Source: an uncultured Gammaproteobacteria bacterium
Lineage (GTDB): Bacteria; Patescibacteriota; Patescibacteriia; UBA2196; CAYSSY01
Assembly: GCA_964434055.1 (NCBI GenBank)
Contig: CAYSSY010000003.1
Coordinates: 10,372 to 74,371 of the forward strand
Reading direction: 5' to 3'
DNA: 64,000 nucleotides
Shown here: positions 1 to 64,000 of the stretch, one piece after another
How positions within the stretch are numbered: position 1 is the first letter of the stretch
Layout of the letters: every line of letters begins with the position of its first letter
Notes under the pieces: generated by a model
What the model saw: the letters and a program-made list of their open reading frames with translations, nothing else
What the model was told of the DNA's origin: nothing
The model's database searches: none
Program-made: the position numbers and the translations under genes

Positions 1-239
1 AAAATTTTTCTGATTTTTTGCGATTATGTGTAACCTGATCGAGATAACCCAACAAAAAATCAATTATGCTTTCCAAAACATTCTGCAATCCTTTAGGCAC
101 TGACTTGATCTTAGTTTGTCTAAAGACTAACGCCAATGTAACAAAAAAAATCACAGCTAAAAAACTATTAATCAAAGAATTGGTGACCGGAAAACTGCCG
201 ATATGAAAAATAGGTTCAGCACTTAAACTAATATTCATA
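1..239 (-). CDS. atpB: F0F1 ATP synthase subunit a (5' part, runs off the window start)
   Basis: The minus-strand ORF starts with ATG at 239..237 and translates to MNISLSAEPIFHIGSFPVTNSLINSFLAVIFFVTLALVFRQ...GLQNVLESIIDFLLGY. This matches the conserved N-terminus of F0 subunit a (FxIGxFxITNS...PxGxQN). It lies immediately downstream of an AtpZ/AtpI-like gene, as in atp operons. Confidence 0.6.
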
Positions 240-271
240 ACTTAATAGTTTTTATCTATGATTTTAAATTA

Positions 272-547
272 TTAATTAAGATTATCTTTTTTATCTCGTT
301 GATTATCTGTGGGATAGACCATTTCCTTTATTCTTTCCGATTTCTTCCAGACCAAGTAAACTGCGCTGCCGATACCCAATAGTCCGCCTAAAAAGGTGAA
401 AACAAAATCACTGGAAATTTTTCTATCCAAATAGCGCCCAACCAGAGTAAAAAAAATAACTGGCAAAGCAATCGTATATGCCAGCTCCCAGCCAATGGCG
501 CTTGCGAGCAGCATCTTTCTTTTCTGGCTTGGATCAATTTTAAACAT
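272..547 (-). CDS. AtpZ/AtpI-family small membrane protein (ATP synthase protein I-like)
   Basis: It is 91 aa with two predicted TM helices (LLASAIGWELAYTIALPVIFFTLVGRYLDRK...FLGGLLGIGSAVYLVW), which fits the ATPase_gene1/AtpZ pattern. It sits directly upstream of atpB on the same strand. Confidence 0.5.
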   Translation of the reverse strand: MFKIDPSQKRKMLLASAIGWELAYTIALPVIFFTLVGRYLDRKISSDFVFTFLGGLLGIGSAVYLVWKKSERIKEMVYPTDNQRDKKDNLN

Positions 548-672
548 GCAATGAAATTATCAAAATTTGAACAATTTTCCAAAACTTCTGCAATCTTTCT
601 ATTTTCAGTTTAATATTCTATAAAAAAAAATTGAACTGGTCAAGACTAAAATTTTTTTTTGGCTAATTTAAG

Positions 673-990
673 CTATTTTTTCTGATCCTTTTCTTTACCA
701 ATATAAATACGAACTTGTTTGATTAATTTATCAAAAGCCATGTCTAAAGCTTCTCTGATAGTATGATCGTCTTCAGAAGCAGTAAAGCTTTTACCGGCTA
801 AAGTAAAAATAAATTCAACTTGATAGGCTGATTTTTTAGCAAATTGCTCGGCTTTGACATCAAGTTTAAACTGATCAATTGCTCTGCCGGCACATAATTT
901 TTCTAAACGTTTAATTTTCTCTTTTAAGTAATCTTCCAAAAAAAATTTTTCTTTTTCTTCAATACTCTTTAGATAAAAATTAACATTCAT
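673..990 (-). CDS. hpf: ribosome hibernation promoting factor / ribosome-associated inhibitor A family
   Basis: It is 105 aa. The sequence NVNFYLKSIE...DYLKEKIKRLEKL...YQVEFIFTLAGKSF..ASEDDHTIREALDMAFDKL is the typical HPF/YfiA fold signature. Confidence 0.8.
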   Translation of the reverse strand: MNVNFYLKSIEEKEKFFLEDYLKEKIKRLEKLCAGRAIDQFKLDVKAEQFAKKSAYQVEFIFTLAGKSFTASEDDHTIREALDMAFDKLIKQVRIYIGKEKDQKK

Positions 991-995
991 ATTCT

Positions 996-1973
996 TTATG
1001 TTAAACCAATAATTTTTTTAATTGCTGATAGATTCTTGTCGGCGATGCGACTTGCTTTGGCAGCGCCTAAACGCAAAATCTTTTCTATATATTTTTTATC
1101 TTTTAACAATTCTTCTCTTTTTTTTCTAATTGGGTTTAAAAAAGCAATAATTGATTCTGCTAAAACAGGCTTGAGTTCTGAATATTTTAATTGACCTTTT
1201 TGATAATCAACTTCAAACTTCTTAATCAGCTTTTCGTCTTGAACAAATTCTTTTAATAAATAAAGTAAATTCTGACCACCACCACTACCTTGAACGTTCC
1301 CGCTATCAGTGGTAGCACTCTTAATCTTACTTATTATTGTCTCTGGTGAATCAGACAAAGCAATATAGGATTTTGAACCCAAAGACTTAGACATTTTTTT
1401 ATTAGGATCTGACAAAGACATAATTCTCTTAGCTTGACTCAACTTAGGTTGTGGCTCGGGGAAAAATTGACCAAAACGATTGTTAAATTTGCGGGCGATT
1501 AAACGTGCCAGCTCGACATGTTGAACCTGATCCTCGCCAACCGGCACTATTCCTGCCTTATAGAGTAAAATATCAGCTGCCATCAAAACCGGATAATCAA
1601 AAAGACCCATATTGATATTGGCTTGCTGTCTTAAAGCTTTATCTTTATATTGAGTCATCCTTTCCAGCTCTGAGACCGGCGTTAAACAATTAAAAATCCA
1701 AGCCAACTCAGTGTGTTCAGAAACATGTGACTGAACAAAAATAATTGATTTCTCGGGATCAAGGCCACAAGCTAAAAAATCAACAGCAGTATCAAAAATT
1801 TGTTGCTGTTTTTTCTTGGGGTCAAAATCTTCAGTTAGTGAATGATAATCAACTACGCAAAAAATTGCTTGATAATCAGTCTGCATTTCTACCCACTGTT
1901 TAAGGGCGCCTAAATAATTACCTATATGGAGTTCGCCAGTCGGTTGAATACCGGAAAAAAGTATTGGTTTCAT
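996..1973 (-). CDS. trpS: tryptophan--tRNA ligase
   Basis: It carries the class I aaRS HIGN motif (GIQPTGELHIGNYLG) and the KMSKS motif. The 325-aa length is typical of bacterial TrpS. Confidence 0.9.
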   Translation of the reverse strand: MKPILFSGIQPTGELHIGNYLGALKQWVEMQTDYQAIFCVVDYHSLTEDFDPKKKQQQIFDTAVDFLACGLDPEKSIIFVQSHVSEHTELAWIFNCLTPVSELERMTQYKDKALRQQANINMGLFDYPVLMAADILLYKAGIVPVGEDQVQHVELARLIARKFNNRFGQFFPEPQPKLSQAKRIMSLSDPNKKMSKSLGSKSYIALSDSPETIISKIKSATTDSGNVQGSGGGQNLLYLLKEFVQDEKLIKKFEVDYQKGQLKYSELKPVLAESIIAFLNPIRKKREELLKDKKYIEKILRLGAAKASRIADKNLSAIKKIIGLT

Positions 1974-2075
1974 ATGTTTTTATTGTAACTGATTTTTGCC
2001 TGGCTGTAAACTAAAAAACGAGTTAATTTCTCGTTTTTAAAGCATCGGATGTCTTTAAAAAATATTTCAATAAAA

Positions 2076-3563
2076 TTAAATTCTAACAACTTGACCTGAA
2101 TCGGCATTGACTCTAATTTTGTCTCCATCATTAAATATCTGAGTAGCAATTTTTGTGCCAATAACACAAGGAATCTTTAGTTCTCGCGCCATGATAGCAG
2201 CGTGGCAGGTTATGCCACCTTGATCAGTCACAATCGCTGCCGCTTTTTTCATGGCCGGCACCAGCACCGGTACGGTTTTTTCAGAAACCAAAATATCACC
2301 AAATTCCATTTTAGCCATGTCTTCTAGATCATTAATTATTTTAACCTTGCCCGTCACTTGTCCACCATAGGCAGTCTGCCCAATCAAATTATTTTGAGAC
2401 AAATCAACTTGTTTTGGTTTGAAAAACTGCAGTGCCATTTTTTTTGCCTCAGCACCAGTATAAATTTTAATCTTATGATCAGTTAAAACTATAATTGAAT
2501 GCTGAATACGAGCATTAAGTTCATGAACGTTATGTTTATTATCAACCAAAGCGGCTTTCATTTCCTGAGGCAGAATATGCCTAACCTGAATCGGGGTTAA
2601 ATGTAACCGCTTGGCAATCTCATGAATTAATTTATCCATATAAAAATAAGACTGATACAAGATGTCTTTTCTTTTATTTTTCCACCACATTAATAACTGA
2701 GCATTTTTAAAAAGATAACCTAACTTTTCATCTTTATCAAGCTCGCACTCGCGCCAATATCTTCTTTGTTTAGCAGCAAAATCTTTTCGAGCAAGCTTCA
2801 TCTTTTTCAATTCTTTGAACGGATCTATTTTTCTGGAAAGTAAGTCTTTAGCTTGATCTGTAAAATATTCTTCAGTCCAAGCTTGACCCTCATAATCAAA
2901 AGGCAACCAGCAATACTTTTTAGTGTGGTCCGCAATAAGCTTCTTTGAATAACTATTATTGAGCTTCCTCTTTGATTTAATCAGCATCTCAAGAAAATCA
3001 ATTTGTTCTTGTTCACGGACAGTAGTGCGATTAAGTGTAGTCATGACAAAAAAATATTCACCAACTTGATTCTCTTTTTTCAACTTTTTTAACTTAACTA
3101 GCAATAATTTTTTTAGATATTCAGAAAAAAGATTATTCTGCCCCTCCGGAGCATTGGGCACCCAGCCATATAAATACATCGCAAAATAAAGCTTTCGGTA
3201 TTGAAGATAAAGACTCAATAGTTGATGATTGTTTTTTTTACTTAAATCGCTCCGATAAACAGAGTGGCTAAAATTAATCAATTTACAACAAGAGGCTTCT
3301 AGTTTTTTTAAACAGTGTTGAACCCATTTTTTGTCAGCCATGATTCTCTTAATGGTCTTTTTGGCAACTAAATCAAATCGCTTATTATCGACCGCCCAAC
3401 GATTTACACGTTGACGCCATTCACCAACCGCCGAACCAAAATTCAAACCAGTTATTTTTTGAAAGTGAAAACAAAGCATTTCACTCAACATTAGCAAAGG
3501 CCAAATAGAAACATTATAATTTGAGGTAGCATAACTAAATTTTTTTGGATCCAATTTTACCAT
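2076..3563 (-). CDS. PEP-utilising-enzyme mobile (phosphohistidine swivel) domain protein with an uncharacterised ~380-aa N-terminal domain
   Basis: The C-terminal ~110 aa (GQTAYGGQVTGKVKII...GDILVSEKTVPVLVPAMKKAAAIVTDQGGITCHAAIMARELKIPCVIGT) match the PEP-utilisers swivel domain, including the catalytic His in TCHAAI. No ATP-grasp (PPDK_N, GGK motif) region is recognisable. The ATG start is 3 nt downstream of the last paralog of the array. Confidence 0.7.
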   Translation of the reverse strand: MVKLDPKKFSYATSNYNVSIWPLLMLSEMLCFHFQKITGLNFGSAVGEWRQRVNRWAVDNKRFDLVAKKTIKRIMADKKWVQHCLKKLEASCCKLINFSHSVYRSDLSKKNNHQLLSLYLQYRKLYFAMYLYGWVPNAPEGQNNLFSEYLKKLLLVKLKKLKKENQVGEYFFVMTTLNRTTVREQEQIDFLEMLIKSKRKLNNSYSKKLIADHTKKYCWLPFDYEGQAWTEEYFTDQAKDLLSRKIDPFKELKKMKLARKDFAAKQRRYWRECELDKDEKLGYLFKNAQLLMWWKNKRKDILYQSYFYMDKLIHEIAKRLHLTPIQVRHILPQEMKAALVDNKHNVHELNARIQHSIIVLTDHKIKIYTGAEAKKMALQFFKPKQVDLSQNNLIGQTAYGGQVTGKVKIINDLEDMAKMEFGDILVSEKTVPVLVPAMKKAAAIVTDQGGITCHAAIMARELKIPCVIGTKIATQIFNDGDKIRVNADSGQVVRI

Positions 3564-3566
3564 AAA

Positions 3567-4427
3567 TTATTTACGTTTCATTATATAAATTGATTTGTTG
3601 TGAAAGGAATAACTAGGATCCTGGTCAATCTGAATTATCTTAAAAAATTTTTTAAATATCTTTTCATAATCACCTTGATAAAGCTGGGTAAATTTTGCAT
3701 CCAGGCCTAAGTTAAAAGATAAAGCACGATAAACTGCTTGATCTATCTTTTTACGCTTCAAGAAATTAAGCAGTGACTGTTCATACCACCCAAACTTGAT
3801 CTGCCACTTTTGTTGATCAAAATATTCTTTATTATGATTATTAATAAAGGCTTGATAAATAATTTCTTTATTGGAAAAATTCTTAAACCAGCCTGGCTTT
3901 TTTCGATAAAATTCGATCAGCGCTTTAAACTTCCCAGAGCGGATTTCCTTAGGTAAAAAAGACTTGTTCACCAAATAATAGCAACCATAAAGATAATAAC
4001 CACCATCTTTTAAATAATCATGAACATTTTTATGAAAAGATAAATAGTCTTTAAAGGCGATATTGTCCAAAGCTTCATCACTGATCACAAGATCAAAATA
4101 ATTTTTTTTAAATGGCTGGTCAAGCCAATTGCCTATTTTAAGCCGCTCTTTTGTTGGTTCGGTTTTCATAACGGTTTCCATAGCCTGAAACATTTCACGA
4201 TTAACATCAAGACAGGTGACTTGAAACTGGTGGCGGTTAAGCAGGTCGCGAAATTCCGGCGTTGAACCTAAAATTAAAGCGTGCTTATTTCTTTTCTTAC
4301 CAAATACTTTCTGCAAAAATTGGGAATATTTTTTAACTTCAAAAGGTGAAGGACGCCACGGCGGCGTCACTTTCAACCAGACGTCGGCATATTTTTTCCA
4401 ATTTTTATTAAATACCTTTTTAGACAT
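3567..4427 (-). CDS. Paralog 1 of a Rossmann / class I methyltransferase-like family (LGSTPEFRDL loop)
   Basis: The protein begins MSKKVFNKNWKKYADVWLKVTPPWRPSP, followed by ALILGSTPEFRDLL, VTCLDVNREM, FDLVISDEALDNI and LKDGGYYL. The ORF track extends to 4463, but the ATG at 4427 lies 1 nt after the paralog 2 stop and matches the MSK start of paralog 7. Confidence 0.6.
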   Translation of the reverse strand: MSKKVFNKNWKKYADVWLKVTPPWRPSPFEVKKYSQFLQKVFGKKRNKHALILGSTPEFRDLLNRHQFQVTCLDVNREMFQAMETVMKTEPTKERLKIGNWLDQPFKKNYFDLVISDEALDNIAFKDYLSFHKNVHDYLKDGGYYLYGCYYLVNKSFLPKEIRSGKFKALIEFYRKKPGWFKNFSNKEIIYQAFINNHNKEYFDQQKWQIKFGWYEQSLLNFLKRKKIDQAVYRALSFNLGLDAKFTQLYQGDYEKIFKKFFKIIQIDQDPSYSFHNKSIYIMKRK

Positions 4428-4428
4428 A

Positions 4429-5286
4429 TTATTTTTTAACTTGACCAAAGAAAAATAACGCATAATTCTTGGTGAAAAAGAAATTATCAGCTTGTTTAAC
4501 CGGCATTAGCTGAAAAAAAACTGTCATGTTTTTTTCCAATACCTCTTTCTCAACAAAAGTATGAATGATGTTGCTACGAAACCACCACATGGCGTCAAAA
4601 GCTTTTTGTGAAAGCTCACCTTTTTTATAATATAAATACAAATGATCAAACAATTTTTTCATATATAAACGACATTGCTTTCTATTGTAAATCTTAGGTT
4701 TTAGCTCACTGTTAATATAGAGTGATAAGAACATGTCAAACCAATGAGATACACCACGATCGAATTTTTGGGTTATTTTTTTGACCGAATCTGGCGCAAT
4801 CTTTGAATTAAAAACAAATTCCCTAATAATCAAATAACCATCTTTTTTTAAAAGCCGATGATTTTCTTTAAAAAAACGGCTGTGATCTTTAACACTGATA
4901 TTATTAGTGACGCCGTCGCCAATGACAACATCAAAAGAATTATCAGCTAAACCAGATTCCAACCAATCGCCAATAATTATTTTTTCTTTTTTATGACCAG
5001 CATATCTCATGAGTTTATTGCATTTCACAATCATATCAGTGCTAACGTCAAGAGTAACTAAACTACCACCTAATTCTAAAACCAAATCCCTAATTTCCGG
5101 CGTTGCCCCTAGAACTAAAGCTTTGAAATGCTTTTTATTTTTAACAGCTTTCATTATAAGCTCTCGGTAAACAGCGATAATACCTTTCGCGGCTGATGGT
5201 GCACCTGGATAATTTGAGCGCTCCATAGTTCTTTGATCAGCAATTTTATCCCGCCATTCTTTTTGTTTTCTTTTAGTTATTGACAT
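4429..5286 (-). CDS. Paralog 2 of the same family
   Basis: It carries ALVLGATPEIRDLV, VTLDVSTDM, FDVVIGDGVTNNI and LLKKDGYLIIRE. The ATG is at 5286. Confidence 0.6.
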   Translation of the reverse strand: MSITKRKQKEWRDKIADQRTMERSNYPGAPSAAKGIIAVYRELIMKAVKNKKHFKALVLGATPEIRDLVLELGGSLVTLDVSTDMIVKCNKLMRYAGHKKEKIIIGDWLESGLADNSFDVVIGDGVTNNISVKDHSRFFKENHRLLKKDGYLIIREFVFNSKIAPDSVKKITQKFDRGVSHWFDMFLSLYINSELKPKIYNRKQCRLYMKKLFDHLYLYYKKGELSQKAFDAMWWFRSNIIHTFVEKEVLEKNMTVFFQLMPVKQADNFFFTKNYALFFFGQVKK

Positions 5287-5289
5287 AAA

Positions 5290-6132
5290 TTATTTCTTTT
5301 TAGCTAAATAAAAACGAGAAAGTACTTGTTCACCCGGAAACTCGTCCAAAATTTTAAAGTATTTTTCAAAAGATGATAAATAAGTTTCTTTTTTAAAAAT
5401 TACTGCCTGTTTTTTACTATTCAGATAGATCTTGAGGCCAGCTAATTCCTTCTCGGTAATTCTGTTTTGTTTGTACCAATTATCAAGCAGAGTCAGGTGC
5501 TTCTTTAAATTATCAGAATAATCCTGATAATATATTTTTTCATCTTTTGCCCGCCACGTGCTCAAAAGAAGTAGCCAGCGTAAATCATTAACATTGATAT
5601 TTTTTTGGTGATCATAATGACTAATAATTTCAGCGAAACTTTTAAATTGAAAGGTTTTATCAAAATAGCCAGTTTGCTCAAAAAAATAGCCAGTATTTTT
5701 TAACCAATGATTAATATTTAGAAATAATTTTGGCAAGTCTACTCTGGACACCATGTTAACTGCCCAATCTGATAAAACTAAATCAAAATGATTTTGAGGA
5801 AGAGAAGCTTTTAACCAGTCGGCATTAATCAAAACTTCTTGGGCATAATTTTGTTTCATAAACCGGCGCATGGCAAGCTGCATGTTATGGTTGATGTCAA
5901 TACTGGTTAAATGCCAACCTCGGGCTAAACACAAATCACGTAATTCCGGAGTCGAACCCAACACCAAAGTTTTTATGTTTTTCTTTTTTATAAGCTGACT
6001 TAAATACTTTCGATAAATTTTTATCGAATATGGTGAAACACGCCCGGGCGGCAAAGTCACTCGCCAGTTTTTGACTAAGCTGGGAATAGAATTATCTGGA
6101 AAATATTGGCTTAAATTTTTTTTAAGCGTCAT
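5290..6132 (-). CDS. Paralog 3 of the same family
   Basis: It carries WRVTLPPGRVSP, TLVLGSTPELRDLC, TSIDINHNM, FDLVLSDWAVNMV and LKNTGYFF. The ATG start overlaps the paralog 4 stop by 11 nt. Confidence 0.6.
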   Translation of the reverse strand: MTLKKNLSQYFPDNSIPSLVKNWRVTLPPGRVSPYSIKIYRKYLSQLIKKKNIKTLVLGSTPELRDLCLARGWHLTSIDINHNMQLAMRRFMKQNYAQEVLINADWLKASLPQNHFDLVLSDWAVNMVSRVDLPKLFLNINHWLKNTGYFFEQTGYFDKTFQFKSFAEIISHYDHQKNINVNDLRWLLLLSTWRAKDEKIYYQDYSDNLKKHLTLLDNWYKQNRITEKELAGLKIYLNSKKQAVIFKKETYLSSFEKYFKILDEFPGEQVLSRFYLAKKK

Positions 6133-6976
6133 ATTTTTTCTTTAATAAATAAGCTGGCATCTGCATAGCACAAAAATGATAATCCTGACATTGCTCTAGT
6201 GGGGATATTTCAAAATCTTTGCTTAATAAATCTTCTAAATGATCTTTAAATAATAACATCATGTATTTGTGAGCATTACTATGCGCATCTTGATACCAAT
6301 TAAAAAAATCTTTTATTTCATATTTTTTGTTAATTTTCAAAAGCTCCTGGTAAACAGCATATGAATCAACTATAGTCGGCGATCTCAGACAAGGATTTAT
6401 ATAACTGGAATATTTCAAATAATTAAAAAGTTCTATGTCAGATAATTGACCCTCTCGACGGGCGGCAAAATAATTTCCAACCTGTTCTGGAGTAATCATT
6501 TTGTTGCTAGTAACCGCTACAACCTCTCGGGTTAAAAAATAACCACCAGGACTCAATATCTTACTAATTTTATTAAGTAATTTTATAAGTTCATCCAAAT
6601 TTAAAATTTGATTTAAAGAAGCATCGCCAAGAACCAAATCAAATTCACCTTCTTTAAATTTAGTGGTCAGCCAATTAGAAACCAGGTAGTGTTCGTTTTT
6701 CTCTGTTTGGTGCATTAACTTCTCCATTGCCAAAATCATGCCTTCATTCAAATCACAAACCGTAACTTCATAGCCGTGACTGGCCAGCAGATCACGAAAC
6801 TCGGGCGTGGAGCCGAGAGTTAAGGCTTTAGGATTTGCTTTTTTAGCCTTGATTGTTTTAATAACTTTCTCCCAAATTTTAAGCTGAGTTGGACATGGTC
6901 GTGAAGGCGGCTTAACTAGATCAACCCATGACCGAGCCATAATTTCCCAGGTTTCTTTGTTTTGTGCCAGAGACAT
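6122..6976 (-). CDS. Paralog 4 of the same family
   Basis: It carries WVDLVKPPSRPCP, ALTLGSTPEFRDLL, VTVCDLNEGM, FDLVLGDASLNQI and LSPGGYFLTRE. Confidence 0.6.
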   Translation of the reverse strand: MSLAQNKETWEIMARSWVDLVKPPSRPCPTQLKIWEKVIKTIKAKKANPKALTLGSTPEFRDLLASHGYEVTVCDLNEGMILAMEKLMHQTEKNEHYLVSNWLTTKFKEGEFDLVLGDASLNQILNLDELIKLLNKISKILSPGGYFLTREVVAVTSNKMITPEQVGNYFAARREGQLSDIELFNYLKYSSYINPCLRSPTIVDSYAVYQELLKINKKYEIKDFFNWYQDAHSNAHKYMMLLFKDHLEDLLSKDFEISPLEQCQDYHFCAMQMPAYLLKKKYDA

Positions 6977-6978
6977 AT

Positions 6979-7821
6979 TTATTGCTTCCTTTTTAGTTTA
7001 TAAATCCGAGACAGCTGACGGTAAACTGGGTGACAGGTGTCAGGCAGATACTTTTCAATTACAAAATATTTTTTAAGTAATTTTTCATCTTCTTGGCCAC
7101 TGTAGCCATAGGCCCAATATTTATGGCGTGGAATTATTTTTAAGGTTGCATCATTTAATTTTTTAATTTTTTGATCATTTTTCGCTAAAAATTTTAGTCT
7201 GGCAAAAAGCCGGTCGGCACTGACCTGTTTATTTTGACTGCCGCAACAAAAAACACCAAATGACCACAGATCACTGACCACTTTATCAGTCAATTTCTTT
7301 TGACTCATTTTCACAATCACCTTGTCTAAATCTAACAAGGCTTTTTTGTTAAAATAACTGAAAAAACGAGTAATAAAATAACCATCTTTTTTTAGTAAAT
7401 CATTGATATGCTGATACATTTGAAGTAAATCCCGACGGGGCACATTGCCAGTGACAAAATCACCAAAAACCAAATCGTAATAATTTTGCCTTAAGGGCGC
7501 GGTCGTCCAGCTTGCTTTAATCCAGGTTTCATTGTCTGTTTTTCTTTTCATTAAATTCGTCATGGCAATAATCATTTCCATATTAATGTCACACACCGTC
7601 ACTTTAAGCTGATGATATTTAGCAAACAAGTCTCGCAACTCTGGCGTCGAACCCAACAACAGCACTTGAACATTGTTTTTATTTTTAATTGCTTCGAACA
7701 TTAGTTTTTTAAAAGCCATAATATTGCCGAGAGAGGGCCGGGAGGGTGGATAAATTTTTAGCCAGGTTGCGGCAAAATTCCGCCAGGCTGCAGTATATTT
7801 TTTTTGAAGTGATTGAGGCAT
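6979..7821 (-). CDS. Paralog 5 of the same family
   Basis: It carries WLKIYPPSRPS, VLLLGSTPELRDLF, VTVCDINMEM, YDLVFGDFVTGNV and LLKKDGYFITR. Confidence 0.6.
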   Translation of the reverse strand: MPQSLQKKYTAAWRNFAATWLKIYPPSRPSLGNIMAFKKLMFEAIKNKNNVQVLLLGSTPELRDLFAKYHQLKVTVCDINMEMIIAMTNLMKRKTDNETWIKASWTTAPLRQNYYDLVFGDFVTGNVPRRDLLQMYQHINDLLKKDGYFITRFFSYFNKKALLDLDKVIVKMSQKKLTDKVVSDLWSFGVFCCGSQNKQVSADRLFARLKFLAKNDQKIKKLNDATLKIIPRHKYWAYGYSGQEDEKLLKKYFVIEKYLPDTCHPVYRQLSRIYKLKRKQ

Positions 7822-7822
7822 A

Positions 7823-8629
7823 CTATTTTTTCTTTAAAAAATAAACAGGGCAAAGATATGACAAGCGATGATCAGAAGCGTGTTTTTTGGCTGTGATCTG
7901 GAAATATTTTTTTAGCTTTTTTTCTTCATTAATTTCTGCGTCCTGAAACCAAGTTTTTTCAAAAGGATAATCTGCAATAAATCTTTGATACAAAATTTTA
8001 TATTTTCTTCTGTTAGAAAGTGCTTGCTTACGGATCATCTGCTTAATAATTTGTCTAACACTTCTAAAGTCAAATTGTTTTAGTTTTTTATTCCAAACCA
8101 CTGACTGCAAGGCAAATTGAAACTCGCAGATATTAGGATCTTTTTGATCGGCATAATGTGTGACAACAGCGCTTGCTTTTAAATTATGATCAAGCATTAT
8201 GTGGCGAGTTATAAATAAGCCATCTTTTTTTAATAATCTTTTTATCTCTAAGTAAAACTGGCTGCGCAAATTGAGGGGGATATTGGAAATAACAAAATCA
8301 CCCAAGATATAATCAAAATAATTTGTCTTTAAAGGTGTTTCAAGCCAGTTGGCAATAACCCATGTTTCAGCAGCGCTTTTATAAGAGTATTTCATTAGTC
8401 GCGAGGTTGAGACAAGCATCTCTAAATTCATGTCACAGGCAACCACTTCACATTTTAACTCATGTCCGAGATCACGATATCTAGGTGTGGCGCCCAAAAC
8501 CAAAACTCTAGCGCCGGTTCTCATAACTTTCTTCATTAAAGCAACTTCACCAAAGGATGGTATTATTGGTTCGCGGTAAATATGCCATTGATCAGCAATC
8601 TTTTTAAACCAGTTAATGTTTGAATTCAT
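7823..8629 (-). CDS. Paralog 6 of the same family
   Basis: It carries VLVLGATPRYRDLG, VVACDMNLEM, FDYILGDFVISNI and LLKKDGLFITR. Confidence 0.6.
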   Translation of the reverse strand: MNSNINWFKKIADQWHIYREPIIPSFGEVALMKKVMRTGARVLVLGATPRYRDLGHELKCEVVACDMNLEMLVSTSRLMKYSYKSAAETWVIANWLETPLKTNYFDYILGDFVISNIPLNLRSQFYLEIKRLLKKDGLFITRHIMLDHNLKASAVVTHYADQKDPNICEFQFALQSVVWNKKLKQFDFRSVRQIIKQMIRKQALSNRRKYKILYQRFIADYPFEKTWFQDAEINEEKKLKKYFQITAKKHASDHRLSYLCPVYFLKKK

Positions 8630-8639
8630 AAATGGTTGA

Positions 8640-8712
8640 GTTTTAGTAAGTGGTAGCCAGTAGTAAGTAACAGGGAGTAAGTAGTCGGTAAGCTATAGTC
8701 GTAAGTCATAAG
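8640..8712. repeat. Short tandem-ish array of (A)GTAAGT motifs in the paralog 7 / paralog 6 spacer
   Basis: The motif GTAAG(T) occurs at 8646, 8663, 8677, 8688 and 8701, spaced 11-17 nt apart, within the 91-nt gap between the paralog 7 stop and the paralog 6 start. Confidence 0.4.
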
Positions 8713-8720
8713 TCAGCCGA

Positions 8721-9596
8721 TTATTTGACTTGCATCAGCCAAATCGGAAAACACTGATCATTGCATCTAAAATAGCAATCAGCTAAAACTTTTTTATTCA
8801 GAATCTTAAAATATCTTTTTATTTGCTTTTCGACCTCAACTTCCCAAGAGACGCTCCAGGTTTTTTTCATCGGTTGCCACATCTGCCACATATCGTTAAG
8901 CAAAACGTTTAGTTTTTTATCGGGATGAACAAAATGATCTTTTCTAAAAAATTTGTTTAAACCTTTTATAATTAAAGACAAATCTATTAATTTCTTCCTG
9001 TAATTAAAAGTTAAGTTATGAAGATAAACTAAAAGTTCTATAGACATACAGGAACGATCGCGATAAAAGTCACTGGGGACGTCTTTAAATTTATTAAGAA
9101 CAATCTCATAATCTTCAAATGGAAAATCTTGTGGCACCACCTCAATCTTGCTGATAAAATAACCGCTGTTTTTTAATACACGGACAATCTCTTTTAAAAA
9201 TCTATCTTGCAAATTCCCAGGGACATTTGACAAAACAACATCTCCCATGGCTGCGTCAAAATAATGATCCTGAAAAGGCAAGTCGCACCAATTGCCGCGC
9301 ACCACGATCTCATTTGGATTCTTGTGCTTCATAATCGAAGTCATGGCGAGAATCATTTCCAAATTTAAATCAATAAAAGCAACTTCAAATTTTTCTTCAA
9401 AGGCTAAATCCCTAAGTTCTGGCGTGGAACCAAAAATTAAAACTCGCGGTTTTCTTTTTAAACCACGTTTAGCTGTTCTTAAGTGCCGGCGATATTCGGC
9501 AATGGCACTTTGAGAAGGCCGGCCCGGCGGCCGATAATATTTCTGCCACCTCTGAGCATAATCTTTCCATGGCTCGGCAAAAGTTTCTTTAGACAT
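8721..9596 (-). CDS. Paralog 7 of the same family; first gene of the apparent operon
   Basis: The protein begins MSKETFAEPWKDYAQRWQKYYRPPGRPS, followed by VLIFGSTPELRDLA, VAFIDLNLEM, FDAAMGDVVLSNV and LKNSGYFIS. The ORF-track start at 9632 is a TTG codon, whereas the ATG at 9596 gives an N-terminus that aligns with paralog 1. Confidence 0.55.
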   Translation of the reverse strand: MSKETFAEPWKDYAQRWQKYYRPPGRPSQSAIAEYRRHLRTAKRGLKRKPRVLIFGSTPELRDLAFEEKFEVAFIDLNLEMILAMTSIMKHKNPNEIVVRGNWCDLPFQDHYFDAAMGDVVLSNVPGNLQDRFLKEIVRVLKNSGYFISKIEVVPQDFPFEDYEIVLNKFKDVPSDFYRDRSCMSIELLVYLHNLTFNYRKKLIDLSLIIKGLNKFFRKDHFVHPDKKLNVLLNDMWQMWQPMKKTWSVSWEVEVEKQIKRYFKILNKKVLADCYFRCNDQCFPIWLMQVK

Positions 9597-9654
9597 ATAT
9601 ATAAATCTACCGCGAAATACCTTAAAAATCAATAATAAAAATTTATTTTGTCAT

Positions 9655-9745
9655 ACTGAGCCTGTCGAAGTATGAGCATGTCTGCCCACCGAATCGGATG
9701 GTCAAAGTATAAGTCTGTCACCCTTCGACAAGCTCAGGATAACAT
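9655..9745. repeat. Imperfect inverted repeat (~30-nt arms) upstream of the paralog array and downstream of the TPM-domain gene
   Basis: The arm GTCATACTGAGCCTGTCGAAGTATGAGCATGTCTG is mirrored by the reverse complement of GTCTGTCACCCTTCGACAAGCTCAGGAT, with the core CTGAGCCTGTCGAAG matching CTTCGACAAGCTCAG. Both arms are visible directly in the sequence. Confidence 0.5.
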
Positions 9746-9768
9746 TGATAAATATAGTAAATCAAAAA

Positions 9769-10653
9769 TTACCAACTGCCACTACTGCCGCCGCCACCAG
9801 ACATGCCACCGCCAAAACCACCAAAACCACCACCACCTGAGCCGCCGCCAAAATGCCCGCCACCAGCCCACCAGGGCACATGACCCTTGGCCTTGCCAGT
9901 TCGATATTGTTTAGAAACGACATAATCAAAAAGCAAACCAACTGGAATTAAAATCGCTATTGAAGTTAAACCAAAATACATAAAACCTTTAAACAAACCA
10001 AGAATCACACCAACTACGGCGCCGATGACTCCCCCGAGCCACCATGATTTACTACGCGCCAAAATAGCAGACAGCCACATAATTACCATCATGCCCAACC
10101 AGATTATACCTTCCCAAAAAGAGTCCGAATGTTTGTTACCGCTGCTTGACTGACTGGGGACTGCTTCACCTTGAGTCGCGGATATAATTTTATCAACTGC
10201 GCCGTCAATACCTTGATAAAAATTATCTGCCTGAAAAGCCGGTTTCATGATTTGATTAAAAATCCAACTGGCCTGAGCATCGGTCAAAGCGCCTTCTAAA
10301 CCATAGCCAACCTCAATTCTCATTTTCCGGTCATCTTTGGCAATTAAAATCATCACGCCATTATCGCTACCTTTCTTACCAACACCCCATTCTTGAAAAA
10401 GATTTTCTGCAAAATTCTCAATAGTATCGCCTTGCAAATCTTTGATAATAATGACGGTTATTTCATGACTTGATTGTTTTTCAAATTCACCGAGTTTGTT
10501 CTCTAATAATTGCTTCTGGTCAGTGCTTAAAACACCAGCATAATCATTAACAAAGCCGGTAGGCGTGCCGGGATTATAATATGCCCCAGCCGTGCTGCCT
10601 AAAAACAGCACGGCTGAAACAATAAGAACAATTTTTAACAAAAATAGTTTCAT
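9769..10653 (-). CDS. TPM-domain (TLP18.3/Psb32/MOLO-1 family) membrane protein with a Gly-rich C-terminal tail
   Basis: It has a signal peptide and then YVNDYAGVLS...EITVIIIKDLQGDTIENFAENLFQEWGVGKKGSDNGVMILI, the TPM phosphatase-fold signature. A TM segment and a poly-Gly tail follow. It is paired with lemA. Confidence 0.75.
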   Translation of the reverse strand: MKLFLLKIVLIVSAVLFLGSTAGAYYNPGTPTGFVNDYAGVLSTDQKQLLENKLGEFEKQSSHEITVIIIKDLQGDTIENFAENLFQEWGVGKKGSDNGVMILIAKDDRKMRIEVGYGLEGALTDAQASWIFNQIMKPAFQADNFYQGIDGAVDKIISATQGEAVPSQSSSGNKHSDSFWEGIIWLGMMVIMWLSAILARSKSWWLGGVIGAVVGVILGLFKGFMYFGLTSIAILIPVGLLFDYVVSKQYRTGKAKGHVPWWAGGGHFGGGSGGGGFGGFGGGMSGGGGSSGSW

Positions 10654-11217
10654 TTATTCAGTCTGAAGATCAACTTGTGGGGCATTTTCTGTGCCAGCTT
10701 GGGCCTCAAAATACACCTTAGTCCCATAACCTAATTGCTTGGCGATCAAGTTGGTGGGAAATCTTTTAATGGCCACATTAAAACTATTAACAACATCATT
10801 ATAGCGCTTACGTTCAACACTGATTCTATTTTCCGTACCTTCAAGCTGAGCCATCAGTGTTTGCACATTCTCCGCTGATTTTAACTGCGGATAATTTTCC
10901 ATGACAGCCAAGAGTCTCGCTAAGGAACCTTCAACAGCAGTAGCGGCTTCAGCTTTCGCATCAGCACTGGCGGCACCGGCATAACGCGTGCGGGCTTCTG
11001 CCAATTCGGTAAATATTTTTTGTTCCTGAGTCATGACGCCTTTTACTGATTCCACTAAATTAGGAATCAGATCAAAACGGCGCTGATATTGCGTTTCGAC
11101 TTGTGCCCACTGATTATTAACTGCTTCGTTGGCAGTCACCAGCCGATTATAGGTCAGCCAATAGTAGCCGCCGATAATCACCAAGATCGCCACCAAGATA
11201 ATTAGAGCTTTCTTCAT
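10654..11217 (-). CDS. lemA: LemA family protein
   Basis: An N-terminal TM helix is followed by YNRLV...QWAQVETQYQRRFDLIPNLVESVKG...EARTRYAGA, the LemA signature. The ORF abuts the TPM-domain gene, the classic LemA-TPM pair. Confidence 0.85.
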   Translation of the reverse strand: MKKALIILVAILVIIGGYYWLTYNRLVTANEAVNNQWAQVETQYQRRFDLIPNLVESVKGVMTQEQKIFTELAEARTRYAGAASADAKAEAATAVEGSLARLLAVMENYPQLKSAENVQTLMAQLEGTENRISVERKRYNDVVNSFNVAIKRFPTNLIAKQLGYGTKVYFEAQAGTENAPQVDLQTE

Positions 11218-11317
11218 AATTTTTTGGTTAATTAATTATTGATAATTTTTTACGACCTAAATTTTAGTTAATATTTTTTAGTCGCCGGTGTTGTTAGTCG
11301 TCTGTTGTCAATCATAT

Positions 11318-13138
11318 CTATACCTGTATCACCACTGGCAAAACCATAGGCCGCTTTTCAGTCTTGGAAAAAACAAACTGCCCGACATCGTTGCGTATTT
11401 TATTCTTAAGATAGTCATCTTGCAACGGCACATTTGGGTCAACAAGGTCGAAAATTTTGCGTACTTTCTTGCGCACTTGCTCAATTAGTTCTTTATTTTC
11501 TTTCAGATAGACAAAACCGCGAGAAATAATGTCTGGATTGTGAACGAGCTTATTATTTTTCTTACTAACAGTAGCAATCACTACAATCATACCATCCCCG
11601 GCTAAAATTTGCCGATCACGTAAAACGACATGCTGTAAATTAGTCACACCTAAACCATCAACAAAAACCGGATCAGTCACAACCTTTGTCTCCAGCACTC
11701 GACCGCCTCTTTTATTAAATTCTAAAACTGAACCATTATCTGGTACAAAGACATGCTTGTCGTCATAACCAATATCATAACCAATCTTGGCCACTTCTTT
11801 AAGCATAAAATGATTGGCATAAACCGGCACCAGATAATCTGGCTTAATTTGTTTAATAATTTCTCTGACATCACTGGCGGTTGCATGACCACCGGCATGC
11901 ACATCCATTATATCAGAATGAATAACGTTATCACTTTGGCGATAAATTAAATCTTTTAATTTTTGCACGGTTCGCTCGTTGCCGGGAATAACTGAAGAAG
12001 AAAAAATAACAGTATCACTCTTTTTGAATTTAATGTGCCGGTGTTCTCCATTTGCGATCCGAGCTAAAACTGCGTTTTCTTCACCTTGCGCCCCAGTACA
12101 CATGACAATAATCTTTTTATCCGGATAATCATTAACCTGATTAATTAAAATCAAATTTTTCAGGTCGAATTTGATATAACCAAGCTTTTTGGCTATTTCT
12201 ACATTGGTCTTCATACTGAAACCATCGACCGCTACTTTTTTTCCATGTTTTTCTGCTATTTCTAAGACCACCTTGATTCTTTCAACCATCGAAGAAAAAG
12301 TACCAATGACTACTCTCCCAGGAGAATTAGCAATAATGGTCTCTAGATTTTTGTACATTATCTTTTCAGAAACCGGCGGTTTCAGATAATTAACTCCCAA
12401 ACTTTCAAGCATTAAAATACTTGGTTTTCTTACTTTTGAAAGTTGACGATAATCCAGGGGACGACCAATCGGGTCATGTTCAATTTTCCAGTCACCTGGA
12501 TGAACAACTGAGGCTACTGGTGTTTCTAAAATGATACCCATGGCATCCATAATACTGTGCGAAACAGGAAAGGCTTGAAAAATAAACTTACCAAGGCTCA
12601 ATCTTTGGTTGTAGTCGTTGACGATCTTGGTTTTCAAATTTTTAGCCCCGCCTTTGTGATAATCCTCAACTCGAGCTTTAATCATATGAATCGTTAAATT
12701 GCTGCCGATCAAAATTGGATTACCCAACTTTTCAACAATAAACGGCACCGCACCAATATGATCTAAATGGCCATGAGTAAAAATTACAGCTCTAATTTTC
12801 TTTTCTTTACCCCTTAAATAATCGGTGTTAGGAATAACATAATCAATACCTGGCATATCCTCTTCAGGAAATTGCAGACCAATATCAATAACGACAATAT
12901 CATTACCATATTCAAAAACAGTCATATTACGACCAACTTCTTCACAACCACCTAAGGGAATTATCTTTAAAACTCCACCATCATAACGTTGCGTTGGTTG
13001 TCTATTTTCATTTGCTCTTGAATAGTAATTCTGATGTGATTGGTGTCTTTGTCGATCAGAAAAATTTCTCTTTAGTCTTTCAGATGAACTTCGTACTTGG
13101 GAATGTGTTTTTTGTTTTGTATTTCTTTGTGTAATCAT
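11318..13138 (-). CDS. rnj: ribonuclease J (metallo-beta-lactamase/beta-CASP) with a ~70-aa basic, Gln/Ser/Arg-rich N-terminal extension
   Basis: It carries the FTHGHLDHIGAVPF metal-binding motif, beta-CASP region motifs and an RNase J C-terminal domain. The N-terminus is low-complexity (RNTKQKTHSQVRSSSERLKRNFSDRQRHQSHQNYYSRANENRQ). Confidence 0.85.
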   Translation of the reverse strand: MITQRNTKQKTHSQVRSSSERLKRNFSDRQRHQSHQNYYSRANENRQPTQRYDGGVLKIIPLGGCEEVGRNMTVFEYGNDIVVIDIGLQFPEEDMPGIDYVIPNTDYLRGKEKKIRAVIFTHGHLDHIGAVPFIVEKLGNPILIGSNLTIHMIKARVEDYHKGGAKNLKTKIVNDYNQRLSLGKFIFQAFPVSHSIMDAMGIILETPVASVVHPGDWKIEHDPIGRPLDYRQLSKVRKPSILMLESLGVNYLKPPVSEKIMYKNLETIIANSPGRVVIGTFSSMVERIKVVLEIAEKHGKKVAVDGFSMKTNVEIAKKLGYIKFDLKNLILINQVNDYPDKKIIVMCTGAQGEENAVLARIANGEHRHIKFKKSDTVIFSSSVIPGNERTVQKLKDLIYRQSDNVIHSDIMDVHAGGHATASDVREIIKQIKPDYLVPVYANHFMLKEVAKIGYDIGYDDKHVFVPDNGSVLEFNKRGGRVLETKVVTDPVFVDGLGVTNLQHVVLRDRQILAGDGMIVVIATVSKKNNKLVHNPDIISRGFVYLKENKELIEQVRKKVRKIFDLVDPNVPLQDDYLKNKIRNDVGQFVFSKTEKRPMVLPVVIQV

Positions 13139-13437
13139 AAACTATTTGTTTGATATATAAACATATAAACATTAGGTGTTTACTTCTAAAAAAATAATAA
13201 ATATGTTTTTAGAATCTTAATTAATTATTAACTTTAAAGATTATCTTTAAAGTGAAGTGTGCGACCAAGTTTTTAAGCAAAATTAATCTGCCTCGACTTT
13301 TTTTTGGTCTATATTGAAAAATTTTAACTAATAAATACTAACTTCTGAGATTAAAAGCTAGCCGGCCATAATTTGCCTTGAGGGAGAGTCGAACTCCCGA
13401 AGGGTTGCCCCCGCTAGCTCCCTTGCCCATCATCAAA

Positions 13438-13521
13438 TGCCCTCGAGAGGATTCGAACCTCCAATTCTTTGCAGAAACTAGCTCCTGAAGCTAGCGCGTA
13501 TACCAATTCCGCCACGAGGGC
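13438..13521 (-). tRNA. tRNA-Leu (anticodon CAG), 84 nt, long variable arm
   Basis: On the minus strand the sequence reads GCCCTCGTGGCGGAATTGGTATACGCGCTAGCTTCAGGAGCTAGTTTCTGCAAAGAATTGGAGGTTCGAATCCTCTCGAGGGCA. The acceptor stem is GCCCTCG/CGAGGGC, the anticodon stem-loop is CTAGC-TTCAGGA-GCTAG with anticodon CAG, and the T-loop is TTCGAAT. CCA is not encoded. Confidence 0.8.
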
Positions 13522-13694
13522 AATTGGTGAGGGGTGAACTAGCGCGTATACCCGCCTGCCTTAACCTAATAATGAAAACATGATAAAGGTGTTCGAATAA
13601 CATCTAACCCTTTCACTTGAGTTATCAGACTAATAAGGCATCGGTGGGCAGACCAATTCCCTGCCTGTCGGCAGGCGACGCGAAATTACATAAA

Positions 13695-15536
13695 TTACCA
13701 AAGTTTTTTCCGTGTTTCAATATACCAATTACCAATATCATCAAAACGATCTTGGGGGGTCAAAATCCTAAACATGTTAATGCCTTTAACTTTTTCAGAA
13801 ACGACATAGGTATAAGTTGGGTTGTAGAGAAAGATGGCCGGAACCTCTGGAGCAATAATGTTTTGAAAATGAATATATTTATCATTCTTAACTGCTGTGT
13901 CAGATGTTTTTCTGGCTTCTTCTAAAACCTGATCAGCTTCTTTATTGGCATAAAGCGCTAGATTTAGACCAGGATCTTCAATTTGCGACGAATGCCAAAA
14001 TGGATAAGGATCGGGGTCCGCACCAACAATTTCCCCAAAAATCAAAGCTTGATAATTGCGCGGTTTGATAATATTTTTCTGAATTTGCGCTGGGTCTGAT
14101 TCTTCAAGGTTAACTTTAACACCAATACTCTGCCAATTTTTCTTTATGATTTCAGCAATACTTAAATTATTTTTGCGGTTAGCAACTGTCAGATTTACTA
14201 CTAATTCTATTTTATCTTTATTAGTTCTAATAGAAGCCCCCTCGGCTAATTTCCAACCCTCATTCTCTAACAACTCTTTAGCTTTATCAGGATTATATGA
14301 AAACTTTTCAATGCCTGGATGATAACCGGGATAACCGGGTAATAATGGACCATTGATTACTTTTGCTTCTCCTTTTAAGACATTGTTGACAATCGTCTCT
14401 TTATCAATAGCATAAGCCAAAGCCTGGCGCACATTTACGTTTCTTAAAATTTCATTTTGACGTTGATTTAAAAAAACGGCAGTATACTGAGGTAAAAATA
14501 GGGTGTAATATTTTAAATCTAAACGACTAATTAATTCTTTCCGATCATCTTGAGAAAGATAACTTAAACCGTCAATATTTTTGTTCTTTAAAGCAGTAAC
14601 GGCTGATATTGAATCCGGGTAAAACTTAAAAATTATTTTTTCTAAATTCGGTGAACCAAAATGATATTTTTTATTAGCAACAAGGGTATAAGATTTGATA
14701 TGACCTTTATCATCTTTAATTAACGATTCAAATAAGTAAGGACCAAGACCAACCGGCTTTAAATTTAAAGAGGCGAGCCTGGCATTGGTTGGCTCAATTT
14801 CCGACCAAAGATGTTCTGGTAAAATACCAATTGTTAAATTTTCAAGAAAAGGTGTAAAGGGCTCGTTTAATGTAAAGCGCACTTGATACTCATTTAGTTT
14901 CTCAACTTTTACCCCATTAAAAGCTGGACTGAGTGGACTGCTATAACTGCTATCCTGAACAGCGCTAGCAATTGTAAAAACTACATCGTCAGCATTAAAA
15001 TCCTCTCCGTCTGACCATTTAATGTCCCTCTTTAAATTAAAAGTATAATTTTTTTCATCAGCAGATTTTTCCCAATTCTCTGCCAAATCAGTAATCAGTT
15101 GCTGCTCACGATCAAATTTCAGTAATCCCGCATACATCAAGCGCGTTAAATCAAGATCAACTTGGTTCAAACTAGCATATAACGGATTAATAAGAGAAGG
15201 GCTACCAACAACACCTTCACTATATGTCCCACCAAAATCTGGTGCACGACCAATATCGCTTGTCCACCAGGTAAAAATCAAAAAAACTAATGAAATAGTA
15301 AATAATAAAAAAGACAGTCTCACCACTAACCATTGGCCACGAGTTAAAATTTTAGGAAGATATTTGAATTGTTTTAATTTTGGTCTTTGATTGTTACTAA
15401 TTGTTTTAACCAAATCTTCATCAAATTTATTTTGTTTGCGAAAATGACTTTGCAGTCGCGAGATCTTAGTAACAAATCTCAATTTTCTAAAAAAACCCAT
15501 CAGATGTCTACCTGAAGATTGAAAAAAAAATTTCAT
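13695..15536 (-). CDS. ABC transporter substrate-binding protein, family 5 (oligopeptide/dipeptide/nickel type), membrane-anchored
   Basis: It has an N-terminal TM anchor and then a region typical of SBP_bac_5 (OppA/DppA-like), with LMYAGLLKFD, NYTFNLKRDIKWSDGE and periplasmic binding fold motifs. The true start may be an internal Met. Confidence 0.7.
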   Translation of the reverse strand: MKFFFQSSGRHLMGFFRKLRFVTKISRLQSHFRKQNKFDEDLVKTISNNQRPKLKQFKYLPKILTRGQWLVVRLSFLLFTISLVFLIFTWWTSDIGRAPDFGGTYSEGVVGSPSLINPLYASLNQVDLDLTRLMYAGLLKFDREQQLITDLAENWEKSADEKNYTFNLKRDIKWSDGEDFNADDVVFTIASAVQDSSYSSPLSPAFNGVKVEKLNEYQVRFTLNEPFTPFLENLTIGILPEHLWSEIEPTNARLASLNLKPVGLGPYLFESLIKDDKGHIKSYTLVANKKYHFGSPNLEKIIFKFYPDSISAVTALKNKNIDGLSYLSQDDRKELISRLDLKYYTLFLPQYTAVFLNQRQNEILRNVNVRQALAYAIDKETIVNNVLKGEAKVINGPLLPGYPGYHPGIEKFSYNPDKAKELLENEGWKLAEGASIRTNKDKIELVVNLTVANRKNNLSIAEIIKKNWQSIGVKVNLEESDPAQIQKNIIKPRNYQALIFGEIVGADPDPYPFWHSSQIEDPGLNLALYANKEADQVLEEARKTSDTAVKNDKYIHFQNIIAPEVPAIFLYNPTYTYVVSEKVKGINMFRILTPQDRFDDIGNWYIETRKKLW

Positions 15537-15632
15537 AATAAATAAATGGATTTATCCAAATCTGATAAAAATTTAACTGCTGGTTCTAAATTATAAACCA
15601 GTCATCTAAAAACTAAGCTCTTAAAAAAGCAT

Positions 15633-15887
15633 TTAGGAGGAAATAATAAGGCGAACAATGCCTAAAGCAAATAGAAGAATAGCTAAAATAATAGTCAAAA
15701 CAAAAATTACTTTTTCCGCGCCTCGCTTGGTCAAATAAGCAGTGTTCTCACCACCAAAAGCAGCACCTAATCCAGAACCTCGCTGTTGCAGCAGAATACC
15801 AATCATTAACATAAAAGCAATAACAATTTGAATTATTTTTAAAATCTCAATCATATTTTTTAGTCTAAATTTATTTAAGCATAACAA
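15633..15887 (-). CDS. secG: preprotein translocase subunit SecG
   Basis: It is 84 aa with two TM helices. The sequence LQQRGSGLGAAFGG is the SecG signature. Confidence 0.8.
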   Translation of the reverse strand: MLCLNKFRLKNMIEILKIIQIVIAFMLMIGILLQQRGSGLGAAFGGENTAYLTKRGAEKVIFVLTIILAILLFALGIVRLIISS

Positions 15888-15935
15888 ATAATCGATTTAG
15901 TGTCAAGATTAAGCATAAAATCAAAAAAATACTTA

Positions 15936-17729
15936 TTAAAGATTGTTTTTTATTATTTGAGCTTTCTTGCGCCCAACAACGGCTTCTAAATCTTCAGTGC
16001 TGGCTTCTCTTGTTCCCTGGACGGAACCAAAGTGGGCTAATATTTTTTTCTTGAGAACTGGGCCAATGCCTGGCAATTCATCAAGCACCGAATGGTTAGC
16101 ACTTTTCCGTTGTCGTAAACCAAAATAAGAAATGGCAAAACGATGGGCTTCATCTCTTAACAGCTGAATTAATTTTAAAACATCAGAGTCCCTGGATAAA
16201 ATTAAGGGTCTCTTCTGAGTAGGTAAGTAAATCTCCTCTTGACGTTTTGCCAAAGACAAAACGGGCACATTTACCTTATATTCTTTAAATAGTTTCAAAG
16301 CCATATTAAGCTGAGGACGTCCCCCATCAAGAATGACTAAATCGGGTTTGGGCCAATTCGTGTCCTCTAAATTATTTTTTTTATCCAGCCGGAAACGTCG
16401 GCTTATTACCTCCCGCATCATTCCGACGTCGTTTGGTTGAACATCATTATTAATTTTAAATTTGCGGTATTGTTTTTTATCAAGCAAACCTCGTGTCAAA
16501 ACAACCATCGAACCCACGGCGAGCTTGCCTTGAATATTAGAGATATCATAACACTCGATTCTTTCAAGTTTATTTTTTGAGTTAATAATTTTCTGTAGTT
16601 CCTCAAGTGCCTCGCTGGTTGATTTCTCTTTTTTCTGCCAGCTGGCTGCCAAGTTACGGTAAAACTCCCGCGCGTTTAACTCACCCAGATCAAGAAGTTT
16701 TTTCTTTTGACCCATCTGAACGCTGATTATTTTATACTGACTCATGATAGGCGCTTGATTTTTGTTGATCACAATTTCCTGCGGTAGGTCACCGGCCAGC
16801 GAATAATACTTCTCCATAAATTCAGAAATAATTTCTCGACCATCTTTATCAGCAATGTTGGACAGACGGAAATTCAAACTATTAAGCAGCTTGCCATGAC
16901 GCACCACAAACACATGGACAATAGCTAAATCAGGAAAAACTACTAAACTTAAATAATCCTGATTAAGATTTTTGACACTAATAATTTTCTGCTTCAGGCC
17001 TATCTGTTCTATTGCCCTTAACTGATCCCTGATTTTAGCCGCTTTTTCATAGTCTTTTCTGGCTGACAAGGCAGTCATCTGTTGTTTAAGATCGGCTAAA
17101 ACCTCTTGAGTATTTCCTTTTAAAAACTGAGTAATATTTTTAAAAACACTTTGGTAGTCCTTTAAATCAGCCACACCTAAACAAGCGCCGGGGCAGCGAT
17201 GGATCTGATAATTAAAACATGGGCGCGGTCGGGCCGTTACTTTCTGTTGAGGCTTGAGACAAACAGGAAAAACCTTGTTGATCGTTTTTAATAAATCACG
17301 CGCTAAAACACTGGAAGTAAAAGGGCCAAAATATTTATCACGAGACGGACGATTCTTCTGCCGGCTGCCCCGCCGGCGCGTTAAATATATTTCCGGCCAT
17401 TTAAGAGTATAATCAATTTTTATGTAAACATAGCTCTTATCATCCTTAAAAACTATATTATACTTCGGCTGATGCTTTTGAATTAAATTGGCTTCTAAAA
17501 GTAGCGCTTCCTCTTCATTAGAAACCACAATATAATCAAGACTAAAAATTTCCTGAAGCATTTGTTGTTTTTGGGGAGTTAAAGCACGGTATTGATTTTG
17601 GTATGACTGCAGACGTTTCTTTAAATCTAGAGCCTTGCCTATATAGATCACTGCCTGTGATTTATTTTTAAATAAATAAACACCGGGTAAGTGTGGAATT
17701 AATTTTTTCTTTAATATTTCCTGATACAT
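15936..17729 (-). CDS. uvrC: excinuclease ABC subunit C
   Basis: It has an N-terminal GIY-YIG domain (PGVYLFKNKSQAVIYIGKALDLKKRL), a UvrBC-interaction region, and a C-terminal RNase H-like domain plus HhH. The 597-aa length fits UvrC. Confidence 0.9.
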   Translation of the reverse strand: MYQEILKKKLIPHLPGVYLFKNKSQAVIYIGKALDLKKRLQSYQNQYRALTPQKQQMLQEIFSLDYIVVSNEEEALLLEANLIQKHQPKYNIVFKDDKSYVYIKIDYTLKWPEIYLTRRRGSRQKNRPSRDKYFGPFTSSVLARDLLKTINKVFPVCLKPQQKVTARPRPCFNYQIHRCPGACLGVADLKDYQSVFKNITQFLKGNTQEVLADLKQQMTALSARKDYEKAAKIRDQLRAIEQIGLKQKIISVKNLNQDYLSLVVFPDLAIVHVFVVRHGKLLNSLNFRLSNIADKDGREIISEFMEKYYSLAGDLPQEIVINKNQAPIMSQYKIISVQMGQKKKLLDLGELNAREFYRNLAASWQKKEKSTSEALEELQKIINSKNKLERIECYDISNIQGKLAVGSMVVLTRGLLDKKQYRKFKINNDVQPNDVGMMREVISRRFRLDKKNNLEDTNWPKPDLVILDGGRPQLNMALKLFKEYKVNVPVLSLAKRQEEIYLPTQKRPLILSRDSDVLKLIQLLRDEAHRFAISYFGLRQRKSANHSVLDELPGIGPVLKKKILAHFGSVQGTREASTEDLEAVVGRKKAQIIKNNL

Positions 17730-17788
17730 AAACTAATTTATCATTAAAAACGAGGACTATTTAACTGTCTTGACACCTTAAACGTTAT

Positions 17789-18784
17789 TTGATACTTTAT
17801 CTTGATATGTTTAATGATTTAAAGGCTAAAAAAATTTATAGTGCCTTAAAAAGCGCTAGCCGGATATTACTCATCACTCATCAGACAGCTGACGGTGATG
17901 CCTTGGGCTCTGTCTCAGCTCTGGCTCAACTGGCGGCCGCTCTCGGCAAAGATTTTTTTATTTTCACAAAAGGTCCACTGACAACCAATTTATATTTTTT
18001 GCCTTTTATTGAGAAGATCGAAACTGATATGAAAATACTCCAAGAAAAAACTTTTGATTTAATGGTTATACTTGATACTGGTGATTTGACTCATACTGGC
18101 ATTTCTGATTATTTAAAAAAAATATTGGCTGTCGCTGATATTCCTTTAATAAACATCGATCATCATTATACCAATAACATCTTAACTGATTTTGACCTGG
18201 TAGTACCAGAAGCTTCATCGACCGCAGAAATATTATATAATTTTTTTACCGTCAATAATATCGAGCTCAACCGACACTTGGCCACTGCTCTCCTAACTGG
18301 CATTATAACCGATACAGAAAATTTTTCTAATCCAGCCACAACTGACAAGGCTTTAAAAGCTGCAGCTGAACTAGTTAATGCGGGAGGACAATTTAATTTA
18401 ATTACGCGCCACGTTTTCCGTCAACGTTCAATCAGTACGCTCAAAGTTTGGGGGCGTATCTTCTCACGATTATCAATTAATCCGCGAACTGGTATTGCCA
18501 AAACTATTATTACGCAAGATGATTTGAGAGACTGGGATATTGATGACGAAGCAGTGGAAGGTATTTCAAATTTTTTAAAAAATATAGAAGGTGTAAAATT
18601 TGTTTTGGTATTAAAGGAAAAAAATGATGGTACCTTAAGAGGTAGTCTGCGCACCACCAGAGATGATATTGATGTCGCGAAATTAGCGCTGGCCTTAGGT
18701 GGTGGTGGTCATAAAAAAGCCGCTGGTTTTTCCATCAAAGGCACGCTCAAACGCGACGATCAAGATAATTGGTACATCGACTAA
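17789..18784 (+). CDS. nrnA: DHH/DHHA1 phosphoesterase (NrnA-like oligoribonuclease / pAp phosphatase)
   Basis: It carries the DHH motifs (HQTADGDALGS, DHHYTNN) and the DHHA1 GGGGH motif (LALGGGGHKKAAGFS). Confidence 0.8.
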   Translation: MILYLDMFNDLKAKKIYSALKSASRILLITHQTADGDALGSVSALAQLAAALGKDFFIFTKGPLTTNLYFLPFIEKIETDMKILQEKTFDLMVILDTGDLTHTGISDYLKKILAVADIPLINIDHHYTNNILTDFDLVVPEASSTAEILYNFFTVNNIELNRHLATALLTGIITDTENFSNPATTDKALKAAAELVNAGGQFNLITRHVFRQRSISTLKVWGRIFSRLSINPRTGIAKTIITQDDLRDWDIDDEAVEGISNFLKNIEGVKFVLVLKEKNDGTLRGSLRTTRDDIDVAKLALALGGGGHKKAAGFSIKGTLKRDDQDNWYID

Positions 18785-19214
18785 TAAACTGGAATAATTT
18801 TTTTCCTCACAATCTTGGATTACTGTCAATTTTTATATAAAATAAAAAACTAGTAGTATCATATCCCTACTAGTATTTATGTAGAGCTCTGTCACTCCTG
18901 TGTTAAATCCTTTAATGCTTTTTCTAGCCTTAAAACAGTAACCTTATCTTTAGCGGAATGAGGTGATTCTTTAAATTTTTTTGTAACCTTTTCAGGATGT
19001 TTGTTACAAATATGACCAAAGAGCCATTCTCAAACACCGCTCTCTTTGTTACAATAAGGACACTTCTCACCCATTTTTGATTACTCCTCTATTAAAGTAC
19101 TTAATTATATTGATAATACTCTTCATATAATATGTCAATATTATTTGGCAATTTGACAAACCTTTAAACCATATTCTAAAATTAAGTCACGAGTAAATTT
19201 TTTACAAATTTATA

Positions 19215-19350
19215 CACAGGCCTTTCCGGTGGTCCATCGGAAAAAATAATCAGGGAAAGCGGTGTAAATCCGCTGCTGTGCCGCAACTGTAACTCTGCCC
19301 ATATTTTGTGGATAAATATGTGAAGAGAAGCCAGATGACTGATACTGTGT
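19215..19350 (+). promoter_or_regulatory. cobalamin (B12) riboswitch aptamer
   Basis: The segment AATCAGGGAAAGCGGTGTAAATCCGCTGCTGTGCCGCAACTGTAA matches the conserved cobalamin-riboswitch core (GGGAA..GGTG.AA.TCC...GC.G..CCGC.ACTGTAA). A downstream GAAGCCAGATGACTG segment is also present. It lies in the 5' leader of the 19437 gene. Confidence 0.65.
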
Positions 19351-19404
19351 TTTATTAACTAATAACTCTTCGAGCTAAAGAGTTTAGGTTTTTATGCCTA
19401 ATCA

Positions 19405-19436
19405 TCCGCCCTCAAAAGAGTGGGATTTTTTATTTT
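19405..19436 (+). terminator. Putative riboswitch expression-platform terminator hairpin
   Basis: The hairpin CCCTCAAAAGAGTGGG (bulged stem) is followed by ATTTTTTATTTT and ends just before the ATG at 19437. Confidence 0.4.
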
Positions 19437-21218
19437 ATGAAAAAAACTCTAAATTTTTTCCTAATTGGTATTATTCTGACAATGCCACTTTTTTCATCAG
19501 CAATCAATGTCACGACTGAATCAATAACTTATTTAAAAAGTAAAACCAATAATCCTTGGGTAACGATGGCTTTAGTGGCGGCGGGTGAAAATACTGGTAA
19601 TGTTGATTATCTAAAAAATGTCACTGAAACTGAAGCTGTCAAATTAGCAGCACCTATTTTAGCAATAACAGCACTTGGGCAAGATCCGAGATCTTTTGGT
19701 GCACAAAATTTAGTCTCTCAGTTAAAAAAAACATATAAACAAAATCAACTGGGTGATACTGCCACCATGAATGATGATATTTTTGGTTTGTTGGCCCTTG
19801 TGTCAGCTGGCGAAAATAACGAGGACTTGGTCGTGAATGGTACTAAAAATTTTATTCTTAATCACCAAAACAGCGATGGCGGCTGGGGCTTTCAAGTTAA
19901 TGGTTCATCAGATACCAACATGACTGCCATGGCAATTATGGCCTTAATAAAAGCTGGTGAAGATGGTGAGAAGATTAATCAGGCTGTAAATTATTTAAAA
20001 AATTCACAAAATAATGACGGTGGTTTTCCATATGATAAATCAAGCACTTGGAGTTCAGTCTCCGATGCTTCTTCCGATGCTTGGGTAATTTCCGCTATCT
20101 ATTGTCTGGGACAAGATCCATATAATTGGACGAAAAACGGAAAAAACCCAGTTGATCATTTAAAATCATTACTAGCTAATGAAGGCTACTTTCATTATCA
20201 AACAGGAAGTAATGAAGACTCATTTTCTACCATCACTACTGCTTATGCCGTGATTGCTTTGTCTGGAAAATATTATCCAATTAACACAATTAACGTTAGA
20301 CTAAAAGAATATGCTTTCCGTATTGAAGGCTCTAGTGAGACTATTTGTAGCGGTCAAATCGGGGCAGTAACTGCGCTTGATATTGTAAAAAATGCTCAAG
20401 AAATCTGCAGCTTCAATTATCTAATTGAAAATATGAGTTTCGGACCTTATTTAAAAAAAATAAACACTGATGAAGCACAGGGTTTAAAAGGCTGGCTTTA
20501 TTTAGTCAACTATAATTCACCCACAGTTGGCGCCGCTGATTATCAACTTCAAGAAAATGACGAGGTAATCTGGTTCTATGGTGAGTGGACTGATCAACCG
20601 CTTAAGATAAGCGTTGATAAAACCGAGGTTGGACAAAATGAAAATATCACAGCCACGGTCAACTTTTTTAGTCAATCTGGTTGGCAACCACTAACCGGCG
20701 CTCAAATCTTAGATAAAGTTACAGATAGTAGTGGTCAAACCATTCTATCGTTCACTGATGGCTATTATCGATTATCAGCCAAAAAAAATGGCTTCATAAG
20801 AAGTAATCAAATTAATTTAAAAGTCGGCAATCCTCAAGAAAATTCAGTCTCATTAAAAGTTGAGATTGAAAAGGGCCAAGTTGCTGGCGATGAAACCAAT
20901 GGTTCAGGAACAATTTCATTCTCTGTTGAACCAAATGAGTTAAACTTTGGTAAGTTAAAAAACGGCGCTAACAGTTCCCAAAAACTAAAAATAACTAACA
21001 ATGGCAGCACCGCCATGCATATTGAAGCTAAGGTGGACGGTGATGAACTTTTTCGCAATAACTTACAGCTTAATGATAAGTTCTGGCTTTACTTTTCTGA
21101 AAATTTAGAACAAAATCAAAATCGCGATATTACCGCACAATTGTCAGTTCCAGCAAGCTATGGTGGTAGTGCTGGTTCCAAGCAAGGTGCTCTCATTTTT
21201 TGGGCGATGGCACAGTAA
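19437..21218 (+). CDS. Secreted cobalamin-binding-like protein: alpha/alpha-toroid (prenyltransferase/squalene-oxidase-like 'DGGWG' repeats) + DUF4430-like beta domain + C-terminal Ig-like region (transcobalamin/intrinsic-factor-like architecture)
   Basis: It has a signal peptide and repeats NSDGGWGFQVNGSSDTNMTAMAIMALIKAG and NNDGGFPYDKSS...SSDAWVISAIYCLG. A segment GWLYLVNYNSPTVGAADYQLQENDEVIWFYGEW matches the DUF4430 pattern (W.YxVNG...Y.L..GD.I.W.Y). It is under the B12 riboswitch. Confidence 0.55.
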   Translation: MKKTLNFFLIGIILTMPLFSSAINVTTESITYLKSKTNNPWVTMALVAAGENTGNVDYLKNVTETEAVKLAAPILAITALGQDPRSFGAQNLVSQLKKTYKQNQLGDTATMNDDIFGLLALVSAGENNEDLVVNGTKNFILNHQNSDGGWGFQVNGSSDTNMTAMAIMALIKAGEDGEKINQAVNYLKNSQNNDGGFPYDKSSTWSSVSDASSDAWVISAIYCLGQDPYNWTKNGKNPVDHLKSLLANEGYFHYQTGSNEDSFSTITTAYAVIALSGKYYPINTINVRLKEYAFRIEGSSETICSGQIGAVTALDIVKNAQEICSFNYLIENMSFGPYLKKINTDEAQGLKGWLYLVNYNSPTVGAADYQLQENDEVIWFYGEWTDQPLKISVDKTEVGQNENITATVNFFSQSGWQPLTGAQILDKVTDSSGQTILSFTDGYYRLSAKKNGFIRSNQINLKVGNPQENSVSLKVEIEKGQVAGDETNGSGTISFSVEPNELNFGKLKNGANSSQKLKITNNGSTAMHIEAKVDGDELFRNNLQLNDKFWLYFSENLEQNQNRDITAQLSVPASYGGSAGSKQGALIFWAMAQ

Positions 21219-21352
21219 AAAAATGCGAATATAAAAATAAAAAACTATGAGTTTTCATTTTTAACTGTCGTGGCTCTGTCATGACCTCGCAGACTGCGGG
21301 ATAACAGTGAAATGGTCATTCTAATATTTAATTTTTCACTTTAAATTTATTT

Positions 21353-21883
21353 ATGTCTTCATGTAAATATTTAACTAGATACTTGATATTTCTGCTGCTC
21401 CTATTACCATTGTTGACTAAGGCTGCCGGCTTAGCCGTTACGCCAGCAAAAGTCAATTTAGAGATGACTACTGGCCAAGAAAAAAATGTCTCACTCGAAG
21501 TTGAAAACACCAGCAGTAATGTTAATCTCTATGACGTCTGGCTAGACGACGAATTTAATTTTATTAAAATTACCCCTCAAAGTTTTACCTTAGAAAGTGG
21601 GGAAAAGAAAAAGATAAACCTTATTATTACCGGAGAAAGAGAACTGAGTTTAGCCACAACAATTTCGATTATTGGCCGACCGCTTGGCATTCAAGAATTC
21701 AATTTAACGCCGGGCATAAAAATTCCGCTTAGTATAAGCATCGCCCCCCAACAAAAAAAACTAATAAATGAGTATCTTATCTATACTATCTTAAGTTTAA
21801 TGGTCCTGACTGTTGTTGTGTGGCTCATAATACTGACACGTCTTAAAACAAAGAAAAAAACGAAAAACTTATTTTTAAATTAA
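21353..21883 (+). CDS. hypothetical exported protein with a C-terminal TM anchor
   Basis: It is 176 aa with a signal peptide, a beta-rich middle region and a C-terminal TM helix plus a basic tail (LSLMVLTVVVWLIILTRLKTKKKTKN). It lies downstream of the B12-binding-like gene on the same strand. Confidence 0.45.
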   Translation: MSSCKYLTRYLIFLLLLLPLLTKAAGLAVTPAKVNLEMTTGQEKNVSLEVENTSSNVNLYDVWLDDEFNFIKITPQSFTLESGEKKKINLIITGERELSLATTISIIGRPLGIQEFNLTPGIKIPLSISIAPQQKKLINEYLIYTILSLMVLTVVVWLIILTRLKTKKKTKNLFLN

Positions 21884-21885
21884 AT

Positions 21886-21920
21886 TAAAAAAAACAGCCT
21901 TTAAAAAAGGCTGTTTTAAA
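21886..21920. terminator. Bidirectional rho-independent terminator between the 21353 gene (+) and murI (-)
   Basis: The hairpin AAACAGCC-TTTAAAAAA-GGCTGTTT is flanked by an A-run on one side and a T-run on the other. Confidence 0.5.
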
Positions 21921-21929
21921 AATATAAAC

Positions 21930-22727
21930 TTATTCCAATACTACTTTCTCAAGTTTAATTCTATTACTAAGAAATTTTTCTGCGATTTGCTGAAAATGTG
22001 GGGTAATATCAGTCACAAAATAAGCAGCATTACTGGCTTTATCTTTTAAAATCTCTTCTTTTAATGCCACATGTGAATCTAAATATTTTTTAACTTCTTG
22101 AGCGACGCTCTGAGCAGAATCAATTATCCTAACTCTCTTACCAATTGCTTTTTGAATTATTTTTTTAATCAATGGATAATGAGTACAACCGAGAATTAGG
22201 GTATCAACATTTTTAGTTTTCAGACCTTGTAAATATTTTTTTACAATTCTTTTAGTTTCAGCCTCGTCTAACCAACCTTCTTCAACAAGTGACACTAAAA
22301 GTGGACAAGCCTGAGAAGTAACTACCATCTGAGTGCCACCAAGCTCTTTTATTTTTTTTTCATAAATTCCACTGTTAATGGTGGCCCGTGTGCCAATAAC
22401 TGCAATTCTTTTTTTAGTACTGACCTTAAGTGCCTCTTTAACTGCCGGGGTCACAACTTCAAAAATCGGCAATGAAAAATTTTTTCTTAAAACTTCCATG
22501 GCATTGGTTGAAGCTGTATTGCAGGCAACAATGATAATCTGTGCCCCTTTTTCCATTAAAAATTTAGTGTCGCCTAAAGCATAATTCTCCACCATCTCCC
22601 GACTTTTATTACCATAAGGTGTCCGGGCTGTATCGCCTAAATATAAAAAAGGCAAATCCGGCATCTGTCTGATCACTTCTTTAACAACGGTCAAACCGCC
22701 TAAACCTGAATCAAAAATACCTAGCAT
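21930..22727 (-). CDS. murI: glutamate racemase
   Basis: It carries GIFDSGLGGLTV and the two catalytic Cys regions (VACNTAS, GCTHYP). Confidence 0.9.
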   Translation of the reverse strand: MLGIFDSGLGGLTVVKEVIRQMPDLPFLYLGDTARTPYGNKSREMVENYALGDTKFLMEKGAQIIIVACNTASTNAMEVLRKNFSLPIFEVVTPAVKEALKVSTKKRIAVIGTRATINSGIYEKKIKELGGTQMVVTSQACPLLVSLVEEGWLDEAETKRIVKKYLQGLKTKNVDTLILGCTHYPLIKKIIQKAIGKRVRIIDSAQSVAQEVKKYLDSHVALKEEILKDKASNAAYFVTDITPHFQQIAEKFLSNRIKLEKVVLE

Positions 22728-22736
22728 ATTGGCTTA

Positions 22737-23522
22737 TTATTTTAATAGTTTAATTAACTGATTATGAATTCTACCATTACTAACTAATAAATGTCTAGCA
22801 TTAAAACCGGGATACTGGCCACCTAAATCAGTAATCTTTGCCCCGGCTTCTTGAGCAATAACCAATCCGGCGCCTAAGTCTTTTATCTCTTGCCAACCAG
22901 TTAAATCAAAATAAGCATCGAAATGACCTTGGGCTAAATAGCATAAACTCAAAGAGCCTAAACCCATAACACGGAAACGATAAAAATGTTCCATAACTCT
23001 TTTCATACGCTCATTGGTTATTTTGTGCTCTTTCTTATTTAATAAACTTAGACGTGTTATATCTAAATAGATGATTGAATCGCTTAATTTACTAATTGAA
23101 GAAACCTTAATTTTTTTGTGGTTATAATAAGCACCGTGACCTTTTTCTGCCCACCATGAATCCTTGGTCCCTGGCTGATAAACAACTCCCAAAAGCGGTT
23201 TTTCCTGGTACCACAGACCAATAGCTGTCGTAAAAAATTTAATACCAGACTGAAAATATTTACTACCATCAATAGCATCAATCACCCAAGTATAGGGTGA
23301 CTGTTGATTTATATTTTTGGTTTCTTCTCTAATAATATTGTGTCCGGGACACTTTTTTAATATTTTTTCGCTGACACTTTTTTCTATAGCAAAATCTATT
23401 TCAGAAGCAATATCTCTTTTCACTGTCTTACTGACAAAATGATGCTTCTTATTGAGGGTAGTTAAAACTTGGTCACCGCTCTCGCGAGCTAGATTAAGAG
23501 TAAATTTTAAAAGTGGCGACAT
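22737..23522 (-). CDS. inositol monophosphatase family protein (SuhB/CysQ-like)
   Basis: It carries the IMPase motifs, including WVIDAIDGSKYF (WxIDPIDGT-like) and downstream metal-binding residues. Confidence 0.8.
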   Translation of the reverse strand: MSPLLKFTLNLARESGDQVLTTLNKKHHFVSKTVKRDIASEIDFAIEKSVSEKILKKCPGHNIIREETKNINQQSPYTWVIDAIDGSKYFQSGIKFFTTAIGLWYQEKPLLGVVYQPGTKDSWWAEKGHGAYYNHKKIKVSSISKLSDSIIYLDITRLSLLNKKEHKITNERMKRVMEHFYRFRVMGLGSLSLCYLAQGHFDAYFDLTGWQEIKDLGAGLVIAQEAGAKITDLGGQYPGFNARHLLVSNGRIHNQLIKLLK

Positions 23523-23526
23523 ATTT

Positions 23527-24960
23527 TTAATTTAAGACATCTAAATTAACACATAACTGATCCTGCCAGATCATCTCTGGATAGCTCCTCAGAATATCTC
23601 TCGTGTACAACCTCCTTTTTTCATAAGTTACCTCATCTTTAGCCTCAAATTTGACGGTAATATAGGGACCATTTTGGGAATAGCGAAAAACCATCATACC
23701 GTCTTTGAAATCAGCGCGCACACCGTCATCACCAGGTATAATTGAATCATCAGTAATCTCAGCGTCCTGAAAATCATTTTTAAACCTAACAGCTAAATTT
23801 TTAATAACATCCTTTTTCTTGTCATCAGGACAACCAATTTTTATCTCTGGTGACGAAATGTATCTGGGAAATTTATCAACTAAATTGGCTAGGGAAATCT
23901 TTTTTTCTGATAAATATTCTAAAACTCTCAGTGCAGCGTAACAGCCATCATCATGACCATAAGCATTATCAGCGAAAAAGAAATGACCGGAGAGTTCACC
24001 GCCAAAAGCCGCTTTTTCTGTAGCAATTTTACTTTTAATAAATGAATGACCAGTACGCCAAATTATTGGTTGACCACCCTCCTGTAAAATAACCTCCCGG
24101 ACCACCTGGGAACATAAAGTATTATAAATAATTTTCGATTTTGGAAATCTTTCCAAAATTTCTTTGGCAAAAATTGCCACCAAAACATCGTTCCATAAAA
24201 TTCTTCCTTTTGAATCAACAACCCCTAAGCGATCACCATCGCCGTCAAAGGCAAAACCTAAATCAGCCCCCTCTTTTAGAACTTCTTCGCCTAAACTCTT
24301 CATATATTTTTCATCGGTTGGATCAGGCGTGCCTTTAGGGAAACTACCATCAACCTCTAAATTTTTGCCAATGACCTGACACTTGGCTTTCTTAAAAATA
24401 TCAACCACAAATAGACCAGTGGTCCCATGCCGGCCATCAATTACAATTTTATATTTTTTCTTAATAGCTACCCTTTTGAGTAAATCATGGATATAGTCTT
24501 TTTTGATGTCTTTCTTAACTAACTTTCCAATTTTTTTACTGATAAAAAAATTCTCCTGTTCAACATAAGATCTAATTTCCTGAACGTCATCCTCCATGGT
24601 TGTCTGCGAATAACCAACACCTAATTTGAAGCCATTAAAATTATAGGGATTATGCGAAGCGGTCATAATCGCCCCACCATTAGTCTGAAAACGATATTGA
24701 CCATAATACATCATTTGAGTCATGATCATCCCTAAATCAATAATATCGACACCGGTTGAGAGTAAACCCCTGATAAAAGCCGGTAAATATTCTTCGCCAC
24801 TTAAACGGCAGTCACGTCCAACAACCGCCTGTTTAATTTTGCGACGCTTTAAAAAAGTACCGAAAGCTTTGCCTATGACTTCCATTTTTTCGACGTCAAA
24901 ATCTTTACCCGCCTCACCGCGGATATCATAATTTCTAAAAACAAAAGGATTTATCTGCAT
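23527..24960 (-). CDS. phosphohexomutase (phosphoglucomutase/phosphomannomutase family)
   Basis: It carries the active-site Ser loop MTASHNPYNFNGFK, the metal-binding loop FAFDGDGDR and the sugar-binding region GGELSGH. Confidence 0.85.
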   Translation of the reverse strand: MQINPFVFRNYDIRGEAGKDFDVEKMEVIGKAFGTFLKRRKIKQAVVGRDCRLSGEEYLPAFIRGLLSTGVDIIDLGMIMTQMMYYGQYRFQTNGGAIMTASHNPYNFNGFKLGVGYSQTTMEDDVQEIRSYVEQENFFISKKIGKLVKKDIKKDYIHDLLKRVAIKKKYKIVIDGRHGTTGLFVVDIFKKAKCQVIGKNLEVDGSFPKGTPDPTDEKYMKSLGEEVLKEGADLGFAFDGDGDRLGVVDSKGRILWNDVLVAIFAKEILERFPKSKIIYNTLCSQVVREVILQEGGQPIIWRTGHSFIKSKIATEKAAFGGELSGHFFFADNAYGHDDGCYAALRVLEYLSEKKISLANLVDKFPRYISSPEIKIGCPDDKKKDVIKNLAVRFKNDFQDAEITDDSIIPGDDGVRADFKDGMMVFRYSQNGPYITVKFEAKDEVTYEKRRLYTRDILRSYPEMIWQDQLCVNLDVLN

Positions 24961-24964
24961 AAAA

Positions 24965-26398
24965 TTAATTTTTATTTAACTTATAAAATAACTCTTTACC
25001 TTTTTGTAAAATTTCCCCAGCTGTTTTTTTATCAGCAGCACCAGCAATAATTCTAAAAAGTCCAACCTCGGTCTGCGAACCGCGGAAAAAAAGCCAAGTA
25101 TTCTGATTATAGTAAATTTTTAAACCACCAGAACAACCTCTAAAATATTTTAGCTGTGGCTCATATTTTCTAAAATAATGAACAATCTTATCAATTATCT
25201 GTTGATTGTCTCCTATTCGACCAATGACTCCAGTTCGCACTTCATAAAATTCAGGATACTCAGCAACTAGTTCGGTTAATGATTTTTTTTCTTCAGCCAT
25301 TAAAGAAATAATCAGCAATAGTGACAGTAAACCATCGCGACAAGTTGTACCACGGACAATAACTCCACCATTACTACCTTCGCCGCCAATCGGACTTTTT
25401 AAATCTCTCATCTTTTCAACCACGTTTGTCTCTCCAACATCAACTTCAACAATTTTAGCATGATATTTTTTGGCTATCATTTTAACAACTGGTAGTGTTG
25501 GTAAATTGGAAACGACTGTTGATCTTTTATCGTGACAATGTCTTAAATAACTATCAACACATAAAGCTAAACTGTAATGACCGCAGACAATATGGCCACG
25601 CTTTCTTGAAAAATTATTTGTTGGTAAAACAAATTCTGCTCGATCAGCATCACAATCAAAACCTACTCCCAAGTTTGCTTGGCAACGATCGACATCTTCA
25701 ACTAGTTTAATTAAAGTTTCGGAATTCGGTTCTATCTTTCTTTTAAAAATCCCAATTTTTGTATTAATGCCAATATACTTAAGTTCTAATTTCTTAAATA
25801 ATGGCGCCACAATTACACTGGCCGCTCCGCCATTAGGATCAACAACAATTTTGAAACCTGATTTTTTAATTAGACGCAGTCGCCTTAAGCCAATAATTTT
25901 AAAAACATCAGTCAAATATTTCTTTCTGATGTCCTTTTCTTTATTAATCACATTACCTTTTTTAACTAAAAAAATCGTCTCACCCGAAGAATTGTGAGCT
26001 GACTTAATAACCAAAGCTGCTTCACGTTCAGTTAAAATTCCCCCGTTTTTTTGCAATAACTTAAAACCATTATAATGCGGCTCATTATGAGAAGCAGTAA
26101 TAATAATACCACCTTGAGCTTTATAAACACGCACAGCTAATTGTACCATTGGCGTTGTTGCTATACCAACATCAACAATATCAATTCCAAGACTAATCAA
26201 CTCAGTCTTTAAAATTTTGTTTACTAATTCACCTGATGGCCGAGAATCGCGTCCGACAACTATTTTAACGTGCTGATTTTTTTTTCTCAAATATTCGGCA
26301 TAAGCCCGGGCATAGCCAACTATTATTTGCCGATTAAAACTTTGACCAAAGATGCCGCGCACCCCCGACAACGATTCAACTAAAAAATCTTGTGACAT
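24965..26398 (-). CDS. phosphohexomutase (GlmM/ManB-type paralog)
   Basis: It carries the ITASHNEPHYNGFK active-site loop and GVGFDCDADR metal loop. It is the second member of a tandem pair. Confidence 0.8.
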   Translation of the reverse strand: MSQDFLVESLSGVRGIFGQSFNRQIIVGYARAYAEYLRKKNQHVKIVVGRDSRPSGELVNKILKTELISLGIDIVDVGIATTPMVQLAVRVYKAQGGIIITASHNEPHYNGFKLLQKNGGILTEREAALVIKSAHNSSGETIFLVKKGNVINKEKDIRKKYLTDVFKIIGLRRLRLIKKSGFKIVVDPNGGAASVIVAPLFKKLELKYIGINTKIGIFKRKIEPNSETLIKLVEDVDRCQANLGVGFDCDADRAEFVLPTNNFSRKRGHIVCGHYSLALCVDSYLRHCHDKRSTVVSNLPTLPVVKMIAKKYHAKIVEVDVGETNVVEKMRDLKSPIGGEGSNGGVIVRGTTCRDGLLSLLLIISLMAEEKKSLTELVAEYPEFYEVRTGVIGRIGDNQQIIDKIVHYFRKYEPQLKYFRGCSGGLKIYYNQNTWLFFRGSQTEVGLFRIIAGAADKKTAGEILQKGKELFYKLNKN

Positions 26399-26418
26399 AT
26401 ATTACTCAGTTTTTAAAA

Positions 26419-27591
26419 TTATTTCCACTTGGCTAATTCTTCCTTATTGAAAACTACTAAAGCACCTAAAGCCCACCAAGTTAAAACAAGTGATATTAAC
26501 CAACCAATAAACGGCAGTGAGGTAATAATAACTAACACCAAAACACCAATGATCATTGACACCATCATTTGTGGATCTTTCCGACCAAGTGCTTTCAATA
26601 AAGCATAGCCCAAAGAAATACCGACAAAAACCTTGGCCAAATAAAGACTAATTAAGTAAGTAGCAATCATAATTAAAGCCACAGGCAGACCAATTAGCGT
26701 GAAAATCAAGGCTAAAGCTATAACAGGCACAACGATAAAGAAAAGTAAACCTCTGCCAATATTGGCCCAAATGTTGGTAATCATCTGATCACCAACTTTT
26801 CCAACAACCTTAGGTATAAAAGAAACGAGGATCAAACCGACAACCAATAGAGCAAAAAAATTAAAAACCCGGCTCATAACCCAAGCTGTAGTAATTACTT
26901 TTTTTACTTTTTCTTTATTAATAACTGGTTTAATTTGAGGTAAATTGTGAGTAACATTACCTTTAATAACCGCTCCATCTTTAATGTCAGCCTGGTCTTG
27001 GGCTGTATAAGTCAAATCACTGGCTAGCTCGGCATTAGGATAAACAACCAGCTTACCACTTTCTTGTGCATTGCCTAAATAAGCGTTAACTGGTCCACTA
27101 AACTCTCCTGCTAAAATCAGACTACCACCACCAACTAAAACTTCCTTCCCAATCTTACCCCTTAAATCTAGAGCACCGGCACCAGCAGTCACTGATCCAG
27201 TAATTTCACTTTTTTCCTCTAAAGTTAAAGTGCCAGCTCCAGCTAAAATATTCTTGCCGACCAACCCGCTGATGTCTAAAGTGCTTCCAACAGCTCTAAT
27301 ATTTCCTTCAACTTCACCACTGACTTTGACACTACTGCCAGCAGCAAAAACATCGCCAGTCACCTTGCCGCTAATAATTACCGAGGCACCGACCACAAAA
27401 ACATCACCGTCAATTGTACCAGCCACTTCAACTGTTGCCCCCGCCTTGTATAAATTACCAGTTAAAACCTCCTCTTTCCCAATATAAATCACCTCCTGCA
27501 TTTTAGGACCTGCTGCCTGAGTAAAAAAAATCGGAGCTAATATCACTAGACAAATTATTACGAAGAATAAAAATATTTTCTTGGCCTTCAT
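26419..27591 (-). CDS. membrane protein with N-terminal beta-helical (bactofilin-like) repeat domain and C-terminal multi-pass TM domain
   Basis: A signal/TM segment is followed by about 180 aa of repetitive G-x-V-x-G pseudo-repeats (GDVFVVGASVIISGKVTGDVFAAGSSVKVSGEVEGNIRAVGSTLDISGLVGKNI...). Four or five predicted TM helices follow. Confidence 0.5.
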   Translation of the reverse strand: MKAKKIFLFFVIICLVILAPIFFTQAAGPKMQEVIYIGKEEVLTGNLYKAGATVEVAGTIDGDVFVVGASVIISGKVTGDVFAAGSSVKVSGEVEGNIRAVGSTLDISGLVGKNILAGAGTLTLEEKSEITGSVTAGAGALDLRGKIGKEVLVGGGSLILAGEFSGPVNAYLGNAQESGKLVVYPNAELASDLTYTAQDQADIKDGAVIKGNVTHNLPQIKPVINKEKVKKVITTAWVMSRVFNFFALLVVGLILVSFIPKVVGKVGDQMITNIWANIGRGLLFFIVVPVIALALIFTLIGLPVALIMIATYLISLYLAKVFVGISLGYALLKALGRKDPQMMVSMIIGVLVLVIITSLPFIGWLISLVLTWWALGALVVFNKEELAKWK

Positions 27592-27663
27592 ATATTTTTT
27601 TAATATTAATTTTTATAGTTTTTCTTTTCTTAATAATATCACTAAACATGCATCTGGGGCAAA

Positions 27664-27700
27664 TAAAAAAACTCGGCAGTTTATAATAAACTCCCGAGTT
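27664..27700 (-). terminator. rho-independent terminator downstream of the T9SS-CTD gene
   Basis: On the minus strand the hairpin ACTCGGGAGTTTATTATAAACTGCCGAGT is followed by TTTTTTTATTT. Confidence 0.5.
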
Positions 27701-27722
27701 AGAATTCATGAATACAAAAGAA

Positions 27723-28433
27723 TTACTTTGTGAATACCAACCGTTTGGTGTGCACTAGGCCATTGGCCACTAACGAATAAATATATGTTCCGCTGGCAAC
27801 CTGCAAGCCTGCACTATTGGTGCCATCCCAGAGGGTGGTGTGTTTACCTGGTGCCAACCGGTTATTGATCAATGTCCTGATCTCACGACCAAGCAGATCA
27901 TAGATAACCAATCGGACATAGCCGGACATTGGAATAGAAAACTCAATCGTCGTTACGGGATTAAAAGGATTGGGATAATTCTGTGCCAGAACATAGCCGT
28001 TGGGTTGAGAGTGTTCTTTTTCGATCCCAGTCGGCAAAGAACCCTTTGAAATCAGATAGTTTGGCCCAATGTATTCCGTGCCGTTATAAAAAACCCATCT
28101 CAGTCGGTACCAAATGTTGTTGTATAGAAACTTATCGACGTTATAACGACACCCATAATTGGTTGTCGCTGGATAATTACCGCGACCGTCTTTTCGTATA
28201 ACTCCTAATTGCCAAGTCATGCCGCAATCAAAACTTACGTCCAAATAGACGTAAAGGGTTTCGATCTCGTAATAGGTAACCCAACGTACTGAATCACTAG
28301 TTGGCGTGCAATAAGCACTCACCAACTCAAATCTCCCCATATTGACCTCACCAGCCATAACCTGGTTTGCTGCGCCGGATACCATACTGATAGCCACTAA
28401 AGCTGCCAAAACCAATAACCAGTTCTGTCTCAT
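27723..28433 (-). CDS. secreted protein with a T9SS/Por-type C-terminal sorting domain (Por_Secre_tail-like); GC-rich, probably horizontally acquired
   Basis: The C-terminal ~80 aa (QNYPNPFNPVTTIEFSIPMSGYVRLVIYDLLGREIRTLINNRLAPGKHTTLWDGTNSAGLQVASGTYIYSLVANGLVHTKRLVFTK) match the T9SS type-A CTD consensus almost motif-for-motif. It has a signal peptide and a strong GGAGGA Shine-Dalgarno site. GC in 60-nt windows is 42-55%, against about 33% for its neighbours. Confidence 0.7.
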   Translation of the reverse strand: MRQNWLLVLAALVAISMVSGAANQVMAGEVNMGRFELVSAYCTPTSDSVRWVTYYEIETLYVYLDVSFDCGMTWQLGVIRKDGRGNYPATTNYGCRYNVDKFLYNNIWYRLRWVFYNGTEYIGPNYLISKGSLPTGIEKEHSQPNGYVLAQNYPNPFNPVTTIEFSIPMSGYVRLVIYDLLGREIRTLINNRLAPGKHTTLWDGTNSAGLQVASGTYIYSLVANGLVHTKRLVFTK

Positions 28434-28464
28434 GGTTTACTTCCTCCATTAATGAAATGTGGGT

Positions 28465-28491
28465 TTTAAAAAATCCCTTTTTAAAAGGGCA
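28465..28491 (-). terminator. rho-independent terminator (for the 28568..28951 gene) immediately upstream of the T9SS-CTD gene
   Basis: On the minus strand the hairpin GCCCTTTT-AAAAAGGGC is followed by ATTTTTT. Confidence 0.45.
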
Positions 28492-28567
28492 GGATATGAT
28501 TGATAAATTTTAAGAAGTCTAACATTTAAAAATAATCCTGTCAAGAGTAAAATAGCCTTTTATCAAC

Positions 28568-28951
28568 TTATTTATTGGTACGTCTTTTAGACTCAGCCTG
28601 GCGCACTCTTTTTTCATCAAGACCAAAGTGATGAGCAATCTCATGCCAGACGGTATCTTTTACTAATTCTTTTATAGCTTCTGCACTTTTAGCAACCATT
28701 AAAATTGAATTCTTAAAAATGGTTATTTTATCAGGTAACACGGCTGAGTAATTAATACCCCGCATATTCTGTGGTACGCCCTCATACAATCCAAAAAGTA
28801 GTTGATCTGATCTTAAATTAACTTTTTGCTTTTGCAAGGCACTGGGTTCAGCTTCAACTATGATACTCACATTATTCAACTTCTTTAAAAATCTTTCTGG
28901 AATAGCAGCCACGCCTTGTTGCACTAATTGTTCAAATAATTCATCGTCCAT
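28568..28951 (-). CDS. zincin-like metallopeptidase family protein (DUF1025/Zincin_1-like)
   Basis: It is 127 aa. The HExxH-type motif lies in VWHEIAHHFGLDE near the C-terminus, as in the small Zincin_1 family. Confidence 0.65.
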   Translation of the reverse strand: MDDELFEQLVQQGVAAIPERFLKKLNNVSIIVEAEPSALQKQKVNLRSDQLLFGLYEGVPQNMRGINYSAVLPDKITIFKNSILMVAKSAEAIKELVKDTVWHEIAHHFGLDEKRVRQAESKRRTNK

Positions 28952-28955
28952 AATA

Positions 28956-29504
28956 TTATTTTTTATTTATCTTGCTAAAAAATAAACAGATACTTAATAT
29001 CAGATTGATTATCAGTGACAGAAACACACCGCTTAATAAGCCGGTGCGTGTTACTGAATCACCACCTGACAAAAAGCGCAAATGAGGAAAAAAAGTATTT
29101 AACCATGGCGCTTCTGGCGGATAAAAAGCGAAAAAGGAATTACTGGGCAGCCAAGACCTAACTTGATTAATATTTAACACTGCAATCCAAAACCAATAAC
29201 TTAAACTTTCTAAACCAAATAGTCCAAAAATAACTAAAAACAGCCAATAAATTTTGGATAACTTAAATAATCTTAAAAACACAAAACCGCTGCCAAGAAA
29301 AACTAAAAAAATAAGACTAGGATAAATTAGGTTAGCATCTTTAAAAATCCAAGGCAGTCTTTCCCAAGTATAATAGGCCATCAAGTTGCCTTTAATAAAA
29401 GCATCAATCAAACCAACAAAATAAACATTAACAATAGAGATAAAAAATATTTTTAGATATTCCATAATTATTGACATGTATACTTCATTATTATAAAATT
29501 TCAT
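28956..29504 (-). CDS. hypothetical integral membrane protein
   Basis: It is 182 aa with 4-5 hydrophobic helices. No motif is recognised. Confidence 0.45.
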   Translation of the reverse strand: MKFYNNEVYMSIIMEYLKIFFISIVNVYFVGLIDAFIKGNLMAYYTWERLPWIFKDANLIYPSLIFLVFLGSGFVFLRLFKLSKIYWLFLVIFGLFGLESLSYWFWIAVLNINQVRSWLPSNSFFAFYPPEAPWLNTFFPHLRFLSGGDSVTRTGLLSGVFLSLIINLILSICLFFSKINKK

Positions 29505-29544
29505 ATTAAATTAGTTTTCACAATTTGTTATTTGGAGGCACAAA

Positions 29545-29979
29545 ATGTTACAAAAAACTTGGCTCGAACTAAAATCGCCACTACCTGAAAAATATTTTGA
29601 AAGGTTTGCTAGTTTGTACACTCGATTAACTGGCCAACCTCTCCACATACCTGTTGAGCAAATTACGGCTGCAGCTGTTTGGTCAACTTTGCTGCAAATT
29701 AACCACCACCTGTTGGAAAAAAGCAGCGGACGAATAGTTATGGAACAAAGTTATTTTAAGGTTCCGACATACTTCAGACCGGCTGAATTATTGAGTGCCT
29801 TAAAGAACTTATTTGAGGCCTACAATAAAAATATCGATAAGACATTTGTCTTTAATTGGCTTCATATAAGAGACTGTGCGATCTGTGCGACCAGTTTCAC
29901 TTTATTTGTCTCCGGTTTTTTAAAAACAATAGTTAACAAAAAATCTTTTGAAAGAAATATCATCGAACTTATGAATTAA
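29545..29979 (+). CDS. hypothetical protein
   Basis: It is 144 aa. The ORF is supported only by its length and codon usage. Confidence 0.4.
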   Translation: MLQKTWLELKSPLPEKYFERFASLYTRLTGQPLHIPVEQITAAAVWSTLLQINHHLLEKSSGRIVMEQSYFKVPTYFRPAELLSALKNLFEAYNKNIDKTFVFNWLHIRDCAICATSFTLFVSGFLKTIVNKKSFERNIIELMN

Positions 29980-30005
29980 CTCTGGGTACACTACACCTGG
30001 GGTTT

Positions 30006-30737
30006 TTATTTTTTCTGGGCAATGGTTAACAAAGTCCAAGCCTGATCAGAACTAGCTTCTACTCCTTTCTGAGTAAACTTGTTAACTAAAACCGAAAAAT
30101 CACTTTTATAAAGTAATACCTCCAGTTCCTCAGGGCTAAAAAAATGACAATAGCGATAAATTATTTTTTGCCGATGTTTCCAAGGAAAATAAATTTCTTT
30201 AAATTGAAAAATTAAACTTAAAGGCATGTGTCGCAACCGAAAAAATAAATTAAAACGACTATGCCAAAATTTTTTCTGTCTAAGGTTCCAGTTAGTCATT
30301 AGAATGTACCCGCCGGGCTTCAGAACCCGTGCGACTTCCTTAAAAATCTTAAGCTGTAAGTCTTGTGATGGTATGTGATGCATAACAGCAATCATAAATA
30401 CAACATTAAACGAGCTATCTGTGAAAGTCGCTAAATTACAAATGTCATCTTTAATAAAATTAACGTTTGTTAAAGCACTAAATTTTTCTTGAGCCTTAGT
30501 AATTAAAGTGCTACAATTATCAACGCCCGTATATTTTATTTTTTTACTTTTTAAAACCTCAAATAAACGACCATTACCACAACCTAAATCAAGAACACTG
30601 TCACCATCTTTAACATATTTATTTAGTATTGTAAATTCAGCCCAAGGGTACTGTCGGGTATTATTAAACTCATCGGCTAAAAAATTATAATCTGCTGTTG
30701 TTTTAGATAGCAATTTGTTAATTAATTTTTTATTCAT
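30006..30737 (-). CDS. Trm9/ALKBH8-type tRNA (carboxymethyluridine34-5-O)-methyltransferase-like class I SAM MTase
   Basis: It carries the N-terminal Trm9 signature YNFLADEFNNTRQYPW (compare yeast VYNEIAPHFSQTRYKPW). Motif I is VLDLGCGNG. It also has FMIAVMHHIPS (compare ISIAVVHHWST) and LKPGGYILMTNWNLRQ (compare GGQALIYCWALEQ). It is divergent from and abuts the Elp3 gene. Confidence 0.7.
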   Translation of the reverse strand: MNKKLINKLLSKTTADYNFLADEFNNTRQYPWAEFTILNKYVKDGDSVLDLGCGNGRLFEVLKSKKIKYTGVDNCSTLITKAQEKFSALTNVNFIKDDICNLATFTDSSFNVVFMIAVMHHIPSQDLQLKIFKEVARVLKPGGYILMTNWNLRQKKFWHSRFNLFFRLRHMPLSLIFQFKEIYFPWKHRQKIIYRYCHFFSPEELEVLLYKSDFSVLVNKFTQKGVEASSDQAWTLLTIAQKK

Positions 30738-30738
30738 A

Positions 30739-32463
30739 ATGAAAATATTAAGTCGCGAAATTAAAAATATTATTCTAGCTACACCTCAAAATGAAGCAAA
30801 TTTATTATCTTTAAAAAGAAAGTTTGCTAAAAATTCCGGTCAACTACCATTGAATTCAGAATTGCTTTCAGTATACCGCAACCTTTTAAAAAATAACAAG
30901 ATTAAAACTGATAAAAACCTGGAGAAATTGCTGAAGAAAAAAAACATTCGAACTCTTTCAGGTGTAGCACCAATTTCTGTTTTGGTAAAAAATTTTCCCT
31001 GCCCAGGCAACTGTCTTTACTGCCCGACAGAAAAAGCCATGCCTAAAAGCTATCTCTCTAATGAACCAGCGGTGATGCGCGCTGTTTTATGTGACTTTCA
31101 CCCATTTAAACAGGTAGCACTGCGCCTCAAAGCCTTGCAACAAAATGGTCACTCCACTGATAAATTAGAACTGATTGTCATCGGCGGTACTTGGAATGCT
31201 CTGCCTGAAAAATATCGCTTATGGTTTATGTATAACTGCTTTGCCGCAGCCAACGAACCACAAATAACAATTAACAAGAAGCAAATAATTATTAGCAAAA
31301 ACCTTAAATTAAAAACACTTAACAAAGTGACTTGGAAAGATTTATATCGTGAACAGAAAAAAAACGAGATGGCACAAAACAGAATCATTGGCTTGACCTT
31401 GGAAACACGACCTGATTATATTACATGTTCAAATGCGCTTGAAATGCGGCAACTGGGCTGCACGCGAGTGGAACTTGGGGTACAGCATCTTAATGATAAA
31501 ATTTTAAAATTAAATCGACGCGGCCATGGTGTTGCTGAAACCATAAAAGCAACAAATATTCTACGTTCATTGGGTTTTAAAATAACTTATCATCTAATGC
31601 TTAATTTACCTGGATCAAATCCAGCTCATGATCTTGCGATGTTTAAAAAACTTTTTAAAGACGCCTGTTTTCAGCCAGATCAGATTAAAATTTATCCGTG
31701 TGTCGTTACTAAAAATTCTGATCTTTATAATCTTTGGCAAAAAGGCCAATACCAGCCTTATAATACTGAACAATTAACAAATCTTTTAATTAAAATTAAA
31801 AAAATTGTGCCTGAATATGTCAGAATAATTAGGGTTATTAGGGATATTCCAGAAACTTCAATCATCGCTGGTAATAAAATAACTAATCTAAGAGAAACTG
31901 TCTTACAAAATATGCTTTTAAATAATAAACCGTGTCGCTGCATTAGATGCCGAGAAGTAGGACATCAACAGAAAACTCAAATGCCCAATGTCAAATGTAA
32001 AAAAATAAAATTATGCACTAATAAATATGAAGCCGGATCCGGAACAGAATATTTTTTAAATTATGAATCAGTTGATAAAAAAGTACTCTATGCCTTTCTG
32101 CGACTACACCTGCCAACTTCTAAAAATCAGTTACTGGTTACTGATTGTCGGTTACCAGCTGCTGGTTACTGGCTACTGACCACCCCGATAATTCGCGAAC
32201 TCCACACTTACGGCGAACTGGTACCGATTGATCAGCAAGACAAGACAGCCAGTCAACACCGAGGCATGGGTAAAAAACTAATTTTGGAAGCAGAAAAAAT
32301 TGCTTGTCAAAATAATTTTAGAGAAATTGCTGTCATTGCCGGGATCGGTGTCAGAAACTATTATCGCAAACTTGGCTATACTTTATTAAAAGACACTTAT
32401 TTGGTGAAAAAATTGCGGAAAAAAAATAATGGTGGTATAGTTGAAATGAAAAAAAATATATGA
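30739..32463 (+). CDS. elp3: Elongator Elp3-like tRNA uridine(34) carboxymethyl synthase (radical SAM + GNAT)
   Basis: The Cys cluster FPCPGNCLYCP is followed by SYLSNEPAVMRA...LQQNGHSTDKLELIVIGGTWNA, which aligns closely with eukaryotic/archaeal Elp3 (GNICVYCP...SYTGYEPTSMRA...GHSIDKVEYVLMGGTF). A C-terminal GNAT/KAT domain is present (HRGMGKKLILEAE). The ORF-track start at 30715 is a TTG codon. The first ATG is at 30739, 1 nt from the Trm9-like ATG on the other strand. Confidence 0.85.
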   Translation: MKILSREIKNIILATPQNEANLLSLKRKFAKNSGQLPLNSELLSVYRNLLKNNKIKTDKNLEKLLKKKNIRTLSGVAPISVLVKNFPCPGNCLYCPTEKAMPKSYLSNEPAVMRAVLCDFHPFKQVALRLKALQQNGHSTDKLELIVIGGTWNALPEKYRLWFMYNCFAAANEPQITINKKQIIISKNLKLKTLNKVTWKDLYREQKKNEMAQNRIIGLTLETRPDYITCSNALEMRQLGCTRVELGVQHLNDKILKLNRRGHGVAETIKATNILRSLGFKITYHLMLNLPGSNPAHDLAMFKKLFKDACFQPDQIKIYPCVVTKNSDLYNLWQKGQYQPYNTEQLTNLLIKIKKIVPEYVRIIRVIRDIPETSIIAGNKITNLRETVLQNMLLNNKPCRCIRCREVGHQQKTQMPNVKCKKIKLCTNKYEAGSGTEYFLNYESVDKKVLYAFLRLHLPTSKNQLLVTDCRLPAAGYWLLTTPIIRELHTYGELVPIDQQDKTASQHRGMGKKLILEAEKIACQNNFREIAVIAGIGVRNYYRKLGYTLLKDTYLVKKLRKKNNGGIVEMKKNI

Positions 32464-32855
32464 TTCTCCCATCTAAATCTATAATTGCTTCTGGTCCAGT
32501 GATTATCGAAAATAATAAAGTCCTACTAAATAAAGACGCTGATGATTATTTCTGGAAATTTTGTGGTGGAGAGGTAGAAGATTTTTCTATTTCATTGGAG
32601 GAAAATGCCAAACGTGAGGCGCGCGAAGAAATGGGTATTGAGATTGAAATTATTAAACCCTTAAAAACAATTATACTTAATCAGCTGGAAAAAGAGCGTG
32701 TGGTGATTTTGATTCATTATTTAGCAAATAGAATCGGTGAGATAAAACCCGATGGCGATACCACCGAATGGAATTGGTTTGATATTCACAATTTACCAGA
32801 AGACGTTGCACCTAATGTCAAAGAAATAATAAACGACTATTTAAAAATTAAATAA
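32460..32855 (+). CDS. NUDIX hydrolase
   Basis: It carries the Nudix box GGEVEDFSISLEENAKREAREEMGIE. It overlaps the Elp3 stop by 4 nt, which suggests an operon. Confidence 0.8.
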   Translation: MILPSKSIIASGPVIIENNKVLLNKDADDYFWKFCGGEVEDFSISLEENAKREAREEMGIEIEIIKPLKTIILNQLEKERVVILIHYLANRIGEIKPDGDTTEWNWFDIHNLPEDVAPNVKEIINDYLKIK

Positions 32856-32977
32856 ATATGATCTTCGAATCTTTGGAATTCAAATAATCTATATTTTAAA
32901 ACCTTAACAGTTACCTGATAAAAGTGTTACTATTAACTTGTTAAGGTTTTTTATTTTATTATCTAACTGCTAAAAAT

Positions 32978-34234
32978 ATGCCTTTATACGAAAATATAAA
33001 AATTGAAGATCCAGAAATCTACCAGGCACTCATTAACGAACTGGAACGTCAACAGACGGGTCTGGAAATGATTCCTTCAGAAAATTTTGTCTCCCAAGCT
33101 ATCTTGGAAGCCTTGGGCTCTATTGCCACCAATAAATATTCTGAAGGTTATCCTCATAAACGCTATTATGGCGGACAAGAATACATTGACGTCATTGAAG
33201 AACTGGCTATTGAACGCGCTAAACAACTATTTAAAGCTGAACATGTTAATGTCCAGCCTCTTTCTGGTGCACCGGCCAACTTGGCTGTTTATACAGCTTT
33301 ATTAGAACCAGGTGACACAGTCCTGGGTATGGATTTATCACATGGCGGACATTTAACCCATGGGCACCCAGTAACACTCCCGGCAAGAATTTACAATTTT
33401 GTTCGTTATAAAACTGATATGCAAACCGGCTTAATTGATTATGATAATTTACGAGAAATGGCTTTAAAAAATAGACCAAAAATTATTTTAGCCGGCTATT
33501 CAGCCTATTCTCGAATTATTGATTGGCAAAAAATAAAGACTATTGCTCAAGAAGTTAATGCATTAACTATGGCTGATATCGCCCATATTGCTGGCCTGAT
33601 CGCTGGTAATGCCATGGAAAATCCTGTACCAATTTTTGACGTCATAACCACTACTACTCATAAAACCCTGCGCGGACCAAGGGGTGGCATGATTATGTGT
33701 AAAAAAAGCCTGGGGGAAAAAATCGATAAAGCTGTCTTTCCACATCTCCAGGGAGGACCACATGAAAATAATATTGCTGCCAAAGCCATTTGTTTTAAAG
33801 AAGCTTTGGAGCCGAATTTTCAAGACTATGCGCAACAAATCATAAAAAATGCCAAATCTTTAGAATTAATTTTAAAAGAGCACGGATTTAAAATTTGTTT
33901 TGGTCAAACAGACAATCACTTGCTTCTAATTGACCTGACTAACAAACAAATAACTGGTCATGAGGCTCAAGACTTGTTTGATGAAGTTGGTATCACGGTT
34001 AATAAAAACATGATTCCAGATGACCCAAGAAAACCTACCGATCCCTCGGGTATTAGATTAGGGACGCCAGCATTAACTACCCGTGGTTTTATAGAAGATG
34101 ATATGATAATTATTGGCAATCTATTAGCGGAAATAATTGAGAATAAAAATGACAACTCAGTAAAAGATAAAGTCCGCCATGGTGTTAAAGAACTGACACA
34201 AAAACATCCTCTTTATCAAAATTTAATAAAATAA
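32978..34234 (+). CDS. glyA: serine hydroxymethyltransferase
   Basis: It carries MIPSENFVS, YSEGYPHKRYYGGQEYID and the PLP-Lys region TTTTHKTLRGPRGG. Confidence 0.95.
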   Translation: MPLYENIKIEDPEIYQALINELERQQTGLEMIPSENFVSQAILEALGSIATNKYSEGYPHKRYYGGQEYIDVIEELAIERAKQLFKAEHVNVQPLSGAPANLAVYTALLEPGDTVLGMDLSHGGHLTHGHPVTLPARIYNFVRYKTDMQTGLIDYDNLREMALKNRPKIILAGYSAYSRIIDWQKIKTIAQEVNALTMADIAHIAGLIAGNAMENPVPIFDVITTTTHKTLRGPRGGMIMCKKSLGEKIDKAVFPHLQGGPHENNIAAKAICFKEALEPNFQDYAQQIIKNAKSLELILKEHGFKICFGQTDNHLLLIDLTNKQITGHEAQDLFDEVGITVNKNMIPDDPRKPTDPSGIRLGTPALTTRGFIEDDMIIIGNLLAEIIENKNDNSVKDKVRHGVKELTQKHPLYQNLIK

Positions 34235-34257
34235 AAAAGGCCTTAAAAAACAGGCCT
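34232..34257. terminator. Palindromic hairpin AGGCCT-N8-AGGCCT with flanking A-run, shared 3' end of glyA and the convergent small ORF
   Basis: The sequence AAAAAAGGCCTTAAAAAACAGGCCT forms the hairpin. On the minus strand the hairpin is followed by TTTTTT. Confidence 0.45.
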
Positions 34258-34525
34258 ACTGACAATTGTGTGTCACAGAAAAAATCCTTGACTGTTTAAA
34301 TATATGTGCCAATCCTGGTGTCTTTGGGTATAAATCATAAGAAATTTGACTTTCATTATCCAAAATTAATTCCTGAATAATCGCTCTTTTTAAACCATCA
34401 TGTTCCAAAGTTTTGTGTAAAGCATTGGGAGCAATATTGGCAATATGATGGTAAACGACCAGTCCATTTGGTTTTATAAATAAAACCTCATAGAAACTGT
34501 TTTCTTCTAATCGTCCTTCAATCAT
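34256..34525 (-). CDS. hypothetical small protein (downstream member of an overlapping two-gene cassette)
   Basis: It is 89 aa. Its ATG overlaps the stop of the upstream small ORF by 4 nt. No motif is recognised. Confidence 0.4.
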   Translation of the reverse strand: MIEGRLEENSFYEVLFIKPNGLVVYHHIANIAPNALHKTLEHDGLKRAIIQELILDNESQISYDLYPKTPGLAHIFKQSRIFSVTHNCQ

Positions 34526-34776
34526 AATATATGTACTCCATTGACTTCAAATAAAAAAGCAGTGTCGGTCCGGTTGGTTGGTGGATAGTCAATTGCTTTA
34601 GGTTCTTTCTCTCTTATGACCTCAATGAATCTTATTGAATTTAAATTCAATATCTCTTCCACTTCTGCTAGAGGAACTAGCCTGATACATTTTTGATCAC
34701 CATTAGAAAGTCGCATCATGGCCACAAACTTGGTTTCCGAAGTAAAAGGTTTAAGTTGATCTTTAAAATTTGACAT
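34522..34776 (-). CDS. hypothetical small protein (upstream member of the two-gene cassette)
   Basis: It is 84 aa. It lies on the opposite strand between glyA and folD. Confidence 0.4.
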   Translation of the reverse strand: MSNFKDQLKPFTSETKFVAMMRLSNGDQKCIRLVPLAEVEEILNLNSIRFIEVIREKEPKAIDYPPTNRTDTAFLFEVNGVHIL

Positions 34777-34833
34777 TGAACCCTCCTAAAAAAGTTAAAT
34801 TAAAAATAGCAAAATTCTTCTAATAATAAGCCT

Positions 34834-35676
34834 ATGATTAAAAAAAGTCAAGTCATCGACGGTCAAAAAATTGCCATTAAAGAACTGGCAGCATTAAAGA
34901 GCCAAATCCAAAAAAAACGAATTAAACCAGGACTGGCAGTGATTTTAGTCGGCCGTGATCCAGCCTCACAGCTTTATATAAAGCTCAAAGAAAATGCGGC
35001 CAAAAAAGTTGGCATTAATTTTTCCAAATACTTGCTGCCAGAAATGACAACTGAAAAAAAAATAATTAATTTAATAAAAAGTTTGAATAAGCAATCGGCT
35101 GTACATGGTATTATAGTTCAGCTGCCTCTTCCAAAACACTTGAATCCTGATAAAATTATTAACACAATAGACTACAGAAAAGATGCAGACGGCTTCCATA
35201 AAAAAAATTTGACCTCGTTAAAAAGTAAAACTTACTTTATTAAACCAGTTATGCTTGAAGTTGTATCAAACTTACTAAAATGGACAAAACGGAATTTTAA
35301 TAATCAACTGGCATGTTTAGTAGCTAACTCTAATAAATTCTTCGAACCATTTCAGTACTTCTTGCCATCAGCCTTTGGGCTCAGAATAACCACGGCCAAG
35401 GTTGGCCACCGCGATTTAAAAAATAAAGCCAGGCGTGCTGATGTTTTAATCGTAGCTCTGGGTAAACCGCATTTTATCAAAGCTGATTATGTTAAAAAAA
35501 ACGCTATAGTGATTGATATTGGTATTACTAAAAAGGGCACAAAAACCCTGGGGGATGTTGATTTTAATAAAGTTAAAAAAAAGGCTGGCTTTATTACGCC
35601 AGTGCCTGGAGGGGTTGGCCCTTTGACAGTCGCTTACCTTTTAAAAAACGTCTTTTTACTCGCCCATAAAAAATAG
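34834..35676 (+). CDS. folD: bifunctional methylenetetrahydrofolate dehydrogenase/cyclohydrolase
   Basis: The region GLAVILVGRDPASQLYIKLKENAAKKVGINF...GIIVQLPLPKHL is the FolD signature. It lies next to glyA, consistent with one-carbon metabolism. Confidence 0.9.
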   Translation: MIKKSQVIDGQKIAIKELAALKSQIQKKRIKPGLAVILVGRDPASQLYIKLKENAAKKVGINFSKYLLPEMTTEKKIINLIKSLNKQSAVHGIIVQLPLPKHLNPDKIINTIDYRKDADGFHKKNLTSLKSKTYFIKPVMLEVVSNLLKWTKRNFNNQLACLVANSNKFFEPFQYFLPSAFGLRITTAKVGHRDLKNKARRADVLIVALGKPHFIKADYVKKNAIVIDIGITKKGTKTLGDVDFNKVKKKAGFITPVPGGVGPLTVAYLLKNVFLLAHKK

Positions 35677-35696
35677 TCCAAAATTTGGACTATTTT

Positions 35697-36002
35697 TTAT
35701 TCAACCGAATTCTTGACCCATTTTAAATAATCTTGCGCTACTTTTTTTGCTTCATAAGCACAGATACATGGCACTTGATAAGAATGATATTTTTTCACAA
35801 GTAATTCTATATTCTTGATATTTTTCTTAGTTGTCTTGGCAAAAAGGATGACTTCTTTTGATTGTTTAATTTTACCTTGCCAAGAATAAAGAGAAGCACA
35901 AGGAAAAAAATTGGCGCAGGCAATTAGTTTATTTTCCAACAATAGGCGTGTAATTTTGACAGCCTCTTTTTTATTTAAAAAAGTCAGATAAATTAAATAC
36001 AT
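35697..36002 (-). CDS. cutA: divalent-cation tolerance protein CutA family
   Basis: It is 101 aa. The sequence LIACANFFPCASLYSWQGKI...EVILFAKT...YHSYQVPCI matches the CutA1 pattern. Confidence 0.7.
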   Translation of the reverse strand: MYLIYLTFLNKKEAVKITRLLLENKLIACANFFPCASLYSWQGKIKQSKEVILFAKTTKKNIKNIELLVKKYHSYQVPCICAYEAKKVAQDYLKWVKNSVE

Positions 36003-36062
36003 AAATTAAATAAAACTGGCATAGTTTTGAATTATACCTATTATTAAACAGTCACACATTTT

Positions 36063-36317
36063 TTAAGCCACTAGATATGCCAGATCGCCTTCTTTAACTG
36101 GCTGATCGACTTTCATGCCAACCAATTCACCAAGCTGCGCCGATAAAACATTCTGATGCTCAACTTGCATTGAGCTAACAGTTTGCTCAAAGTCCCGACC
36201 GTGTCCGACAAAATGAAGTTTATCGCCTTGTTTTAAACCACTGGCTAATTCTAAAATAGCGACACTCAAATGATCATAATAATGAGTGACTTTGCCAATA
36301 ATTTTTTCTCCAGCCAT
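36063..36317 (-). CDS. hypothetical small beta-rich protein (possibly EF-Tu domain-2-like barrel)
   Basis: It is 84 aa. The sequence GKVTHYYDHLSVAILELASGLKQGDKLHFVG is reminiscent of standalone translation-factor domain-2 barrels, but the assignment is weak. Confidence 0.35.
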   Translation of the reverse strand: MAGEKIIGKVTHYYDHLSVAILELASGLKQGDKLHFVGHGRDFEQTVSSMQVEHQNVLSAQLGELVGMKVDQPVKEGDLAYLVA

Positions 36318-36373
36318 ATATTTTTATTTGTTTAGTTAAGACCTTTAATAATATAAATAAAACATATAAATAT

Positions 36374-36913
36374 TTAGGCCCAACTAACCGGGACTCGATA
36401 TGACTGCCAGCCACCTTTAAATAAAATCTCTTTATTTTTTAAACCATGCTCATAAATGTCTCTGGTAATTTTGACATCATGCAAACAATATTCTTTTAAT
36501 TTATCCAACTCTTGGCGTTGCCACATTTTAATTGCCTCCAAACCATCACTTGTTTTTCCAAGACCCAAAGTGCCTTGAGCGACAGAATCTAAATTAACCC
36601 GATAACCAAGCTGCTTTTCAATTTCTTCTAAAATATCCAAGTGTTGCTGGCGATTGGTGTCCAGCTGTTTGAAATGTGCGCTAACGATTGGCCAATCAAA
36701 ATTCTTGGTATTAAAACCAATAACTAAATCGGTCTGTCTCAATAGTGCTTCCAATAAAGGAAAATCCTCCTGGGTAAAAGCATAAAATTTATCCTCAGGA
36801 TACCAATAAACCCCAGCGACGGAAATCTTTAGTTGGCGCAAGTTAGCCTTACCACCAACATCACTGAATGAATTCTGAGTTTCCAAATCTATTACCAATT
36901 TATTCATAGGCAA
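36374..36913 (-). CDS. DEDDh-family 3'-5' exonuclease (DnaQ/RNase T-like)
   Basis: The Exo I motif is LVIDLETQN and the C-terminal motif is YCLHDVKITRDIY (H-x4-D). It lies immediately downstream of xseB. Confidence 0.65.
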   Translation of the reverse strand: MPMNKLVIDLETQNSFSDVGGKANLRQLKISVAGVYWYPEDKFYAFTQEDFPLLEALLRQTDLVIGFNTKNFDWPIVSAHFKQLDTNRQQHLDILEEIEKQLGYRVNLDSVAQGTLGLGKTSDGLEAIKMWQRQELDKLKEYCLHDVKITRDIYEHGLKNKEILFKGGWQSYRVPVSWA

Positions 36914-37144
36914 TTATTCCTCCACTCCTTCCGAGTCGCTGCGCATCTTTTTCTTAATTTCAACAATTTTATTTTCCACTTCGTTCAAACGTTTCTTAAG
37001 CTCACCAGCTAGTTGCAGCCCTTGTTCAAATTTAATCAAACTTTCATCAAGATCCAAATTGCCTTTTTCAAATTCTGACACAATTGTCTCTAACTCCTTA
37101 AATGAAGTTTGAAAATTAAAACTATTTTTTTTGGTGTTTGTCAT
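36914..37144 (-). CDS. xseB: exodeoxyribonuclease VII small subunit
   Basis: It is a 76-aa coiled-coil protein with FEQGLQLAGELKKRLNEVENKI, the XseB signature. Confidence 0.8.
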   Translation of the reverse strand: MTNTKKNSFNFQTSFKELETIVSEFEKGNLDLDESLIKFEQGLQLAGELKKRLNEVENKIVEIKKKMRSDSEGVEE

Positions 37145-37150
37145 AAAAAA

Positions 37151-38386
37151 TTAATTATTTTTAATTATTTGTGATATTACCGTCCCGTCTTGAAACTGAG
37201 TCTTTATTTTTTCATTATCACTCAACTCGCGGGAACTTTTAACAATTTTACCATTTTTACTGGTTAATGTGAAACCTCTCTTTAATGTCGCCTGAGGTGA
37301 AAGTCTCTTTAGTAATTCTATACTATGTTGTATTTTTATGCTGATATTTTCAACTCTATTAGCGAGAATTGTTACCATGTTATTATGACAATTGGTTAGC
37401 TTTTGCTTGTAAAAAATGACCCGCTGATTTAAAAAGTTTGTGGCATGTTCAAAATTAAGCAATAATTGATTGACTTCAAACAAGCTTCCAGCCAAACTCT
37501 CATCCAAAGATTTGAGTAAATTTTTTATTAATTGTTTATAATCATTAATCGCACCTGTTAAGGTCCGCTCCGCCATTAAAATTAATTGCTCAATTTTAAA
37601 TTTAAGTTCTCGTTTGTGTGGCACTACAATTTCTGCAGCGTTAGTTGGGGTGGAAGCACGAACATCAGCCGCCAGTTCAGCCAAACAAACATCTCGTTCG
37701 TGACCAATTCCGCAAATAATTGGAGTCTTCGAAGCAAAAACAGCTCGGACCACGCGTTCTTCATTAAACGGTTGGTAATCTTCAAGGCTGCCACCGCCCC
37801 GAGTCAAAATTAAAACATCACATGGCCGTTCTTCATTAAAATACCTTAAGGCTTCAATAATCTGCTTAGCCGCACCGACGCCTTGTACTTTGATAGGATA
37901 AAAAAATATATCCAATCCACCCCAACGTTCATTAAGTCTCTTAATAATATCTTTATATGCTGCCCCATCTTTGGCGGTGATAATGCCAATTGAACGGGGA
38001 AAGGCCGGTAGATTTTTTTTATGTTGTTCTAAAAAAAGTCCTTCTGCAGCCAACTTTTTTTTAAGTTCCAGATAAGCTTTTTGTAATGCACCTTCGCCGA
38101 TCAGTTCTACTTCTTGGACAAATAAATAAAACTGTCCTGATTTTTGAAAAAGTTTCGGGACACCATAAATTTTCAGTTCCAATCCATCTTTCAACGGCAC
38201 GTTCAAATTGTATATCAAAGCAAAACAATTTACTTGTGATTTATCGTCTTTTAGAGTAAAAAAAACTGACTGACCTCGCGGTTCGCGATAGCCAGAAACC
38301 TCCCCCTGAATACAAACCGTGCCAAAACTTTCACTTAAAAAAGTGGAAATTAAGTTGACAAATTCTGAAACTGAGAGAATCTTCAT
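37151..38386 (-). CDS. xseA: exodeoxyribonuclease VII large subunit
   Basis: It has an N-terminal OB-fold (LSVSEFVNLISTFLESFGTVCIQGEVSGY) and a catalytic core. The 411-aa length fits XseA. Confidence 0.9.
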   Translation of the reverse strand: MKILSVSEFVNLISTFLSESFGTVCIQGEVSGYREPRGQSVFFTLKDDKSQVNCFALIYNLNVPLKDGLELKIYGVPKLFQKSGQFYLFVQEVELIGEGALQKAYLELKKKLAAEGLFLEQHKKNLPAFPRSIGIITAKDGAAYKDIIKRLNERWGGLDIFFYPIKVQGVGAAKQIIEALRYFNEERPCDVLILTRGGGSLEDYQPFNEERVVRAVFASKTPIICGIGHERDVCLAELAADVRASTPTNAAEIVVPHKRELKFKIEQLILMAERTLTGAINDYKQLIKNLLKSLDESLAGSLFEVNQLLLNFEHATNFLNQRVIFYKQKLTNCHNNMVTILANRVENISIKIQHSIELLKRLSPQATLKRGFTLTSKNGKIVKSSRELSDNEKIKTQFQDGTVISQIIKNN

Positions 38387-38391
38387 AAAAT

Positions 38392-38868
38392 TTATTTTTT
38401 TCTGGTAACATTTTTAAACCAATCAGTCCATTCACGATTGGCTTTCTCGTCTTTTGTCTCACCTTGATAAATAAACCAAAAATCAGTTGGTGTAACCATC
38501 TGAATTCCTTGGTATTCTTCTAACTCCAATAAATGCGAATCTTCAGTAATAATATAATCAGCTTTGACGGTTAGAGCGCAGTTAATAAACTTATCATCTT
38601 CAGAATCATGTTTTATCACCTGAACATTATGATAAACAGGTGCTATTACTAATTGTGCCAAAAATAAATCAAAACTTTGCCGCTCCTTTGCGTTAACTAA
38701 AATGCGATCTAAAATTAAATTATTTTCTTTTAAAATTTTTTCCGAAGCATAAGCAATAACCTGCCCCGTCAGAACTAAGTTAATTACTTTCCAAGCATAA
38801 CTGAAAGAATCATGCGAAGAATTTATAAGAATATTGGTATCAATAATTACTTTGTACATATGTATCAA
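38392..38868 (-). CDS. PIN-domain nuclease
   Basis: It starts YKVIIDTNILI, and D/E residues are spaced as in PIN folds (ITEDSHLL). It is 158 aa, lies 5 nt upstream of xseA, and has no cognate antitoxin ORF. Confidence 0.7.
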   Translation of the reverse strand: MIHMYKVIIDTNILINSSHDSFSYAWKVINLVLTGQVIAYASEKILKENNLILDRILVNAKERQSFDLFLAQLVIAPVYHNVQVIKHDSEDDKFINCALTVKADYIITEDSHLLELEEYQGIQMVTPTDFWFIYQGETKDEKANREWTDWFKNVTRKK

Positions 38869-39035
38869 TTCTAAAGTATCTCTCTCATTTGTTCAATATC
38901 AATTATAAATCTTGCTGTTTATTGTAAATTAATTGTTTAAAATGACTGGGAGTCTCAGCCTTTGACAAAAAAAACAGATTATGTTAATCTTCAAATATGA
39001 AAAATATTTATCAGTTTTTATTTAACAAATAATTT

Positions 39036-39479
39036 ATGCCTCAATACGAACTAGTCTATATCATACCGACAACATTAGCGGACGAAGAAATTAACAAAAC
39101 TAAAGAAGAAATCAGTAAAATAGCCAATGAAATAGGCTTAAAAATTATTAAGGAAGAATTGCTAGGAAAAAAGAAAATGGCTTATGGTATAAAAAAAGTC
39201 AGACACGGAAATTATTATTCCTTGGTATTTGATGGTCAGGGCGATCAACTAGAAAAGTTAAAAAGGGAATTAAAATTAAACCACACAGTTGTCCGCAGTG
39301 TCATAACTCGCTGGCAGCCGGAAAAAGTAATAAATAGTCTGCCAAAAGAACCAAGAAAATTAAAGCCTAAAAAAGAAGAAGAAAAAATAGTTACTGAACC
39401 GGAAACGCCAAAAATTAAGGTCTCTTTAGAGGACTTGGACAAAAAACTAGATGAAATTTTAGAAGGTAATATAGAGTAG
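39036..39479 (+). CDS. rpsF: 30S ribosomal protein S6 (with acidic/basic C-terminal extension)
   Basis: The sequence YELVYIIPTTL...KKKMAYGIKKVRHGNYYSLVFDG is the S6 signature. It is the first gene of an rpsF-ssb-rpsR operon. Confidence 0.9.
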   Translation: MPQYELVYIIPTTLADEEINKTKEEISKIANEIGLKIIKEELLGKKKMAYGIKKVRHGNYYSLVFDGQGDQLEKLKRELKLNHTVVRSVITRWQPEKVINSLPKEPRKLKPKKEEEKIVTEPETPKIKVSLEDLDKKLDEILEGNIE

Positions 39480-39519
39480 TTATTTTTCTAAAAATAAATT
39501 TAGCAGTTAACAAAAATAT

Positions 39520-39960
39520 ATGAATCTTAACAAAGCCATGATTATTGGCAATTTAACAAGAGCCCCTGAGGTGAAGACCACGCCCGACGGCACAAATGTT
39601 GCTACCTTTTCAGTAGCTACTAATTTTGTCTGGAATAGCCCGCAAAGTGGTCGCCAAGAACGAGTTGAATACCATAACATTGTTGCTTGGAGAAAATTAG
39701 CTGAGATCTGCTCTCAATATCTAAAAAAAGGGAGTAAGGTTTACATCGAGGGTCGACTACAAACAAGAAATTGGGATGATCAAAATGGCACTAAACATTA
39801 TCGAACAGAGATAGTCGCCGAAAATATGATTATGTTAGATCGAATCTCTAGCTCGGGTGATAAAAGCCAACCTTCAAATTCAGAACCTGAGACAATCCAG
39901 CTCGAAGATGAACGAACCGATCCGGAAAAAGGTATTGATGTTGATAATGTACCCTTTTAA
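39520..39960 (+). CDS. ssb: single-stranded DNA-binding protein
   Basis: The OB-fold starts NKAMIIGNLTRAPEV...VATNFVW. It also has YHNIVAWRKLAE and an acidic C-terminal tip ending DVDNVPF. Confidence 0.9.
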   Translation: MNLNKAMIIGNLTRAPEVKTTPDGTNVATFSVATNFVWNSPQSGRQERVEYHNIVAWRKLAEICSQYLKKGSKVYIEGRLQTRNWDDQNGTKHYRTEIVAENMIMLDRISSSGDKSQPSNSEPETIQLEDERTDPEKGIDVDNVPF

Positions 39961-39983
39961 CAGTTAATTAATAAAAATAAAAT

Positions 39984-40202
39984 ATGACTTCATCAACTAA
40001 TGAAAAACATTGTTATTACTGCATAAACAATGTAGAAAAAATTGATTGGAAAGATATCGCGACTTTACAGCGTTTTGTTTCGCACTATGCCCGAATAGTC
40101 CCTAGAAAAAGAACTGGGTTGTGTAACAAGCACCAGAGAAAAATAGCCCTAGCAATCAAAAGAGCAAGAACTATGGGCCTTCTACCATATATTAAAACTT
40201 AA
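39984..40202 (+). CDS. rpsR: 30S ribosomal protein S18
   Basis: It carries CYYC...IDWKDIATLQRFVS...IVPRKRTGLCNKHQRKIALAIKRARTMGLLPY. Confidence 0.9.
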   Translation: MTSSTNEKHCYYCINNVEKIDWKDIATLQRFVSHYARIVPRKRTGLCNKHQRKIALAIKRARTMGLLPYIKT

Positions 40203-40214
40203 TAACTAAAAAAA

Positions 40215-40242
40215 CCTCCATGATCGGAGGCTTTTTTGTTTT
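40215..40242. terminator. Bidirectional rho-independent terminator between rpsR (+) and recA (-)
   Basis: The hairpin CCTCC-ATGATC-GGAGG is preceded by AAAAAAA and followed by CTTTTTTGTTTT. Confidence 0.7.
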
Positions 40243-40249
40243 CAAAAAA

Positions 40250-41263
40250 TTAAACGGCTTCCCCCGCTTTACGCCAAATCTGCTTTGATATCTCTGATAT
40301 CAATTTTTTATCTTGCCTTAAAAACGACTTAGCATTTTCCCGACCAACACCTAATTTAACATCGCCATATGAAAATGTCGTTCCACTTTTGCTGATCAGA
40401 TTATATTTAATACCTAAATCTAAAATATCACCAGCAAGAGATATCCCTTCATTATACATAACATCAAACTCAGCCGTTTTAAAGGGCGGGGCAACTTTAT
40501 TTTTAACAACCTTTGCTTTAACCCGGTTGCCGACAATATTTTCACCCATTTTTATTTGCGCCAATCTTTTTAATTCAATCCGAACTGATGAATAAAATTT
40601 TAGCGCCATGCCACCAGTAGTCGTTTCTGGATTTCCGAAAACAATACCGATTTTTTGTCTAGTTTGATTTAAAAAAACTACACATGTTTTTGATTTTGAA
40701 ACAATGGCCGTTAATTTCCTTAGAGCTTGGCTCATTAATCTGGCCTGTAAAGCTATATGCGTATCGCCCATCTCACCCTCAATTTCTTGTCTGGGGGTCA
40801 AAGCCGCCACAGAATCAACTATAATAATATCAACACTATTTGACCTGACTAAAGTTTCCACGATATCTAAAGCTTGTTCACCAGAATCTGGTTGTGACAC
40901 TAAAAGATCATTAATATTTACACCTATTTTTTTGGCATATTCTGGATCGAGTGCGTGTTCAGCATCAACAAAAGCAGCTGTACCACCCCGCTTCTGAACT
41001 TCACAAATTATGTGTTGCGCCAACGTCGTCTTGCCTGATGCTTCAGCGCCATAAATTTCTATAATCCGACCTCTCGGTACTCCACCAACACCTAAAGCTA
41101 CATCTAAAGAAAGGCAACCAGTCGAAATCACCTCAACTTGCATAGCTTTTGCTTCACCAAATTTCATTATTGAACCATCACCAAACTTTTCCCTAATCTG
41201 ATTAATTGCCGTTTCCACCGCTTGATTTTGATTTTTATCTAAGTCGTGTTTTTTTTCTACCAT
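40250..41263 (-). CDS. recA: recombinase RecA
   Basis: It carries the P-loop [23 protein letters not shown] and the L1/L2 loop regions. The 337-aa length fits RecA. Confidence 0.95.
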
Positions 41264-41284
41264 ATAAATAAATTATTTATTAAT

Positions 41285-41974
41285 CTAATTACTCTCTCCA
41301 GATTCAATAACATTAATCCGCCTAATAATAACTGATTCTTTGCCGTATCTTTTTTTCGCTTGCAACTTTATTATATTTAAACCACTCTTTAAGTCAAGTG
41401 TTTTTTGAAAGAATCCCTTTTCGTCAATTCCCAAATCTTCACCATTAAGCATTAAACGAACTTCGTTGTCAACTTGCCCTCTTAATTCAATAGTATGACC
41501 AGTAATAATCAAATCTTCCTGAGGAAAAAATAAATTAATCTTCGGTGGCGAAATTAAAGCATTAACTTTAAACCCCAAATAAAAAATAAGGCCGCAAATT
41601 ACCAAAAAAAATAAAATATTACGCAAGAAATTAGGATAACTGATTAATAAACTTTTCCGTACAACCTCTTGACCAAGATCTTGTTGAAATTTATTTTTAT
41701 TGTCTCTTACGTTTTGTTTGACAGGATTTATTTTTTCAAAACCAGTTATCTCCAGGTAATGGCTATACTTCTTCAAAAAGTTATTCAAATATATTTCTCC
41801 AGGAAAAACTGACCAATTATCATTTTCGATTGCTTCTAAATACTTTTTGCTAATTTTCAATTTACTACTTATTTCCTCAAGAGTTAAACCAAACTCTTTT
41901 CTTTTTTTTCTCAGTGTTTCCCCTAATGATTCAGAACTTTTAATCTGACGGAAAGAAAATGACTTTAAAGACAT
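41285..41974 (-). CDS. rodZ: RodZ-like HTH (XRE-type) transmembrane protein
   Basis: It has an HTH (LGETLRKKRKEFGLTLEEISSKLKISKKYLEAIEND), then a TM helix and a C-terminal beta domain. The start is taken at the ATG at 41974, 4 nt after the ftsK stop; the ORF-track extension to 42061 overlaps ftsK. Confidence 0.6.
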   Translation of the reverse strand: MSLKSFSFRQIKSSESLGETLRKKRKEFGLTLEEISSKLKISKKYLEAIENDNWSVFPGEIYLNNFLKKYSHYLEITGFEKINPVKQNVRDNKNKFQQDLGQEVVRKSLLISYPNFLRNILFFLVICGLIFYLGFKVNALISPPKINLFFPQEDLIITGHTIELRGQVDNEVRLMLNGEDLGIDEKGFFQKTLDLKSGLNIIKLQAKKRYGKESVIIRRINVIESGESN

Positions 41975-41978
41975 AATT

Positions 41979-44297
41979 TTATTCTTTATTACTATTCTCA
42001 GAAACGGAATCTTCTTCAATATCATCACTATCCTCATGATAGCCCTCTGTTTTAACATCATCAGACGAATCCTGATTTAATTCTAAAATATCGGTTGTCC
42101 CAGATGCGTCAACTTCACCAAGATATTCTTCTCTAGTCACTAAAACTTCCCGAGCACGAGCGCCATCTTGTGGACCAATCGTGCCTTCCTCTTCCAAAAG
42201 ATCCATTAGCCGGGCAGCTCGCGCATAACCTAAACTCAAACGTCTCTGCAAGTAAGAAGTAGAAGCCTTCTGTGTCTGAATAATCAATTCCCTGGCTTTA
42301 GGTAACAATGGATCATCTTTTAAATTTAGTCCGCCCAAACCACCATCTTCAGAAACTTTTTGCACCACACTTTCATCGTATTCTGGTTCACTTTTTTGTT
42401 TAAGATAATTAACCACGCGCTCAATTTCATCATCAGATAAAAAAGCACCTTGAATCCTTTTAGGTTTAGCAATTTCGGGAGTTAAAAACAGCATATCGCC
42501 GCGACCGAGAAGTTTTTCTGCACCTGAATGATCCAAAATTGTTCGTGAATCAATTTGGGAAGCGACACTAAAAGCCATACGGGAAGTAATGTTGGCTTTA
42601 ATTAAACCAGTAATAACATCGACTGACGGGCGCTGGGTGGCTAAAACCAAGTGAATACCTACCGCTCTGGCCATCTGTGACAATCTGATTATCGCCGTTT
42701 CCACTTCATTGGCAGCTACGGCCATTAAATCAGCTAATTCATCAACAACAATCACTATATAAGGTAGCTTTTTATCATCCGAAACACTATTATTATAGTC
42801 AGATAACTTCTTTTTGCCATGGCTAGAAAGAACTTGAAAACGCCTTTCCATTTCTTGAGTTGACCACTTTAAAGCGCTAACGGTTTTGGTAACATCAATA
42901 ATAACCGGGGTAATCAGATGAGGAATATTATTATAAACCGGCAATTCAACTCTTTTTGGGTCAACCAGAATAAATTTAAGTTCATTAGGTTGATTTTGAT
43001 AGAGCAATGAAACGATAATTGAATTTAAAGCGACGGTTTTGCCTGAGCCAGTCGCACCAGCAATTAACAAATGAGGCATGCGACTTAAATCCCACAACCA
43101 AGCCTTACCACTGACGTCAGATCCCAAAGCAATCATTAAGTTACTTTTTCTTTCCTTAAATTCCTGACTGGTTAAAATCTCTTTCAAGCTCACTAAAGCT
43201 ACCTTTTGATTTGGAATTTCAATGCCAACCAACGACTTATTTGGAATTGGCGCTTCAATTCTAATCGGATGAGCGGCAAGGGCTAAAGATAAATCATTTG
43301 TCAATGCGACAATTTTAGAAAGTTTCACACCGTCAGCTGGTTTTAAAGTAAACTGAGTAAAAGTAGCACCAATGCTCACTTCGCCCATTTCCACTTCAAT
43401 ACCGAAATGGTTTAATGTCTTTTTGATTACTTCCTGAACTGATTTGATGTCTCTAGATGTTGGCTTAGAGACTTTGCCGGTTAAAAAGTCAATCGGCAGT
43501 TCAATTTTAGGATAACGTTTTTTTGTCTCGGGGAATAATTCAGACTGGCTTTCGGATTGTTCGCCCACTTCCTGTGACTGATTCGGATTATCTTTTTCTT
43601 TTTTGTTATTTTTTTTATTTTTTACCACATCTTGGGTAGATTCAGTCTCTTCACCATCTTGATCTTCAATATCTTTAGTATCAAAAATAATTTGGCTTTC
43701 TAATTCGTCTTTACTTTTTAAACGTGACAGTAAACTTCTCATCTTATCCAAAAACCAAGAAATAAATTTAAATTTACTGGCCATAGTCTCAAGAGAAGTT
43801 TCAAAAATTAATAGCAAAGAAACTAACCATACACCGATTAAAAAAATACCACTCGCCCATACTCCCCATAGTTTAATCAAAGGATAGGCTGTCAATAAAC
43901 CAAGGTAGCCGCCGCCGGTACCTTCAATCGCAGCCGACAAAAGTCCTTGTTTATATTTAAAAAGATGAAAAAAACCAGTGGCACTTAATATAAACAAAAA
44001 AGTGCCCAGCCAATTAACACCGCGAACGTAATAACGTTCTGGTTTAGTAATCAAGTACGCAATAATAATCAAGATAAAAGGTGCCGCCACATAACTCCAA
44101 CCAAAAATGGACTGCAATAAATCCTTTAAAACACCGCCCAAGCTCCCAGCCAGATTAAAAATAGCCAAAATACTAATGAGCGAAAAAGTAAACATTATGA
44201 CGACAGCAATTCCTCTTTTTGTCTCCGGATCCAAGTCAAAAGAAAAGTTGATTTTAGTAAGCCAGTTTCGAGGATTGTTTTTATCTCTTTTCGCCAT
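41979..44297 (-). CDS. ftsK: DNA translocase FtsK/SpoIIIE
   Basis: It has N-terminal TM helices, a low-complexity linker, the Walker A motif LIAGATGSGKTVALNS and a C-terminal winged-helix gamma domain. Confidence 0.9.
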   Translation of the reverse strand: MAKRDKNNPRNWLTKINFSFDLDPETKRGIAVVIMFTFSLISILAIFNLAGSLGGVLKDLLQSIFGWSYVAAPFILIIIAYLITKPERYYVRGVNWLGTFLFILSATGFFHLFKYKQGLLSAAIEGTGGGYLGLLTAYPLIKLWGVWASGIFLIGVWLVSLLLIFETSLETMASKFKFISWFLDKMRSLLSRLKSKDELESQIIFDTKDIEDQDGEETESTQDVVKNKKNNKKEKDNPNQSQEVGEQSESQSELFPETKKRYPKIELPIDFLTGKVSKPTSRDIKSVQEVIKKTLNHFGIEVEMGEVSIGATFTQFTLKPADGVKLSKIVALTNDLSLALAAHPIRIEAPIPNKSLVGIEIPNQKVALVSLKEILTSQEFKERKSNLMIALGSDVSGKAWLWDLSRMPHLLIAGATGSGKTVALNSIIVSLLYQNQPNELKFILVDPKRVELPVYNNIPHLITPVIIDVTKTVSALKWSTQEMERRFQVLSSHGKKKLSDYNNSVSDDKKLPYIVIVVDELADLMAVAANEVETAIIRLSQMARAVGIHLVLATQRPSVDVITGLIKANITSRMAFSVASQIDSRTILDHSGAEKLLGRGDMLFLTPEIAKPKRIQGAFLSDDEIERVVNYLKQKSEPEYDESVVQKVSEDGGLGGLNLKDDPLLPKARELIIQTQKASTSYLQRRLSLGYARAARLMDLLEEEGTIGPQDGARAREVLVTREEYLGEVDASGTTDILELNQDSSDDVKTEGYHEDSDDIEEDSVSENSNKE

Positions 44298-44424
44298 AGA
44301 AAATTAGTATTATAAAGTAATAATCTAGCTTAAATTATAACATTATTTTATTATTTAAAAAAGACTTTATTATCAATAAAAAGAGCACCGTTTGTGATGC
44401 TCTTTTTTAATAACTTAGTTAATA

Positions 44425-47400
44425 TTATTTTTTTTCTACTTTTCGCCAAGCTTGTGCCTCAATAGTTGGGTGAACCTTGCCTGGGCCTTTCTTAATAGTG
44501 TCATATATCTCTTCCGGAGTATAACCACCATAAACATAGGCATTCACTAGTTTGTACCAATAGCGCGGTGAAACATAGATTGGCCTGTTATTATTCAATT
44601 TTATTAAGGCATCCCAAAGTTCTTCGGCAGCTTCTTGTTCAGTAGTCAAACTACCCAAACGTGATTTGCCGTAGATCATTGTCTTATCTTTGGAAATTTT
44701 TACTGGTTTGGGATAAAGTGGACTATAGCCATTTCTAACCTCAATGCCATCCAAATAAGTATCACTATCAGTATCACTATTTTCTGGATCGGTGCCATAC
44801 CATTCTTCTTGTTGATCACTTAAACCGTCATTATCACTATCGGTAATGAGAGCAGCCCCACTAAGTGTTGGGCTGGTCGACTGATCTTGAAATGTCTCTG
44901 TTGGTTTAGTTACAACTGGTTGAACGACATTAGGAGTTACAACGGGGGTTTCACCAAAAACTTGAGTATTATCATTGTTGGCATCTAAAAACAAAACATA
45001 TTTACCATTCACCCATTGCGTCTTACTTAAAGCAGAATCAACACCTTTGGATAAATCAGACCAGATGAATGCATTACTAATATTGGTATTAATATAAGAC
45101 GCAGGAGCCGGTTCCAAGACAGTTGAAGATGAATCACCAATCATTTTAACTTTAACATAGTAATCATTTGTTTGTTTTACGACCGTACCAACCAATTCAA
45201 ATGTTTTAACAGTGCCGGCTGGAATAACCAGATAACTATCATTAAAATAAACACTGCTATTATTAGTGAGTGGATATTCAATATCAGCAGCAACATCCTT
45301 TAACACCAGATTACTAATAACTATATTCTTCGCATCAAGAATACCAAACATCATCTTGTAAATACCAACATCACCTTTTGCATCTGCTGCTACAGTAAAA
45401 CGGTACAAACTTTGTGTACCATTATTTATGGTTGTCGTAAGTAGACTTTTTTTAGAAACAACCGGCTGTGTCTTAAATAAATAAACCTTATTGCTTTGGA
45501 AAGATCCTTCTTTGTTGGTCGGCGAATAAATCAAACCACTTGTTTTACCCACTGCTACCACATCAACAGCCGCCAGATTTAAGACAAGACCATTACCAGA
45601 AGAAGCCGGACAGTTTTCACCAATACAATTTGTATCACCTTTTAGTGCTAGGGTTTTAACGCTATTACTTGTTATTAATAAACCATTGGGAATTGTTAAA
45701 ATTACTTCACTGGTCGAGGTGGGCACTGCCTCACCCAATTTTGTCGCACCATCATAAAGTGTAATTTTATTAATAACTTTCAACAAATTACCACCATTAA
45801 GACCTTCTGTCTTAAATTTTAAACTTTTGACTTCAATGTTTTCAGATATAGCCTTTAAATCAAAATTACCAAAATTAGAATTTGTGCCACCAGCAGTATA
45901 CAGACCACTTGGTACAGTGGCAGCACTGGTGCTAACAACTAACTTGCCTGTATGACCAATAACAACTTTTGAACCCACTAAAGGATAACTGCCACTAACC
46001 TTGATTTGATTGTTTGAACTATTACCAAAAGCTAAAACAAAAGTATCATTGTCAATGCTTATTTGGTGACTGGTGTTATTTTCAGCGCTTGCCGAAATAT
46101 CAGCGGTTAATTTTAAGGTTTTAATAGTGCCTTTTGCAATTATTAAAGGATTATTAAAAACAAGGACTAGATCACTATAAAGACTATTATTAAATGTTCC
46201 TGATTCTGGTATGTTGAGAACGGTTTGAGTACTAACATCAGTTAAGATAATATTAGATAGATCTGCTTGAATACCCACCTTTGACAACGTATCAGTTAGC
46301 TCTACTTTGGTCACTTTAATATCCTCGCTGGAACTACCAGCATCAAATTTAATTGTAGCTAACAACTTATTTATCTCACCAGCTAGATAATGAATTTCTT
46401 TAGCGGTATCGGTCACGGATACATTCAAACTAGGAACATTTGTAGTACTGGGCAGTTGACAAGTGGCTAACTGGGCGCTATCAGTTAAACAGTCATATTT
46501 TTTATCTATGACACCGCCATTAGTATAGACAATATTTACCGGTGCTGTCACCACTGAGCTACGATTTAAATTGTTTGCCCACAGACCAACCTCAGTAATT
46601 GGATATTTATAATTACCATAAACCAAATAAACCTTATCGGGATCAGAACTATATTTTATTAGTGTCCCGTCAGGATAATTATTATTAATGGCTGTGCCTA
46701 TTAGATAATTAACAAAAAAACTATCAGGCACAGTAACCAAACGAGCACTCCAATTACTCCCATAAAGCTTTGTTAGTTGTTCTGTTGATATTTGATGCAG
46801 TTGCTGCTTAGAACCTACGGCATAGACCGTTGCTGATTGAGGAGTTTTGGCTAAACTAGTACCTGGTCTTAAGACAATATTACCACTTAAGGCATAACTT
46901 TCAGCAACAACAGCACTGACTGTTTTTATTTTAGTCGCATCAACTTGCCAAGAATTCATGACATCCTGCTTGTAATTACTACCCAGAGTATAAGGGAAGA
47001 CATAACGTTTATTATTACTCGCTAAATAATAAACATAGTTTAGGTTATTTTCAATGATAAAAAGATCACCTACTTGCAAAACCTCAACATCTGAACTTTT
47101 TCTTATATAGATTAAAGTATCATAACCCTCTCCATTATCATTCTTAGCTTTGATAGCTAAAGTATGTGTGCCAACTGATAAATTAGTAAAGGTATAGCTA
47201 TGTGTCCCAGCCAGGTACATTGTTCCTTTATAGGTTCCGCTACTGTCAGGAATTTCCGTACTATTGTCAAAAAAGTGTAACGTGGCATTCTGATCTAATT
47301 TAAAGTCAACTTTATAATAATTATTAGTGCCAGAATTTTCCCATAATGGATTAGTTATATCTAATTGCGGCTGATTACCCAGACACTTTTCATACTCATG

Positions 47401-49128
47401 ATTATGATCATCAAAATATGACCAAACACGGCGCTGGGTACCATTAAGATTAGTTTTCCAATCAACATCGTTTTGACCTGGAACATACCACTGAGACCAA
47501 GCACCATTAAACCACTGGATACGATATTTTAGAATTTCCGGATGTTTGGAGATATCAAGCCCTAGAGCTTGAAAGTTATAACCACCAAGTGGCTTCTCAT
47601 TAATAATTGTAGTTCGGCCGGTGGTGCAAGATGGAGATATGACTTCAACATTAACTGCTGTTGCAAAAGTATTATTATTTTCGTTTGATTCACTAACATT
47701 ATCTAGTGGATCAACTGTTATTATTATATTATTGTTACCATATACAAAATAATTATCGCTCTTACTAGTTACATCGACGTTACCAACCACATAAACATGA
47801 CTGATATAATTATTAGGCTCAAAATAATCAAAGTAGAATTGCGAATTAAAAATTTCCTTGTTTAAAGTTGTATTTCTGACAGTTAATAAGAAACTTTGAT
47901 TGGGTTTGACCTGTCCAATATTTGTCAAATCAAATTCAAGTTGGATGTCCCAAGGTTCAATATTGGTTTGTCTTAAATCTGTATATTTGAAATTCTTGAC
48001 TGTTAAATCAGCTTTATAATATTGGCCACCATCAGTAGTAGTGGTAAAGTTATAGACTGAACTTTCAGAATAATTGTTCTCACTTGCGGTACAGATAATC
48101 TTATAATAATATTTTGTACTTGGTAATAAGCCATTCAAATTAGCTGAATATAGATAGTAACCTGTCTCGCCACTTAGCGAACGATTCGTATATAACAAAG
48201 ATGTACCATTACTCAAGTCACTATTCTTACTATATACTACGGAACAATTATATTGACCATTGGCAAACCAGGCTAATGAAGCTGATTCAAAACCAATACT
48301 AATTGAAGTGTCCTTAATCAGTGGTTTTGGCGCACCAATTGTTAATGTTTTGGTCAAAATATTATTATTTTCATTCGATTCAATAACATTATTATCACTG
48401 TCAATCCTAAGTGTGTAAATTAAATCTTGCTGAATTAACGTATCTCGATCGTGAGCTGGTTGTGTTCTAAATTCATAACTTTCGCCCGGTTTTAAATTTA
48501 AAATATTAGACCTCAAACCACTGGTACTATTCTTTTCCATAATAGTAAAATAAAAAGGACCAGTATCTACAGTGCCATTATTTTTAAAAGTAGCAACCAT
48601 CTCTAATATATCATATTGCAACCAAATATCGTTGCTAGGGTGGGTTAAGTTTCTTATTTCTAATTTAATTGGAATTAAATCAGGTTTTGTTCGATTGATA
48701 ACAACTAATTCTTTTGTAATGTTATTATTAGATGTATTAATTTCACCGGCAACATTTTTGATAGTAAGTGTGATCGAATAAGTTCCGGGTTCAGTAAAGT
48801 TATAGTTGGTGGTATAAGTGGTGAAATTGCCGGCATTGATGCCAAAACCATCATTCACATCAAAAATTTCAGTAGCAACCAAATCATTGTTTAAACTGAT
48901 TTCCACCTGAATTGAAAAAATCCCCGAAAAAGAAGTTGTACCAATATTTTGAATTGAAGGGACTAATAAAACTGTATTGTCATTATTGCTGTCAGGGTCA
49001 CTTAATCCAAAACCTGAAAAGATCAGATCTGGAGAAATGTTTATTTCACTAGCACTAATAGATAACGGACTAAAGCCCAATAATATAATAGCAGCAATTA
49101 AGATAAAATATATTTTATTTTTTTTCAT
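44425..49128 (-). CDS. Giant (1567 aa) secreted surface protein with multiple Ig-like/CARDB/fibronectin-III-like domains and C-terminal thrombospondin-type-3-like Ca-binding repeats
   Basis: It has a signal peptide. The mid-region is Asn/Thr/Ser-rich and beta-rich. Near the C-terminus are DxDxDG repeats (TDSDNDGLSDQQEEWYGTDPENSDTDSDTYLDG), followed by a ~70-aa conserved tail. Confidence 0.65.
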   Translation of the reverse strand: MKKNKIYFILIAAIILLGFSPLSISASEINISPDLIFSGFGLSDPDSNNDNTVLLVPSIQNIGTTSFSGIFSIQVEISLNNDLVATEIFDVNDGFGINAGNFTTYTTNYNFTEPGTYSITLTIKNVAGEINTSNNNITKELVVINRTKPDLIPIKLEIRNLTHPSNDIWLQYDILEMVATFKNNGTVDTGPFYFTIMEKNSTSGLRSNILNLKPGESYEFRTQPAHDRDTLIQQDLIYTLRIDSDNNVIESNENNNILTKTLTIGAPKPLIKDTSISIGFESASLAWFANGQYNCSVVYSKNSDLSNGTSLLYTNRSLSGETGYYLYSANLNGLLPSTKYYYKIICTASENNYSESSVYNFTTTTDGGQYYKADLTVKNFKYTDLRQTNIEPWDIQLEFDLTNIGQVKPNQSFLLTVRNTTLNKEIFNSQFYFDYFEPNNYISHVYVVGNVDVTSKSDNYFVYGNNNIIITVDPLDNVSESNENNNTFATAVNVEVISPSCTTGRTTIINEKPLGGYNFQALGLDISKHPEILKYRIQWFNGAWSQWYVPGQNDVDWKTNLNGTQRRVWSYFDDHNHEYEKCLGNQPQLDITNPLWENSGTNNYYKVDFKLDQNATLHFFDNSTEIPDSSGTYKGTMYLAGTHSYTFTNLSVGTHTLAIKAKNDNGEGYDTLIYIRKSSDVEVLQVGDLFIIENNLNYVYYLASNNKRYVFPYTLGSNYKQDVMNSWQVDATKIKTVSAVVAESYALSGNIVLRPGTSLAKTPQSATVYAVGSKQQLHQISTEQLTKLYGSNWSARLVTVPDSFFVNYLIGTAINNNYPDGTLIKYSSDPDKVYLVYGNYKYPITEVGLWANNLNRSSVVTAPVNIVYTNGGVIDKKYDCLTDSAQLATCQLPSTTNVPSLNVSVTDTAKEIHYLAGEINKLLATIKFDAGSSSEDIKVTKVELTDTLSKVGIQADLSNIILTDVSTQTVLNIPESGTFNNSLYSDLVLVFNNPLIIAKGTIKTLKLTADISASAENNTSHQISIDNDTFVLAFGNSSNNQIKVSGSYPLVGSKVVIGHTGKLVVSTSAATVPSGLYTAGGTNSNFGNFDLKAISENIEVKSLKFKTEGLNGGNLLKVINKITLYDGATKLGEAVPTSTSEVILTIPNGLLITSNSVKTLALKGDTNCIGENCPASSGNGLVLNLAAVDVVAVGKTSGLIYSPTNKEGSFQSNKVYLFKTQPVVSKKSLLTTTINNGTQSLYRFTVAADAKGDVGIYKMMFGILDAKNIVISNLVLKDVAADIEYPLTNNSSVYFNDSYLVIPAGTVKTFELVGTVVKQTNDYYVKVKMIGDSSSTVLEPAPASYINTNISNAFIWSDLSKGVDSALSKTQWVNGKYVLFLDANNDNTQVFGETPVVTPNVVQPVVTKPTETFQDQSTSPTLSGAALITDSDNDGLSDQQEEWYGTDPENSDTDSDTYLDGIEVRNGYSPLYPKPVKISKDKTMIYGKSRLGSLTTEQEAAEELWDALIKLNNNRPIYVSPRYWYKLVNAYVYGGYTPEEIYDTIKKGPGKVHPTIEAQAWRKVEKK

Positions 49129-49274
49129 ATTAAATGTTCTTTTAGTAATTATTAAAAATAAAAAAATGAACAGGAGTGCTCACTTGTATGGTTATATTAT
49201 ATCAAATGTTTTAAAAAAAGTCAAATCAAAAACCAACCGCTATATTACAAGGTTGGTCTTTATTTAAAATAAAA

Positions 49275-52200
49275 TTATCTTTCGTGCGCTTTCATACCAG
49301 TACCAGCTGGAATCAATCGACCAATAATCACATTTTCTTTCAAACCTCTTAAGTAATCCATCTTGCCAGTAATCGCCGCATCAATCAACACGCGCGCTGT
49401 TTCTTGGAACGAAGCAGCTGACAGGAATGATGAGGTTGAAAGCGAAGATTTTGTAATACCTAATAAAAGGTTTTTTCCTTTAGCAACTTTACCTTTATTT
49501 TTTTTGGCTTGCTCATTACTTTCTGTAAAGTCAGCCCATTCAACAACCTCGCCCGGCAAAAAATCAGTGTCACCGGGGTCAGTTATATAAATCCTAGAAA
49601 ACATCTGTCTGGCGATTAACTCAATATGCTTATCGTTTAATTTTTGACCTTGAGATGTATAAATATACTGAATTTCTTTTAAAACATATTTTTGCGTTGC
49701 AACCTTCCCCCTCAATTCATACAAATCAAAAAGATTGACTGGTCCTTCTGTTAACTGTTGTCCTTTTGTCACAAATTCTCCGTCCTTAACCCAAACAGAA
49801 AAGAAAGGCGGCACTGGTAAATCTCGAGTTACTTTTCTTTTAACTGAAACTTTTAACTGTAAACCGTGTGTATCCTCTGAATCAACGACGCTCAATTTTC
49901 CGCTCTGTGGAGCAACAACTTTTTCACCGTTTCTCTCTAAGAGAAGATCGCCTTTTTTAACTTGTGCGCCATCTTTAATCAGTAAATTATCCAAATCTTT
50001 CTGCCTAATTTCGATGTTTTCGTCTTCAACTAAATCGCTGGACATACGAATAATTCTTTGTTTAATACCACCAGTTTTCTCACCTGATTCCTCAATAATT
50101 TCCACTTCACCGTCAAAAGGGGCTAAAATCGCAGCTTTTTTAATAGGACGAGCTTCAAAAATTTCTTCTACTCTCGGTAAACCTTGGGTAATGTCAGTTC
50201 CAGCCACACCACCAGTATGAAAATTTCTTAGGGTAAGCTGGGTGCCTGGTTCGCCAATACTTTGAGCAGCAATAATACCAACAGCAGTACCTGACTCGAC
50301 TAATTTATTATTGCCCAAATCCCAACCATAACATTTTTTACAAACCCCACGTTGTGCTTGGCAAGTCAAACTGGAACGAATTTTAATTTCTTCTAAATCA
50401 ATCTTCTCTAAAACTCGCATCTTTTCATCATCAATTAAATCATCTTTCTTAAAAATAACCTTATTGTTCTTGGGGTCAACAACATCAGCCACTAAATAAC
50501 GACCAAGAGACCGTTTGGCTATACTTTCGTTCATTTCTTCTGACTCTTTTTTTGTGATAGTCAAACCTACTTCATCATGACAGTCGTCTTGTTTGATAAC
50601 CATATCTTGGGCCACGTCGATTAAACGTCGAGTTAAATAACCAGCATTAGCAGTCCGCAAAGCAGTATCAGTCAAGCCTTTTCGCGCGCCGTGAGTAGAA
50701 ATAAAGTATTCCAAAACATCAAAACCTTCTTTAAAAGAACCTTTGATTGGTAATTCAATTGTTTCACCAGCTGGATTAGTCACCAAACCTTTCATGCCCA
50801 TCATTTGCGTAATCTGCGCCCAAGTACCACGTGCTTCGGAATTAACCATGGTAAATACAGGACCTTCCTGAGGTAAAACTTTTTGACTTTCTTTTGTTAT
50901 TCTGTCTTTAGCCTGAGCCCAAGTTTCAATAACCTTAATTTGCCGCTCGCGCTCAGTCAGTAATCCTTCTTCATATTGACTCATGATCAAATCAATCAAG
51001 CCCTCTGTTTCTTTAATAATATTTTTCTTCTGATCGACGACTGGCAAGTCATCAACGCCCCAAGAATAACCAGAGTAAGTTATATATTTTAAAGTAACTT
51101 TTTTTAGATCATCCAACAACTTAACTGCTGTCGGAAAATCATATATTTCTAAACAACGAGAAATTAATCTCTTTAAAGCACCACGATCAAGAACTTTATT
51201 TATAAACTGTAAGTTTTCTGGGATAACTTTGTTAATAATGATTCGTCCAATACTGGTTTCTAACTTTTCTCCGTCTTTTCTAATAATCACTTTTTCTTGG
51301 AGTTTTAAAAAACCAAGATCATATGCGGTCATAGCTTCTTCCGGGTCAGTAAAAATTTTTATTTTCCCCTTTTGTTCGTTTTCCTCTCTAATATAAGTCA
51401 TGTAGTGGGCTCCCCAAACCATATCTTTTGATGGCATGGCGACTGGTTCACCAGTCGCTGGTTTTAAAATATTCCTCGCAGACAGCATAATATTCGCTGC
51501 TTCATTTTTTGCTTCTTCTGTCAGTGGAACATGAACAGCCATTTGATCACCATCAAAATCAGCATTAAATGGCGGACAAACATAAGGATGGATTTGAATA
51601 GCTTTACCTTCAATCAGAATAGGTTGAAATGCCTGAATACCTAAACGATGTAGCGTCGGGGCACGATTCAATAAAACATGAGCCCCTTTTGTTACTTGTT
51701 CTAATATATCCCAGACCTCGGCATGGCCCATGTCAATAAAACGATTAGCAGATCGAACATTATGAACTAATTCTCTCTTTATTAATTCAGCAATAACAAA
51801 AGGTTTAAATAACTCCAATGCCATTTGTTTAGGCAGACCGCATTGGTGTAAAAGCAAATCTGGCCCGACAACAATTACGCTCCGTCCGGAATAATCGACT
51901 CTCTTGCCTAATAAATTTTGACGAAAACGACCTTGTTTACCTTTTAAAACATCAGCCAAACTCTTTAACATTCTTTTCTGTCCAGTCGATGCAGTGACTG
52001 TCTTTCCATGACGTGCACTATTATCTATTAAAGCATCGACTGCCTCTTGTAACATTCTTTTTTCATTGCGACAGATAACCTCCGGTGCATTTAATTCTTG
52101 TAATCTTTTTAAGCGATTATTACGGTTAATAACCCGTCTATAAAGATCATTCAAATCAGAGGTGGCGAAACGACCACCATCAAGCTGAACCATTGGCCGT

Positions 52201-53147
52201 AAATCGGGAGGAATAACCGGCACCATTGTTAAAATCATCCATTCTGGCCTCAAATGTTGCTTAATTAAAGATTTAATTAGTTTCAAACGTTTAATAATTC
52301 TTTTTTGTTTAGAAGCGATCGCGGTTACCATTTCCATCTCTAAATCTTTAACCATTTGTTCTAAATCAAGCTCTTTAAGTAGACCATGAATAACTTCGGC
52401 ACCAATACCAGCTTCAAAAATATGACCATATTTTAGGGACAAATCATGATATGTATTTTCAGAAATTATCTTATTTATCTTTAAATCTAATAATTCTTTT
52501 TTTGCTAAATCAAAAGCATTACCTAATTCTTCCAGACGCTCCTTCTTTTCTTCGGCAATCTGTTTTACTTTTTTCTCGATATCATTTTCTGAAACTCCTT
52601 GAGTCTTTAAATTTTGAATCTGACTAATGTTTCTTTGATATTCATTTTCAATTTGTTTCCTCTTGCTCTTAACCTCTTCTTGGATTTGTTCCAATGACTG
52701 CTGTCTTAATCCTTCATTAACATTAATAATAATAAAATTTGCAAAATAAATTACTTTTTCTAAATCTTGGGGGGAAATGTCTAAAACCAGACCGAGTTTA
52801 GAAGGTACACCACGCAAAAACCAAATGTGAGAAACGGGCGAGGCTAATTTAATATGTCCCATCCTTTCTCTTCTGACTAACGAACGCGTAACTTCGACTC
52901 CACATTTATCACAAATTATCCCTTTATATCTAATTCTTTTATATTTACCGCAATAGCACTCCCAATCTTTAGTCGGTCCAAAAATCTTTTCACAAAACAA
53001 ACCGTCCTTTTCCGGTTTTTGAGTACGATAATTAATAGTCTCTGGTTTTAAAACCTCGCCATGTGACCAATGCAAAATATCATCGGGGGAAGCTATTTTC
53101 AGCCGAATCGCATCAAAGTTAAATTGTGACTGCTGATTTTCTGACAT
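49275..53147 (-). CDS. rpoC: DNA-directed RNA polymerase subunit beta'
   Basis: It has the zinc-binding N-terminus ([23 protein letters not shown]), the catalytic [12 protein letters not shown] motif and trigger loop / bridge helix regions. Confidence 0.97.
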
Positions 53148-53171
53148 AATTGACTATCTTAAATGATAATT

Positions 53172-56100
53172 TTATCTTCTTTCTCTTTCTCGATTTTTAT
53201 CATGTGCGATATCTTCCTCGAGGTTCTGAATAACTTTACCGTCTTTCAAGATTTCAACATCTAGACCCAAACCTTTTAATTCACGGACCAAAACGTTAAA
53301 TGATTCCGGAACATTAACACGGCGAATTGTTTCGCCTTTAATAATAGACTCATAAGCTTTAGCTCTACCTGGTACATCATCAGATTTTATAGTTAGCATT
53401 TCCTGCAGAGTGTGGGCGGCGCCATAAGCTTCAAGAGCCCACACTTCCATTTCCCCAAAGCGTTGACCACCAAACTGAGCTTTACCGCCTAAAGGTTGCT
53501 GGGTAACTAAAGAATAAGGACCAATGGAACGTTGATGGATCTTGTCTTCAACTAAGTGATTCAATTTAAGCATGTAGGTATAACCAATGGTTGCCTGGTT
53601 ATCAAAAGGTATACCAGTCCGACCATCATAAAGGGTCACCTTACCGTTTTCAGAATAACCAGCATTTTTAAGCTCATTTTTTATTTCGTCTTCAGTGACA
53701 CCATTTAAAGTTGGGGTAGCAACTTTATAACCTAACTTCTTTGCGGCTAAGCCCAGGTGTGTCTCAAGAATCTGACCCAAATTCATACGTGAAGCAACAC
53801 CCAAGGGATTTAAGATAATATCAACAGGCGTACCATCTTTCAAATAAGGCATATTTTCTACGGCTAAAACCCGAGAAACAACACCCTTATTGCCATGTCG
53901 GCCGGCCATTTTATCACCAATCTGAACTTTAACCAAACGAGCCACTGAAATCTGTACTTGTTTAATAACACCTGAAGACAGTTTATCGCCGTTCTCTCTA
54001 CTAAATATCTTAATGTCAACCACTTTGCCATATTCACCATGTTCCAAATAAAGAGATGAATCTCTAACCTCTTTAGCTTTCTCTCCAAAAATTGCCCTTA
54101 ATAATCTTTCTTCTGCTGTCAGTTCAGTCTCACCTTTTGGGGTAATCTTACCAACTAAAATATCGCCCGAAGAAACTTCTGCTCCAATTCTGACAATACC
54201 CTGCTCGTCCAGGTTCTTTAATTTTTCTTCACCAATATTTGGAATATCCGAAGTAATAACTTCCGGACCTAATTTTGTTTCCCTAACATCAATAGTATAA
54301 TCTTCAATATGGATTGAGGTATATAGATCATCATGAACCAATCTTTCAGAAATAATAATGGCATCTTCATAGTTCCAGCCTTCCCAAGGGATAAATGCCA
54401 CTAAAATATTTTGTCCCAAAGCTAACTCACCTTTTTCTGTCGCTGGACCATCGGCGAGAACGTCACCTTTTTTAACAATATCCCCCTTATTAACCACCAC
54501 TTTCTGATTAATACATGTTGAAGCGTTTGATCGCCCAAATTTAACTAAACGATATTCTTTTATATCACCATCATCTTCAAAAATTTCTATTCTGTCTCCA
54601 GAAACCGAAGTTATTTTCCCGTCTTTCTGACAAATAATTGTTTGCCCAGCATCAGAAGCCGCTCTCTTTTCCATGCCCGTCCCAACAATTGGCGAATGCG
54701 GACTAATTAAGGGCACAGCTTGACGTTGCATATTCGTACCCATTAAAGCTCGGACAGCATCATCGTGCTCCAAAAAAGGGATAAGTGATGTGGAGACAGA
54801 AATAATTTGATTGGGTGCTACATCAACAAAATCAATTTCTTTGACATCAGCTAACATTGGCTGACCGCTTTTTCTAACCTCAGCTTTTTCCACTAAAAAA
54901 TAACCATCATTATCATGAGGAGTTGTGGCGGCTGAAGTTATATACTTTTCTTCTTCAAACGCGTCGAGGTAAATAATTTCATTGGTAATTCGCGGGCGAC
55001 CATCAGATTCTTTTATAACTTTAAAAAATGGGGTTTCAATAAAACCAAAATCATTGACTCGAGCAAAAGTTGAAAGATGACCAACTAAACCAATATTTGG
55101 ACCTTCGGGGGTGGCAATTGGACACAAGCGACCATAGTGAGTTCGATGTACATCGCGGACTTCAAAACCGGCTCTCTCTCGTGAAAGACCACCTGGGCCC
55201 ATTGCTGAAACACGTCGTTTATGCTCCAGTTCTGCCAGAGGATTTGTTTGGTCCATAAACTGAGAAAGCTGTGATGACATAAAAAATTCTTTCACTGCTC
55301 CAATTACAGGCCGTGCGTTAATTAATTGTCCTGGAGTAATAGTATTTATGTCTAAGGTTGACATCCTGTCTCTTACTATTCTTTCCATACGTGCTAGACC
55401 AACGCGAAAACGATTTTGAACCAATTCACCTATGGCTCTAATTCGTCTGTTACCCAGATGATCAATGTCGTCTGCTTCTTCTTGACTGATATTAAGACGG
55501 ATAACTTCTTTTAAAATACCCACTAAATCTTGGGGTTTAAAAACACGATGTTCTTTATTTAAAGGATAGTCTTCATTAAAACGCTGATTTAATTTGTAAC
55601 GACCAACTCGTCCAAAATCATAACGCTCAAAATTAAAAAACATGGCATGAATCAAAGATTTGGCATTGTCGACTGTAGCTAAATCACCGGGTCTAATTCT
55701 CTTATAAACTTCTTTTAAACCCTCCGCTTCAGAGTGAGATGGGTCTTTGTTTAATGTTTCTTCAATATAGTCGATAATCTTTTCACCTTTATGCAAACTG
55801 TGCTTGGTGTTAATATCACTAAAAAGATTTTTTATCTCTTCATCACTGCCAATGCCGAAGGCACGCATTAAAGAAGTCACTGGTACTTTGCGTTTGCGAT
55901 CAATTTTTACTGAAATAACATTATTTAAACTAGTTTCAATTTCCAACCAAGCCCCACGATTGGGAATAATTTTTGCCCCATAATAATTACGACCACGATA
56001 ACTATCAAAAGTAAAAAAAACACCCGCCGATCTAATAAACTGGGAAACGACTACACGTTCAATACCATTAATAACAAAAGTACCGCGATCAGTCATTAAC

Positions 56101-56474
56101 GGAAAATCACCTAAATAGATTTCTTGTTCTTTAACTTGACCTGTTCTTTTATTAACCAATTTGGCTATGACTCTTAAAGGCGCCTCGAAGGTAGTGTTTC
56201 GGGCTTTTGCGGTTACCTCGTCAAATTTGGGTTCATCCAAAAAATAGTTACCAAAATACAATTCTAAATCACGCCCAATAAAGTCTCTTATGGGTGAAGT
56301 TTCATCAAATAATTCTTTTAAACCATCTTCAAAAAACCATTGATATGACCTTTTTTGAACTTCAATTAAATCAGGCGGTTCAATGGTAAGCAGGTCATGA
56401 GATTTTTTAAAATACTTTCTGGTTGTTTGCTGTGAAAAGTAGGTAGTTTTATCTGTGGATAAGGGTGATATCAT
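53172..56474 (-). CDS. rpoB: DNA-directed RNA polymerase subunit beta
   Basis: It carries conserved beta-subunit blocks ([10 protein letters not shown], the Rif-cluster region, C-terminal flap/clamp regions). It lies immediately upstream of rpoC. Confidence 0.97.
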
Positions 56475-56720
56475 GTAGTTTTTTTGGCTTATATTAGCTA
56501 AAAAATAATATTTATTGGCTACCTAAATATACAAAAATAAACTCCATCTTTAGTTTTATTTTTGATCGAGTAATTATTTACAGACTAAAAAAGTCTAAGA
56601 AATATTTAAATTGTTCATAAATTGATACTATCAAAAAAAGCTTTAGCTTGTCAAGCTAAATTGAAAAAAGTCTATTTAAAACATGTTATTATTAAAAAAA
56701 GGCTAAAATTAAACAAATTT

Positions 56721-58073
56721 TTAAATTAACTCTTTTACTACTTTTCGATCATCCCAGGAAATTTTTTTACCATCGGCAATGCAAATTGCTTGTTCTGCAC
56801 CTTTTCCAGTAATCAGTACTAAATCACCGGGTTCGGCCAATAACAGTGCTTGATTAATTGCCTCACGTCTATCTAAAATTTTTAAAACTTTATTTTTTTG
56901 TTTGCTGTCTATTAATTCTTCAGCACCAGCGGCTACTTCATTAATAATTTGTTCAGGCTGTTCGTCGTATGGATCTTCGTTGGTTACAATAATCAGATCG
57001 GCATTTTCAGCGGCTATTCTACCTAAAACTGGCCTCCGTGCTTTATCACGACCGCCGCCAGTTGATCCAAGAATATGAATAATCTTTTTATGTGGCAAGT
57101 CTTTAATTGTCTGATATAAATTTGTCAGAGCTTTGGGCTCGAAGGCATAATCGACAATAATTTTTAGATTACGATTATTTTCGATGAATTCCATCCTGCC
57201 AGGCAGGGGTTTTAATTTTTCCACTGCGTTCTTTATTTGTGTTTTCTCAAGGTAAAAAACCTTAGCCACACAAATAGCGGCTAAAACATTATAAATATTA
57301 TATATACCCAGAAGAGGAATGTTAAATATGGAATGTTGAATATCGGCTGAGATAAAATTATTTTTCTGGTGAATGTTATCGGCTGATATACTGGCTAACT
57401 GATATCGGCTACTTGCTATTGTTTTATTCGCTACCATATACCCCATCTTCTCATCAGCCGGAAACCCTAAAAAATATTCCGCGTATTCATTATCTAAATT
57501 AACAATGATAGTCTTTTTAATTTCTATTTTGAGTTCTGTTAATTGTTTTTTGGGGGTTGTGGTCATTAAGTAGGCAAACAGTTTCCCTTTAGCCTTTTTA
57601 TAATTTTCAAAACCACCGTGTGCTTCAATGTGTTCCGGGTAAAGATTAGTAAAAACTAAAACATCATAATTAATGCCAACGTGACGGAACTGCTCAATCC
57701 CTTGTGAAGAAGTTTCTATGATTGCCACCTGACAACCAGCTTTGATCATGTCTTTTAAAAATTTTTGAGTTTGGAAACGACCAAGCATTGTCATTTTACG
57801 ATCATTCAACCATTCTTTTGCACCAATCTTAAATAAAGTAGTCGTGGTCATACCAACCCTGAAACCACAAGACTCTAGTATCTGACTGATAAAATAACAA
57901 GTCGAAGATTTACCAGCAGTTCCGGTTACACCAATAACGATCATCTTTTCTGATGGATAACCATAAATAAAAGCGCTCAATAAGGCTAATGCATGATGAT
58001 ACAACGGTTGAATTAATTTAAATACACTCTTCGGAACAATTTTTTTAATTTGACTAAGAATTATATCAATCAT
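56721..58073 (-). CDS. Mur ligase family protein with MurE-like central/C-terminal domains but only ~45 aa before the P-loop (no UDP-binding domain 1)
   Basis: It carries the P-loop VIGVTGTAGKSST, YPEHIEAHGG, the Mur-ligase PGRMEF motif and the C-terminal GGGRDKARRP...DLVLITGKGAEQ..I.DGKKISWDD motif. Confidence 0.7.
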   Translation of the reverse strand: MIDIILSQIKKIVPKSVFKLIQPLYHHALALLSAFIYGYPSEKMIVIGVTGTAGKSSTCYFISQILESCGFRVGMTTTTLFKIGAKEWLNDRKMTMLGRFQTQKFLKDMIKAGCQVAIIETSSQGIEQFRHVGINYDVLVFTNLYPEHIEAHGGFENYKKAKGKLFAYLMTTTPKKQLTELKIEIKKTIIVNLDNEYAEYFLGFPADEKMGYMVANKTIASSRYQLASISADNIHQKNNFISADIQHSIFNIPLLGIYNIYNVLAAICVAKVFYLEKTQIKNAVEKLKPLPGRMEFIENNRNLKIIVDYAFEPKALTNLYQTIKDLPHKKIIHILGSTGGGRDKARRPVLGRIAAENADLIIVTNEDPYDEQPEQIINEVAAGAEELIDSKQKNKVLKILDRREAINQALLLAEPGDLVLITGKGAEQAICIADGKKISWDDRKVVKELI

Positions 58074-58093
58074 ATTAAAATTTTATGTTTAGT

Positions 58094-58618
58094 CTAACCA
58101 TAAACTTCAACAATTTCAATAATTAAGGCAATCCATAAACTGAATTTCACACAAAATTGAACCAAGGTTCTTAAATCACTATGCTTTTTACTTTTAAAAA
58201 AATATTCAATAAAAATTATTAAAATAAAAAATAACTCACAATAGATAAAAAGTTTCAAAATTAAAACTTGACCATGAAACCAATCCCAAACAACAAAATA
58301 CAAAGCGATATGATTAAAACGATCACTAACGGCGTCAAATTTTTCACCAAAATAAGTAACTTGATCTCGTAATCTGGCAACCGCACCATCAAGTAAATCA
58401 AAAAAATATCCGAAAAAAAATAAAAGACTCTGGATTGGCCTGGGCTGATAATAAGCAATTGGCAGCCAAATCAAAACTACAATAAACCTAAAAAGTGTCA
58501 CTAAATTGGGCGTTACCCGGCGTGGTAAAATTCTGACCACAGGTTCAAAAATATTATCTTTCCATTTTTTTAAAAGATCGTGTTGAGCAACTAATTTATT
58601 ACCAATATCACTTAACAT
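58094..58618 (-). CDS. CDP-alcohol phosphatidyltransferase family protein
   Basis: It carries the signature D-x2-DG-x2-AR-x8-G-x3-D-x3-D (DLLDGAVARLRDQVTYFGEKFDAVSDR) in a multi-TM protein. Confidence 0.7.
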   Translation of the reverse strand: MLSDIGNKLVAQHDLLKKWKDNIFEPVVRILPRRVTPNLVTLFRFIVVLIWLPIAYYQPRPIQSLLFFFGYFFDLLDGAVARLRDQVTYFGEKFDAVSDRFNHIALYFVVWDWFHGQVLILKLFIYCELFFILIIFIEYFFKSKKHSDLRTLVQFCVKFSLWIALIIEIVEVYG

Positions 58619-59663
58619 ATTTTATTGAAAAATTATCATTCTGATTCAAGTGGTGATAAAAAAAGATACCAACTGGAAAATATAACCAATAAGAAAAGAA
58701 ACGATAAACTAACATAACCATTAAGGCCAACTCTAATTGAAAACCAAAAGAATTTAAAACCAACACCAATGACCCTTCAAAAGTTCCTAAACCACCGGGA
58801 AGAAATGATATTAAACTGATCAATCTAGAAAAAGCAAAAGCTGCTAAAGCTAAACCAACAGAAATTGTCTGCCCAAATGAATTAAAAACAAGGATAATTG
58901 TTAAACCCTCTCCGATAAATTTAATTAATTGAATTAATGTCGGTTTAATTAAATCTTTCTTATGATTCTTGATCCAATCCAGATCTTGATAAAAATCTTT
59001 CAATATTTCATCAACCCGGGCATTGTTTTCTTCGTCATTACCGTTTGAGAGACCTGTTTTTTTTAAAAACCACAACACTCGACCTTTAGCCTTACCGTGC
59101 TTACCTAACCAAAAATTAAGCAAAAAACATATAATCAATAAAAGAAGAATAAAAATCGGCAAAATATAAATGCTAGTTTTAGCAATTCTCCCTGAAAAAC
59201 CAACATGATATATAAGATAACCTAAGGTCCATATAGTTAGCAAGACAAAAGCTGAATAAAAACAAACAAATTCAATAATAACCGACATCAAACCCTTACC
59301 TTCTTTCACGCCTTGACCTTTAAGATTTTTTAAAAAATGAATATTGCCCGCAAAACCTAAAGAAGGAATAGTAAAATTCAAAAATAATATTAAAACTGTT
59401 GATTTCATTAAATACCATAATTTCAAATGAGGAAAACGCAAAATCTTAAAGATTACTCGATAGACATTACCTTGAAGAAAAACAATCAGAAATTGAGCAA
59501 AAAAAGCCCCTAATAACCAAATTATTTGGGCCGACATCAACAGACGACCTATCTCCTTAAGCTCTGCTAAACGAAAAAAAACTATACAAACTACTAATAA
59601 CAATATGATTGGAAAAAATAATTTTTTCCAGCTAAAAAATGAATCTTTAATGCTTTCTAACAT
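58608..59663 (-). CDS. integral membrane protein of the lysyl-phosphatidylglycerol-synthase TM-region / flippase-like (UPF0104) type
   Basis: It is 351 aa with about 8 TM helices. Its N-terminal architecture and overall topology resemble MprF-flippase-like standalone proteins. The assignment rests on topology and pattern only. Confidence 0.45.
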   Translation of the reverse strand: MLESIKDSFFSWKKLFFPIILLLVVCIVFFRLAELKEIGRLLMSAQIIWLLGAFFAQFLIVFLQGNVYRVIFKILRFPHLKLWYLMKSTVLILFLNFTIPSLGFAGNIHFLKNLKGQGVKEGKGLMSVIIEFVCFYSAFVLLTIWTLGYLIYHVGFSGRIAKTSIYILPIFILLLLIICFLLNFWLGKHGKAKGRVLWFLKKTGLSNGNDEENNARVDEILKDFYQDLDWIKNHKKDLIKPTLIQLIKFIGEGLTIILVFNSFGQTISVGLALAAFAFSRLISLISFLPGGLGTFEGSLVLVLNSFGFQLELALMVMLVYRFFSYWLYFPVGIFFYHHLNQNDNFSIKYVK

Positions 59664-59826
59664 AGTTTTTTTCTTACATTAACTATCACTAAGCAAATCA
59701 ACTGTCTAAAGATATTGCCTTTAATAAAATATAAAATAGTTGCTCGACCAATACCACTTAAAGAACCGGATATTAAGACAACTTTATTTTCTAAAAATAT
59801 TATACTTTTATTTCTATCAAGTTATT

Positions 59827-59898
59827 TGCCCCCAGCAGGAATCGAACCCACATTCCAAGCTCCGGAAGCTTGTGTCCTATCCATTGAACGATGGGGGC
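59827..59898 (-). tRNA. tRNA-Arg (anticodon CCG), 72 nt
   Basis: On the minus strand the sequence reads GCCCCCATCGTTCAATGGATAGGACACAAGCTTCCGGAGCTTGGAATGTGGGTTCGATTCCTGCTGGGGGCA. The acceptor stem is GCCCCCA/TGGGGGC, the D-stem is GTTC/GGAC, the anticodon stem-loop is CAAGC-TTCCGGA-GCTTG and the T-loop is TTCGATT. Confidence 0.8.
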
Positions 59899-59935
59899 TT
59901 TATCTACAATTGTAATTTTATTATCAAAATAATAA

Positions 59936-61057
59936 CTAACTAAATATAATCATCTTAACTACCTTATAAAGATTCAACCATTTATTGTTAATAATAAAAT
60001 CTAAAGCACCGACATAATTTATTTCTCGGCCGGTTTTTTCCCCAATAAATCCCCGTTTAAATCTAGTAATGCCCAACCAGCTATTCGTTGCCTGATTTTT
60101 GTCATTTGGTGTTTGTAAAGCTATCCCCCAAAAATCATACCAATGATAACCCTGTTTCTTGGCCCATCTAATTGCCGCCCATTGTGTAGCATAATTAGGC
60201 ATAACATCTCTAAAATTATTTGCTGAACCACCATGCAAATAAGTTGCAGTGTCTCCAAAACCCATGACCATTATAGCAGCGAGTACCTTGTTTTGATATT
60301 CAGAAAAAAATAAACAATTTTTTAAATCAGTTCCTGTCTGATCGGAATAATTGAAATAATCTATTAAACTCTGGTAATATTTTTTGCTAAAAATTTTAAT
60401 GCCATCGCGTTGGGCTGTTTCTTGAAGTAAATTATAAAAATTATCAATTTGGGATTTAGAATTTGAAATTGGTGATTTAACGATAACCCCTTTTTTTTCC
60501 GCCAATCTTATATTATATCTGCACTTATGGTGCATGTCTGCTAAAATTTCTTCTTCTGATTTTGTTAAATCAAGAAGCAAGGTAGTGTTTGGATTTTTAG
60601 AATGAACTAAAATTTGTGGTGTCATTAGGCCAGGAATCATAACCTGTAAATCATGCTCATCATATGGTGGCTCAATTCTAAAAAAAATAATTTGCTCCTG
60701 CTTAGCTGTCTTATTAATTTCTCCTACTAACGACTCGAGTATTTCTTTTTTGTCTTCATTTTTTGATATTGAATTTAAGATTACCGGCCCACGCGGACAC
60801 TCCCAATAGTATCTAGCTAAGGGCAATTTCTTTTTGATTATTAAGGCAGTCGCAACTAATTCTGCTTGACCAATATTCTTATTATTGAATAATGTTTTCG
60901 TGCTATAAATAGTGTAATACTTAACTTTTTCCCCTAAGGACTGACGAAACTTACCCCATGTCCAACTTTGCAAAAAAGAAGATGGGGAAGAATTCTCCAT
61001 CACAAATTTATCCCATTTTTTTTGAAAATTTTCGTCATTAATTTCTCTAATTTCCAT
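59936..61057 (-). CDS. FemAB-family aminoacyl-tRNA-dependent peptidyltransferase-like protein
   Basis: The N-terminal FLQSWTWGKF motif is characteristic of the FemX/FemAB family. The 373-aa length fits a tandem GNAT-like fold. Confidence 0.65.
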   Translation of the reverse strand: MEIREINDENFQKKWDKFVMENSSPSSFLQSWTWGKFRQSLGEKVKYYTIYSTKTLFNNKNIGQAELVATALIIKKKLPLARYYWECPRGPVILNSISKNEDKKEILESLVGEINKTAKQEQIIFFRIEPPYDEHDLQVMIPGLMTPQILVHSKNPNTTLLLDLTKSEEEILADMHHKCRYNIRLAEKKGVIVKSPISNSKSQIDNFYNLLQETAQRDGIKIFSKKYYQSLIDYFNYSDQTGTDLKNCLFFSEYQNKVLAAIMVMGFGDTATYLHGGSANNFRDVMPNYATQWAAIRWAKKQGYHWYDFWGIALQTPNDKNQATNSWLGITRFKRGFIGEKTGREINYVGALDFIINNKWLNLYKVVKMIIFS

Positions 61058-61176
61058 ATTACTAATCTAACATTTTAACCCTTGAAAATCAATTAACAGA
61101 CTAAGGCGGGGATATAGATAGTGATTATTTTTTAAAAAATAAAAACAAGCATTTTTAAGACTTGTTTTTTAAAAAA

Positions 61177-61755
61177 TTACCTTTTACCTAACATTTTTAG
61201 GGCCTGCTTGATTGTTTCATTCTCGTCGGTTAAGTTAGTTGAAATTCTTCTCATAACTTCACGTACTTCTCTTTCCGAATAACCCAAACCTTGCAGAGCT
61301 TCAAAGACACCGTGATCATCATTAATACTCTTAATATCCTGCTCACTTAACGCCAAATTTTCTAACTTATCTTTAAGCTCGACAATGATACGATCAGCCG
61401 TCTTTTGTCCAATACCAGAAACCTTGCGCAATAGGGTTGGATCGCCGTGAACAATTGCCTTTTTAATTTCATTGATTTTCGCAATCGTCAGTACCTGAAG
61501 CGCTGATTTTGGACCAACACCTGAAATAGTTATTAACAACTCAAAAAAATTTTTTTCTTCAATTGTTTCAAAGCCATAAAGTTCCATCACATCCTGTCTG
61601 ACATGTAAATGACAAAAGAACTCCTTAACTTCCCCAATTTTCAAGCGTTCTAAAAATGACAAAGGCAGAAAAATTTCATAACCGATATTATTAATATCAA
61701 GAGTTAATGAACGTTGATTCTTATTTTTAATCTGACCTTTTAGATAGGAAATCAT
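61177..61755 (-). CDS. ruvA: Holliday junction branch migration protein RuvA
   Basis: It has an OB domain (MISYLKGQI...GYEIF), an HhH2 region (LITISGVGPKSALQVL) and a C-terminal domain III. Confidence 0.9.
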   Translation of the reverse strand: MISYLKGQIKNKNQRSLTLDINNIGYEIFLPLSFLERLKIGEVKEFFCHLHVRQDVMELYGFETIEEKNFFELLITISGVGPKSALQVLTIAKINEIKKAIVHGDPTLLRKVSGIGQKTADRIIVELKDKLENLALSEQDIKSINDDHGVFEALQGLGYSEREVREVMRRISTNLTDENETIKQALKMLGKR

Positions 61756-61890
61756 TTTTTGAAAAAATTAAACTTTAATCATAGTTTAATTTTAACAGAT
61801 CCTTGGGTTATTTTCAATTTTAATATCCAACCAAATCAGCTATAATATAATTGCTAAATAATTGGCGAAAAAAAATATTTAATATAAATT

Positions 61891-62583
61891 ATGACGGTTA
61901 TAAAAATTGCCCATCGTGGAGCTTCTGGTTATAAACCACAAAACACACTGGCAGCTTTTGATAAAGCATGTGAACTTAAAGTCGACTATATTGAATGTGA
62001 CACTAGATTGTGTCATAGTGGACAGCTAGTTGTAATCCATGATAAAACCGTTGATAAAACAACCAATGGAAAGGGCAGTGTTTCAAAGTTAACATTACAA
62101 GAATTAAAAAAACTTGACGCGGGACAAGGCGAATCAATTCCGACTTTGGCTGAAGTATTGGGACGTTATCAACACCGAGTTAAAATAATGGTTGACTTGA
62201 AATCTCCTAACTGTGCTAATGCTTTTTTAGAACTTATTCGCCGCTACCAGGCGCAAAAAAATATCATCGCTGCTTCCACTTATCATCATTTATTAGCCTC
62301 AATAAAAATAAGAGAACCAAAAATCGAAACTGCTATTTCTTTTGATATTTACAATTATTTAAAACATTTTTTTGTTAAAAATTTCTTTGTGGCCGCCGCA
62401 AAAATTATCAAAGCAGAAAATGTCAACATTTATTACAAATTTATAGATGAAGATCTAGTTAAACGCGCTCATCGCCATAAAATAAAAATTAATGCTTTCC
62501 CGCCGAATAATATTGAAGAAATTAAATGGCTGAAAAACATTAAAGTCGACGGGATTATTTCAAACTTCCCTGATTTAATATAG
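61891..62583 (+). CDS. glycerophosphodiester phosphodiesterase family protein
   Basis: It carries the GDPD motifs IAHRGASGYKPQNTLAAF, ECDTRLCHSGQLVVIHD and a metal-binding Glu/Asp. Confidence 0.85.
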   Translation: MTVIKIAHRGASGYKPQNTLAAFDKACELKVDYIECDTRLCHSGQLVVIHDKTVDKTTNGKGSVSKLTLQELKKLDAGQGESIPTLAEVLGRYQHRVKIMVDLKSPNCANAFLELIRRYQAQKNIIAASTYHHLLASIKIREPKIETAISFDIYNYLKHFFVKNFFVAAAKIIKAENVNIYYKFIDEDLVKRAHRHKIKINAFPPNNIEEIKWLKNIKVDGIISNFPDLI

Positions 62584-62591
62584 AAACATTT

Positions 62592-64000
62592 ATGCCTCAG
62601 TTTAAATTACAAGCCAAATTTTCGCCGAAAGGTGACCAGCCGCAAGCAATCACCGAACTCGTTCAAGGCTTAAAAAATAATTTACACGACCAAACGCTTT
62701 TAGGTGTAACTGGCTCTGGTAAAACTTTTACCATGGCTAATATTATTGCTCAAGTTCAGCGACCAACCTTAATTATCTCGCATAATAAAACGCTAGCGGC
62801 ACAACTGGCAGAAGAATTTAAAGATTTTTTTCCGAAAAATGCAGTAAATTATTTTGTGTCATATTATGACTATTACCAGCCAGAAGCTTATATTCCTCAA
62901 AGTGATACCTATATTGAAAAAGAAACATCTTTAAATGAAGAAATTGACCGCCTGCGACATGCCTCAACTCAGGCGCTGCTTTCACGTTCAGATGTTATCA
63001 TTGTTGCTTCAGTCTCCTGTATTTACGGACTCGGATCGCCAAGCGAGTACAAAGCTGAGAGTTTAGAAATTAAAATCGGACAAAAAATAGCCATGGCTCA
63101 GTTGGCCAGGCAACTCAACAAATTACGTTATACGCGCAATGATTATGATTTTTTTCGCGGACGATATCGTCTAAAGGGTGACACTTTGGATATTTATCAG
63201 CCATATGCTCTAGATGAAGTCACGCGCATTGAATTCTTTGGTCAGACCATTGAAAATATCAGCCTGACCAACTATCTAACTGGTAAAAAAATAACTAACC
63301 TGGAAGGAACAACTGTTTTCCCGGCCAGCCATTATCTAGCACCGGCTGAAAACTTTAAAAAAGCTCTGCGAGATATTAAGAATGATTTAAGAATACGCCT
63401 TCAAGACTTGAAAAAAAAGAAAAAACTCTTGGAGGCTCAGCGATTGGAAGAAAGAACAATCTATGATTTGGAAATGATGGAACAAACTGGCTATTGCAAT
63501 GGTATTGAAAACTACTCCCGTTACTTTGATGGCCGCAAAATTGGAGAACCACCTTACACGCTACTTGATTTCTTTCCGGAAAACTATTTGCTTTTCATCG
63601 ACGAATCACACATGACTATCCCACAAATTAGAGGCATGTACGCCGGCGATCAGGCCAGAAAAAAAACACTCATTGACTTTGGATTTCGTCTACCTTCTGC
63701 CTTGGATAATAGACCATTAAATTTTAAAGAATTTTTAGAACGAACCAGCCAAACAATTTATGTCTCAGCCACACCGCAGGATTGGGAGCTGACAAAATCA
63801 AAAAATGTTGTTGAACAATTAGTCCGTCCGACCGGACTACTCGACCCGGATATCGAAATTAAACCAACAAAAAACCAAATAGATGATCTGATTGAGCAAA
63901 TTCGTCAACGAATCAAAAAAAATCAACGGGTTTTGGTGACAACTCTAACAAAAAGACTCTCCGAGGATTTGGCTAACCATCTCCAAGAAATTGGCCTTAA
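62592..64000 (+). CDS. uvrB: excinuclease ABC subunit B (N-terminal ~470 aa; continues past the window end)
   Basis: The ATG is at 62592 and the protein begins MPQFKLQAKFSPKGDQPQAI. It carries the Walker A motif GVTGSGKTFTMAN and a YYDYYQPEAY beta-hairpin region. No stop codon occurs before position 64000. Confidence 0.9.
   Translation, partial: MPQFKLQAKFSPKGDQPQAITELVQGLKNNLHDQTLLGVTGSGKTFTMANIIAQVQRPTLIISHNKTLAAQLAEEFKDFFPKNAVNYFVSYYDYYQPEAYIPQSDTYIEKETSLNEEIDRLRHASTQALLSRSDVIIVASVSCIYGLGSPSEYKAESLEIKIGQKIAMAQLARQLNKLRYTRNDYDFFRGRYRLKGDTLDIYQPYALDEVTRIEFFGQTIENISLTNYLTGKKITNLEGTTVFPASHYLAPAENFKKALRDIKNDLRIRLQDLKKKKKLLEAQRLEERTIYDLEMMEQTGYCNGIENYSRYFDGRKIGEPPYTLLDFFPENYLLFIDESHMTIPQIRGMYAGDQARKKTLIDFGFRLPSALDNRPLNFKEFLERTSQTIYVSATPQDWELTKSKNVVEQLVRPTGLLDPDIEIKPTKNQIDDLIEQIRQRIKKNQRVLVTTLTKRLSEDLANHLQEIGL

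What the first reader, a model, noticed from the sequence alone, without database searches (positions are those of the whole stretch)
19437..21218. B12-riboswitch-controlled secreted protein with transcobalamin/intrinsic-factor-like domain architecture
The protein combines a signal peptide, an alpha/alpha-toroid built from prenyltransferase/squalene-oxidase-like DGGWG repeats, and a segment matching the DUF4430 pattern (GWLYLVNYNSPTVGAADYQLQENDEVIWFYGEW). In eukaryotic transcobalamin and intrinsic factor, an alpha6/alpha6 barrel plus a small beta domain sandwich cobalamin, and the beta domain is the DUF4430 homolog. Placement under a cobalamin riboswitch therefore argues that this is an extracellular or cell-surface B12-capture protein, with extra C-terminal Ig-like domains. 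For a host-dependent, B12-auxotrophic lineage this would be its key B12 acquisition factor. Its ligand specificity is likely uncharacterised.
Basis: partly seen in the sequence, partly recalled or inferred. Interest (0 to 1): 0.65.

Follow-up and report, generated by a model that had tools for sequence, protein, structure and literature searches.

The report
Bacterial transcobalamin-like B12 capture protein
A tiny symbiotic (CPR) bacterium keeps, under a vitamin-B12-sensing RNA switch, a secreted protein built like the human B12 carriers transcobalamin and intrinsic factor; it most likely captures B12 outside the cell and belongs to a large, never-studied microbial family.

Summary
A cobalamin riboswitch (19201-19362, Rfam 40.4 bits, cut-off 31.5) precedes a 593-aa ORF (19437-21218). 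The protein has a signal peptide, a single alpha/alpha toroid, a DUF4430 beta-domain and two Ig-like domains. Both Pfam core hits pass their curated cut-offs. The AlphaFold model (pLDDT 86.8) finds transcobalamin, intrinsic factor and haptocorrin as its 15 best PDB matches (E 6e-14 to 5e-10), across both core domains.

Comparative evidence is strong. In 80 related loci, 69 carry a cobalamin riboswitch upstream on the same strand. Neighbours include ECF transporters, DUF6580 membrane proteins (fused to the toroid once), B12-dependent ribonucleotide reductase and corrinoid adenosyltransferases. A 176-aa membrane-anchored Ig-like protein (21353-21883) is a conserved operon partner. It occurs almost exclusively with the Ig-bearing form.

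The terpene-cyclase and prenyltransferase annotations are not supported: no DXDD motif, no zinc site, and the protein is exported.

Best reading: an extracellular cobamide-capture protein. Ligand binding, specificity and the partner's role are inferred, not shown. No transporter or B12 enzyme lies in this window. I found no literature on the family. I rate it a new variant of a known kind.

The parts
19153..19182 (+). Sigma-70-like promoter candidate (TTGACA-18 nt-TAAAAT), 19 nt upstream of the aptamer
   Evidence: 11 of 12 consensus matches, the best site in the region. It is a consensus match only.
19201..19362 (+). Cobalamin riboswitch aptamer (RF00174), including the B12 box (AGCCAGAUGAC) and a P1 helix (ACACAG/CUGUGU)
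   Evidence: 40.4 bits against a gathering score of 31.5, full-length model match. My own core model R1 scores 76.3 bits at 19253-19344.
19404..19436 (+). Candidate expression platform: an imperfect 8-bp hairpin followed by UUUUUUAUUUU. It ends at the start codon and covers a possible GAGUGGGA ribosome-binding site.
   Evidence: MFE fold; z-score is not significant. The terminator scan did not call it because of bulges. Its role is inferred.
19437..19502 (+). Sec-type signal peptide (aa 1-22, predicted cleavage SSA|IN); no lipobox
   Evidence: Read from the sequence. Hydrophobic N-terminus in 50/64 family members and lipobox in 0/64. The model gives a helix at aa 2-19 and low confidence at aa 17-22.
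19509..20291 (+). Single alpha/alpha toroid domain of about 12 helices (aa ~25-285) with squalene-cyclase-type repeats. Invariant polar clusters: LNDD 111-114, D159/N161/T163, Q191/N192/D194-G196, S209/D210/S213.
   Evidence: squalene-hopene cyclase 2e-24 by profile; helices, pLDDT >90; aligns to the TC/IF/HC alpha domain; invariant residues.
20298..20588 (+). DUF4430 / transcobalamin-type beta domain (aa ~288-384). Invariant C304 and C324 probably form a disulfide. Invariant G336, Y338, L339, W353, G365 and Y369 match TC segments GPYL, W and G.ADY.
   Evidence: 35.2 bits, cut-off 23.8; 5no0 E=5.9e-4, residue alignment; invariants; TC Tyr362 is a described corrinoid contact.
20592..20861 (+). 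First Ig-like beta-sandwich domain (aa ~386-475), CarboxypepD_reg-like in relatives
   Evidence: strands, pLDDT about 90-95; 25/64 members hit PF13620, best 2.7e-7.
20907..21218 (+). Second Ig-like domain (aa ~491-593, ASH/Cep192/HYDIN/choice-of-anchor-D type) after a disordered linker (aa 476-490), plus the stop codon
   Evidence: 54/64 members hit Cep192_D4. Across loci it co-occurs with the 176-aa partner.
21353..21883 (+). Conserved operon partner of 176 aa: signal peptide, one Ig/PapD-like beta-sandwich of about 105 aa, a C-terminal transmembrane helix and a basic tail (type I membrane protein)
   Evidence: Found on the same strand immediately downstream in 34 loci. Weak PapD_N/Cep192 hits. 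No Pfam family on record. The AlphaFold model has low confidence; only its secondary-structure plan was used.
21891..21917 (.). Bidirectional intrinsic terminator (12-bp stem flanked by A/T runs) closing the two-gene unit and the convergent murI gene

Best explanation
The locus is a two-gene, B12-repressed operon: promoter, cobalamin riboswitch, 593-aa protein, 176-aa protein, terminator.

The 593-aa protein is exported by a Sec signal peptide. Its core works like transcobalamin or intrinsic factor. A single alpha/alpha toroid and a small DUF4430 beta-domain are joined by a short linker and close around one cobamide molecule. The beta-domain covers the nucleotide face, with invariant Y338 equivalent to TC Tyr362. 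The polar helix-start clusters of the toroid bind the corrin amides.

Two C-terminal Ig-like domains keep the binder at the cell surface, most likely by docking to the co-transcribed type I membrane Ig-like protein. The captured cobamide is handed to a membrane permease: a DUF6580 protein in other CPR genomes, or an ECF-type S/T/AA transporter in Chloroflexota, Bathyarchaeia and Firmicutes. Inside the cell it is adenosylated (BtuR or PduO type) and used chiefly by class II ribonucleotide reductase. When intracellular cobamide is sufficient, the riboswitch shuts the operon off.

Shown here:
- the riboswitch, the domains and the fold similarity;
- family-wide riboswitch linkage;
- gene neighbourhoods and gene fusions.

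Inferred:
- cobamide binding and its geometry;
- surface tethering through the 176-aa protein;
- hand-over to a permease;
- the direction of regulation (OFF switch).
For: 1. Riboswitch at Rfam's curated threshold, on the same strand, 75 nt upstream.

2. Foldseek against the PDB: ranks 1-15 are all transcobalamin, intrinsic factor or haptocorrin (7qbe_A 6.3e-14; 2bb5 4.1e-11; 2pmv 7.8e-11; 4kki 5.5e-10). Each aligns over about 420 columns spanning both domains. Terpene cyclases and prenyltransferases follow at 1e-7 or weaker. The model is confident: pLDDT 86.8, and above 90 over most of the core.

3. Sequence link of the beta-domain to human TC. The GPYL, W and G.ADY segments coincide with family-invariant columns. 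TC Tyr362 is a described corrinoid contact (PMC4350170).

4. Family-wide regulation. 69 of 80 related loci have a cobalamin-riboswitch core upstream on the same strand, and 55 of these lie within 400 nt of the projected start. Only 2 hits fall on the opposite strand in 930 kb. 4 of the 11 misses have fewer than 100 nt of upstream sequence. Rfam's curated models confirm riboswitches in 6/14 and 12/13 loci tested, the latter set not used for my model.

5. Neighbours in relatives, verified by Pfam:
- ECF S component, CbiQ/EcfT and a fused ABC ATPase;
- DUF6580 membrane protein;
- membrane-anchored single DUF4430 proteins;
- NrdJ-type ribonucleotide reductase;
- BtuR and PduO-type adenosyltransferases.

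6. A fusion in L034 joins DUF6580, the toroid, PG_binding_1 and a surface Ig-like domain. Thermosyntropha has toroid plus SLH domains. Elsewhere the alpha and beta modules occur fused in either order or as adjacent genes. This mirrors the ligand-driven assembly of separately expressed TC alpha and beta domains (PMC5599065).

7. Export signals: an invariant Cys pair in the beta-domain and the signal peptide.
Against: - No binding experiment exists, and no ligand-docked model could be made.
- Global superposition on holo-TC is poor (TM about 0.4, rmsd about 21 A). I attribute this to a different inter-domain orientation in an apo model, but did not verify it.
- The alpha domain has no sequence match to the eukaryotic cobalamin-binder family (PF01122 absent from the 25 families listed when all 64 members were scanned). 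By sequence it is closest to squalene-hopene cyclase repeats. Common ancestry of the alpha domains is therefore unproven, and the architecture could be convergent.
- The 64-kb window holds no permease, adenosyltransferase or B12-dependent enzyme.
- The protein has no anchor of its own. The proposed tether through the 176-aa protein rests only on co-occurrence and a weak profile match.
- The expression-platform hairpin is not statistically distinctive.
Confidence: 0.77

Rival explanations
1. It is what public annotation calls it: a prenyltransferase or squalene-cyclase-type enzyme acting on isoprenoids, for example in envelope lipid chemistry. On this view the riboswitch link is incidental.
For: Pfam Prenyltrans and SQHop_cyclase hits are above their cut-offs. 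The family profile reaches squalene-hopene cyclase at 2e-24. Several sources name homologues 'prenyltransferase/squalene oxidase repeat-containing protein'.
Against: - No member has a DXDD motif; the family has an invariant L-N-D-D instead.
- The toroid has no invariant Cys or His that could form a prenyltransferase zinc site.
- There is only one toroid of about 260 aa, whereas class II cyclases have two.
- The protein is exported by a signal peptide, away from isoprenoid diphosphate substrates.
- Fold ranking puts TC/IF/HC well above the cyclases.
- The riboswitch link holds in 69/80 loci across phyla, so it is not incidental.
Confidence: 0.03
2. It is a corrinoid-related binder, but not for complete cobalamin. 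It may scavenge cobinamide or other incomplete or variant corrinoids, as haptocorrin does, or sequester them competitively rather than feed uptake.
For: - Haptocorrin shares the same fold and binds analogues and cobinamide (PMC5599065, PMC4350170); it is among the top fold hits (4kki).
- Rodionov-type CbrT ECF systems were originally proposed for B12 precursors (from my memory, not checked here).
- The riboswitch reports only the intracellular cobamide state.
Against: - Neighbouring adenosyltransferases and NrdJ argue for delivery of a usable cobamide.
- CPR genomes are not known to remodel corrinoids, and no remodelling genes were seen in the loci examined.
- Nothing in the sequence discriminates between ligands.
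Confidence: 0.12
3. It is a cell-surface attachment or host-interaction protein (alpha-2-macroglobulin/TED-like toroid plus Ig-like domains), and B12 status merely regulates its expression as a host-proximity or nutritional cue.
For: - Weak TED_complement hits in the query (E=6.9e-4) and in 33/64 members.
- Ig-like domains, SLH and peptidoglycan-binding modules occur in relatives.
- The CPR lifestyle depends on host contact (established knowledge).
Against: - It does not explain the invariant DUF4430 domain with TC-like contact motifs.
- It does not explain the linkage and fusion with ECF and DUF6580 membrane transport proteins, or with adenosyltransferases and NrdJ.
- No thioester motif was looked for or seen.
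Confidence: 0.05

Closest known systems
Eukaryotic cobalamin carriers: transcobalamin (2BB5, 4ZRP), intrinsic factor (2PMV, 3KQ4), haptocorrin (4KKI)
   Same: - Secreted two-domain core: an N-terminal alpha6/alpha6-type toroid, a linker and a small C-terminal beta-domain.
- They are the best PDB fold matches, aligning over both domains.
- The beta-domain is homologous by sequence (DUF4430), and the residue equivalent to TC Tyr362 is invariant.
- Like TC with CD320 or IF with cubilin, the system may use a dedicated membrane partner (inferred).
   Different: - The alpha domain belongs by sequence to the squalene-cyclase/prenyltransferase repeat family, not PF01122.
- It has two extra C-terminal Ig-like domains.
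- It is prokaryotic and riboswitch-controlled.
- In relatives the alpha and beta modules can be separate genes or in reverse order.
- No equivalent of the TC cobalt-coordinating histidine was identified.
Bacteroides surface B12-capture lipoproteins BtuG/BtuH working with BtuB (from my knowledge of Wexler 2018 and Putnam 2022; not re-read here)
   Same: The functional logic is the same: an extracellular high-affinity cobamide binder encoded in a B12-riboswitch-controlled uptake locus, passing the vitamin to a membrane transporter.
   Different: - Unrelated folds: BtuG is a beta-propeller. None appeared among the fold hits listed.
- BtuG/BtuH are lipid-anchored in a diderm outer membrane, and hand-over is to a TonB-dependent transporter.
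- The present protein has no lipobox and belongs to monoderm-type lineages.
ECF-CbrT and BtuM-type B12 uptake (S-component-based transporters; from my knowledge of Santos 2018 and Rempel 2018)
   Same: In Chloroflexota, Bathyarchaeia and Firmicutes relatives, the toroid gene is co-transcribed with an ECF S component (PF12822), CbiQ/EcfT and a fused double ATPase. In CPR relatives it sits with a small solitary membrane protein (DUF6580), reminiscent of the solitary S-component-like BtuM.
   Different: - Known ECF-CbrT and BtuM systems are described without an extracellular transcobalamin-like binder.
- Neither the ECF-S representative nor DUF6580 matches any solved structure by sequence.
- None of these membrane genes is present in the window.
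Class II terpene cyclases and protein prenyltransferase beta subunits (squalene-hopene cyclase 1GSZ; GGTase 6O60)
   Same: Alpha/alpha toroid with QW-type repeats. These are the best sequence-level matches for aa ~86-205.
   Different: No DXDD motif, no zinc ligands, a single toroid, an exported protein, and lower-ranked fold matches.
NCBIfam NF053823 'SCO2321 family membrane protein'
   Same: It shares the toroid repeats: 98.5 bits over three stretches.
   Different: The score is far below the family cut-off (300), so the protein is not a member. The function of that family is also unknown to me.

Membership tests
Transcobalamin / intrinsic factor / haptocorrin carriers | Two-domain architecture: an alpha/alpha toroid followed by a small beta-domain | tested here: met
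   The AlphaFold model has helices at aa 27-275 and then a beta-domain at aa 290-382. The top 15 Foldseek PDB hits are TC/IF/HC, aligned over about 420 columns.
Transcobalamin / intrinsic factor / haptocorrin carriers | Beta-domain homologous to the TC C-terminal domain (Pfam PF14478) | tested here: met
   PF14478 scores 35.2 bits against a cut-off of 23.8, and 64/64 members match. Human TC beta-domain 5no0: E=5.9e-4 with the single domain and 2.3e-4 with the profile.
Transcobalamin / intrinsic factor / haptocorrin carriers | Alpha domain belonging to Pfam PF01122 (eukaryotic cobalamin-binding protein) | tested here: not met
   No PF01122 hit for the query at E<=1, and PF01122 is not among the 25 families matched by most of the 64 members. 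The profile search of PDB sequences finds no TC alpha-domain match.
Transcobalamin / intrinsic factor / haptocorrin carriers | Conserved beta-domain corrinoid-contact residue (TC Tyr362 position) | tested here: met
   The alignment places query Y338 (in GPYL) on TC Y362. Y338 is invariant in 64/64 members. The role of Tyr362 is taken from PMC4350170.
Transcobalamin / intrinsic factor / haptocorrin carriers | One cobalamin bound at the alpha/beta interface with high affinity | not testable with these tools
   This needs purified protein or a ligand-aware structure prediction.
Cobalamin riboswitch (Rfam RF00174, clan CL00101) | Covariance-model score at or above the gathering threshold, full-length, in the 5' leader on the coding strand | tested here: met
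   40.4 bits against 31.5, model positions 1-189, 75 nt upstream of the ATG. A promoter-like site lies 19 nt upstream.
Cobalamin riboswitch (Rfam RF00174, clan CL00101) | Ligand-dependent control of the downstream gene | not testable with these tools
   Only a weak candidate terminator/SD-sequestering hairpin was found. Conservation of the riboswitch in 69/80 loci supports function.
Class II terpene cyclases (squalene-hopene cyclase type) | Catalytic DXDD acid motif | tested here: not met
   0/64 members have D.DD in the first 300 aa. The invariant motif is L-N-D-D at aa 111-114.
Class II terpene cyclases (squalene-hopene cyclase type) | Two stacked alpha/alpha toroid (beta-gamma) domains | tested here: not met
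   The model has one toroid of about 260 aa. Foldseek alignments to cyclases cover only about 280-320 columns of targets 470-620 residues long.
Protein prenyltransferase beta subunit | Zinc site formed by conserved Asp/Cys/His | tested here: not met
   The toroid has no Cys conserved in at least half of the members, and only H143 in 40/64. The invariant Cys residues (C304, C324) lie in the beta-domain.
NCBIfam NF053823 SCO2321 family | Score at or above the curated cut-off | tested here: not met
   98.5 bits against a cut-off of 300.

The most novel reading that the evidence does not exclude
This family is the prokaryotic counterpart, and possibly the evolutionary source, of the animal B12 carriers. 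On this reading it defines an undescribed B12-uptake route in monoderm bacteria and archaea. A modular extracellular 'bacterial transcobalamin' (toroid plus DUF4430, fused or split) captures cobamides. In CPR bacteria it docks through Ig-like domains onto a dedicated single-pass membrane receptor or tether (the 176-aa protein), analogous to TC with CD320. It then feeds an uncharacterised permease family (DUF6580) or CbrT-like ECF transporters, supplying AdoCbl for the class II ribonucleotide reductase on which these reduced genomes rely.
Probability: 0.4. Interest if true: 0.8.

Novelty: new variant of a known kind. Interest (0 to 1): 0.64.

Why it matters
CPR/Patescibacteria are ultra-small, host-dependent bacteria with minimal biosynthesis. 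How they obtain cofactors is largely unknown. In several relatives this operon sits beside the B12-dependent ribonucleotide reductase and corrinoid adenosyltransferases. B12 capture may therefore gate their DNA synthesis and be a lever in host-symbiont exchange.

More broadly, three points follow:
- The family has at least 437 clusters at 50% identity with E<=1e-30. It spans Patescibacteria, Chloroflexota, Actinomycetes, Firmicutes and Bathyarchaeia, and would add an extracellular binder step to B12 uptake in organisms without outer membranes.
- It gives testable functions to two 'domain of unknown function' families, DUF4430 and DUF6580.
- It offers a concrete prokaryotic relative for asking where the transcobalamin/intrinsic-factor architecture came from.

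The current public names ('prenyltransferase/squalene oxidase repeat-containing protein') are misleading for metabolic reconstructions.

Tried and rejected
- Model coordinates are not exposed. I could not superpose domains separately or measure the alpha/beta cleft.
- The structure of the 176-aa partner came out at pLDDT 44, because only 3 sequences were admissible. It was unusable for a fold search.
- The profile-profile link between the partner and the second Ig-like domain is weak (E 0.0031, probability 10%). The pairwise BLASTP is not meaningful.
- The window was searched for DUF6580, single-DUF4430, ECF S/T/A, NrdJ, BtuR and PduO genes by tblastn and Pfam. Nothing was found.
- The ECF-S and DUF6580 representatives have no sequence match among solved structures, including ECF-CbrT and BtuM.
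- Literature was searched with these terms: DUF4430; DUF6580; transcobalamin + Patescibacteria; cobalamin riboswitch + prenyltransferase; transcobalamin + riboswitch + bacterial; CPR + cobalamin + riboswitch; B12 + squalene cyclase. No description of the bacterial family turned up. The library lacks most subscription papers, and the Wuerges 2006 TC structure paper was not held.
- The cyclase/prenyltransferase enzyme reading was considered and rejected on motifs, topology and localisation.
- The leader hairpin is not distinguishable from shuffled sequence, so the switching mechanism (termination or translation) is left open.
Full report
**1. What is in the sequence**

Window 19437-21218 (+) is an intact 593-aa ORF. 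Rfam's Cobalamin model RF00174 matches 19201-19362 on the same strand at 40.4 bits (gathering score 31.5). The match is full length, with E=9.2e-07 for the whole 64-kb window. It is the only non-tRNA RNA family found there.

A strong sigma-70-like site lies at 19153-19182, 19 nt upstream of the aptamer (TTGACA-18-TAAAAT, 11/12 matches). A 12-bp bidirectional terminator lies at 21891-21917. Between them are two + strand genes: the 593-aa ORF and a 176-aa ORF (21353-21883).

The leader between aptamer and ATG contains an imperfect hairpin followed by a U-run (19404-19436). It overlaps a possible ribosome-binding site, but it is not statistically distinctive. I leave open whether control acts on transcription or on translation.

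**2. Domains**

- Pfam places Prenyltrans (36.1 bits, cut-off 26.5), SQHop_cyclase_C and _N, and DUF4430 (35.2 bits, cut-off 23.8; aa 312-382) above their curated cut-offs.
- The N-terminus (MKKTLNFFLIGIILTMPLFSSA|IN) is a typical Sec signal peptide.
- None of the 64 aligned family members has a lipobox, an LPXTG motif or a C-terminal hydrophobic anchor.
- The public gene call for this very protein starts at Met44 (550 aa) and loses the signal peptide. Homologues align from residue 1.

An AlphaFold2 model built on 64 homologues is confident, with mean pLDDT 86.8. It shows:
- about 12 helices at aa 27-275 (one alpha/alpha toroid);
- a mixed beta-domain at aa 290-382;
- an all-beta domain at aa 387-474;
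- a disordered linker at aa 476-490;
- a second all-beta domain at aa 495-592.

Weak but consistent family hits identify the last two domains as CarboxypepD_reg-like and ASH/Cep192/HYDIN-type Ig-like domains.

**3. Resemblance to transcobalamin**

Foldseek against 350,542 PDB chains ranks transcobalamin, intrinsic factor and haptocorrin in positions 1-15 (E 6.3e-14 to 5.5e-10). Each aligns over about 420 columns, that is, both the alpha and the beta domain. Terpene cyclases and prenyltransferases follow at 1e-7 or weaker and align only to the toroid.

Global TM-scores to the carriers are only about 0.4, with rmsd about 21 A. This fits an apo model whose two domains are oriented differently from the ligand-closed crystal forms. 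In TC the domains are joined by a flexible linker and assemble around the ligand, and the isolated beta-domain binds cobalamin by itself (PMC5599065). I could not verify this by per-domain superposition.

By sequence, the DUF4430 segment reaches the human TC beta-domain: 5no0 at E=5.9e-4 with the single domain and 2.3e-4 with the family profile. The shared segments (F.Y, GPYL, W, N.P, G.ADY) coincide with family-invariant columns Y328, G336, Y338, L339, W353, G365 and Y369. Query Y338 aligns with TC Tyr362, a described corrinoid-contact residue (PMC4350170).

The alpha domain, by contrast, has no sequence match to the eukaryotic cobalamin-binder family PF01122. By sequence it is nearest to squalene-hopene cyclase repeats (2e-24). 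So the protein works like, and is partly homologous to, the TC family. It fails one membership criterion, and common ancestry of the alpha domains is not established.

**4. Not an enzyme**

- No member has the class II cyclase DXDD motif; an invariant L-N-D-D occupies aa 111-114.
- The toroid has no conserved Cys/His zinc site.
- There is a single toroid rather than two.
- The protein is exported.
- The invariant Cys304/Cys324 pair in the beta-domain suggests an extracytoplasmic disulfide (inference).

Invariant polar clusters sit at the starts of successive inner helices: N112-D113-D114, D159/N161/T163, Q191/N192/D194, S209/D210/S213. They are candidates for hydrogen bonds to the corrin side-chain amides (inference).

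**5. Comparative evidence**

The protein has more than 670 homologues in the word-indexed database. Nearly all named ones come from Patescibacteria (Doudna-, Lipton-, Pace-, Uhr- and Staskawiczbacteria, Parcubacteria). They are annotated only as 'DUF4430 domain-containing' or 'prenyltransferase/squalene oxidase repeat-containing'. The exhaustive 50%-identity library gives 437 representatives at E<=1e-30.

I fetched 80 loci from species-representative genomes and built a covariance model of the riboswitch core from seven of them.
- The model hits the + strand upstream of the homologue in 69 of 80 loci.
- In 55 of these the hit lies within 400 nt of the projected start.
- Only two hits fall on the opposite strand in 930 kb.
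- Four of the eleven misses have essentially no upstream sequence.
- Rfam's curated models at gathering threshold confirm a cobalamin-clan riboswitch in 6 of 14 loci. They also confirm one in 12 of 13 loci not used to build my model, at the coordinates of my model's hits.

The riboswitch link is thus a property of the whole family, including members from Chloroflexota, Actinomycetes and other non-CPR lineages.

**6. Neighbours**

I clustered ORFs within 6 kb and checked representatives with Pfam.

- (a) The 176-aa ORF is conserved immediately downstream on the same strand in 34 loci. In some loci the intergenic gap is almost nil (L015, L016, L032).
- (b) In extended CPR operons (L015, L016, L032, L062) two more genes follow: a membrane-anchored single DUF4430 protein of about 145 aa, and a DUF6580 polytopic membrane protein of about 180 aa (163 bits).
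- (c) In Chloroflexota, Bathyarchaeia and Thermosyntropha, the toroid gene is followed by an ECF S component (PF12822), CbiQ/EcfT and a fused double ABC ATPase.
- (d) An NrdJ-type ribonucleotide reductase (8 loci), BtuR (6 loci) or a PduO-type adenosyltransferase lies alongside.

One ORF in L034 fuses DUF6580, the toroid, a peptidoglycan-binding domain and a surface Ig-like domain. Thermosyntropha adds SLH domains. An actinomycete places DUF4430 before the toroid. Five loci encode DUF4430 and the toroid as adjacent separate genes.

These rearrangements show that toroid, DUF4430 and the membrane component are functionally coupled and act at the cell surface.

**7. The 176-aa partner**

Its family (alignment A4) has a signal peptide with an AxA-type site, one beta-sandwich of about 105 aa (motifs G-I-x-V-x-P, N-P-S, G-V-K-I-P), a C-terminal transmembrane helix and a basic tail. 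That makes it a type I membrane protein.

It evolves fast: mean column identity is 27%, and only two close hits appear in the large database. Its presence tracks the presence of the second Ig-like domain of the main protein: Ig2 in 35 loci, partner in 31-34 loci.

Because the main protein has no anchor of its own, I propose that the partner tethers it or receives it at the membrane. This step is inferred. The structure prediction failed (pLDDT 44), and the profile link to Ig2 is weak.

**8. Limits for this genome**

The 64-kb window encodes housekeeping genes: UvrC, a DHH phosphoesterase, MurI, phosphoglucomutases, RecA, FtsK, RpoB/C, SHMT and FolD, among others. It has no B12 transporter, adenosyltransferase, B12-dependent enzyme or cob/cbi gene. 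Whether this organism is a B12 auxotroph, and which permease it uses, cannot be decided from the window.

**9. Novelty**

The DUF4430-transcobalamin link is already implicit in databases and is mentioned for vertebrate proteins (PMC4350170). B12-riboswitch-controlled uptake loci are a well-known kind.

Seven differently worded full-text searches found no description of the following:
- a prokaryotic toroid-plus-DUF4430 binder family;
- its Ig-domain and partner elaboration in CPR bacteria;
- DUF6580 as its membrane partner.

The library is incomplete, so prior work in subscription journals cannot be excluded.

I rate it a new variant of a known kind, with moderately high interest. The prediction is specific, cheap to test, renames hundreds of mis-annotated genes, and bears on both CPR physiology and the origin of the animal B12 carriers.

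Noticed in passing
window 18892-19074 (- strand): A small reading frame with a perfect GAGGAG Shine-Dalgarno about 9 nt upstream: MGEKCPYCNKESGV*EWLFGHICNKHPEKVTKKFKESPHSAKDKVTVLRLEKALKDLTQE*. It has a C-x2-C-x12-H-x4-H zinc-finger-like pattern, interrupted by one in-frame TGA at codon 15. TGA is a rare stop in this window: 2 of 50 long ORFs, against TAA 39 and TAG 9. It could be a pseudogene, a readthrough or a recoded codon.
   Followed up: partly
window 3567-9632 (- strand): Seven consecutive paralogous genes of about 270-300 aa, each a class I SAM-dependent methyltransferase (Methyltransf_11/25). This is an unusual tandem array for a reduced genome. Substrates are unknown.
   Followed up: no
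window 19437-19565; locus L081 10001: The deposited gene model for the main protein starts at Met44 (550 aa) and omits the signal peptide. Relatives align from residue 1. Localisation predictions based on the public model would be wrong.
   Followed up: yes
L015 8754-9290, L062 8939-9490, L032 8694-9374, L046 7850-8386, L034 5296-8568: DUF6580 is a polytopic membrane protein of about 180 aa with a conserved RL.PH..NF.P..A.ALF.G motif. It has no literature in the searched library and no solved relative. It recurs in CPR cobalamin-riboswitch operons (22 of 80 loci) and is fused to the toroid in L034. It is a candidate new B12 permease family.
   Followed up: partly
L015 4435-4506 and 5801-5876; L061 3455-3524 and 7149-7204: Some loci carry two cobalamin riboswitches in one neighbourhood. 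In L015 the first precedes a shorter toroid-only paralogue of 332 aa with a C-terminal hydrophobic tail (4667-5665). In L061 the second precedes an unrelated 547-aa ORF (7213-8856) that I did not identify.
   Followed up: no
L064 1715-1810 (- strand): A selenocysteine tRNA (RF01852, 69.7 bits) lies directly upstream of, and divergent from, the cobalamin riboswitch of an Anaerolineae locus.
   Followed up: no
window 44425-49128 (- strand): A very large (1567-aa) ORF with only CARDB and purple-acid-phosphatase-N-like Ig-type domain hits. It is probably a giant surface protein typical of CPR genomes.
   Followed up: no

Follow-up and report, generated by a model that had tools for sequence, protein, structure and literature searches.

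A T9SS type A C-terminal domain on a predicted secreted, compositionally foreign protein of a Kuenenbacteria-like Patescibacterium

The gene for a 236-aa protein in the 64-kb window (the whole stretch of DNA analysed, 64,000 nucleotides) is foreign to its host genome by codon usage, and the C-terminus of the encoded protein is, by sequence and predicted fold, a genuine T9SS type A C-terminal domain (CTD). Sequence comparisons place the host as a Kuenenbacteria-like member of the ultra-small Patescibacteria. The T9SS CTD is usually taken to indicate an outer-membrane secretion system that only the FCB superphylum possesses. The interpretation preferred here, with slightly better than even confidence, is that the protein is secreted, that its module of orphan domain and CTD was acquired horizontally, likely from a Patescibacterium, and that the CTD has been kept as an Ig-like module. 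The positions of the gene, its domains and its surroundings are listed in Table 1.

Table 1. Features of the 236-aa gene and its neighbourhood (window coordinates)
Feature	Position	Strand	Basis
DUF8173/bactofilin-like membrane protein (flank), conserved syntenic block	26419..27591	-	Pfam; synteny 27/80 loci
Lineage-specific four-gene insert, 2.4 kb, between DUF8173 and methyltransferase	27592..30005	.	Synteny comparison
Intrinsic terminator, 13-bp interrupted stem (27700..27670) then UUUUUUUAUUU	27659..27700	-	Inverted repeat and folding
236-aa protein CDS (signal peptide, orphan beta domain, T9SS type A CTD)	27723..28433	-	ORF list
T9SS type A C-terminal sorting domain (Ig-like beta-sandwich), residues 150-236	27726..27986	-	TIGR04183, alignment, model
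Orphan beta-rich domain and linker, residues 28-140	28014..28352	-	phmmer search, model
Asp-box (BNR) motif S67-F-D-C-G-M-T-W74	28212..28235	-	Read from sequence; consensus SxDxGxTW
Sec-type signal peptide (predicted), residues 1-27	28353..28433	-	Read from sequence
Shine-Dalgarno GGAGGA	28442..28447	-	Sequence; 8 nt upstream of ATG
Weak hairpin CCCUUU/AAAGGG and U-run, between Zincin_1 gene and 236-aa gene	28475..28489	-	Folding
Promoter-like TTGACA-17-TAGACT with TG extension (10/12 matches)	28516..28544	-	Consensus scan only
Insert gene Zincin_1	28568..28951
Insert gene hyp182	28956..29504
Insert gene hyp144	29545..29979
Class I methyltransferase (flank), divergent from ELP3 gene, conserved syntenic block	30006..30737	-	Synteny
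ELP3-like radical SAM gene, divergent from methyltransferase	30715..32463	+

The gene is a minus-strand ORF whose translation contains the motif string YPNPFNPVTTIEFSIPMSGYVRLVIYDLLGREIRTLINNRLAPGKHTTLWDGTNSAGLQVASGTYIYSLVANGLVHTKRL, as the earlier note had read it. The N-terminus of the protein probably forms a Sec-type signal peptide, composed of MRQN, WLLVLAALVAISMV and SGAANQVMA with the predicted cleavage before GEV. It combines a positive n-region, a 14-residue hydrophobic core and V-x-A at positions -3/-1, and a modelled helix at residues 4-16 agrees with it; reading of the signal peptide showed no lipobox. At the other end of the protein the CTD reaches the last residue.

Two profile models had been proposed for checking the CTD. 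TIGR04183 (NCBIfam) matches residues 153-233 over model positions 2-70 of 72 with 32.8 bits (E = 4.9e-8), above its curated cutoff of 23 bits, whereas PF18962 scores 20.6 bits, below its gathering threshold of 27, and appears as a 'weak' match in precomputed tables. The best Pfam score of the protein is that of FlgD_ig (PF13860; 33 bits vs. a gathering score of 27). A protein database search gave 1699 matches at E <= 1e-3, the best named ones being T9SS CTD proteins of Calditrichaeota, Ignavibacteria, KSB1, Zixibacteria, GN15 and Bacteroidetes, and all named CTD homologs belong to the FCB group. Identity of the CTD to its FCB-group counterparts is 45-60%, with 49% over 110 aa for one Calditrichaeota T9SS CTD protein. 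These FCB matches span the CTD only, and none exceeds about 60% identity. Across 32 aligned sequences the invariant columns are N152-Y-P-N-P-F-N-P159, T161, G215 and Y217. The CTD model is confident (pLDDT 92-98 for residues 161-230), and its top Foldseek matches are PorU (6za2), PorZ (5m11), FlgD, the CTD of RemA (8gl6_D and 8gl8_D) and the mirolase CTD (8qb1); fold matches carry weight for the CTD alone, since the N-terminal domain was modelled with low confidence from a shallow alignment. The TIGR04183 score, the FCB matches and the predicted fold together bear out the type A sorting domain that had been claimed for this gene.

The N-terminal domain, together with its linker, accounts for 55% of the mature protein. 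The domain, of ~120 aa, is beta-rich with one Asp-box, and its model is all-beta with low confidence (pLDDT 40-65). Proteins with BNR or FG-GAP_2 repeats give weak matches over the Asp-box stretch. When 1.84 billion representatives were searched exhaustively with phmmer, a single homolog besides the protein itself was found, P0151 (60% identity, E = 1.7e-40), in which the Asp-box is kept as SFDRGASW. P0151 is also the sole homolog found for the full module of orphan domain and CTD: its residues 434-644, the C-terminal third, align with the 236-aa protein at 51% identity over 213 aa. It is a 644-aa protein composed of an FG-GAP propeller, the orphan domain and a CTD that scores 39.4 bits on TIGR04183 (cutoff 23), and it is encoded on contig CAZMIJ010000007.1 of the Kuenenbacteria-like MAG GCA_964566315.1. 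The GC3 of its gene, 0.499, is native to that genome (other genes, 0.472 +/- 0.03). The AlaRS encoded beside it is 81% identical to that of Ca. Kuenenbacteria, and the taxon-specific names among the next AlaRS matches are all Patescibacteria. The taxonomy of the nearest homolog, which the earlier note had wished to see, is thus divided: it points to the FCB group for the CTD and to the Kuenenbacteria-like P0151 for the module as a whole.

A third Kuenenbacteria MAG (L012) carries another GC-rich CTD gene, located at a contig end, a fragment of which scores 47.5 bits on TIGR04183. T9SS-type CTDs therefore recur in the Kuenenbacteria-like CPR lineage, and the gene may have come directly from another CPR. 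The CTDs of the three patescibacterial proteins are mutually 35-41% identical and each is closer to FCB CTDs, a pattern that fits several separate acquisitions or swaps of domains rather than a single family within the CPR. Three unnamed CTD matches on long contigs were rejected as further patescibacterial cases: the context of P0003 is FCB-like (multiple CTD proteins, lspA, PEPCK), that of P0016 is ambiguous and not CPR-looking, and P0050 lies beside beta-oxidation genes and is not CPR-looking.

Synteny was compared over the best 80 ELP3 loci, obtained by scanning genomes with an alignment of three ELP3 sequences. Their titles are mostly Patescibacteria, Kuenenbacteria, Falkowbacteria or Buchananbacteria, with a large minority generic or apparently mislabelled. 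ELP3 similarity and the synteny of an 8-gene block group the host with Patescibacteria, in support of the Patescibacteria-like genome suggested before. The closest comparison relatives are distant (ELP3 identity 59-65%), so an acquisition cannot be dated as recent. The PGM–DUF8173–(MTase)–ELP3 block is kept in 27 of the 80 loci, and the DUF8173 and methyltransferase genes are directly adjacent in L026, L032, L034, L042, L050 and L053. In the window they are separated by four lineage-specific genes, of which the 236-aa gene is one; the description as a single-gene insert does not hold. None of the four insert genes was found at the 80 related loci, and the 236-aa gene is absent from the syntenic site in all of them. 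No mobile-element signatures (integrase, transposase, flanking repeats or phage genes) were found around the gene or the insert, only AT-rich chance repeats, and the four genes have no PHROG matches.

Among the four insert genes, foreign composition is seen only in the 236-aa gene. The reported GC elevation over the flanking genes was confirmed: its GC is 0.446 (0.41-0.475 in 200-nt windows), whereas the other 47 ORFs average 0.353, and its GC3 of 0.477 is the maximum of the window (other genes, 0.299 +/- 0.039). Re-coding its amino acids with host codon frequencies gives an expected GC of 0.390 and GC3 of 0.310. The observed values exceed these by 5.6 and 5.9 SD, respectively, and were reached in 0 of 5000 simulations; thus the shift is not an effect of amino-acid composition, and the view of a compositionally foreign gene is upheld. 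High expression was rejected as a cause of the GC3 shift, the GC3 of RpoB, RpoC and S6 being 0.27-0.30. The difference in codon log-likelihood between the window table and the L008 table is -0.041 per codon for the 236-aa gene, which puts it outside the host range; genes of the window give +0.109 +/- 0.040 and those of L008 -0.124 +/- 0.031. The 236-aa gene is the only window gene that fits the L008 table better than the window's own. This codon usage is compatible with a CPR donor of ~43% GC. Composition switches at the start and stop codons, the intergenic regions being host-like. GC values of 0.44-0.455 are also reached in 200-nt windows of the adjoining DUF8173 gene, although its GC3 (0.309) resembles that of the host.

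The gene has an intact ORF, a Shine-Dalgarno site and a strong terminator as expression signals. The GGAGGA site is present as described. Of the hairpin terminators proposed on both sides, the downstream one stands: its stem is an inverted repeat with 93% complementarity followed by a U-run, and it folds at -19 kcal/mol (z = -3.8), a stability equalled by 0 of 200 shuffles. The upstream hairpin has a 6-bp stem and folds at -5.9 kcal/mol (z = -0.9); as 40 of 200 shuffles do as well, it was rejected as a terminator or attenuator. Promoter-like sites number 6 in the region vs. 4.2 +/- 2.2 expected, and the promoter-like match upstream is thus not evidence of function.

In the preferred reading, the protein would be exported through the Sec pathway by its N-terminal signal peptide alone. 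The T9SS is specific to the FCB superphylum and operates at the outer membrane (PMC12398890, PMC8754138, PMC5562754), and Patescibacteria are described as monoderm (PMC11665869). A functional T9SS cargo would belong to a diderm FCB-superphylum host with an outer membrane and a T9SS core (PorK/L/M/N, SprA/Sov, PorV, PorU and others). The host placed here lies outside the FCB superphylum, and no T9SS component, core genes included, was found among the domain-scanned ORFs (most of those in the 64-kb window), in line with the earlier suggestion that cognate secretion machinery is lacking. Because the host is presumed monoderm and no T9SS part was seen, the CTD should not be able to signal translocation across, or attachment to, an outer membrane in the host cell. 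It would instead persist uncleaved, as an Ig-like beta-sandwich on a secreted or surface-exposed protein, and its most plausible role would be to bind, or to act as a spacer, where the cell touches other cells or a substrate. Given the pLDDT of 40-65 for the N-terminal domain, this binding role is a conjecture. As for the source, the only relative of the module lies in a Kuenenbacteria-like genome and is native there, which makes a Patescibacterium of about 43-50% GC a more likely immediate donor than an FCB bacterium. Ultimately, the CTD itself would derive from the FCB-group pool of T9SS cargo.

A direct and recent transfer of a T9SS cargo gene from the FCB group, with the sorting signal simply stranded in its new host, is less probable, at about one chance in five. 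The named CTD homologs, all of the FCB group, speak for it, as do the unameliorated composition of the gene and the identity of the CTD, up to 60% to FCB sequences vs. 41% and 35% to the two patescibacterial CTDs. However, among the 1.84 billion representatives the FCB group offers no homolog of the N-terminal domain and linker, whose sole relative is patescibacterial, nor does any FCB protein span the whole module. A CPR donor of ~43% GC is likewise compatible with the codon usage. No close donor homolog was found at all, the best full-length relative reaching 51% (in a CPR genome) and the best CTD-only match 60%. A recent acquisition from Bacteroidota or the FCB group, to which the earlier note's reading of a recent horizontal transfer pointed, therefore goes beyond the data, since FCB matches stay at or below about 60% and within the CTD; the same applies to an FCB origin of the gene, given an N-terminal domain whose only relative has native composition in a Kuenenbacteria-like genome.

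Somewhat less probable again is a functionless passenger: the gene would be the 3' remnant of a longer FG-GAP/CTD gene that has by chance come to lie behind a usable start, neutral and doomed. The protein corresponds to only the last third of P0151, its cognate machinery was not seen, its composition is unameliorated, and the gene lies in a variable insert that adjoins a patch of strain-level recombination, all of which would suit such a remnant. Against it, the gene has a complete signal peptide, a strong and correctly spaced Shine-Dalgarno site, its own strong terminator and an intact frame across two complete domains, and it is kept in two haplotypes. Moreover, the N-terminal domain is 60% identical to that of P0151, with the Asp-box and the WYRLRWVFYNG and NYLISKGSLPT blocks kept, which suggests long-term constraint on the module.

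It is improbable, although conceivable, that the CTDs are kept under selection in monoderm episymbionts because they engage the T9SS of a diderm FCB-group host, serving host recognition or adhesion by mimicry of a cargo tag. In such a case a secreted or surface-displayed CPR protein with a CTD could dock on CTD receptors exposed on the host surface, for example the PorV shuttle or the PorU/PorZ attachment complex. The idea is compatible with the occurrence, in three Kuenenbacteria-like genomes, of CTDs whose motifs are intact down to the basic C-terminal strand.

The identical 236-aa protein, with both flank junctions, is also found in four more assemblies, three from Logan runs and one from ENA. 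At the sampled sites these four share one haplotype that is distinct from the window, and the gene is thus stably present in at least two haplotypes. The recurrence of both junctions in assemblies that differ from the window elsewhere answers the check for a chimera that the earlier note had called for, and misassembly is effectively excluded. No nucleotide differences separate the window and the four assemblies within the gene. However, the identical tract extends from 18269 to 28536 and the differences elsewhere are clustered in patches, so the zero variation in the gene is uninformative on selection. An assembly or binning artefact, in which a GC-rich gene of another organism was wrongly joined, would account for the abrupt composition change exactly at the gene borders and has a parallel in the L012 gene at its contig end, but it is extremely unlikely in view of the junctions shared by two haplotypes, the coincidence of the change with start and stop codons amid host-like intergenic regions, and the synteny of both flanks with Patescibacteria.

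The 236-aa gene is a well-supported, non-artefactual instance of a T9SS CTD in a presumed monoderm Patescibacterium, with two more cases in related genomes, one of them compositionally native. In practice, the annotation 'T9SS type A sorting domain' in MAGs is no evidence for a T9SS or for FCB ancestry. A literature search found no papers linking T9SS CTDs (TIGR04183/PF18962) with Patescibacteria, CPR or Saccharibacteria, and no relevant Kuenenbacteria literature. The CTD proteins would form a small, tractable secreted set in Kuenenbacteria-like CPR. If binding, to a host surface or to host T9SS receptors, is the reason why the tag is kept, the tag would help to identify the hosts of these CPR; as no more than a stable Ig-like scaffold, it would represent exaptation of a sorting signal after transfer across cell-envelope types.

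Compared with FCB T9SS cargo such as P. gingivalis RgpB, the PorU and PorZ CTDs and F. johnsoniae RemA, the 236-aa protein shares the predicted Sec signal peptide, the C-terminal Ig-like beta-sandwich of ~85 aa with the same predicted fold, and the NYPNPFNP...T.I, G.Y.Y and basic C-terminal motifs. It differs in its passenger domain, an orphan without an FCB homolog, and in its host, a presumed monoderm Patescibacterium in which no T9SS gene was seen; the fates of FCB CTDs (PorV/SprA recognition, PorU cleavage and A-LPS attachment) should not be possible within the cell of this host. The FlgD Ig-like domain (PF13860) is similar by its Pfam score and by the FlgD structures among the sequence and fold matches. 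However, the protein has neither the FlgD N-terminal region nor a flagellar context, and the FlgD-like match covers residues 171-224 only, whereas the TIGR04183 match (residues 153-233) includes NYPNPFNP, which is absent in FlgD. P0151 is longer by about 400 N-terminal residues, which form FG-GAP repeats, and its gene lies in a different genomic context, beside AlaRS; it is native to a genome of ~43% GC, whereas the 236-aa gene is foreign to one of ~35% GC. The CTDs of the two proteins are 41% identical, and P0151 has the same domain order as the 236-aa protein, likewise in a Patescibacterium.

The target translation contains the motif string that the earlier note quoted as a type A T9SS sorting domain. 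NCBIfam TIGR04183 (T9SS type A sorting domain) recognizes the C-terminal domain (CTD) at 32.8 bits (cutoff 23), whereas Pfam PF18962, the second profile that the note had named, stays below its threshold (20.6 vs. 27); Pfam FlgD_ig passes (33 vs. 27). The target matched 1699 of 5.8 billion proteins searched; among those with names, the highest-ranking are T9SS CTD proteins of Calditrichaeota, Ignavibacteria, KSB1, Zixibacteria, GN15, Marinimicrobia, Chlorobi and Bacteroidetes, with 45-56% identity across the last ~40% of the target (for example, 49% over 110 residues). The hairpin downstream of the gene (-19 kcal/mol, z = -3.8, none of 200 shuffles equally stable) is a credible intrinsic terminator, whereas the upstream hairpin does not exceed its shuffled versions in stability (z = -0.9), so that only the downstream one of the two proposed bracketing terminators stands.

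Positions of the target gene, its signals and the related genes
Feature	Location	Strand	Remarks
Target ORF	27723..28433	-	sole ORF at this position; 236 aa
Shine-Dalgarno GGAGGA	28447..28442	-	8 nt 5' of target ATG
Intrinsic terminator	stem 27700..27670, then UUUUUUUAUUU	-	13-bp interrupted stem; 3' of target stop codon
Upstream hairpin	28489..28475	-	6-bp stem, -5.9 kcal/mol
Promoter-like TTGACA-17-TAGACT	28544..28516	-	consensus scan; such sites about as frequent as chance predicts
Four-gene insert	27592..30005		target, Zincin_1 protein, 182-aa membrane protein, 144-aa protein
P0151 gene	L008 10001-11935 (GCA_964566315.1, CAZMIJ010000007.1)		beside AlaRS; compositionally native
L012 CTD fragment	2-247 (PFBP01000058.1)		Ca. 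Kuenenbacteria bacterium CG10_big_fil_rev_8_21_14_0_10_36_11; last 82 codons, contig end

The target has a GC of 0.446 and a GC3 of 0.477, compared with averages of 0.353 and 0.299 +/- 0.039 for the remaining 47 window ORFs. Re-coding its amino-acid sequence with the window codon frequencies (5000 simulations) gave expected values of 0.390 and 0.310. The observed GC3 exceeds expectation by 5.9 SD, no simulation attained it, and the target is the most deviant window gene. Thus, the GC shift stems from codon usage rather than amino-acid composition, the explanation that the earlier note had listed as refuting its reading, and the gene is compositionally foreign, as first proposed. In contrast, the neighboring DUF8173 gene reaches a local GC of 0.45 with a host-like GC3 of 0.309. 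High expression does not account for the target's shift, since rpoB, rpoC and rpsF have a GC3 of only 0.27-0.30. The codon table of L008, a locus of a Kuenenbacteria-like genome, suits the target better than the window table (log-likelihood difference of -0.041 per codon; averages of +0.109 +/- 0.040 for window genes and -0.124 +/- 0.031 for L008 genes). The sole other GC-high spot is a LemA and TPM-domain gene pair (9769-11217, minus strand, GC 0.43-0.44); LemA has a GC3 of 0.415 (z = 3.4 under host codon usage), and the pair may be a second foreign segment.

The ELP3-like radical SAM gene 2.3 kb from the target and its conserved gene block indicate a patescibacterial host. The best 80 ELP3 relatives among GTDB species representatives share 48-65% identity, and the majority have Patescibacteria titles (Ca. 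Kuenenbacteria, Falkowbacteria, Buchananbacteria, Uhrbacteria and 'Patescibacteria group'). The block Race–PGM–DUF8173–(MTase)–ELP3–(NUDIX)–SHMT–FolD occurs in 27 of the 80 loci, and two additional relatives have it as well. A large minority of the 80 have generic or seemingly mislabelled 'Gammaproteobacteria ... binchicken' titles; L018, L021, L025, L026 and other loci titled 'uncultured Gammaproteobacteria bacterium isolate binchicken_...' in GTDB bear a patescibacterial ELP3, several also the DUF8173–PGM block, and these titles look like mislabels or placeholders. The literature describes Patescibacteria as monoderm (PMC11665869) and assigns the T9SS, as an outer-membrane system, to the FCB superphylum (PMC12398890, PMC8754138, PMC5562754). 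Domain scans of most window ORFs showed ordinary CPR-type housekeeping genes (such as rpoBC, recA, ftsK, ruvA, uvrC, RNase J, Mur ligase and FemAB) and no T9SS components; cognate machinery is thus not visible there, as anticipated. The window also contains a head-to-tail tandem array of seven class I SAM-methyltransferase paralogs (3567-9632, minus strand, each ~270-300 aa), a local gene-family expansion unusual for a reduced genome. A probable giant surface protein of 1567 aa (44425-49128, minus strand) has CARDB and purple-acid-phosphatase-N-like domains and faintly matches the gliding-motility lipoprotein CglD.

DUF8173 and the methyltransferase directly adjoin in six related species and are parted in the window by 2.4 kb. 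The insert, described earlier as single-gene, therefore comprises four lineage-specific genes, none of which was detected in the 80 related loci. The foreign composition within it is confined to the target, and no integrase, transposase, phage gene or meaningful flanking repeat was found with the insert. Two tandem PGM/PMM paralogs of 477 aa each lie at 23527-26398 (minus strand); only one PGM/PMM gene occupies the corresponding position in the relatives L006 and L007.

An exhaustive search with target residues 28-150 against 1.84 billion representatives showed one real relative, the 644-aa protein P0151 of L008 (60% identity, E = 1.7e-40). P0151 consists of a signal peptide, FG-GAP repeats, the orphan domain of the target and a TIGR04183-positive CTD; a monoderm lineage here possesses a T9SS-cargo-like protein of full size. 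Its residues 434-644 align with the target at 51% identity over 213 residues, so that the target amounts to the final third of the P0151 architecture preceded by a signal peptide, and a perfect Asp-box, SFDCGMTW, lies within the common domain. P0151 occurs on nine contigs from several samples (four contigs inspected). The adjoining AlaRS is 81% identical to one from a Ca. Kuenenbacteria genome, and the next matches with taxon-specific names are all Patescibacteria. The GC3 of P0151 (0.499) is typical for its genome (other genes 0.472 +/- 0.03). An HMM built from the CTD matches and run over all ORFs of 91 loci found, beyond these two proteins, the final 82 residues of a further CTD protein, with which a Ca. 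Kuenenbacteria contig begins (47.5 bits on TIGR04183). This fragment, with a GC of 0.455 and a GC3 of 0.512, lies in a genome of ~31% GC; a terminator of its own and rpmH-rnpA-yidD-yidC come next. T9SS-type CTDs thus recur in the Kuenenbacteria-like lineage; in the literature library searched, no paper connected them with Patescibacteria.

The relationship to P0151 alters the reading of the target's origin. The earlier note favored a recent acquisition of a gene belonging to an FCB-type system; nothing found points to an FCB donor that was recent and direct. The module also occurs in another Kuenenbacteria-like genome, where it looks native. The three patescibacterial CTDs share 35-41% mutual identity and each 50-60% with some FCB CTD, a ranking biased by a comparison set picked by similarity to the target; even so, the pattern is compatible with repeated capture or domain swapping. 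Direct FCB transfer of the gene is a less supported reading. The gene probably came from another CPR, and its CTD would trace ultimately to the FCB group. Its product is most likely a Sec-exported two-domain extracellular protein; a functionless passenger gene is less supported.

An assembly artefact is essentially refuted, as the identical target protein with both flanks is present in three Logan run assemblies and one ENA assembly. These four, mutually identical at all checked sites, differ from the window at ~1% of positions in discrete patches, with no differences at 18269-28536 and none in the target gene itself. The target thus occupies one and the same site in at least two haplotypes, which effectively excludes a chimeric join. 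The patches (17769-18268, 73 differences; 28537-29260, 41; 35269-36268, 46) look like recombination tracts, and one breakpoint lies ~100 nt 5' of the target start codon, in the Zincin_1/target intergenic region.

The target CTD most likely survives as an Ig-like module rather than a sorting signal; that the tag is kept for docking onto T9SS receptors of an FCB host may be considered, speculatively. As a domain, the C terminus belongs to the type A CTD family, and the structural comparisons agree with the profile and homolog matches that it is genuine. Residues 161-236 of the AlphaFold model are confident (pLDDT 92-98), and in the PDB the model most closely matches PorU, PorZ, FlgD Ig-like domains, the mirolase CTD and the RemA CTD, the last a structure bound in the T9SS translocon.

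Follow-up and report, generated by a model that had tools for sequence, protein, structure and literature searches.

Modifications at C5 of the wobble uridine (U34) are treated as a domain-level trait, with bacteria making (c)mnm5U via MnmE/MnmG, and eukaryotes and certain archaea making mcm5U or ncm5U via Elp3 and Trm9. The eukaryotic and haloarchaeal Trm9 enzymes need Trm112, and to our knowledge mcm5U is unreported in bacteria. Clustering of the Elp3 and Trm9 genes has been described in Sulfolobus solfataricus (PMC2584109), and in H. volcanii it is Trm9-Trm112 (HVO_1032) that makes mcm5U (PMC6144793).

We analyzed a 64-kb stretch of DNA (the window) from an uncultured small-genome bacterium of the Patescibacteria/CPR type, which carries a gene pair for the enzymes by which mcm5U is formed at the wobble position in archaea and eukaryotes. 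The locus comprises the following features:

29978..30004, no strand: terminator-like hairpin, rich in G+C and with a T-run after it, between the methyltransferase stop and the convergent ORF 29545-29979 (plus strand)
30006..30737, minus strand: Trm9-family class I SAM-dependent methyltransferase, 243 aa, a predicted tRNA cm5U34 carboxyl-O-methyltransferase
30735..30741, no strand: head-to-head junction CAT-A-ATG, 1 nt between the divergent start codons in the sequence
30739..32463, plus strand: Elp3, 574 aa, with radical-SAM and KAT/GNAT domains, a predicted tRNA U34 cm5U synthase
32460..32855, plus strand: NUDIX hydrolase of a generic MutT-like type, 131 aa, in the same orientation as Elp3, whose stop it overlaps by 4 nt

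Inspection of the sequence found all the features named by the original prediction where it had placed them. As to their interpretation, the plus-strand gene is an Elp3 and its divergent neighbor has Trm9-family affinity, both as had been proposed, and the physical pairing of the two is conserved; the NUDIX gene does not belong to the conserved unit. It is known already that Elp3 is annotated in these bacteria and that Elp3-Trm9 clustering has been published for an archaeon, while the bacterial Trm9 partner and the overlapping start-codon architecture appear to be undescribed so far.

Identity of the Elp3 and of its divergent methyltransferase

The gene starting at 30739 was identified as a bona fide Elp3, in agreement with the original prediction, by its full-length profile match, its radical-SAM and Zn-binding cysteines and its KAT motif. 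The NCBIfam profile TIGR01211 matched at 547.8 bits (cut-off 350), with residues 14-559 covering model positions 9-522 of 522. Alignments to archaeal and yeast Elp3, which had also been claimed, were borne out in the PDB, where the best match was D. mccartyi Elp3 (5l7j; 1e-111; window Elp3 residues 67-557), followed by M. infernus Elp3 (1e-110), both nearly end to end, and by the mammalian and yeast proteins (4e-93 to 7e-88) over nearly their full length. The radical-SAM [4Fe-4S] triad is intact (CPGNCLYC, residues 88-95; C88-X3-C92-X2-C95) and aligns with the D. mccartyi cluster, and Pfam Radical_SAM and Radical_SAM_C both match. The central Zn-binding Cys motif described for bacterial and archaeal Elp3 (PMC6367351) is present as CRCIRC (residues 399-404); it is lost in the Elp3 of locus L017 and in the DPANN sequences. 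At the C-terminus, the acetyl-CoA-binding motif (Q/RxxGxG/A) reads QHRGMG (residues 506-511) and the KAT-domain alignment continues through residue 557. The proposed C-terminal GNAT domain is upheld by this motif, the full-length Elp3 HMM and the PDB alignments, but not by Pfam, in which no acetyltransferase model matched the window Elp3 at E<=0.01. The best 120 Elp3 matches were 52-65% identical to the window protein, plus one identical copy; many of them are already named Elp3 by NCBI, and all those with a source name came from Patescibacteria, so that the earlier remark that Elp3 is only sporadic in bacteria understates its spread.

The methyltransferase carries the motifs FNNTRQYPW (24-32), DLGCGNG (50-56), AVMHH (117-121), NWNLRQ (149-154) and RYCH (195-198). 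Its AF2 model (pLDDT 94.6) shows a Rossmann-type class I fold, SAM-binding motif I is LDLGCGNG (49-56), and the acidic D73, equivalent to Sc D72, is invariant in the family. Pfam Methyltransf_25/31/11 matched, all of them generic models, and no NCBIfam model scored above its own cut-off. A single-sequence PDB search placed plant phosphoethanolamine methyltransferases (1.7e-15) above Trm9 (3.6e-9), which ranked 10th, and fold searches also favored methyltransferases other than Trm9. With a family profile of 38 members, Y. lipolytica Trm9 (5cm2_Z) was the top entry of the entire PDB (107.8 bits, 4.3e-30), all other entries scoring 89 bits or less, and the alignment spanned both the N-terminal TR..W and the C-terminal PW...RYYH motifs. 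An HMM of 51 bacterial Elp3-adjacent methyltransferases scored Trm9 at 96.7 bits; of the seven class I methyltransferases that stand in tandem in the window, five scored 18-37 bits and two were unreported at E<=10. When the Trm9 sequence was compared with the ORFs of the window, its sole match was the methyltransferase at 30006..30737 (6e-12). At E<=1e-30 the family profile matches ~2,700 clusters defined at 50% identity, and some distant members are called TRM9 or ALKBH8 in the JGI source annotation.

The active site of Trm9 has been defined by mutagenesis and modeling, the residues needed being Sc R29, H116, W145, W168, R241, Y243 and N271, and also H115 and Y18; the yeast N271A mutant keeps only ~4% of its activity (PMC4678810). 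Equivalents kept in the window methyltransferase are Y17, R28, D73, H120, H121, W150, W186 and R195, and the deviating positions are C197 (Y243 equivalent) and T235 (N271 equivalent). This amounts to 7/9 residues in the window protein and 8/9 in the family consensus when D72 is left out, or 8/10 and 8-9/10, respectively, for the set that includes D72 (Letoquart 2015). Counted over the 51 bacterial Elp3-adjacent methyltransferases, the equivalents of D72 and W145 are conserved in 51/51, Y18 and R29 in 50/51 each, H116 in 49/51, R241 in 47/51, H115 and W168 in 46/51 each, and N271 in 42/51, where the window T235 is the sole T; the Y243 equivalent is variable (Y in 20/51). At the level of sequence, the proposed membership in the Trm9 family, and not in an unrelated family of small-molecule methyltransferases, is supported by the first rank of Trm9 in the profile search of the PDB, by the active-site residues that are conserved and by the discrimination from the seven other methyltransferases of the window.

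Conservation of the pair and its head-to-head junction

Whether the pair recurs in other genomes had been raised with the original prediction, and it does so in many divergent genomes with differing outer flanks. All five methyltransferase homologues that we looked up adjoin Elp3 divergently, each with different outer flanks. We collected 80 metagenome loci encoding relatives of the methyltransferase, 62 of them informative; Elp3 was adjacent and divergent in 46/62, and in 35/35 of the loci with at least 36% methyltransferase identity, these counts coming from phylogenetically related loci and not representing independent events. Viewed from Elp3, the methyltransferase was present in 7/9 Elp3-centered bacterial loci, in one of which an IS200-type insertion separates the two genes. 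Loci L013 and L104, both bacterial and Elp3-centered, had no methyltransferase within 5-6 kb. Some DPANN archaeal Elp3 genes also have a divergent Trm9-like neighbor, and in one relative a ThiI/MnmA-like PP-loop gene adjoins the methyltransferase. The pairing exceeds chance, and it is through this genomic linkage that a functional coupling of the methyltransferase to Elp3 is supported.

The junction consists of CAT (30735-30737), A (30738) and ATG (30739-30741), confirming that a single nucleotide separates the two start codons. Both starts are credible, since the N-terminus of Elp3 is co-linear with those of other CPR Elp3 proteins and that of the methyltransferase aligns with all 37 homologues. 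The start codons lie 10 nt or less apart or overlap in 33/46 pairs (median gap 0, the commonest form being CATG), whereas the other divergent gene pairs of these loci have a median gap of 183 nt and come within such a distance in only 2/49 cases. Uniform ORF calling gave 24/38 tight pairs against the same 2/49 (Fisher p ~1e-9), and the tight loci represent 24 clusters at 60% methyltransferase identity; start-codon gaps according to independent source annotations were 3 nt and 2 nt. The close or overlapping start codons of this pair are the feature that is new here.

As the two genes have no intergenic region, each would have its promoter and 5′ end inside the ORF of its partner. This had been deduced before and is reasonable, the more so with a hairpin past the methyltransferase stop and with abutting or overlapping start codons recurring in other loci. 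The hairpin, which matches a terminator at the level of consensus only, implies that there is no read-through into Elp3 from the upstream plus-strand ORF. Because only 5/48 genes of the window have an SD-like motif, 5′ leaders are probably very short or absent, which would enable start codons to abut. The cis-elements of each gene would then all be located within the first codons of the other, and the head-to-head arrangement may link the expression of Elp3 and the methyltransferase. Overlapping divergent start codons offer an unusually clean natural case of two-gene expression without intergenic DNA.

Proposed pathway and alternative readings

We consider it very probable that the locus is a two-gene, archaeal/eukaryotic-type tRNA wobble-uridine modification module, predicted to proceed from cm5U to mcm5U and organized as a tight head-to-head unit. 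Elp3, with SAM for the radical chemistry and with acetyl-CoA, would transfer a carboxymethyl group onto C5 of U34 to give cm5U; the Trm9-family methyltransferase would then use SAM to esterify the cm5U carboxylate, yielding mcm5U, which an enzyme from another locus could then thiolate to mcm5s2U. We infer this chemistry and the tRNA substrates by analogy with the Elp3 of D. mccartyi and M. infernus and with the Trm9 of yeast and H. volcanii. Since the pair is strongly conserved, the two-step pathway of the original prediction is the best reading of the locus. The pathway might, as originally suggested, replace or supplement the MnmE/MnmG route. None of the genes mnmE, mnmG, mnmA or cmo was found within the 64-kb window; the analysis covered this window and loci of 10-20 kb. 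A crude motif scan of the window returned no Trm112-like ORF, and there is no recurrent small Zn-ribbon neighbor beside the pair.

The methyltransferase might act with Elp3 and yet form something other than simple mcm5U, by working on another Elp3-dependent intermediate or a further-processed side chain, or because the T235/C197 variant has altered or reduced specificity. The deviations at the N271 and Y243 equivalents would fit such a reading, as would those of the DPANN neighbors at R29 and H116, the PP-loop gene beside the methyltransferase of one relative, and the lack of cm5U build-up in H. volcanii without Trm9, which indicates alternative routes (PMC6144793). We nevertheless regard it as unlikely: R28, H120/H121, W150, W186 and R195, which have been proposed to hold the carboxylate and the methyl group of SAM in place, are intact, and no activity other than carboxyl methylation of cm5U is known for the Trm9 family. 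An unrelated housekeeping or small-molecule enzyme that is next to Elp3 through inherited synteny, with no functional link, is very improbable and largely refuted. The generic Pfam matches, the NCBIfam scores below cut-off, the preference of single-sequence and fold searches for non-Trm9 methyltransferases and the relatedness of the sampled lineages could all be cited for it, but the pair persists where the outer flanks change completely, over 24 clusters at 60% identity and also in DPANN archaea, and the family singled out by both profile ranking and active-site conservation is Trm9. Scarcely any probability attaches to the disfavored view that bacterial Elp3 is mainly an acetyltransferase of proteins or other substrates and not a tRNA cm5U synthase. 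Elp3 was historically annotated as a histone acetyltransferase, a name that survives in some PDB entries, but its conserved pairing with a Trm9-family enzyme makes sense for tRNA only, and in the bacterial and archaeal enzymes, which are seen as true tRNA modifiers, hydrolysis of acetyl-CoA has to be triggered by tRNA (PMC6367351).

The same question of partnership arises for the NUDIX gene, whose ATG overlaps the TGA of Elp3 by 4 nt (ATGA), as originally noted. Its product matches Pfam PF00293 at 53.1 bits (cut-off 21.1) and contains REAREEMGI, and the strict pattern GX5EX7REUXEEXGU is not matched exactly. Were it a functional third component, it might, for instance, remove by-products of Elp3 catalysis, either nucleotides or derivatives of CoA, and the ATGA overlap does suggest co-translation; an orthologous NUDIX gene also lies directly 3′ of Elp3 in L004/L005 and in L103, loci that share 46% and 65% identity with the window at the level of Elp3. 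We find this decidedly unlikely. In the great majority of loci no NUDIX gene stands beside the pair, the sole nearby match being in L033, and the protein has a MutT-like WKFCGGEVE context with generic, sub-threshold matches to characterized families (MutT models only in NCBIfam, with no subfamily passing its cut-off, and weak generic matches in the PDB). The recycling of 5′-deoxyadenosine that had been suggested is chemically unsuited to a NUDIX enzyme, since this molecule offers no diphosphate for cleavage. The NUDIX gene is a lineage-specific accessory or passenger of a few related lineages and not a core part; it would be co-transcribed here, yet it is no conserved component.

Returning to the two-step pathway, a wider and more tentative proposal, possible though doubtful as a whole, is that in many Patescibacteria (CPR) the decoding of split codon boxes relies on mcm5(s2)U34 of the archaeal/eukaryotic type instead of the bacterial MnmE/MnmG-type (c)mnm5U, through a module exchanged with DPANN-like archaea that operates as an obligatorily coupled CATG-overlap unit with near-leaderless transcripts, and with a Trm9 that works without Trm112. 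The conserved bacterial Elp3-Trm9 pair predicts mcm5U in a large and uncultured share of bacterial diversity, and offers a function for a family now labeled only as class I SAM-dependent methyltransferase. Should the methyltransferase prove to act on its own, it would represent a Trm9 that is naturally independent of Trm112.

Comparison with described wobble-uridine systems

The pair has the same two catalytic folds, used in the same order, as eukaryotic Elongator with Trm9-Trm112 or ALKBH8-TRMT112, and its methyltransferase shares with eukaryotic Trm9 the residues R29, D72, H115, H116, W145, W168 and R241, but carries T in place of N271 and C in place of Y243. Compared to ALKBH8 it is a stand-alone protein of ~240 aa without AlkB and RRM domains. 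It is established that bacteria and archaea, unlike eukaryotes, lack Elp1, Elp2 and Elp4-6; the window genes further differ from the eukaryotic pathway in being physically paired head to head, with no Trm112 gene found nearby. The spacing of the CX3CX2C cluster and the Zn-Cys motif are common to the window Elp3 and D. mccartyi Elp3 (5l7j), whereas the window protein is set apart by an N-terminus that is ~66 residues longer, as in archaeal Elp3, and by extra sequence in a loop near residues 170-200.

MnmE/MnmG(/MnmC) and CmoA/CmoB/CmoM address the same target, C5 of U34, with the same logic of side-chain formation followed by methylation, and CmoM also makes a methyl ester (cmo5U to mcmo5U); in both systems, however, the first step relies on enzymes and chemistry unrelated to those of the window pair. 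Among archaea, S. solfataricus and H. volcanii combine a stand-alone Elp3 with a Trm9 homologue, as here, and the DPANN loci have the same divergent Elp3/Trm9-like arrangement. The window differs from these archaeal systems in that its host is a bacterium and in that the start codons abut or overlap, compared to gaps of ~30-750 nt (from ORF coordinates) in DPANN; the bacterial methyltransferases keep R29 and H116, whereas the DPANN neighbors have both replaced.

Gene layout and identity of Elp3 and its methyltransferase partner

The ORF listing and a direct reading of the sequence bore out the coordinates originally proposed for the three genes, whose layout is as follows.

30006-30737, minus strand: Trm9-family methyltransferase, 243 aa
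30739 (ATG) to 32463, plus strand: Elp3, 574 aa
32460-32855, plus strand: NUDIX-domain protein, 131 aa, its ATG overlapping the Elp3 TGA as ATGA
30735-30737 (CAT), a single A, 30739-30741 (ATG): junction of the divergent pair, from sequence reading

The window is ordinary bacterial chromosome of low G+C (29-40%) that also encodes rpoB/rpoC, recA, ftsK, uvrC, RNase J, SSB, ribosomal protein S6 and a class I (Trp/Tyr-type) tRNA synthetase, and an 80.9-kb contig assembled from SRR27676563 carries the same sequence. The nearest named homologues of both Elp3 and the methyltransferase are from Patescibacteria (Kuenenbacteria, Falkowbacteria, Uhrbacteria and Pacebacteria), and from these names the host is probably a CPR bacterium. 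No mnm or cmo genes were found within the 64-kb window. Elsewhere in it, seven consecutive class I methyltransferase paralogues stand in tandem at 3567-9632 on the minus strand (298, 285, 280, 284, 280, 268 and 303 aa), each weakly matching Methyltransf_11/25, and a 1,567-aa ORF beside rpoC (44425-49128, minus strand), with CARDB and a purple-acid-phosphatase N-terminal domain as its sole matches, is probably a large surface protein.

The assignment of the plus-strand gene to Elp3 was confirmed by its family model, by structure alignments and by three motifs. The protein scored 547.8 bits against NCBIfam TIGR01211 (curated cut-off 350), covering essentially the whole model, and aligned with every solved Elp3, including those of D. 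mccartyi (1e-111), M. infernus (about 1e-110) and mammals and yeast (4e-93 to 7e-88). Its three motifs are the radical-SAM triad C88/C92/C95, the zinc motif CRCIRC that characterises Elp3 from bacteria and archaea, and QHRGMG for acetyl-CoA. The D. mccartyi crystal construct has no counterpart of its first 66 residues; other CPR Elp3 proteins have N-termini co-linear with them, which supports ATG 30739 as the start, and the first 30 codons offer no alternative start in frame.

The Trm9 identity of the minus-strand gene needed a real test, since Pfam returned only generic class I methyltransferase models, no NCBIfam model passed its cut-off, and a single-sequence search of the PDB ranked plant phosphoethanolamine methyltransferases above Trm9. 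When a profile of 38 family members was used instead, Y. lipolytica Trm9 (5cm2_Z) was the top match in the entire PDB (107.8 bits, 4.3e-30), with all subsequent matches at or below 89 bits, and the alignment extended from the TR..W motif at the N-terminus as far as PW...RYYH at the C-terminus. We compared 51 bacterial Elp3-adjacent methyltransferases, including that of the window, at the active-site positions of Trm9 (yeast numbering), where mutation abolishes or cripples activity. The equivalents of R29 (50/51), D72 (51/51), H115 (46/51), H116 (49/51), W145 (51/51), W168 (46/51), R241 (47/51) and N271 (42/51) were retained, as was that of the modelled Y18 (50/51), and only the Y243 equivalent, C197 in the window protein, was variable. 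An HMM built from the 51 proteins gave 96.7 bits to fungal Trm9 and 18-37 bits to five of the seven tandem methyltransferases of the window (the other two were unreported); in the reverse direction, a Trm9 query matched only ORF 30006-30737 in the whole window and none of the tandem paralogues. For the Elp3-adjacent methyltransferase of a DPANN archaeal locus (L020), Trm9 was the clear best PDB match (1e-15 vs 2e-9 for the next). The AF2 model was confident (pLDDT 94.6); fold searches based on it did not discriminate among methyltransferases. The agreement of the profile ranking, the active-site residues, the HMM and reciprocal searches and the DPANN neighbour upholds membership in the Trm9 family. 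About 2,700 clusters (50% identity) matched the 38-member profile's family at E ≤ 1e-30. The window protein itself has T235 (codon 30035-30037) at the N271 equivalent, the only Thr there among the 51, most of which have Asn; N271 of yeast Trm9 is the proposed reader of the uracil ring.

Recurrence of the pair and its genomic neighbours

All 5 methyltransferase homologues looked up (27-44% identical) adjoin a divergent Elp3 gene of 523-535 aa, and their outer flanks differ. A metagenome scan with the methyltransferase yielded 80 loci, of which the 62 with at least 600 bp upstream were counted as informative. Elp3 was divergent and within 400 bp in 46, 0.8-1.7 kb away in 3, and missing in 13. 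Linkage by identity to the window methyltransferase was 35/35 at ≥36%, 9/18 at 30-36% and 5/9 below 30%. Proteins closest to fungal Trm9 include several from loci without Elp3, and such loci may come from lineages with Trm9 unlinked to Elp3. Starting from Elp3, we found the methyltransferase at 7 of 9 bacterial loci, a small count because the scan of species genomes used peptide patterns other than the conserved ones.

The partner can be lost or relocated, as one locus (L013, Elp3 at 5920-7632) is syntenic with the window, sharing phosphoglucomutase, a DUF8173 protein, Elp3, SHMT and FolD, yet has no Trm9-like gene; it has no NUDIX gene either. At another (L014:2465-5799), an IS200-type transposase insertion splits the pair, together with a hypothetical gene, and the gene just downstream of the methyltransferase encodes a PP-loop protein that resembles ThiI/MnmA and has an NFACT-R_2 RNA-binding domain, a possible link to U34 thiolation.

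In a third (L104), from a CPR relative without the Trm9-like gene, a different gene stands upstream of Elp3 (5001-6809) on the same strand: that of a stand-alone asparagine-synthase C-terminal protein (PP-loop, SGGVDS; 4049-4981, plus strand), ending 19 nt before it. This enzyme could amidate the carboxylate of cm5U to give ncm5U, a candidate that we set aside as a weak lead, given a second lineage (P0220, loci L106-L108) without Elp3 adjacency. Outside the L104 lineage, a homologue of 59% identity does not adjoin Elp3, and the homologues are mostly DPANN archaeal, some of them fused to diphthine-ammonia ligase. Two close relatives (L103:7257-7493 and L104:6787-7023) have, downstream of Elp3, the gene for a small DUF5652 membrane protein that the window lacks.

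The divergent arrangement was also found in three DPANN archaeal loci, with the Trm9-like genes at the following positions.

L018:3857-4522, Trm9-like gene divergent from Elp3
L020:2417-3109, Trm9-like gene divergent from Elp3
L021:4558-5247, Trm9-like gene divergent from Elp3

These three proteins have K or V at the R29 equivalent and C at the H116 equivalent, residues that are both required for activity in yeast Trm9, and the zinc-binding cysteines are missing from the accompanying Elp3 proteins.

All-against-all clustering of the locus ORFs revealed no other conserved neighbours beyond lineage-level synteny, which comprised SHMT, FolD, a Mur ligase and a gene pair of ~190 and 86 aa. In several lineages (window 32978-35676, L004, L007, L013, L102 and L105) Elp3 is followed by SHMT, at most of these loci with FolD; the two produce methylene-tetrahydrofolate, from which the rival MnmE/MnmG pathway takes its one-carbon unit, and their proximity to Elp3 is probably plain synteny. 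The NUDIX product has a genuine NUDIX domain by Pfam, and its resemblance to MutT-type enzymes is generic and below threshold. Because orthologues occur near Elp3 only in L004/L005 and L103 (directly downstream) and L033 (nearby), and are absent from the other loci, the gene is a clade-limited accessory or passenger; its suggested role in recycling 5'-deoxyadenosine is at odds with NUDIX chemistry.

Start-codon architecture and expression

The 1-nt spacing of the start codons is not peculiar to the window genome. Start codons were no more than 10 nt apart in 33 of the 46 adjacent pairs (median gap 0). Most often they overlapped by 2 nt within the palindrome CATG (16 loci), and the next most frequent junction was CATATG (6 loci). 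Under a uniform ORF-calling rule, 24/38 Elp3-methyltransferase pairs had gaps of ≤10 nt, compared to 2/49 of the remaining divergent pairs at these loci (median 0 vs 183 nt; Fisher p about 1e-9, computed ignoring the relatedness of the loci). The tight loci represent 24 clusters at 60% methyltransferase identity, and the gap is 3 nt and 2 nt in two source annotations made independently. Since the start codons abut or overlap, the promoter and any 5' leader of each gene must fall inside the coding sequence of its partner, as the original prediction held for the promoters. A terminator-like hairpin (29978-30004) separates the pair from the upstream plus-strand ORF.

A Shine-Dalgarno (SD)-like motif precedes only 5 of 48 window genes (ORFs ≥110 aa), so there is no ribosome-binding site to fit in; the DNA ahead of the genes is rich in A and T, and TATAAT-like hexamers often occur there at 10-25 nt from the ATG. 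These features suggest SD-independent initiation with short leaders in the window genome. Upstream of the methyltransferase, TAATAT ends 8 nt before the ATG, a position compatible with a leaderless transcript. Promoter-like matches were not significantly enriched in this AT-rich DNA (17 vs 11.5 ± 4.1 in shuffles), and codon constraints and relatedness confound the placement of -10-like hexamers ahead of the two genes, examined in 30 loci; for these reasons we only infer short-leader or leaderless expression of the pair.

Comparison with known Elp3 and Trm9 systems

By analogy with characterised bacterial and archaeal Elp3, the window protein would make cm5U34 using acetyl-CoA and SAM, and the Trm9-family enzyme would methyl-esterify it to mcm5U34, as expected from yeast and haloarchaeal Trm9. 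The Elp3 and Trm9 genes are clustered in S. solfataricus, and mcm5U in H. volcanii requires Trm9-Trm112; a crude motif scan found no Trm112 in the window. PDB 6f5z shows the Hvo_0019 methyltransferase in complex with Trm112 and not H. volcanii Trm9.

Reviews describe Elp3 as present in 'numerous bacteria', and the Elp3 proteins of these bacteria are already so named by the NCBI annotation pipeline, with no NCBI record found on look-up for that of the window. The Trm9-like partner is currently annotated merely as a class I methyltransferase, and our literature searches found no paper that treats Elp3 from Candidate Phyla Radiation bacteria and none on a bacterial Trm9. On these grounds we regard the locus as a putative bacterial instance of a known two-enzyme pathway, in a head-to-head architecture that is unusual and conserved.
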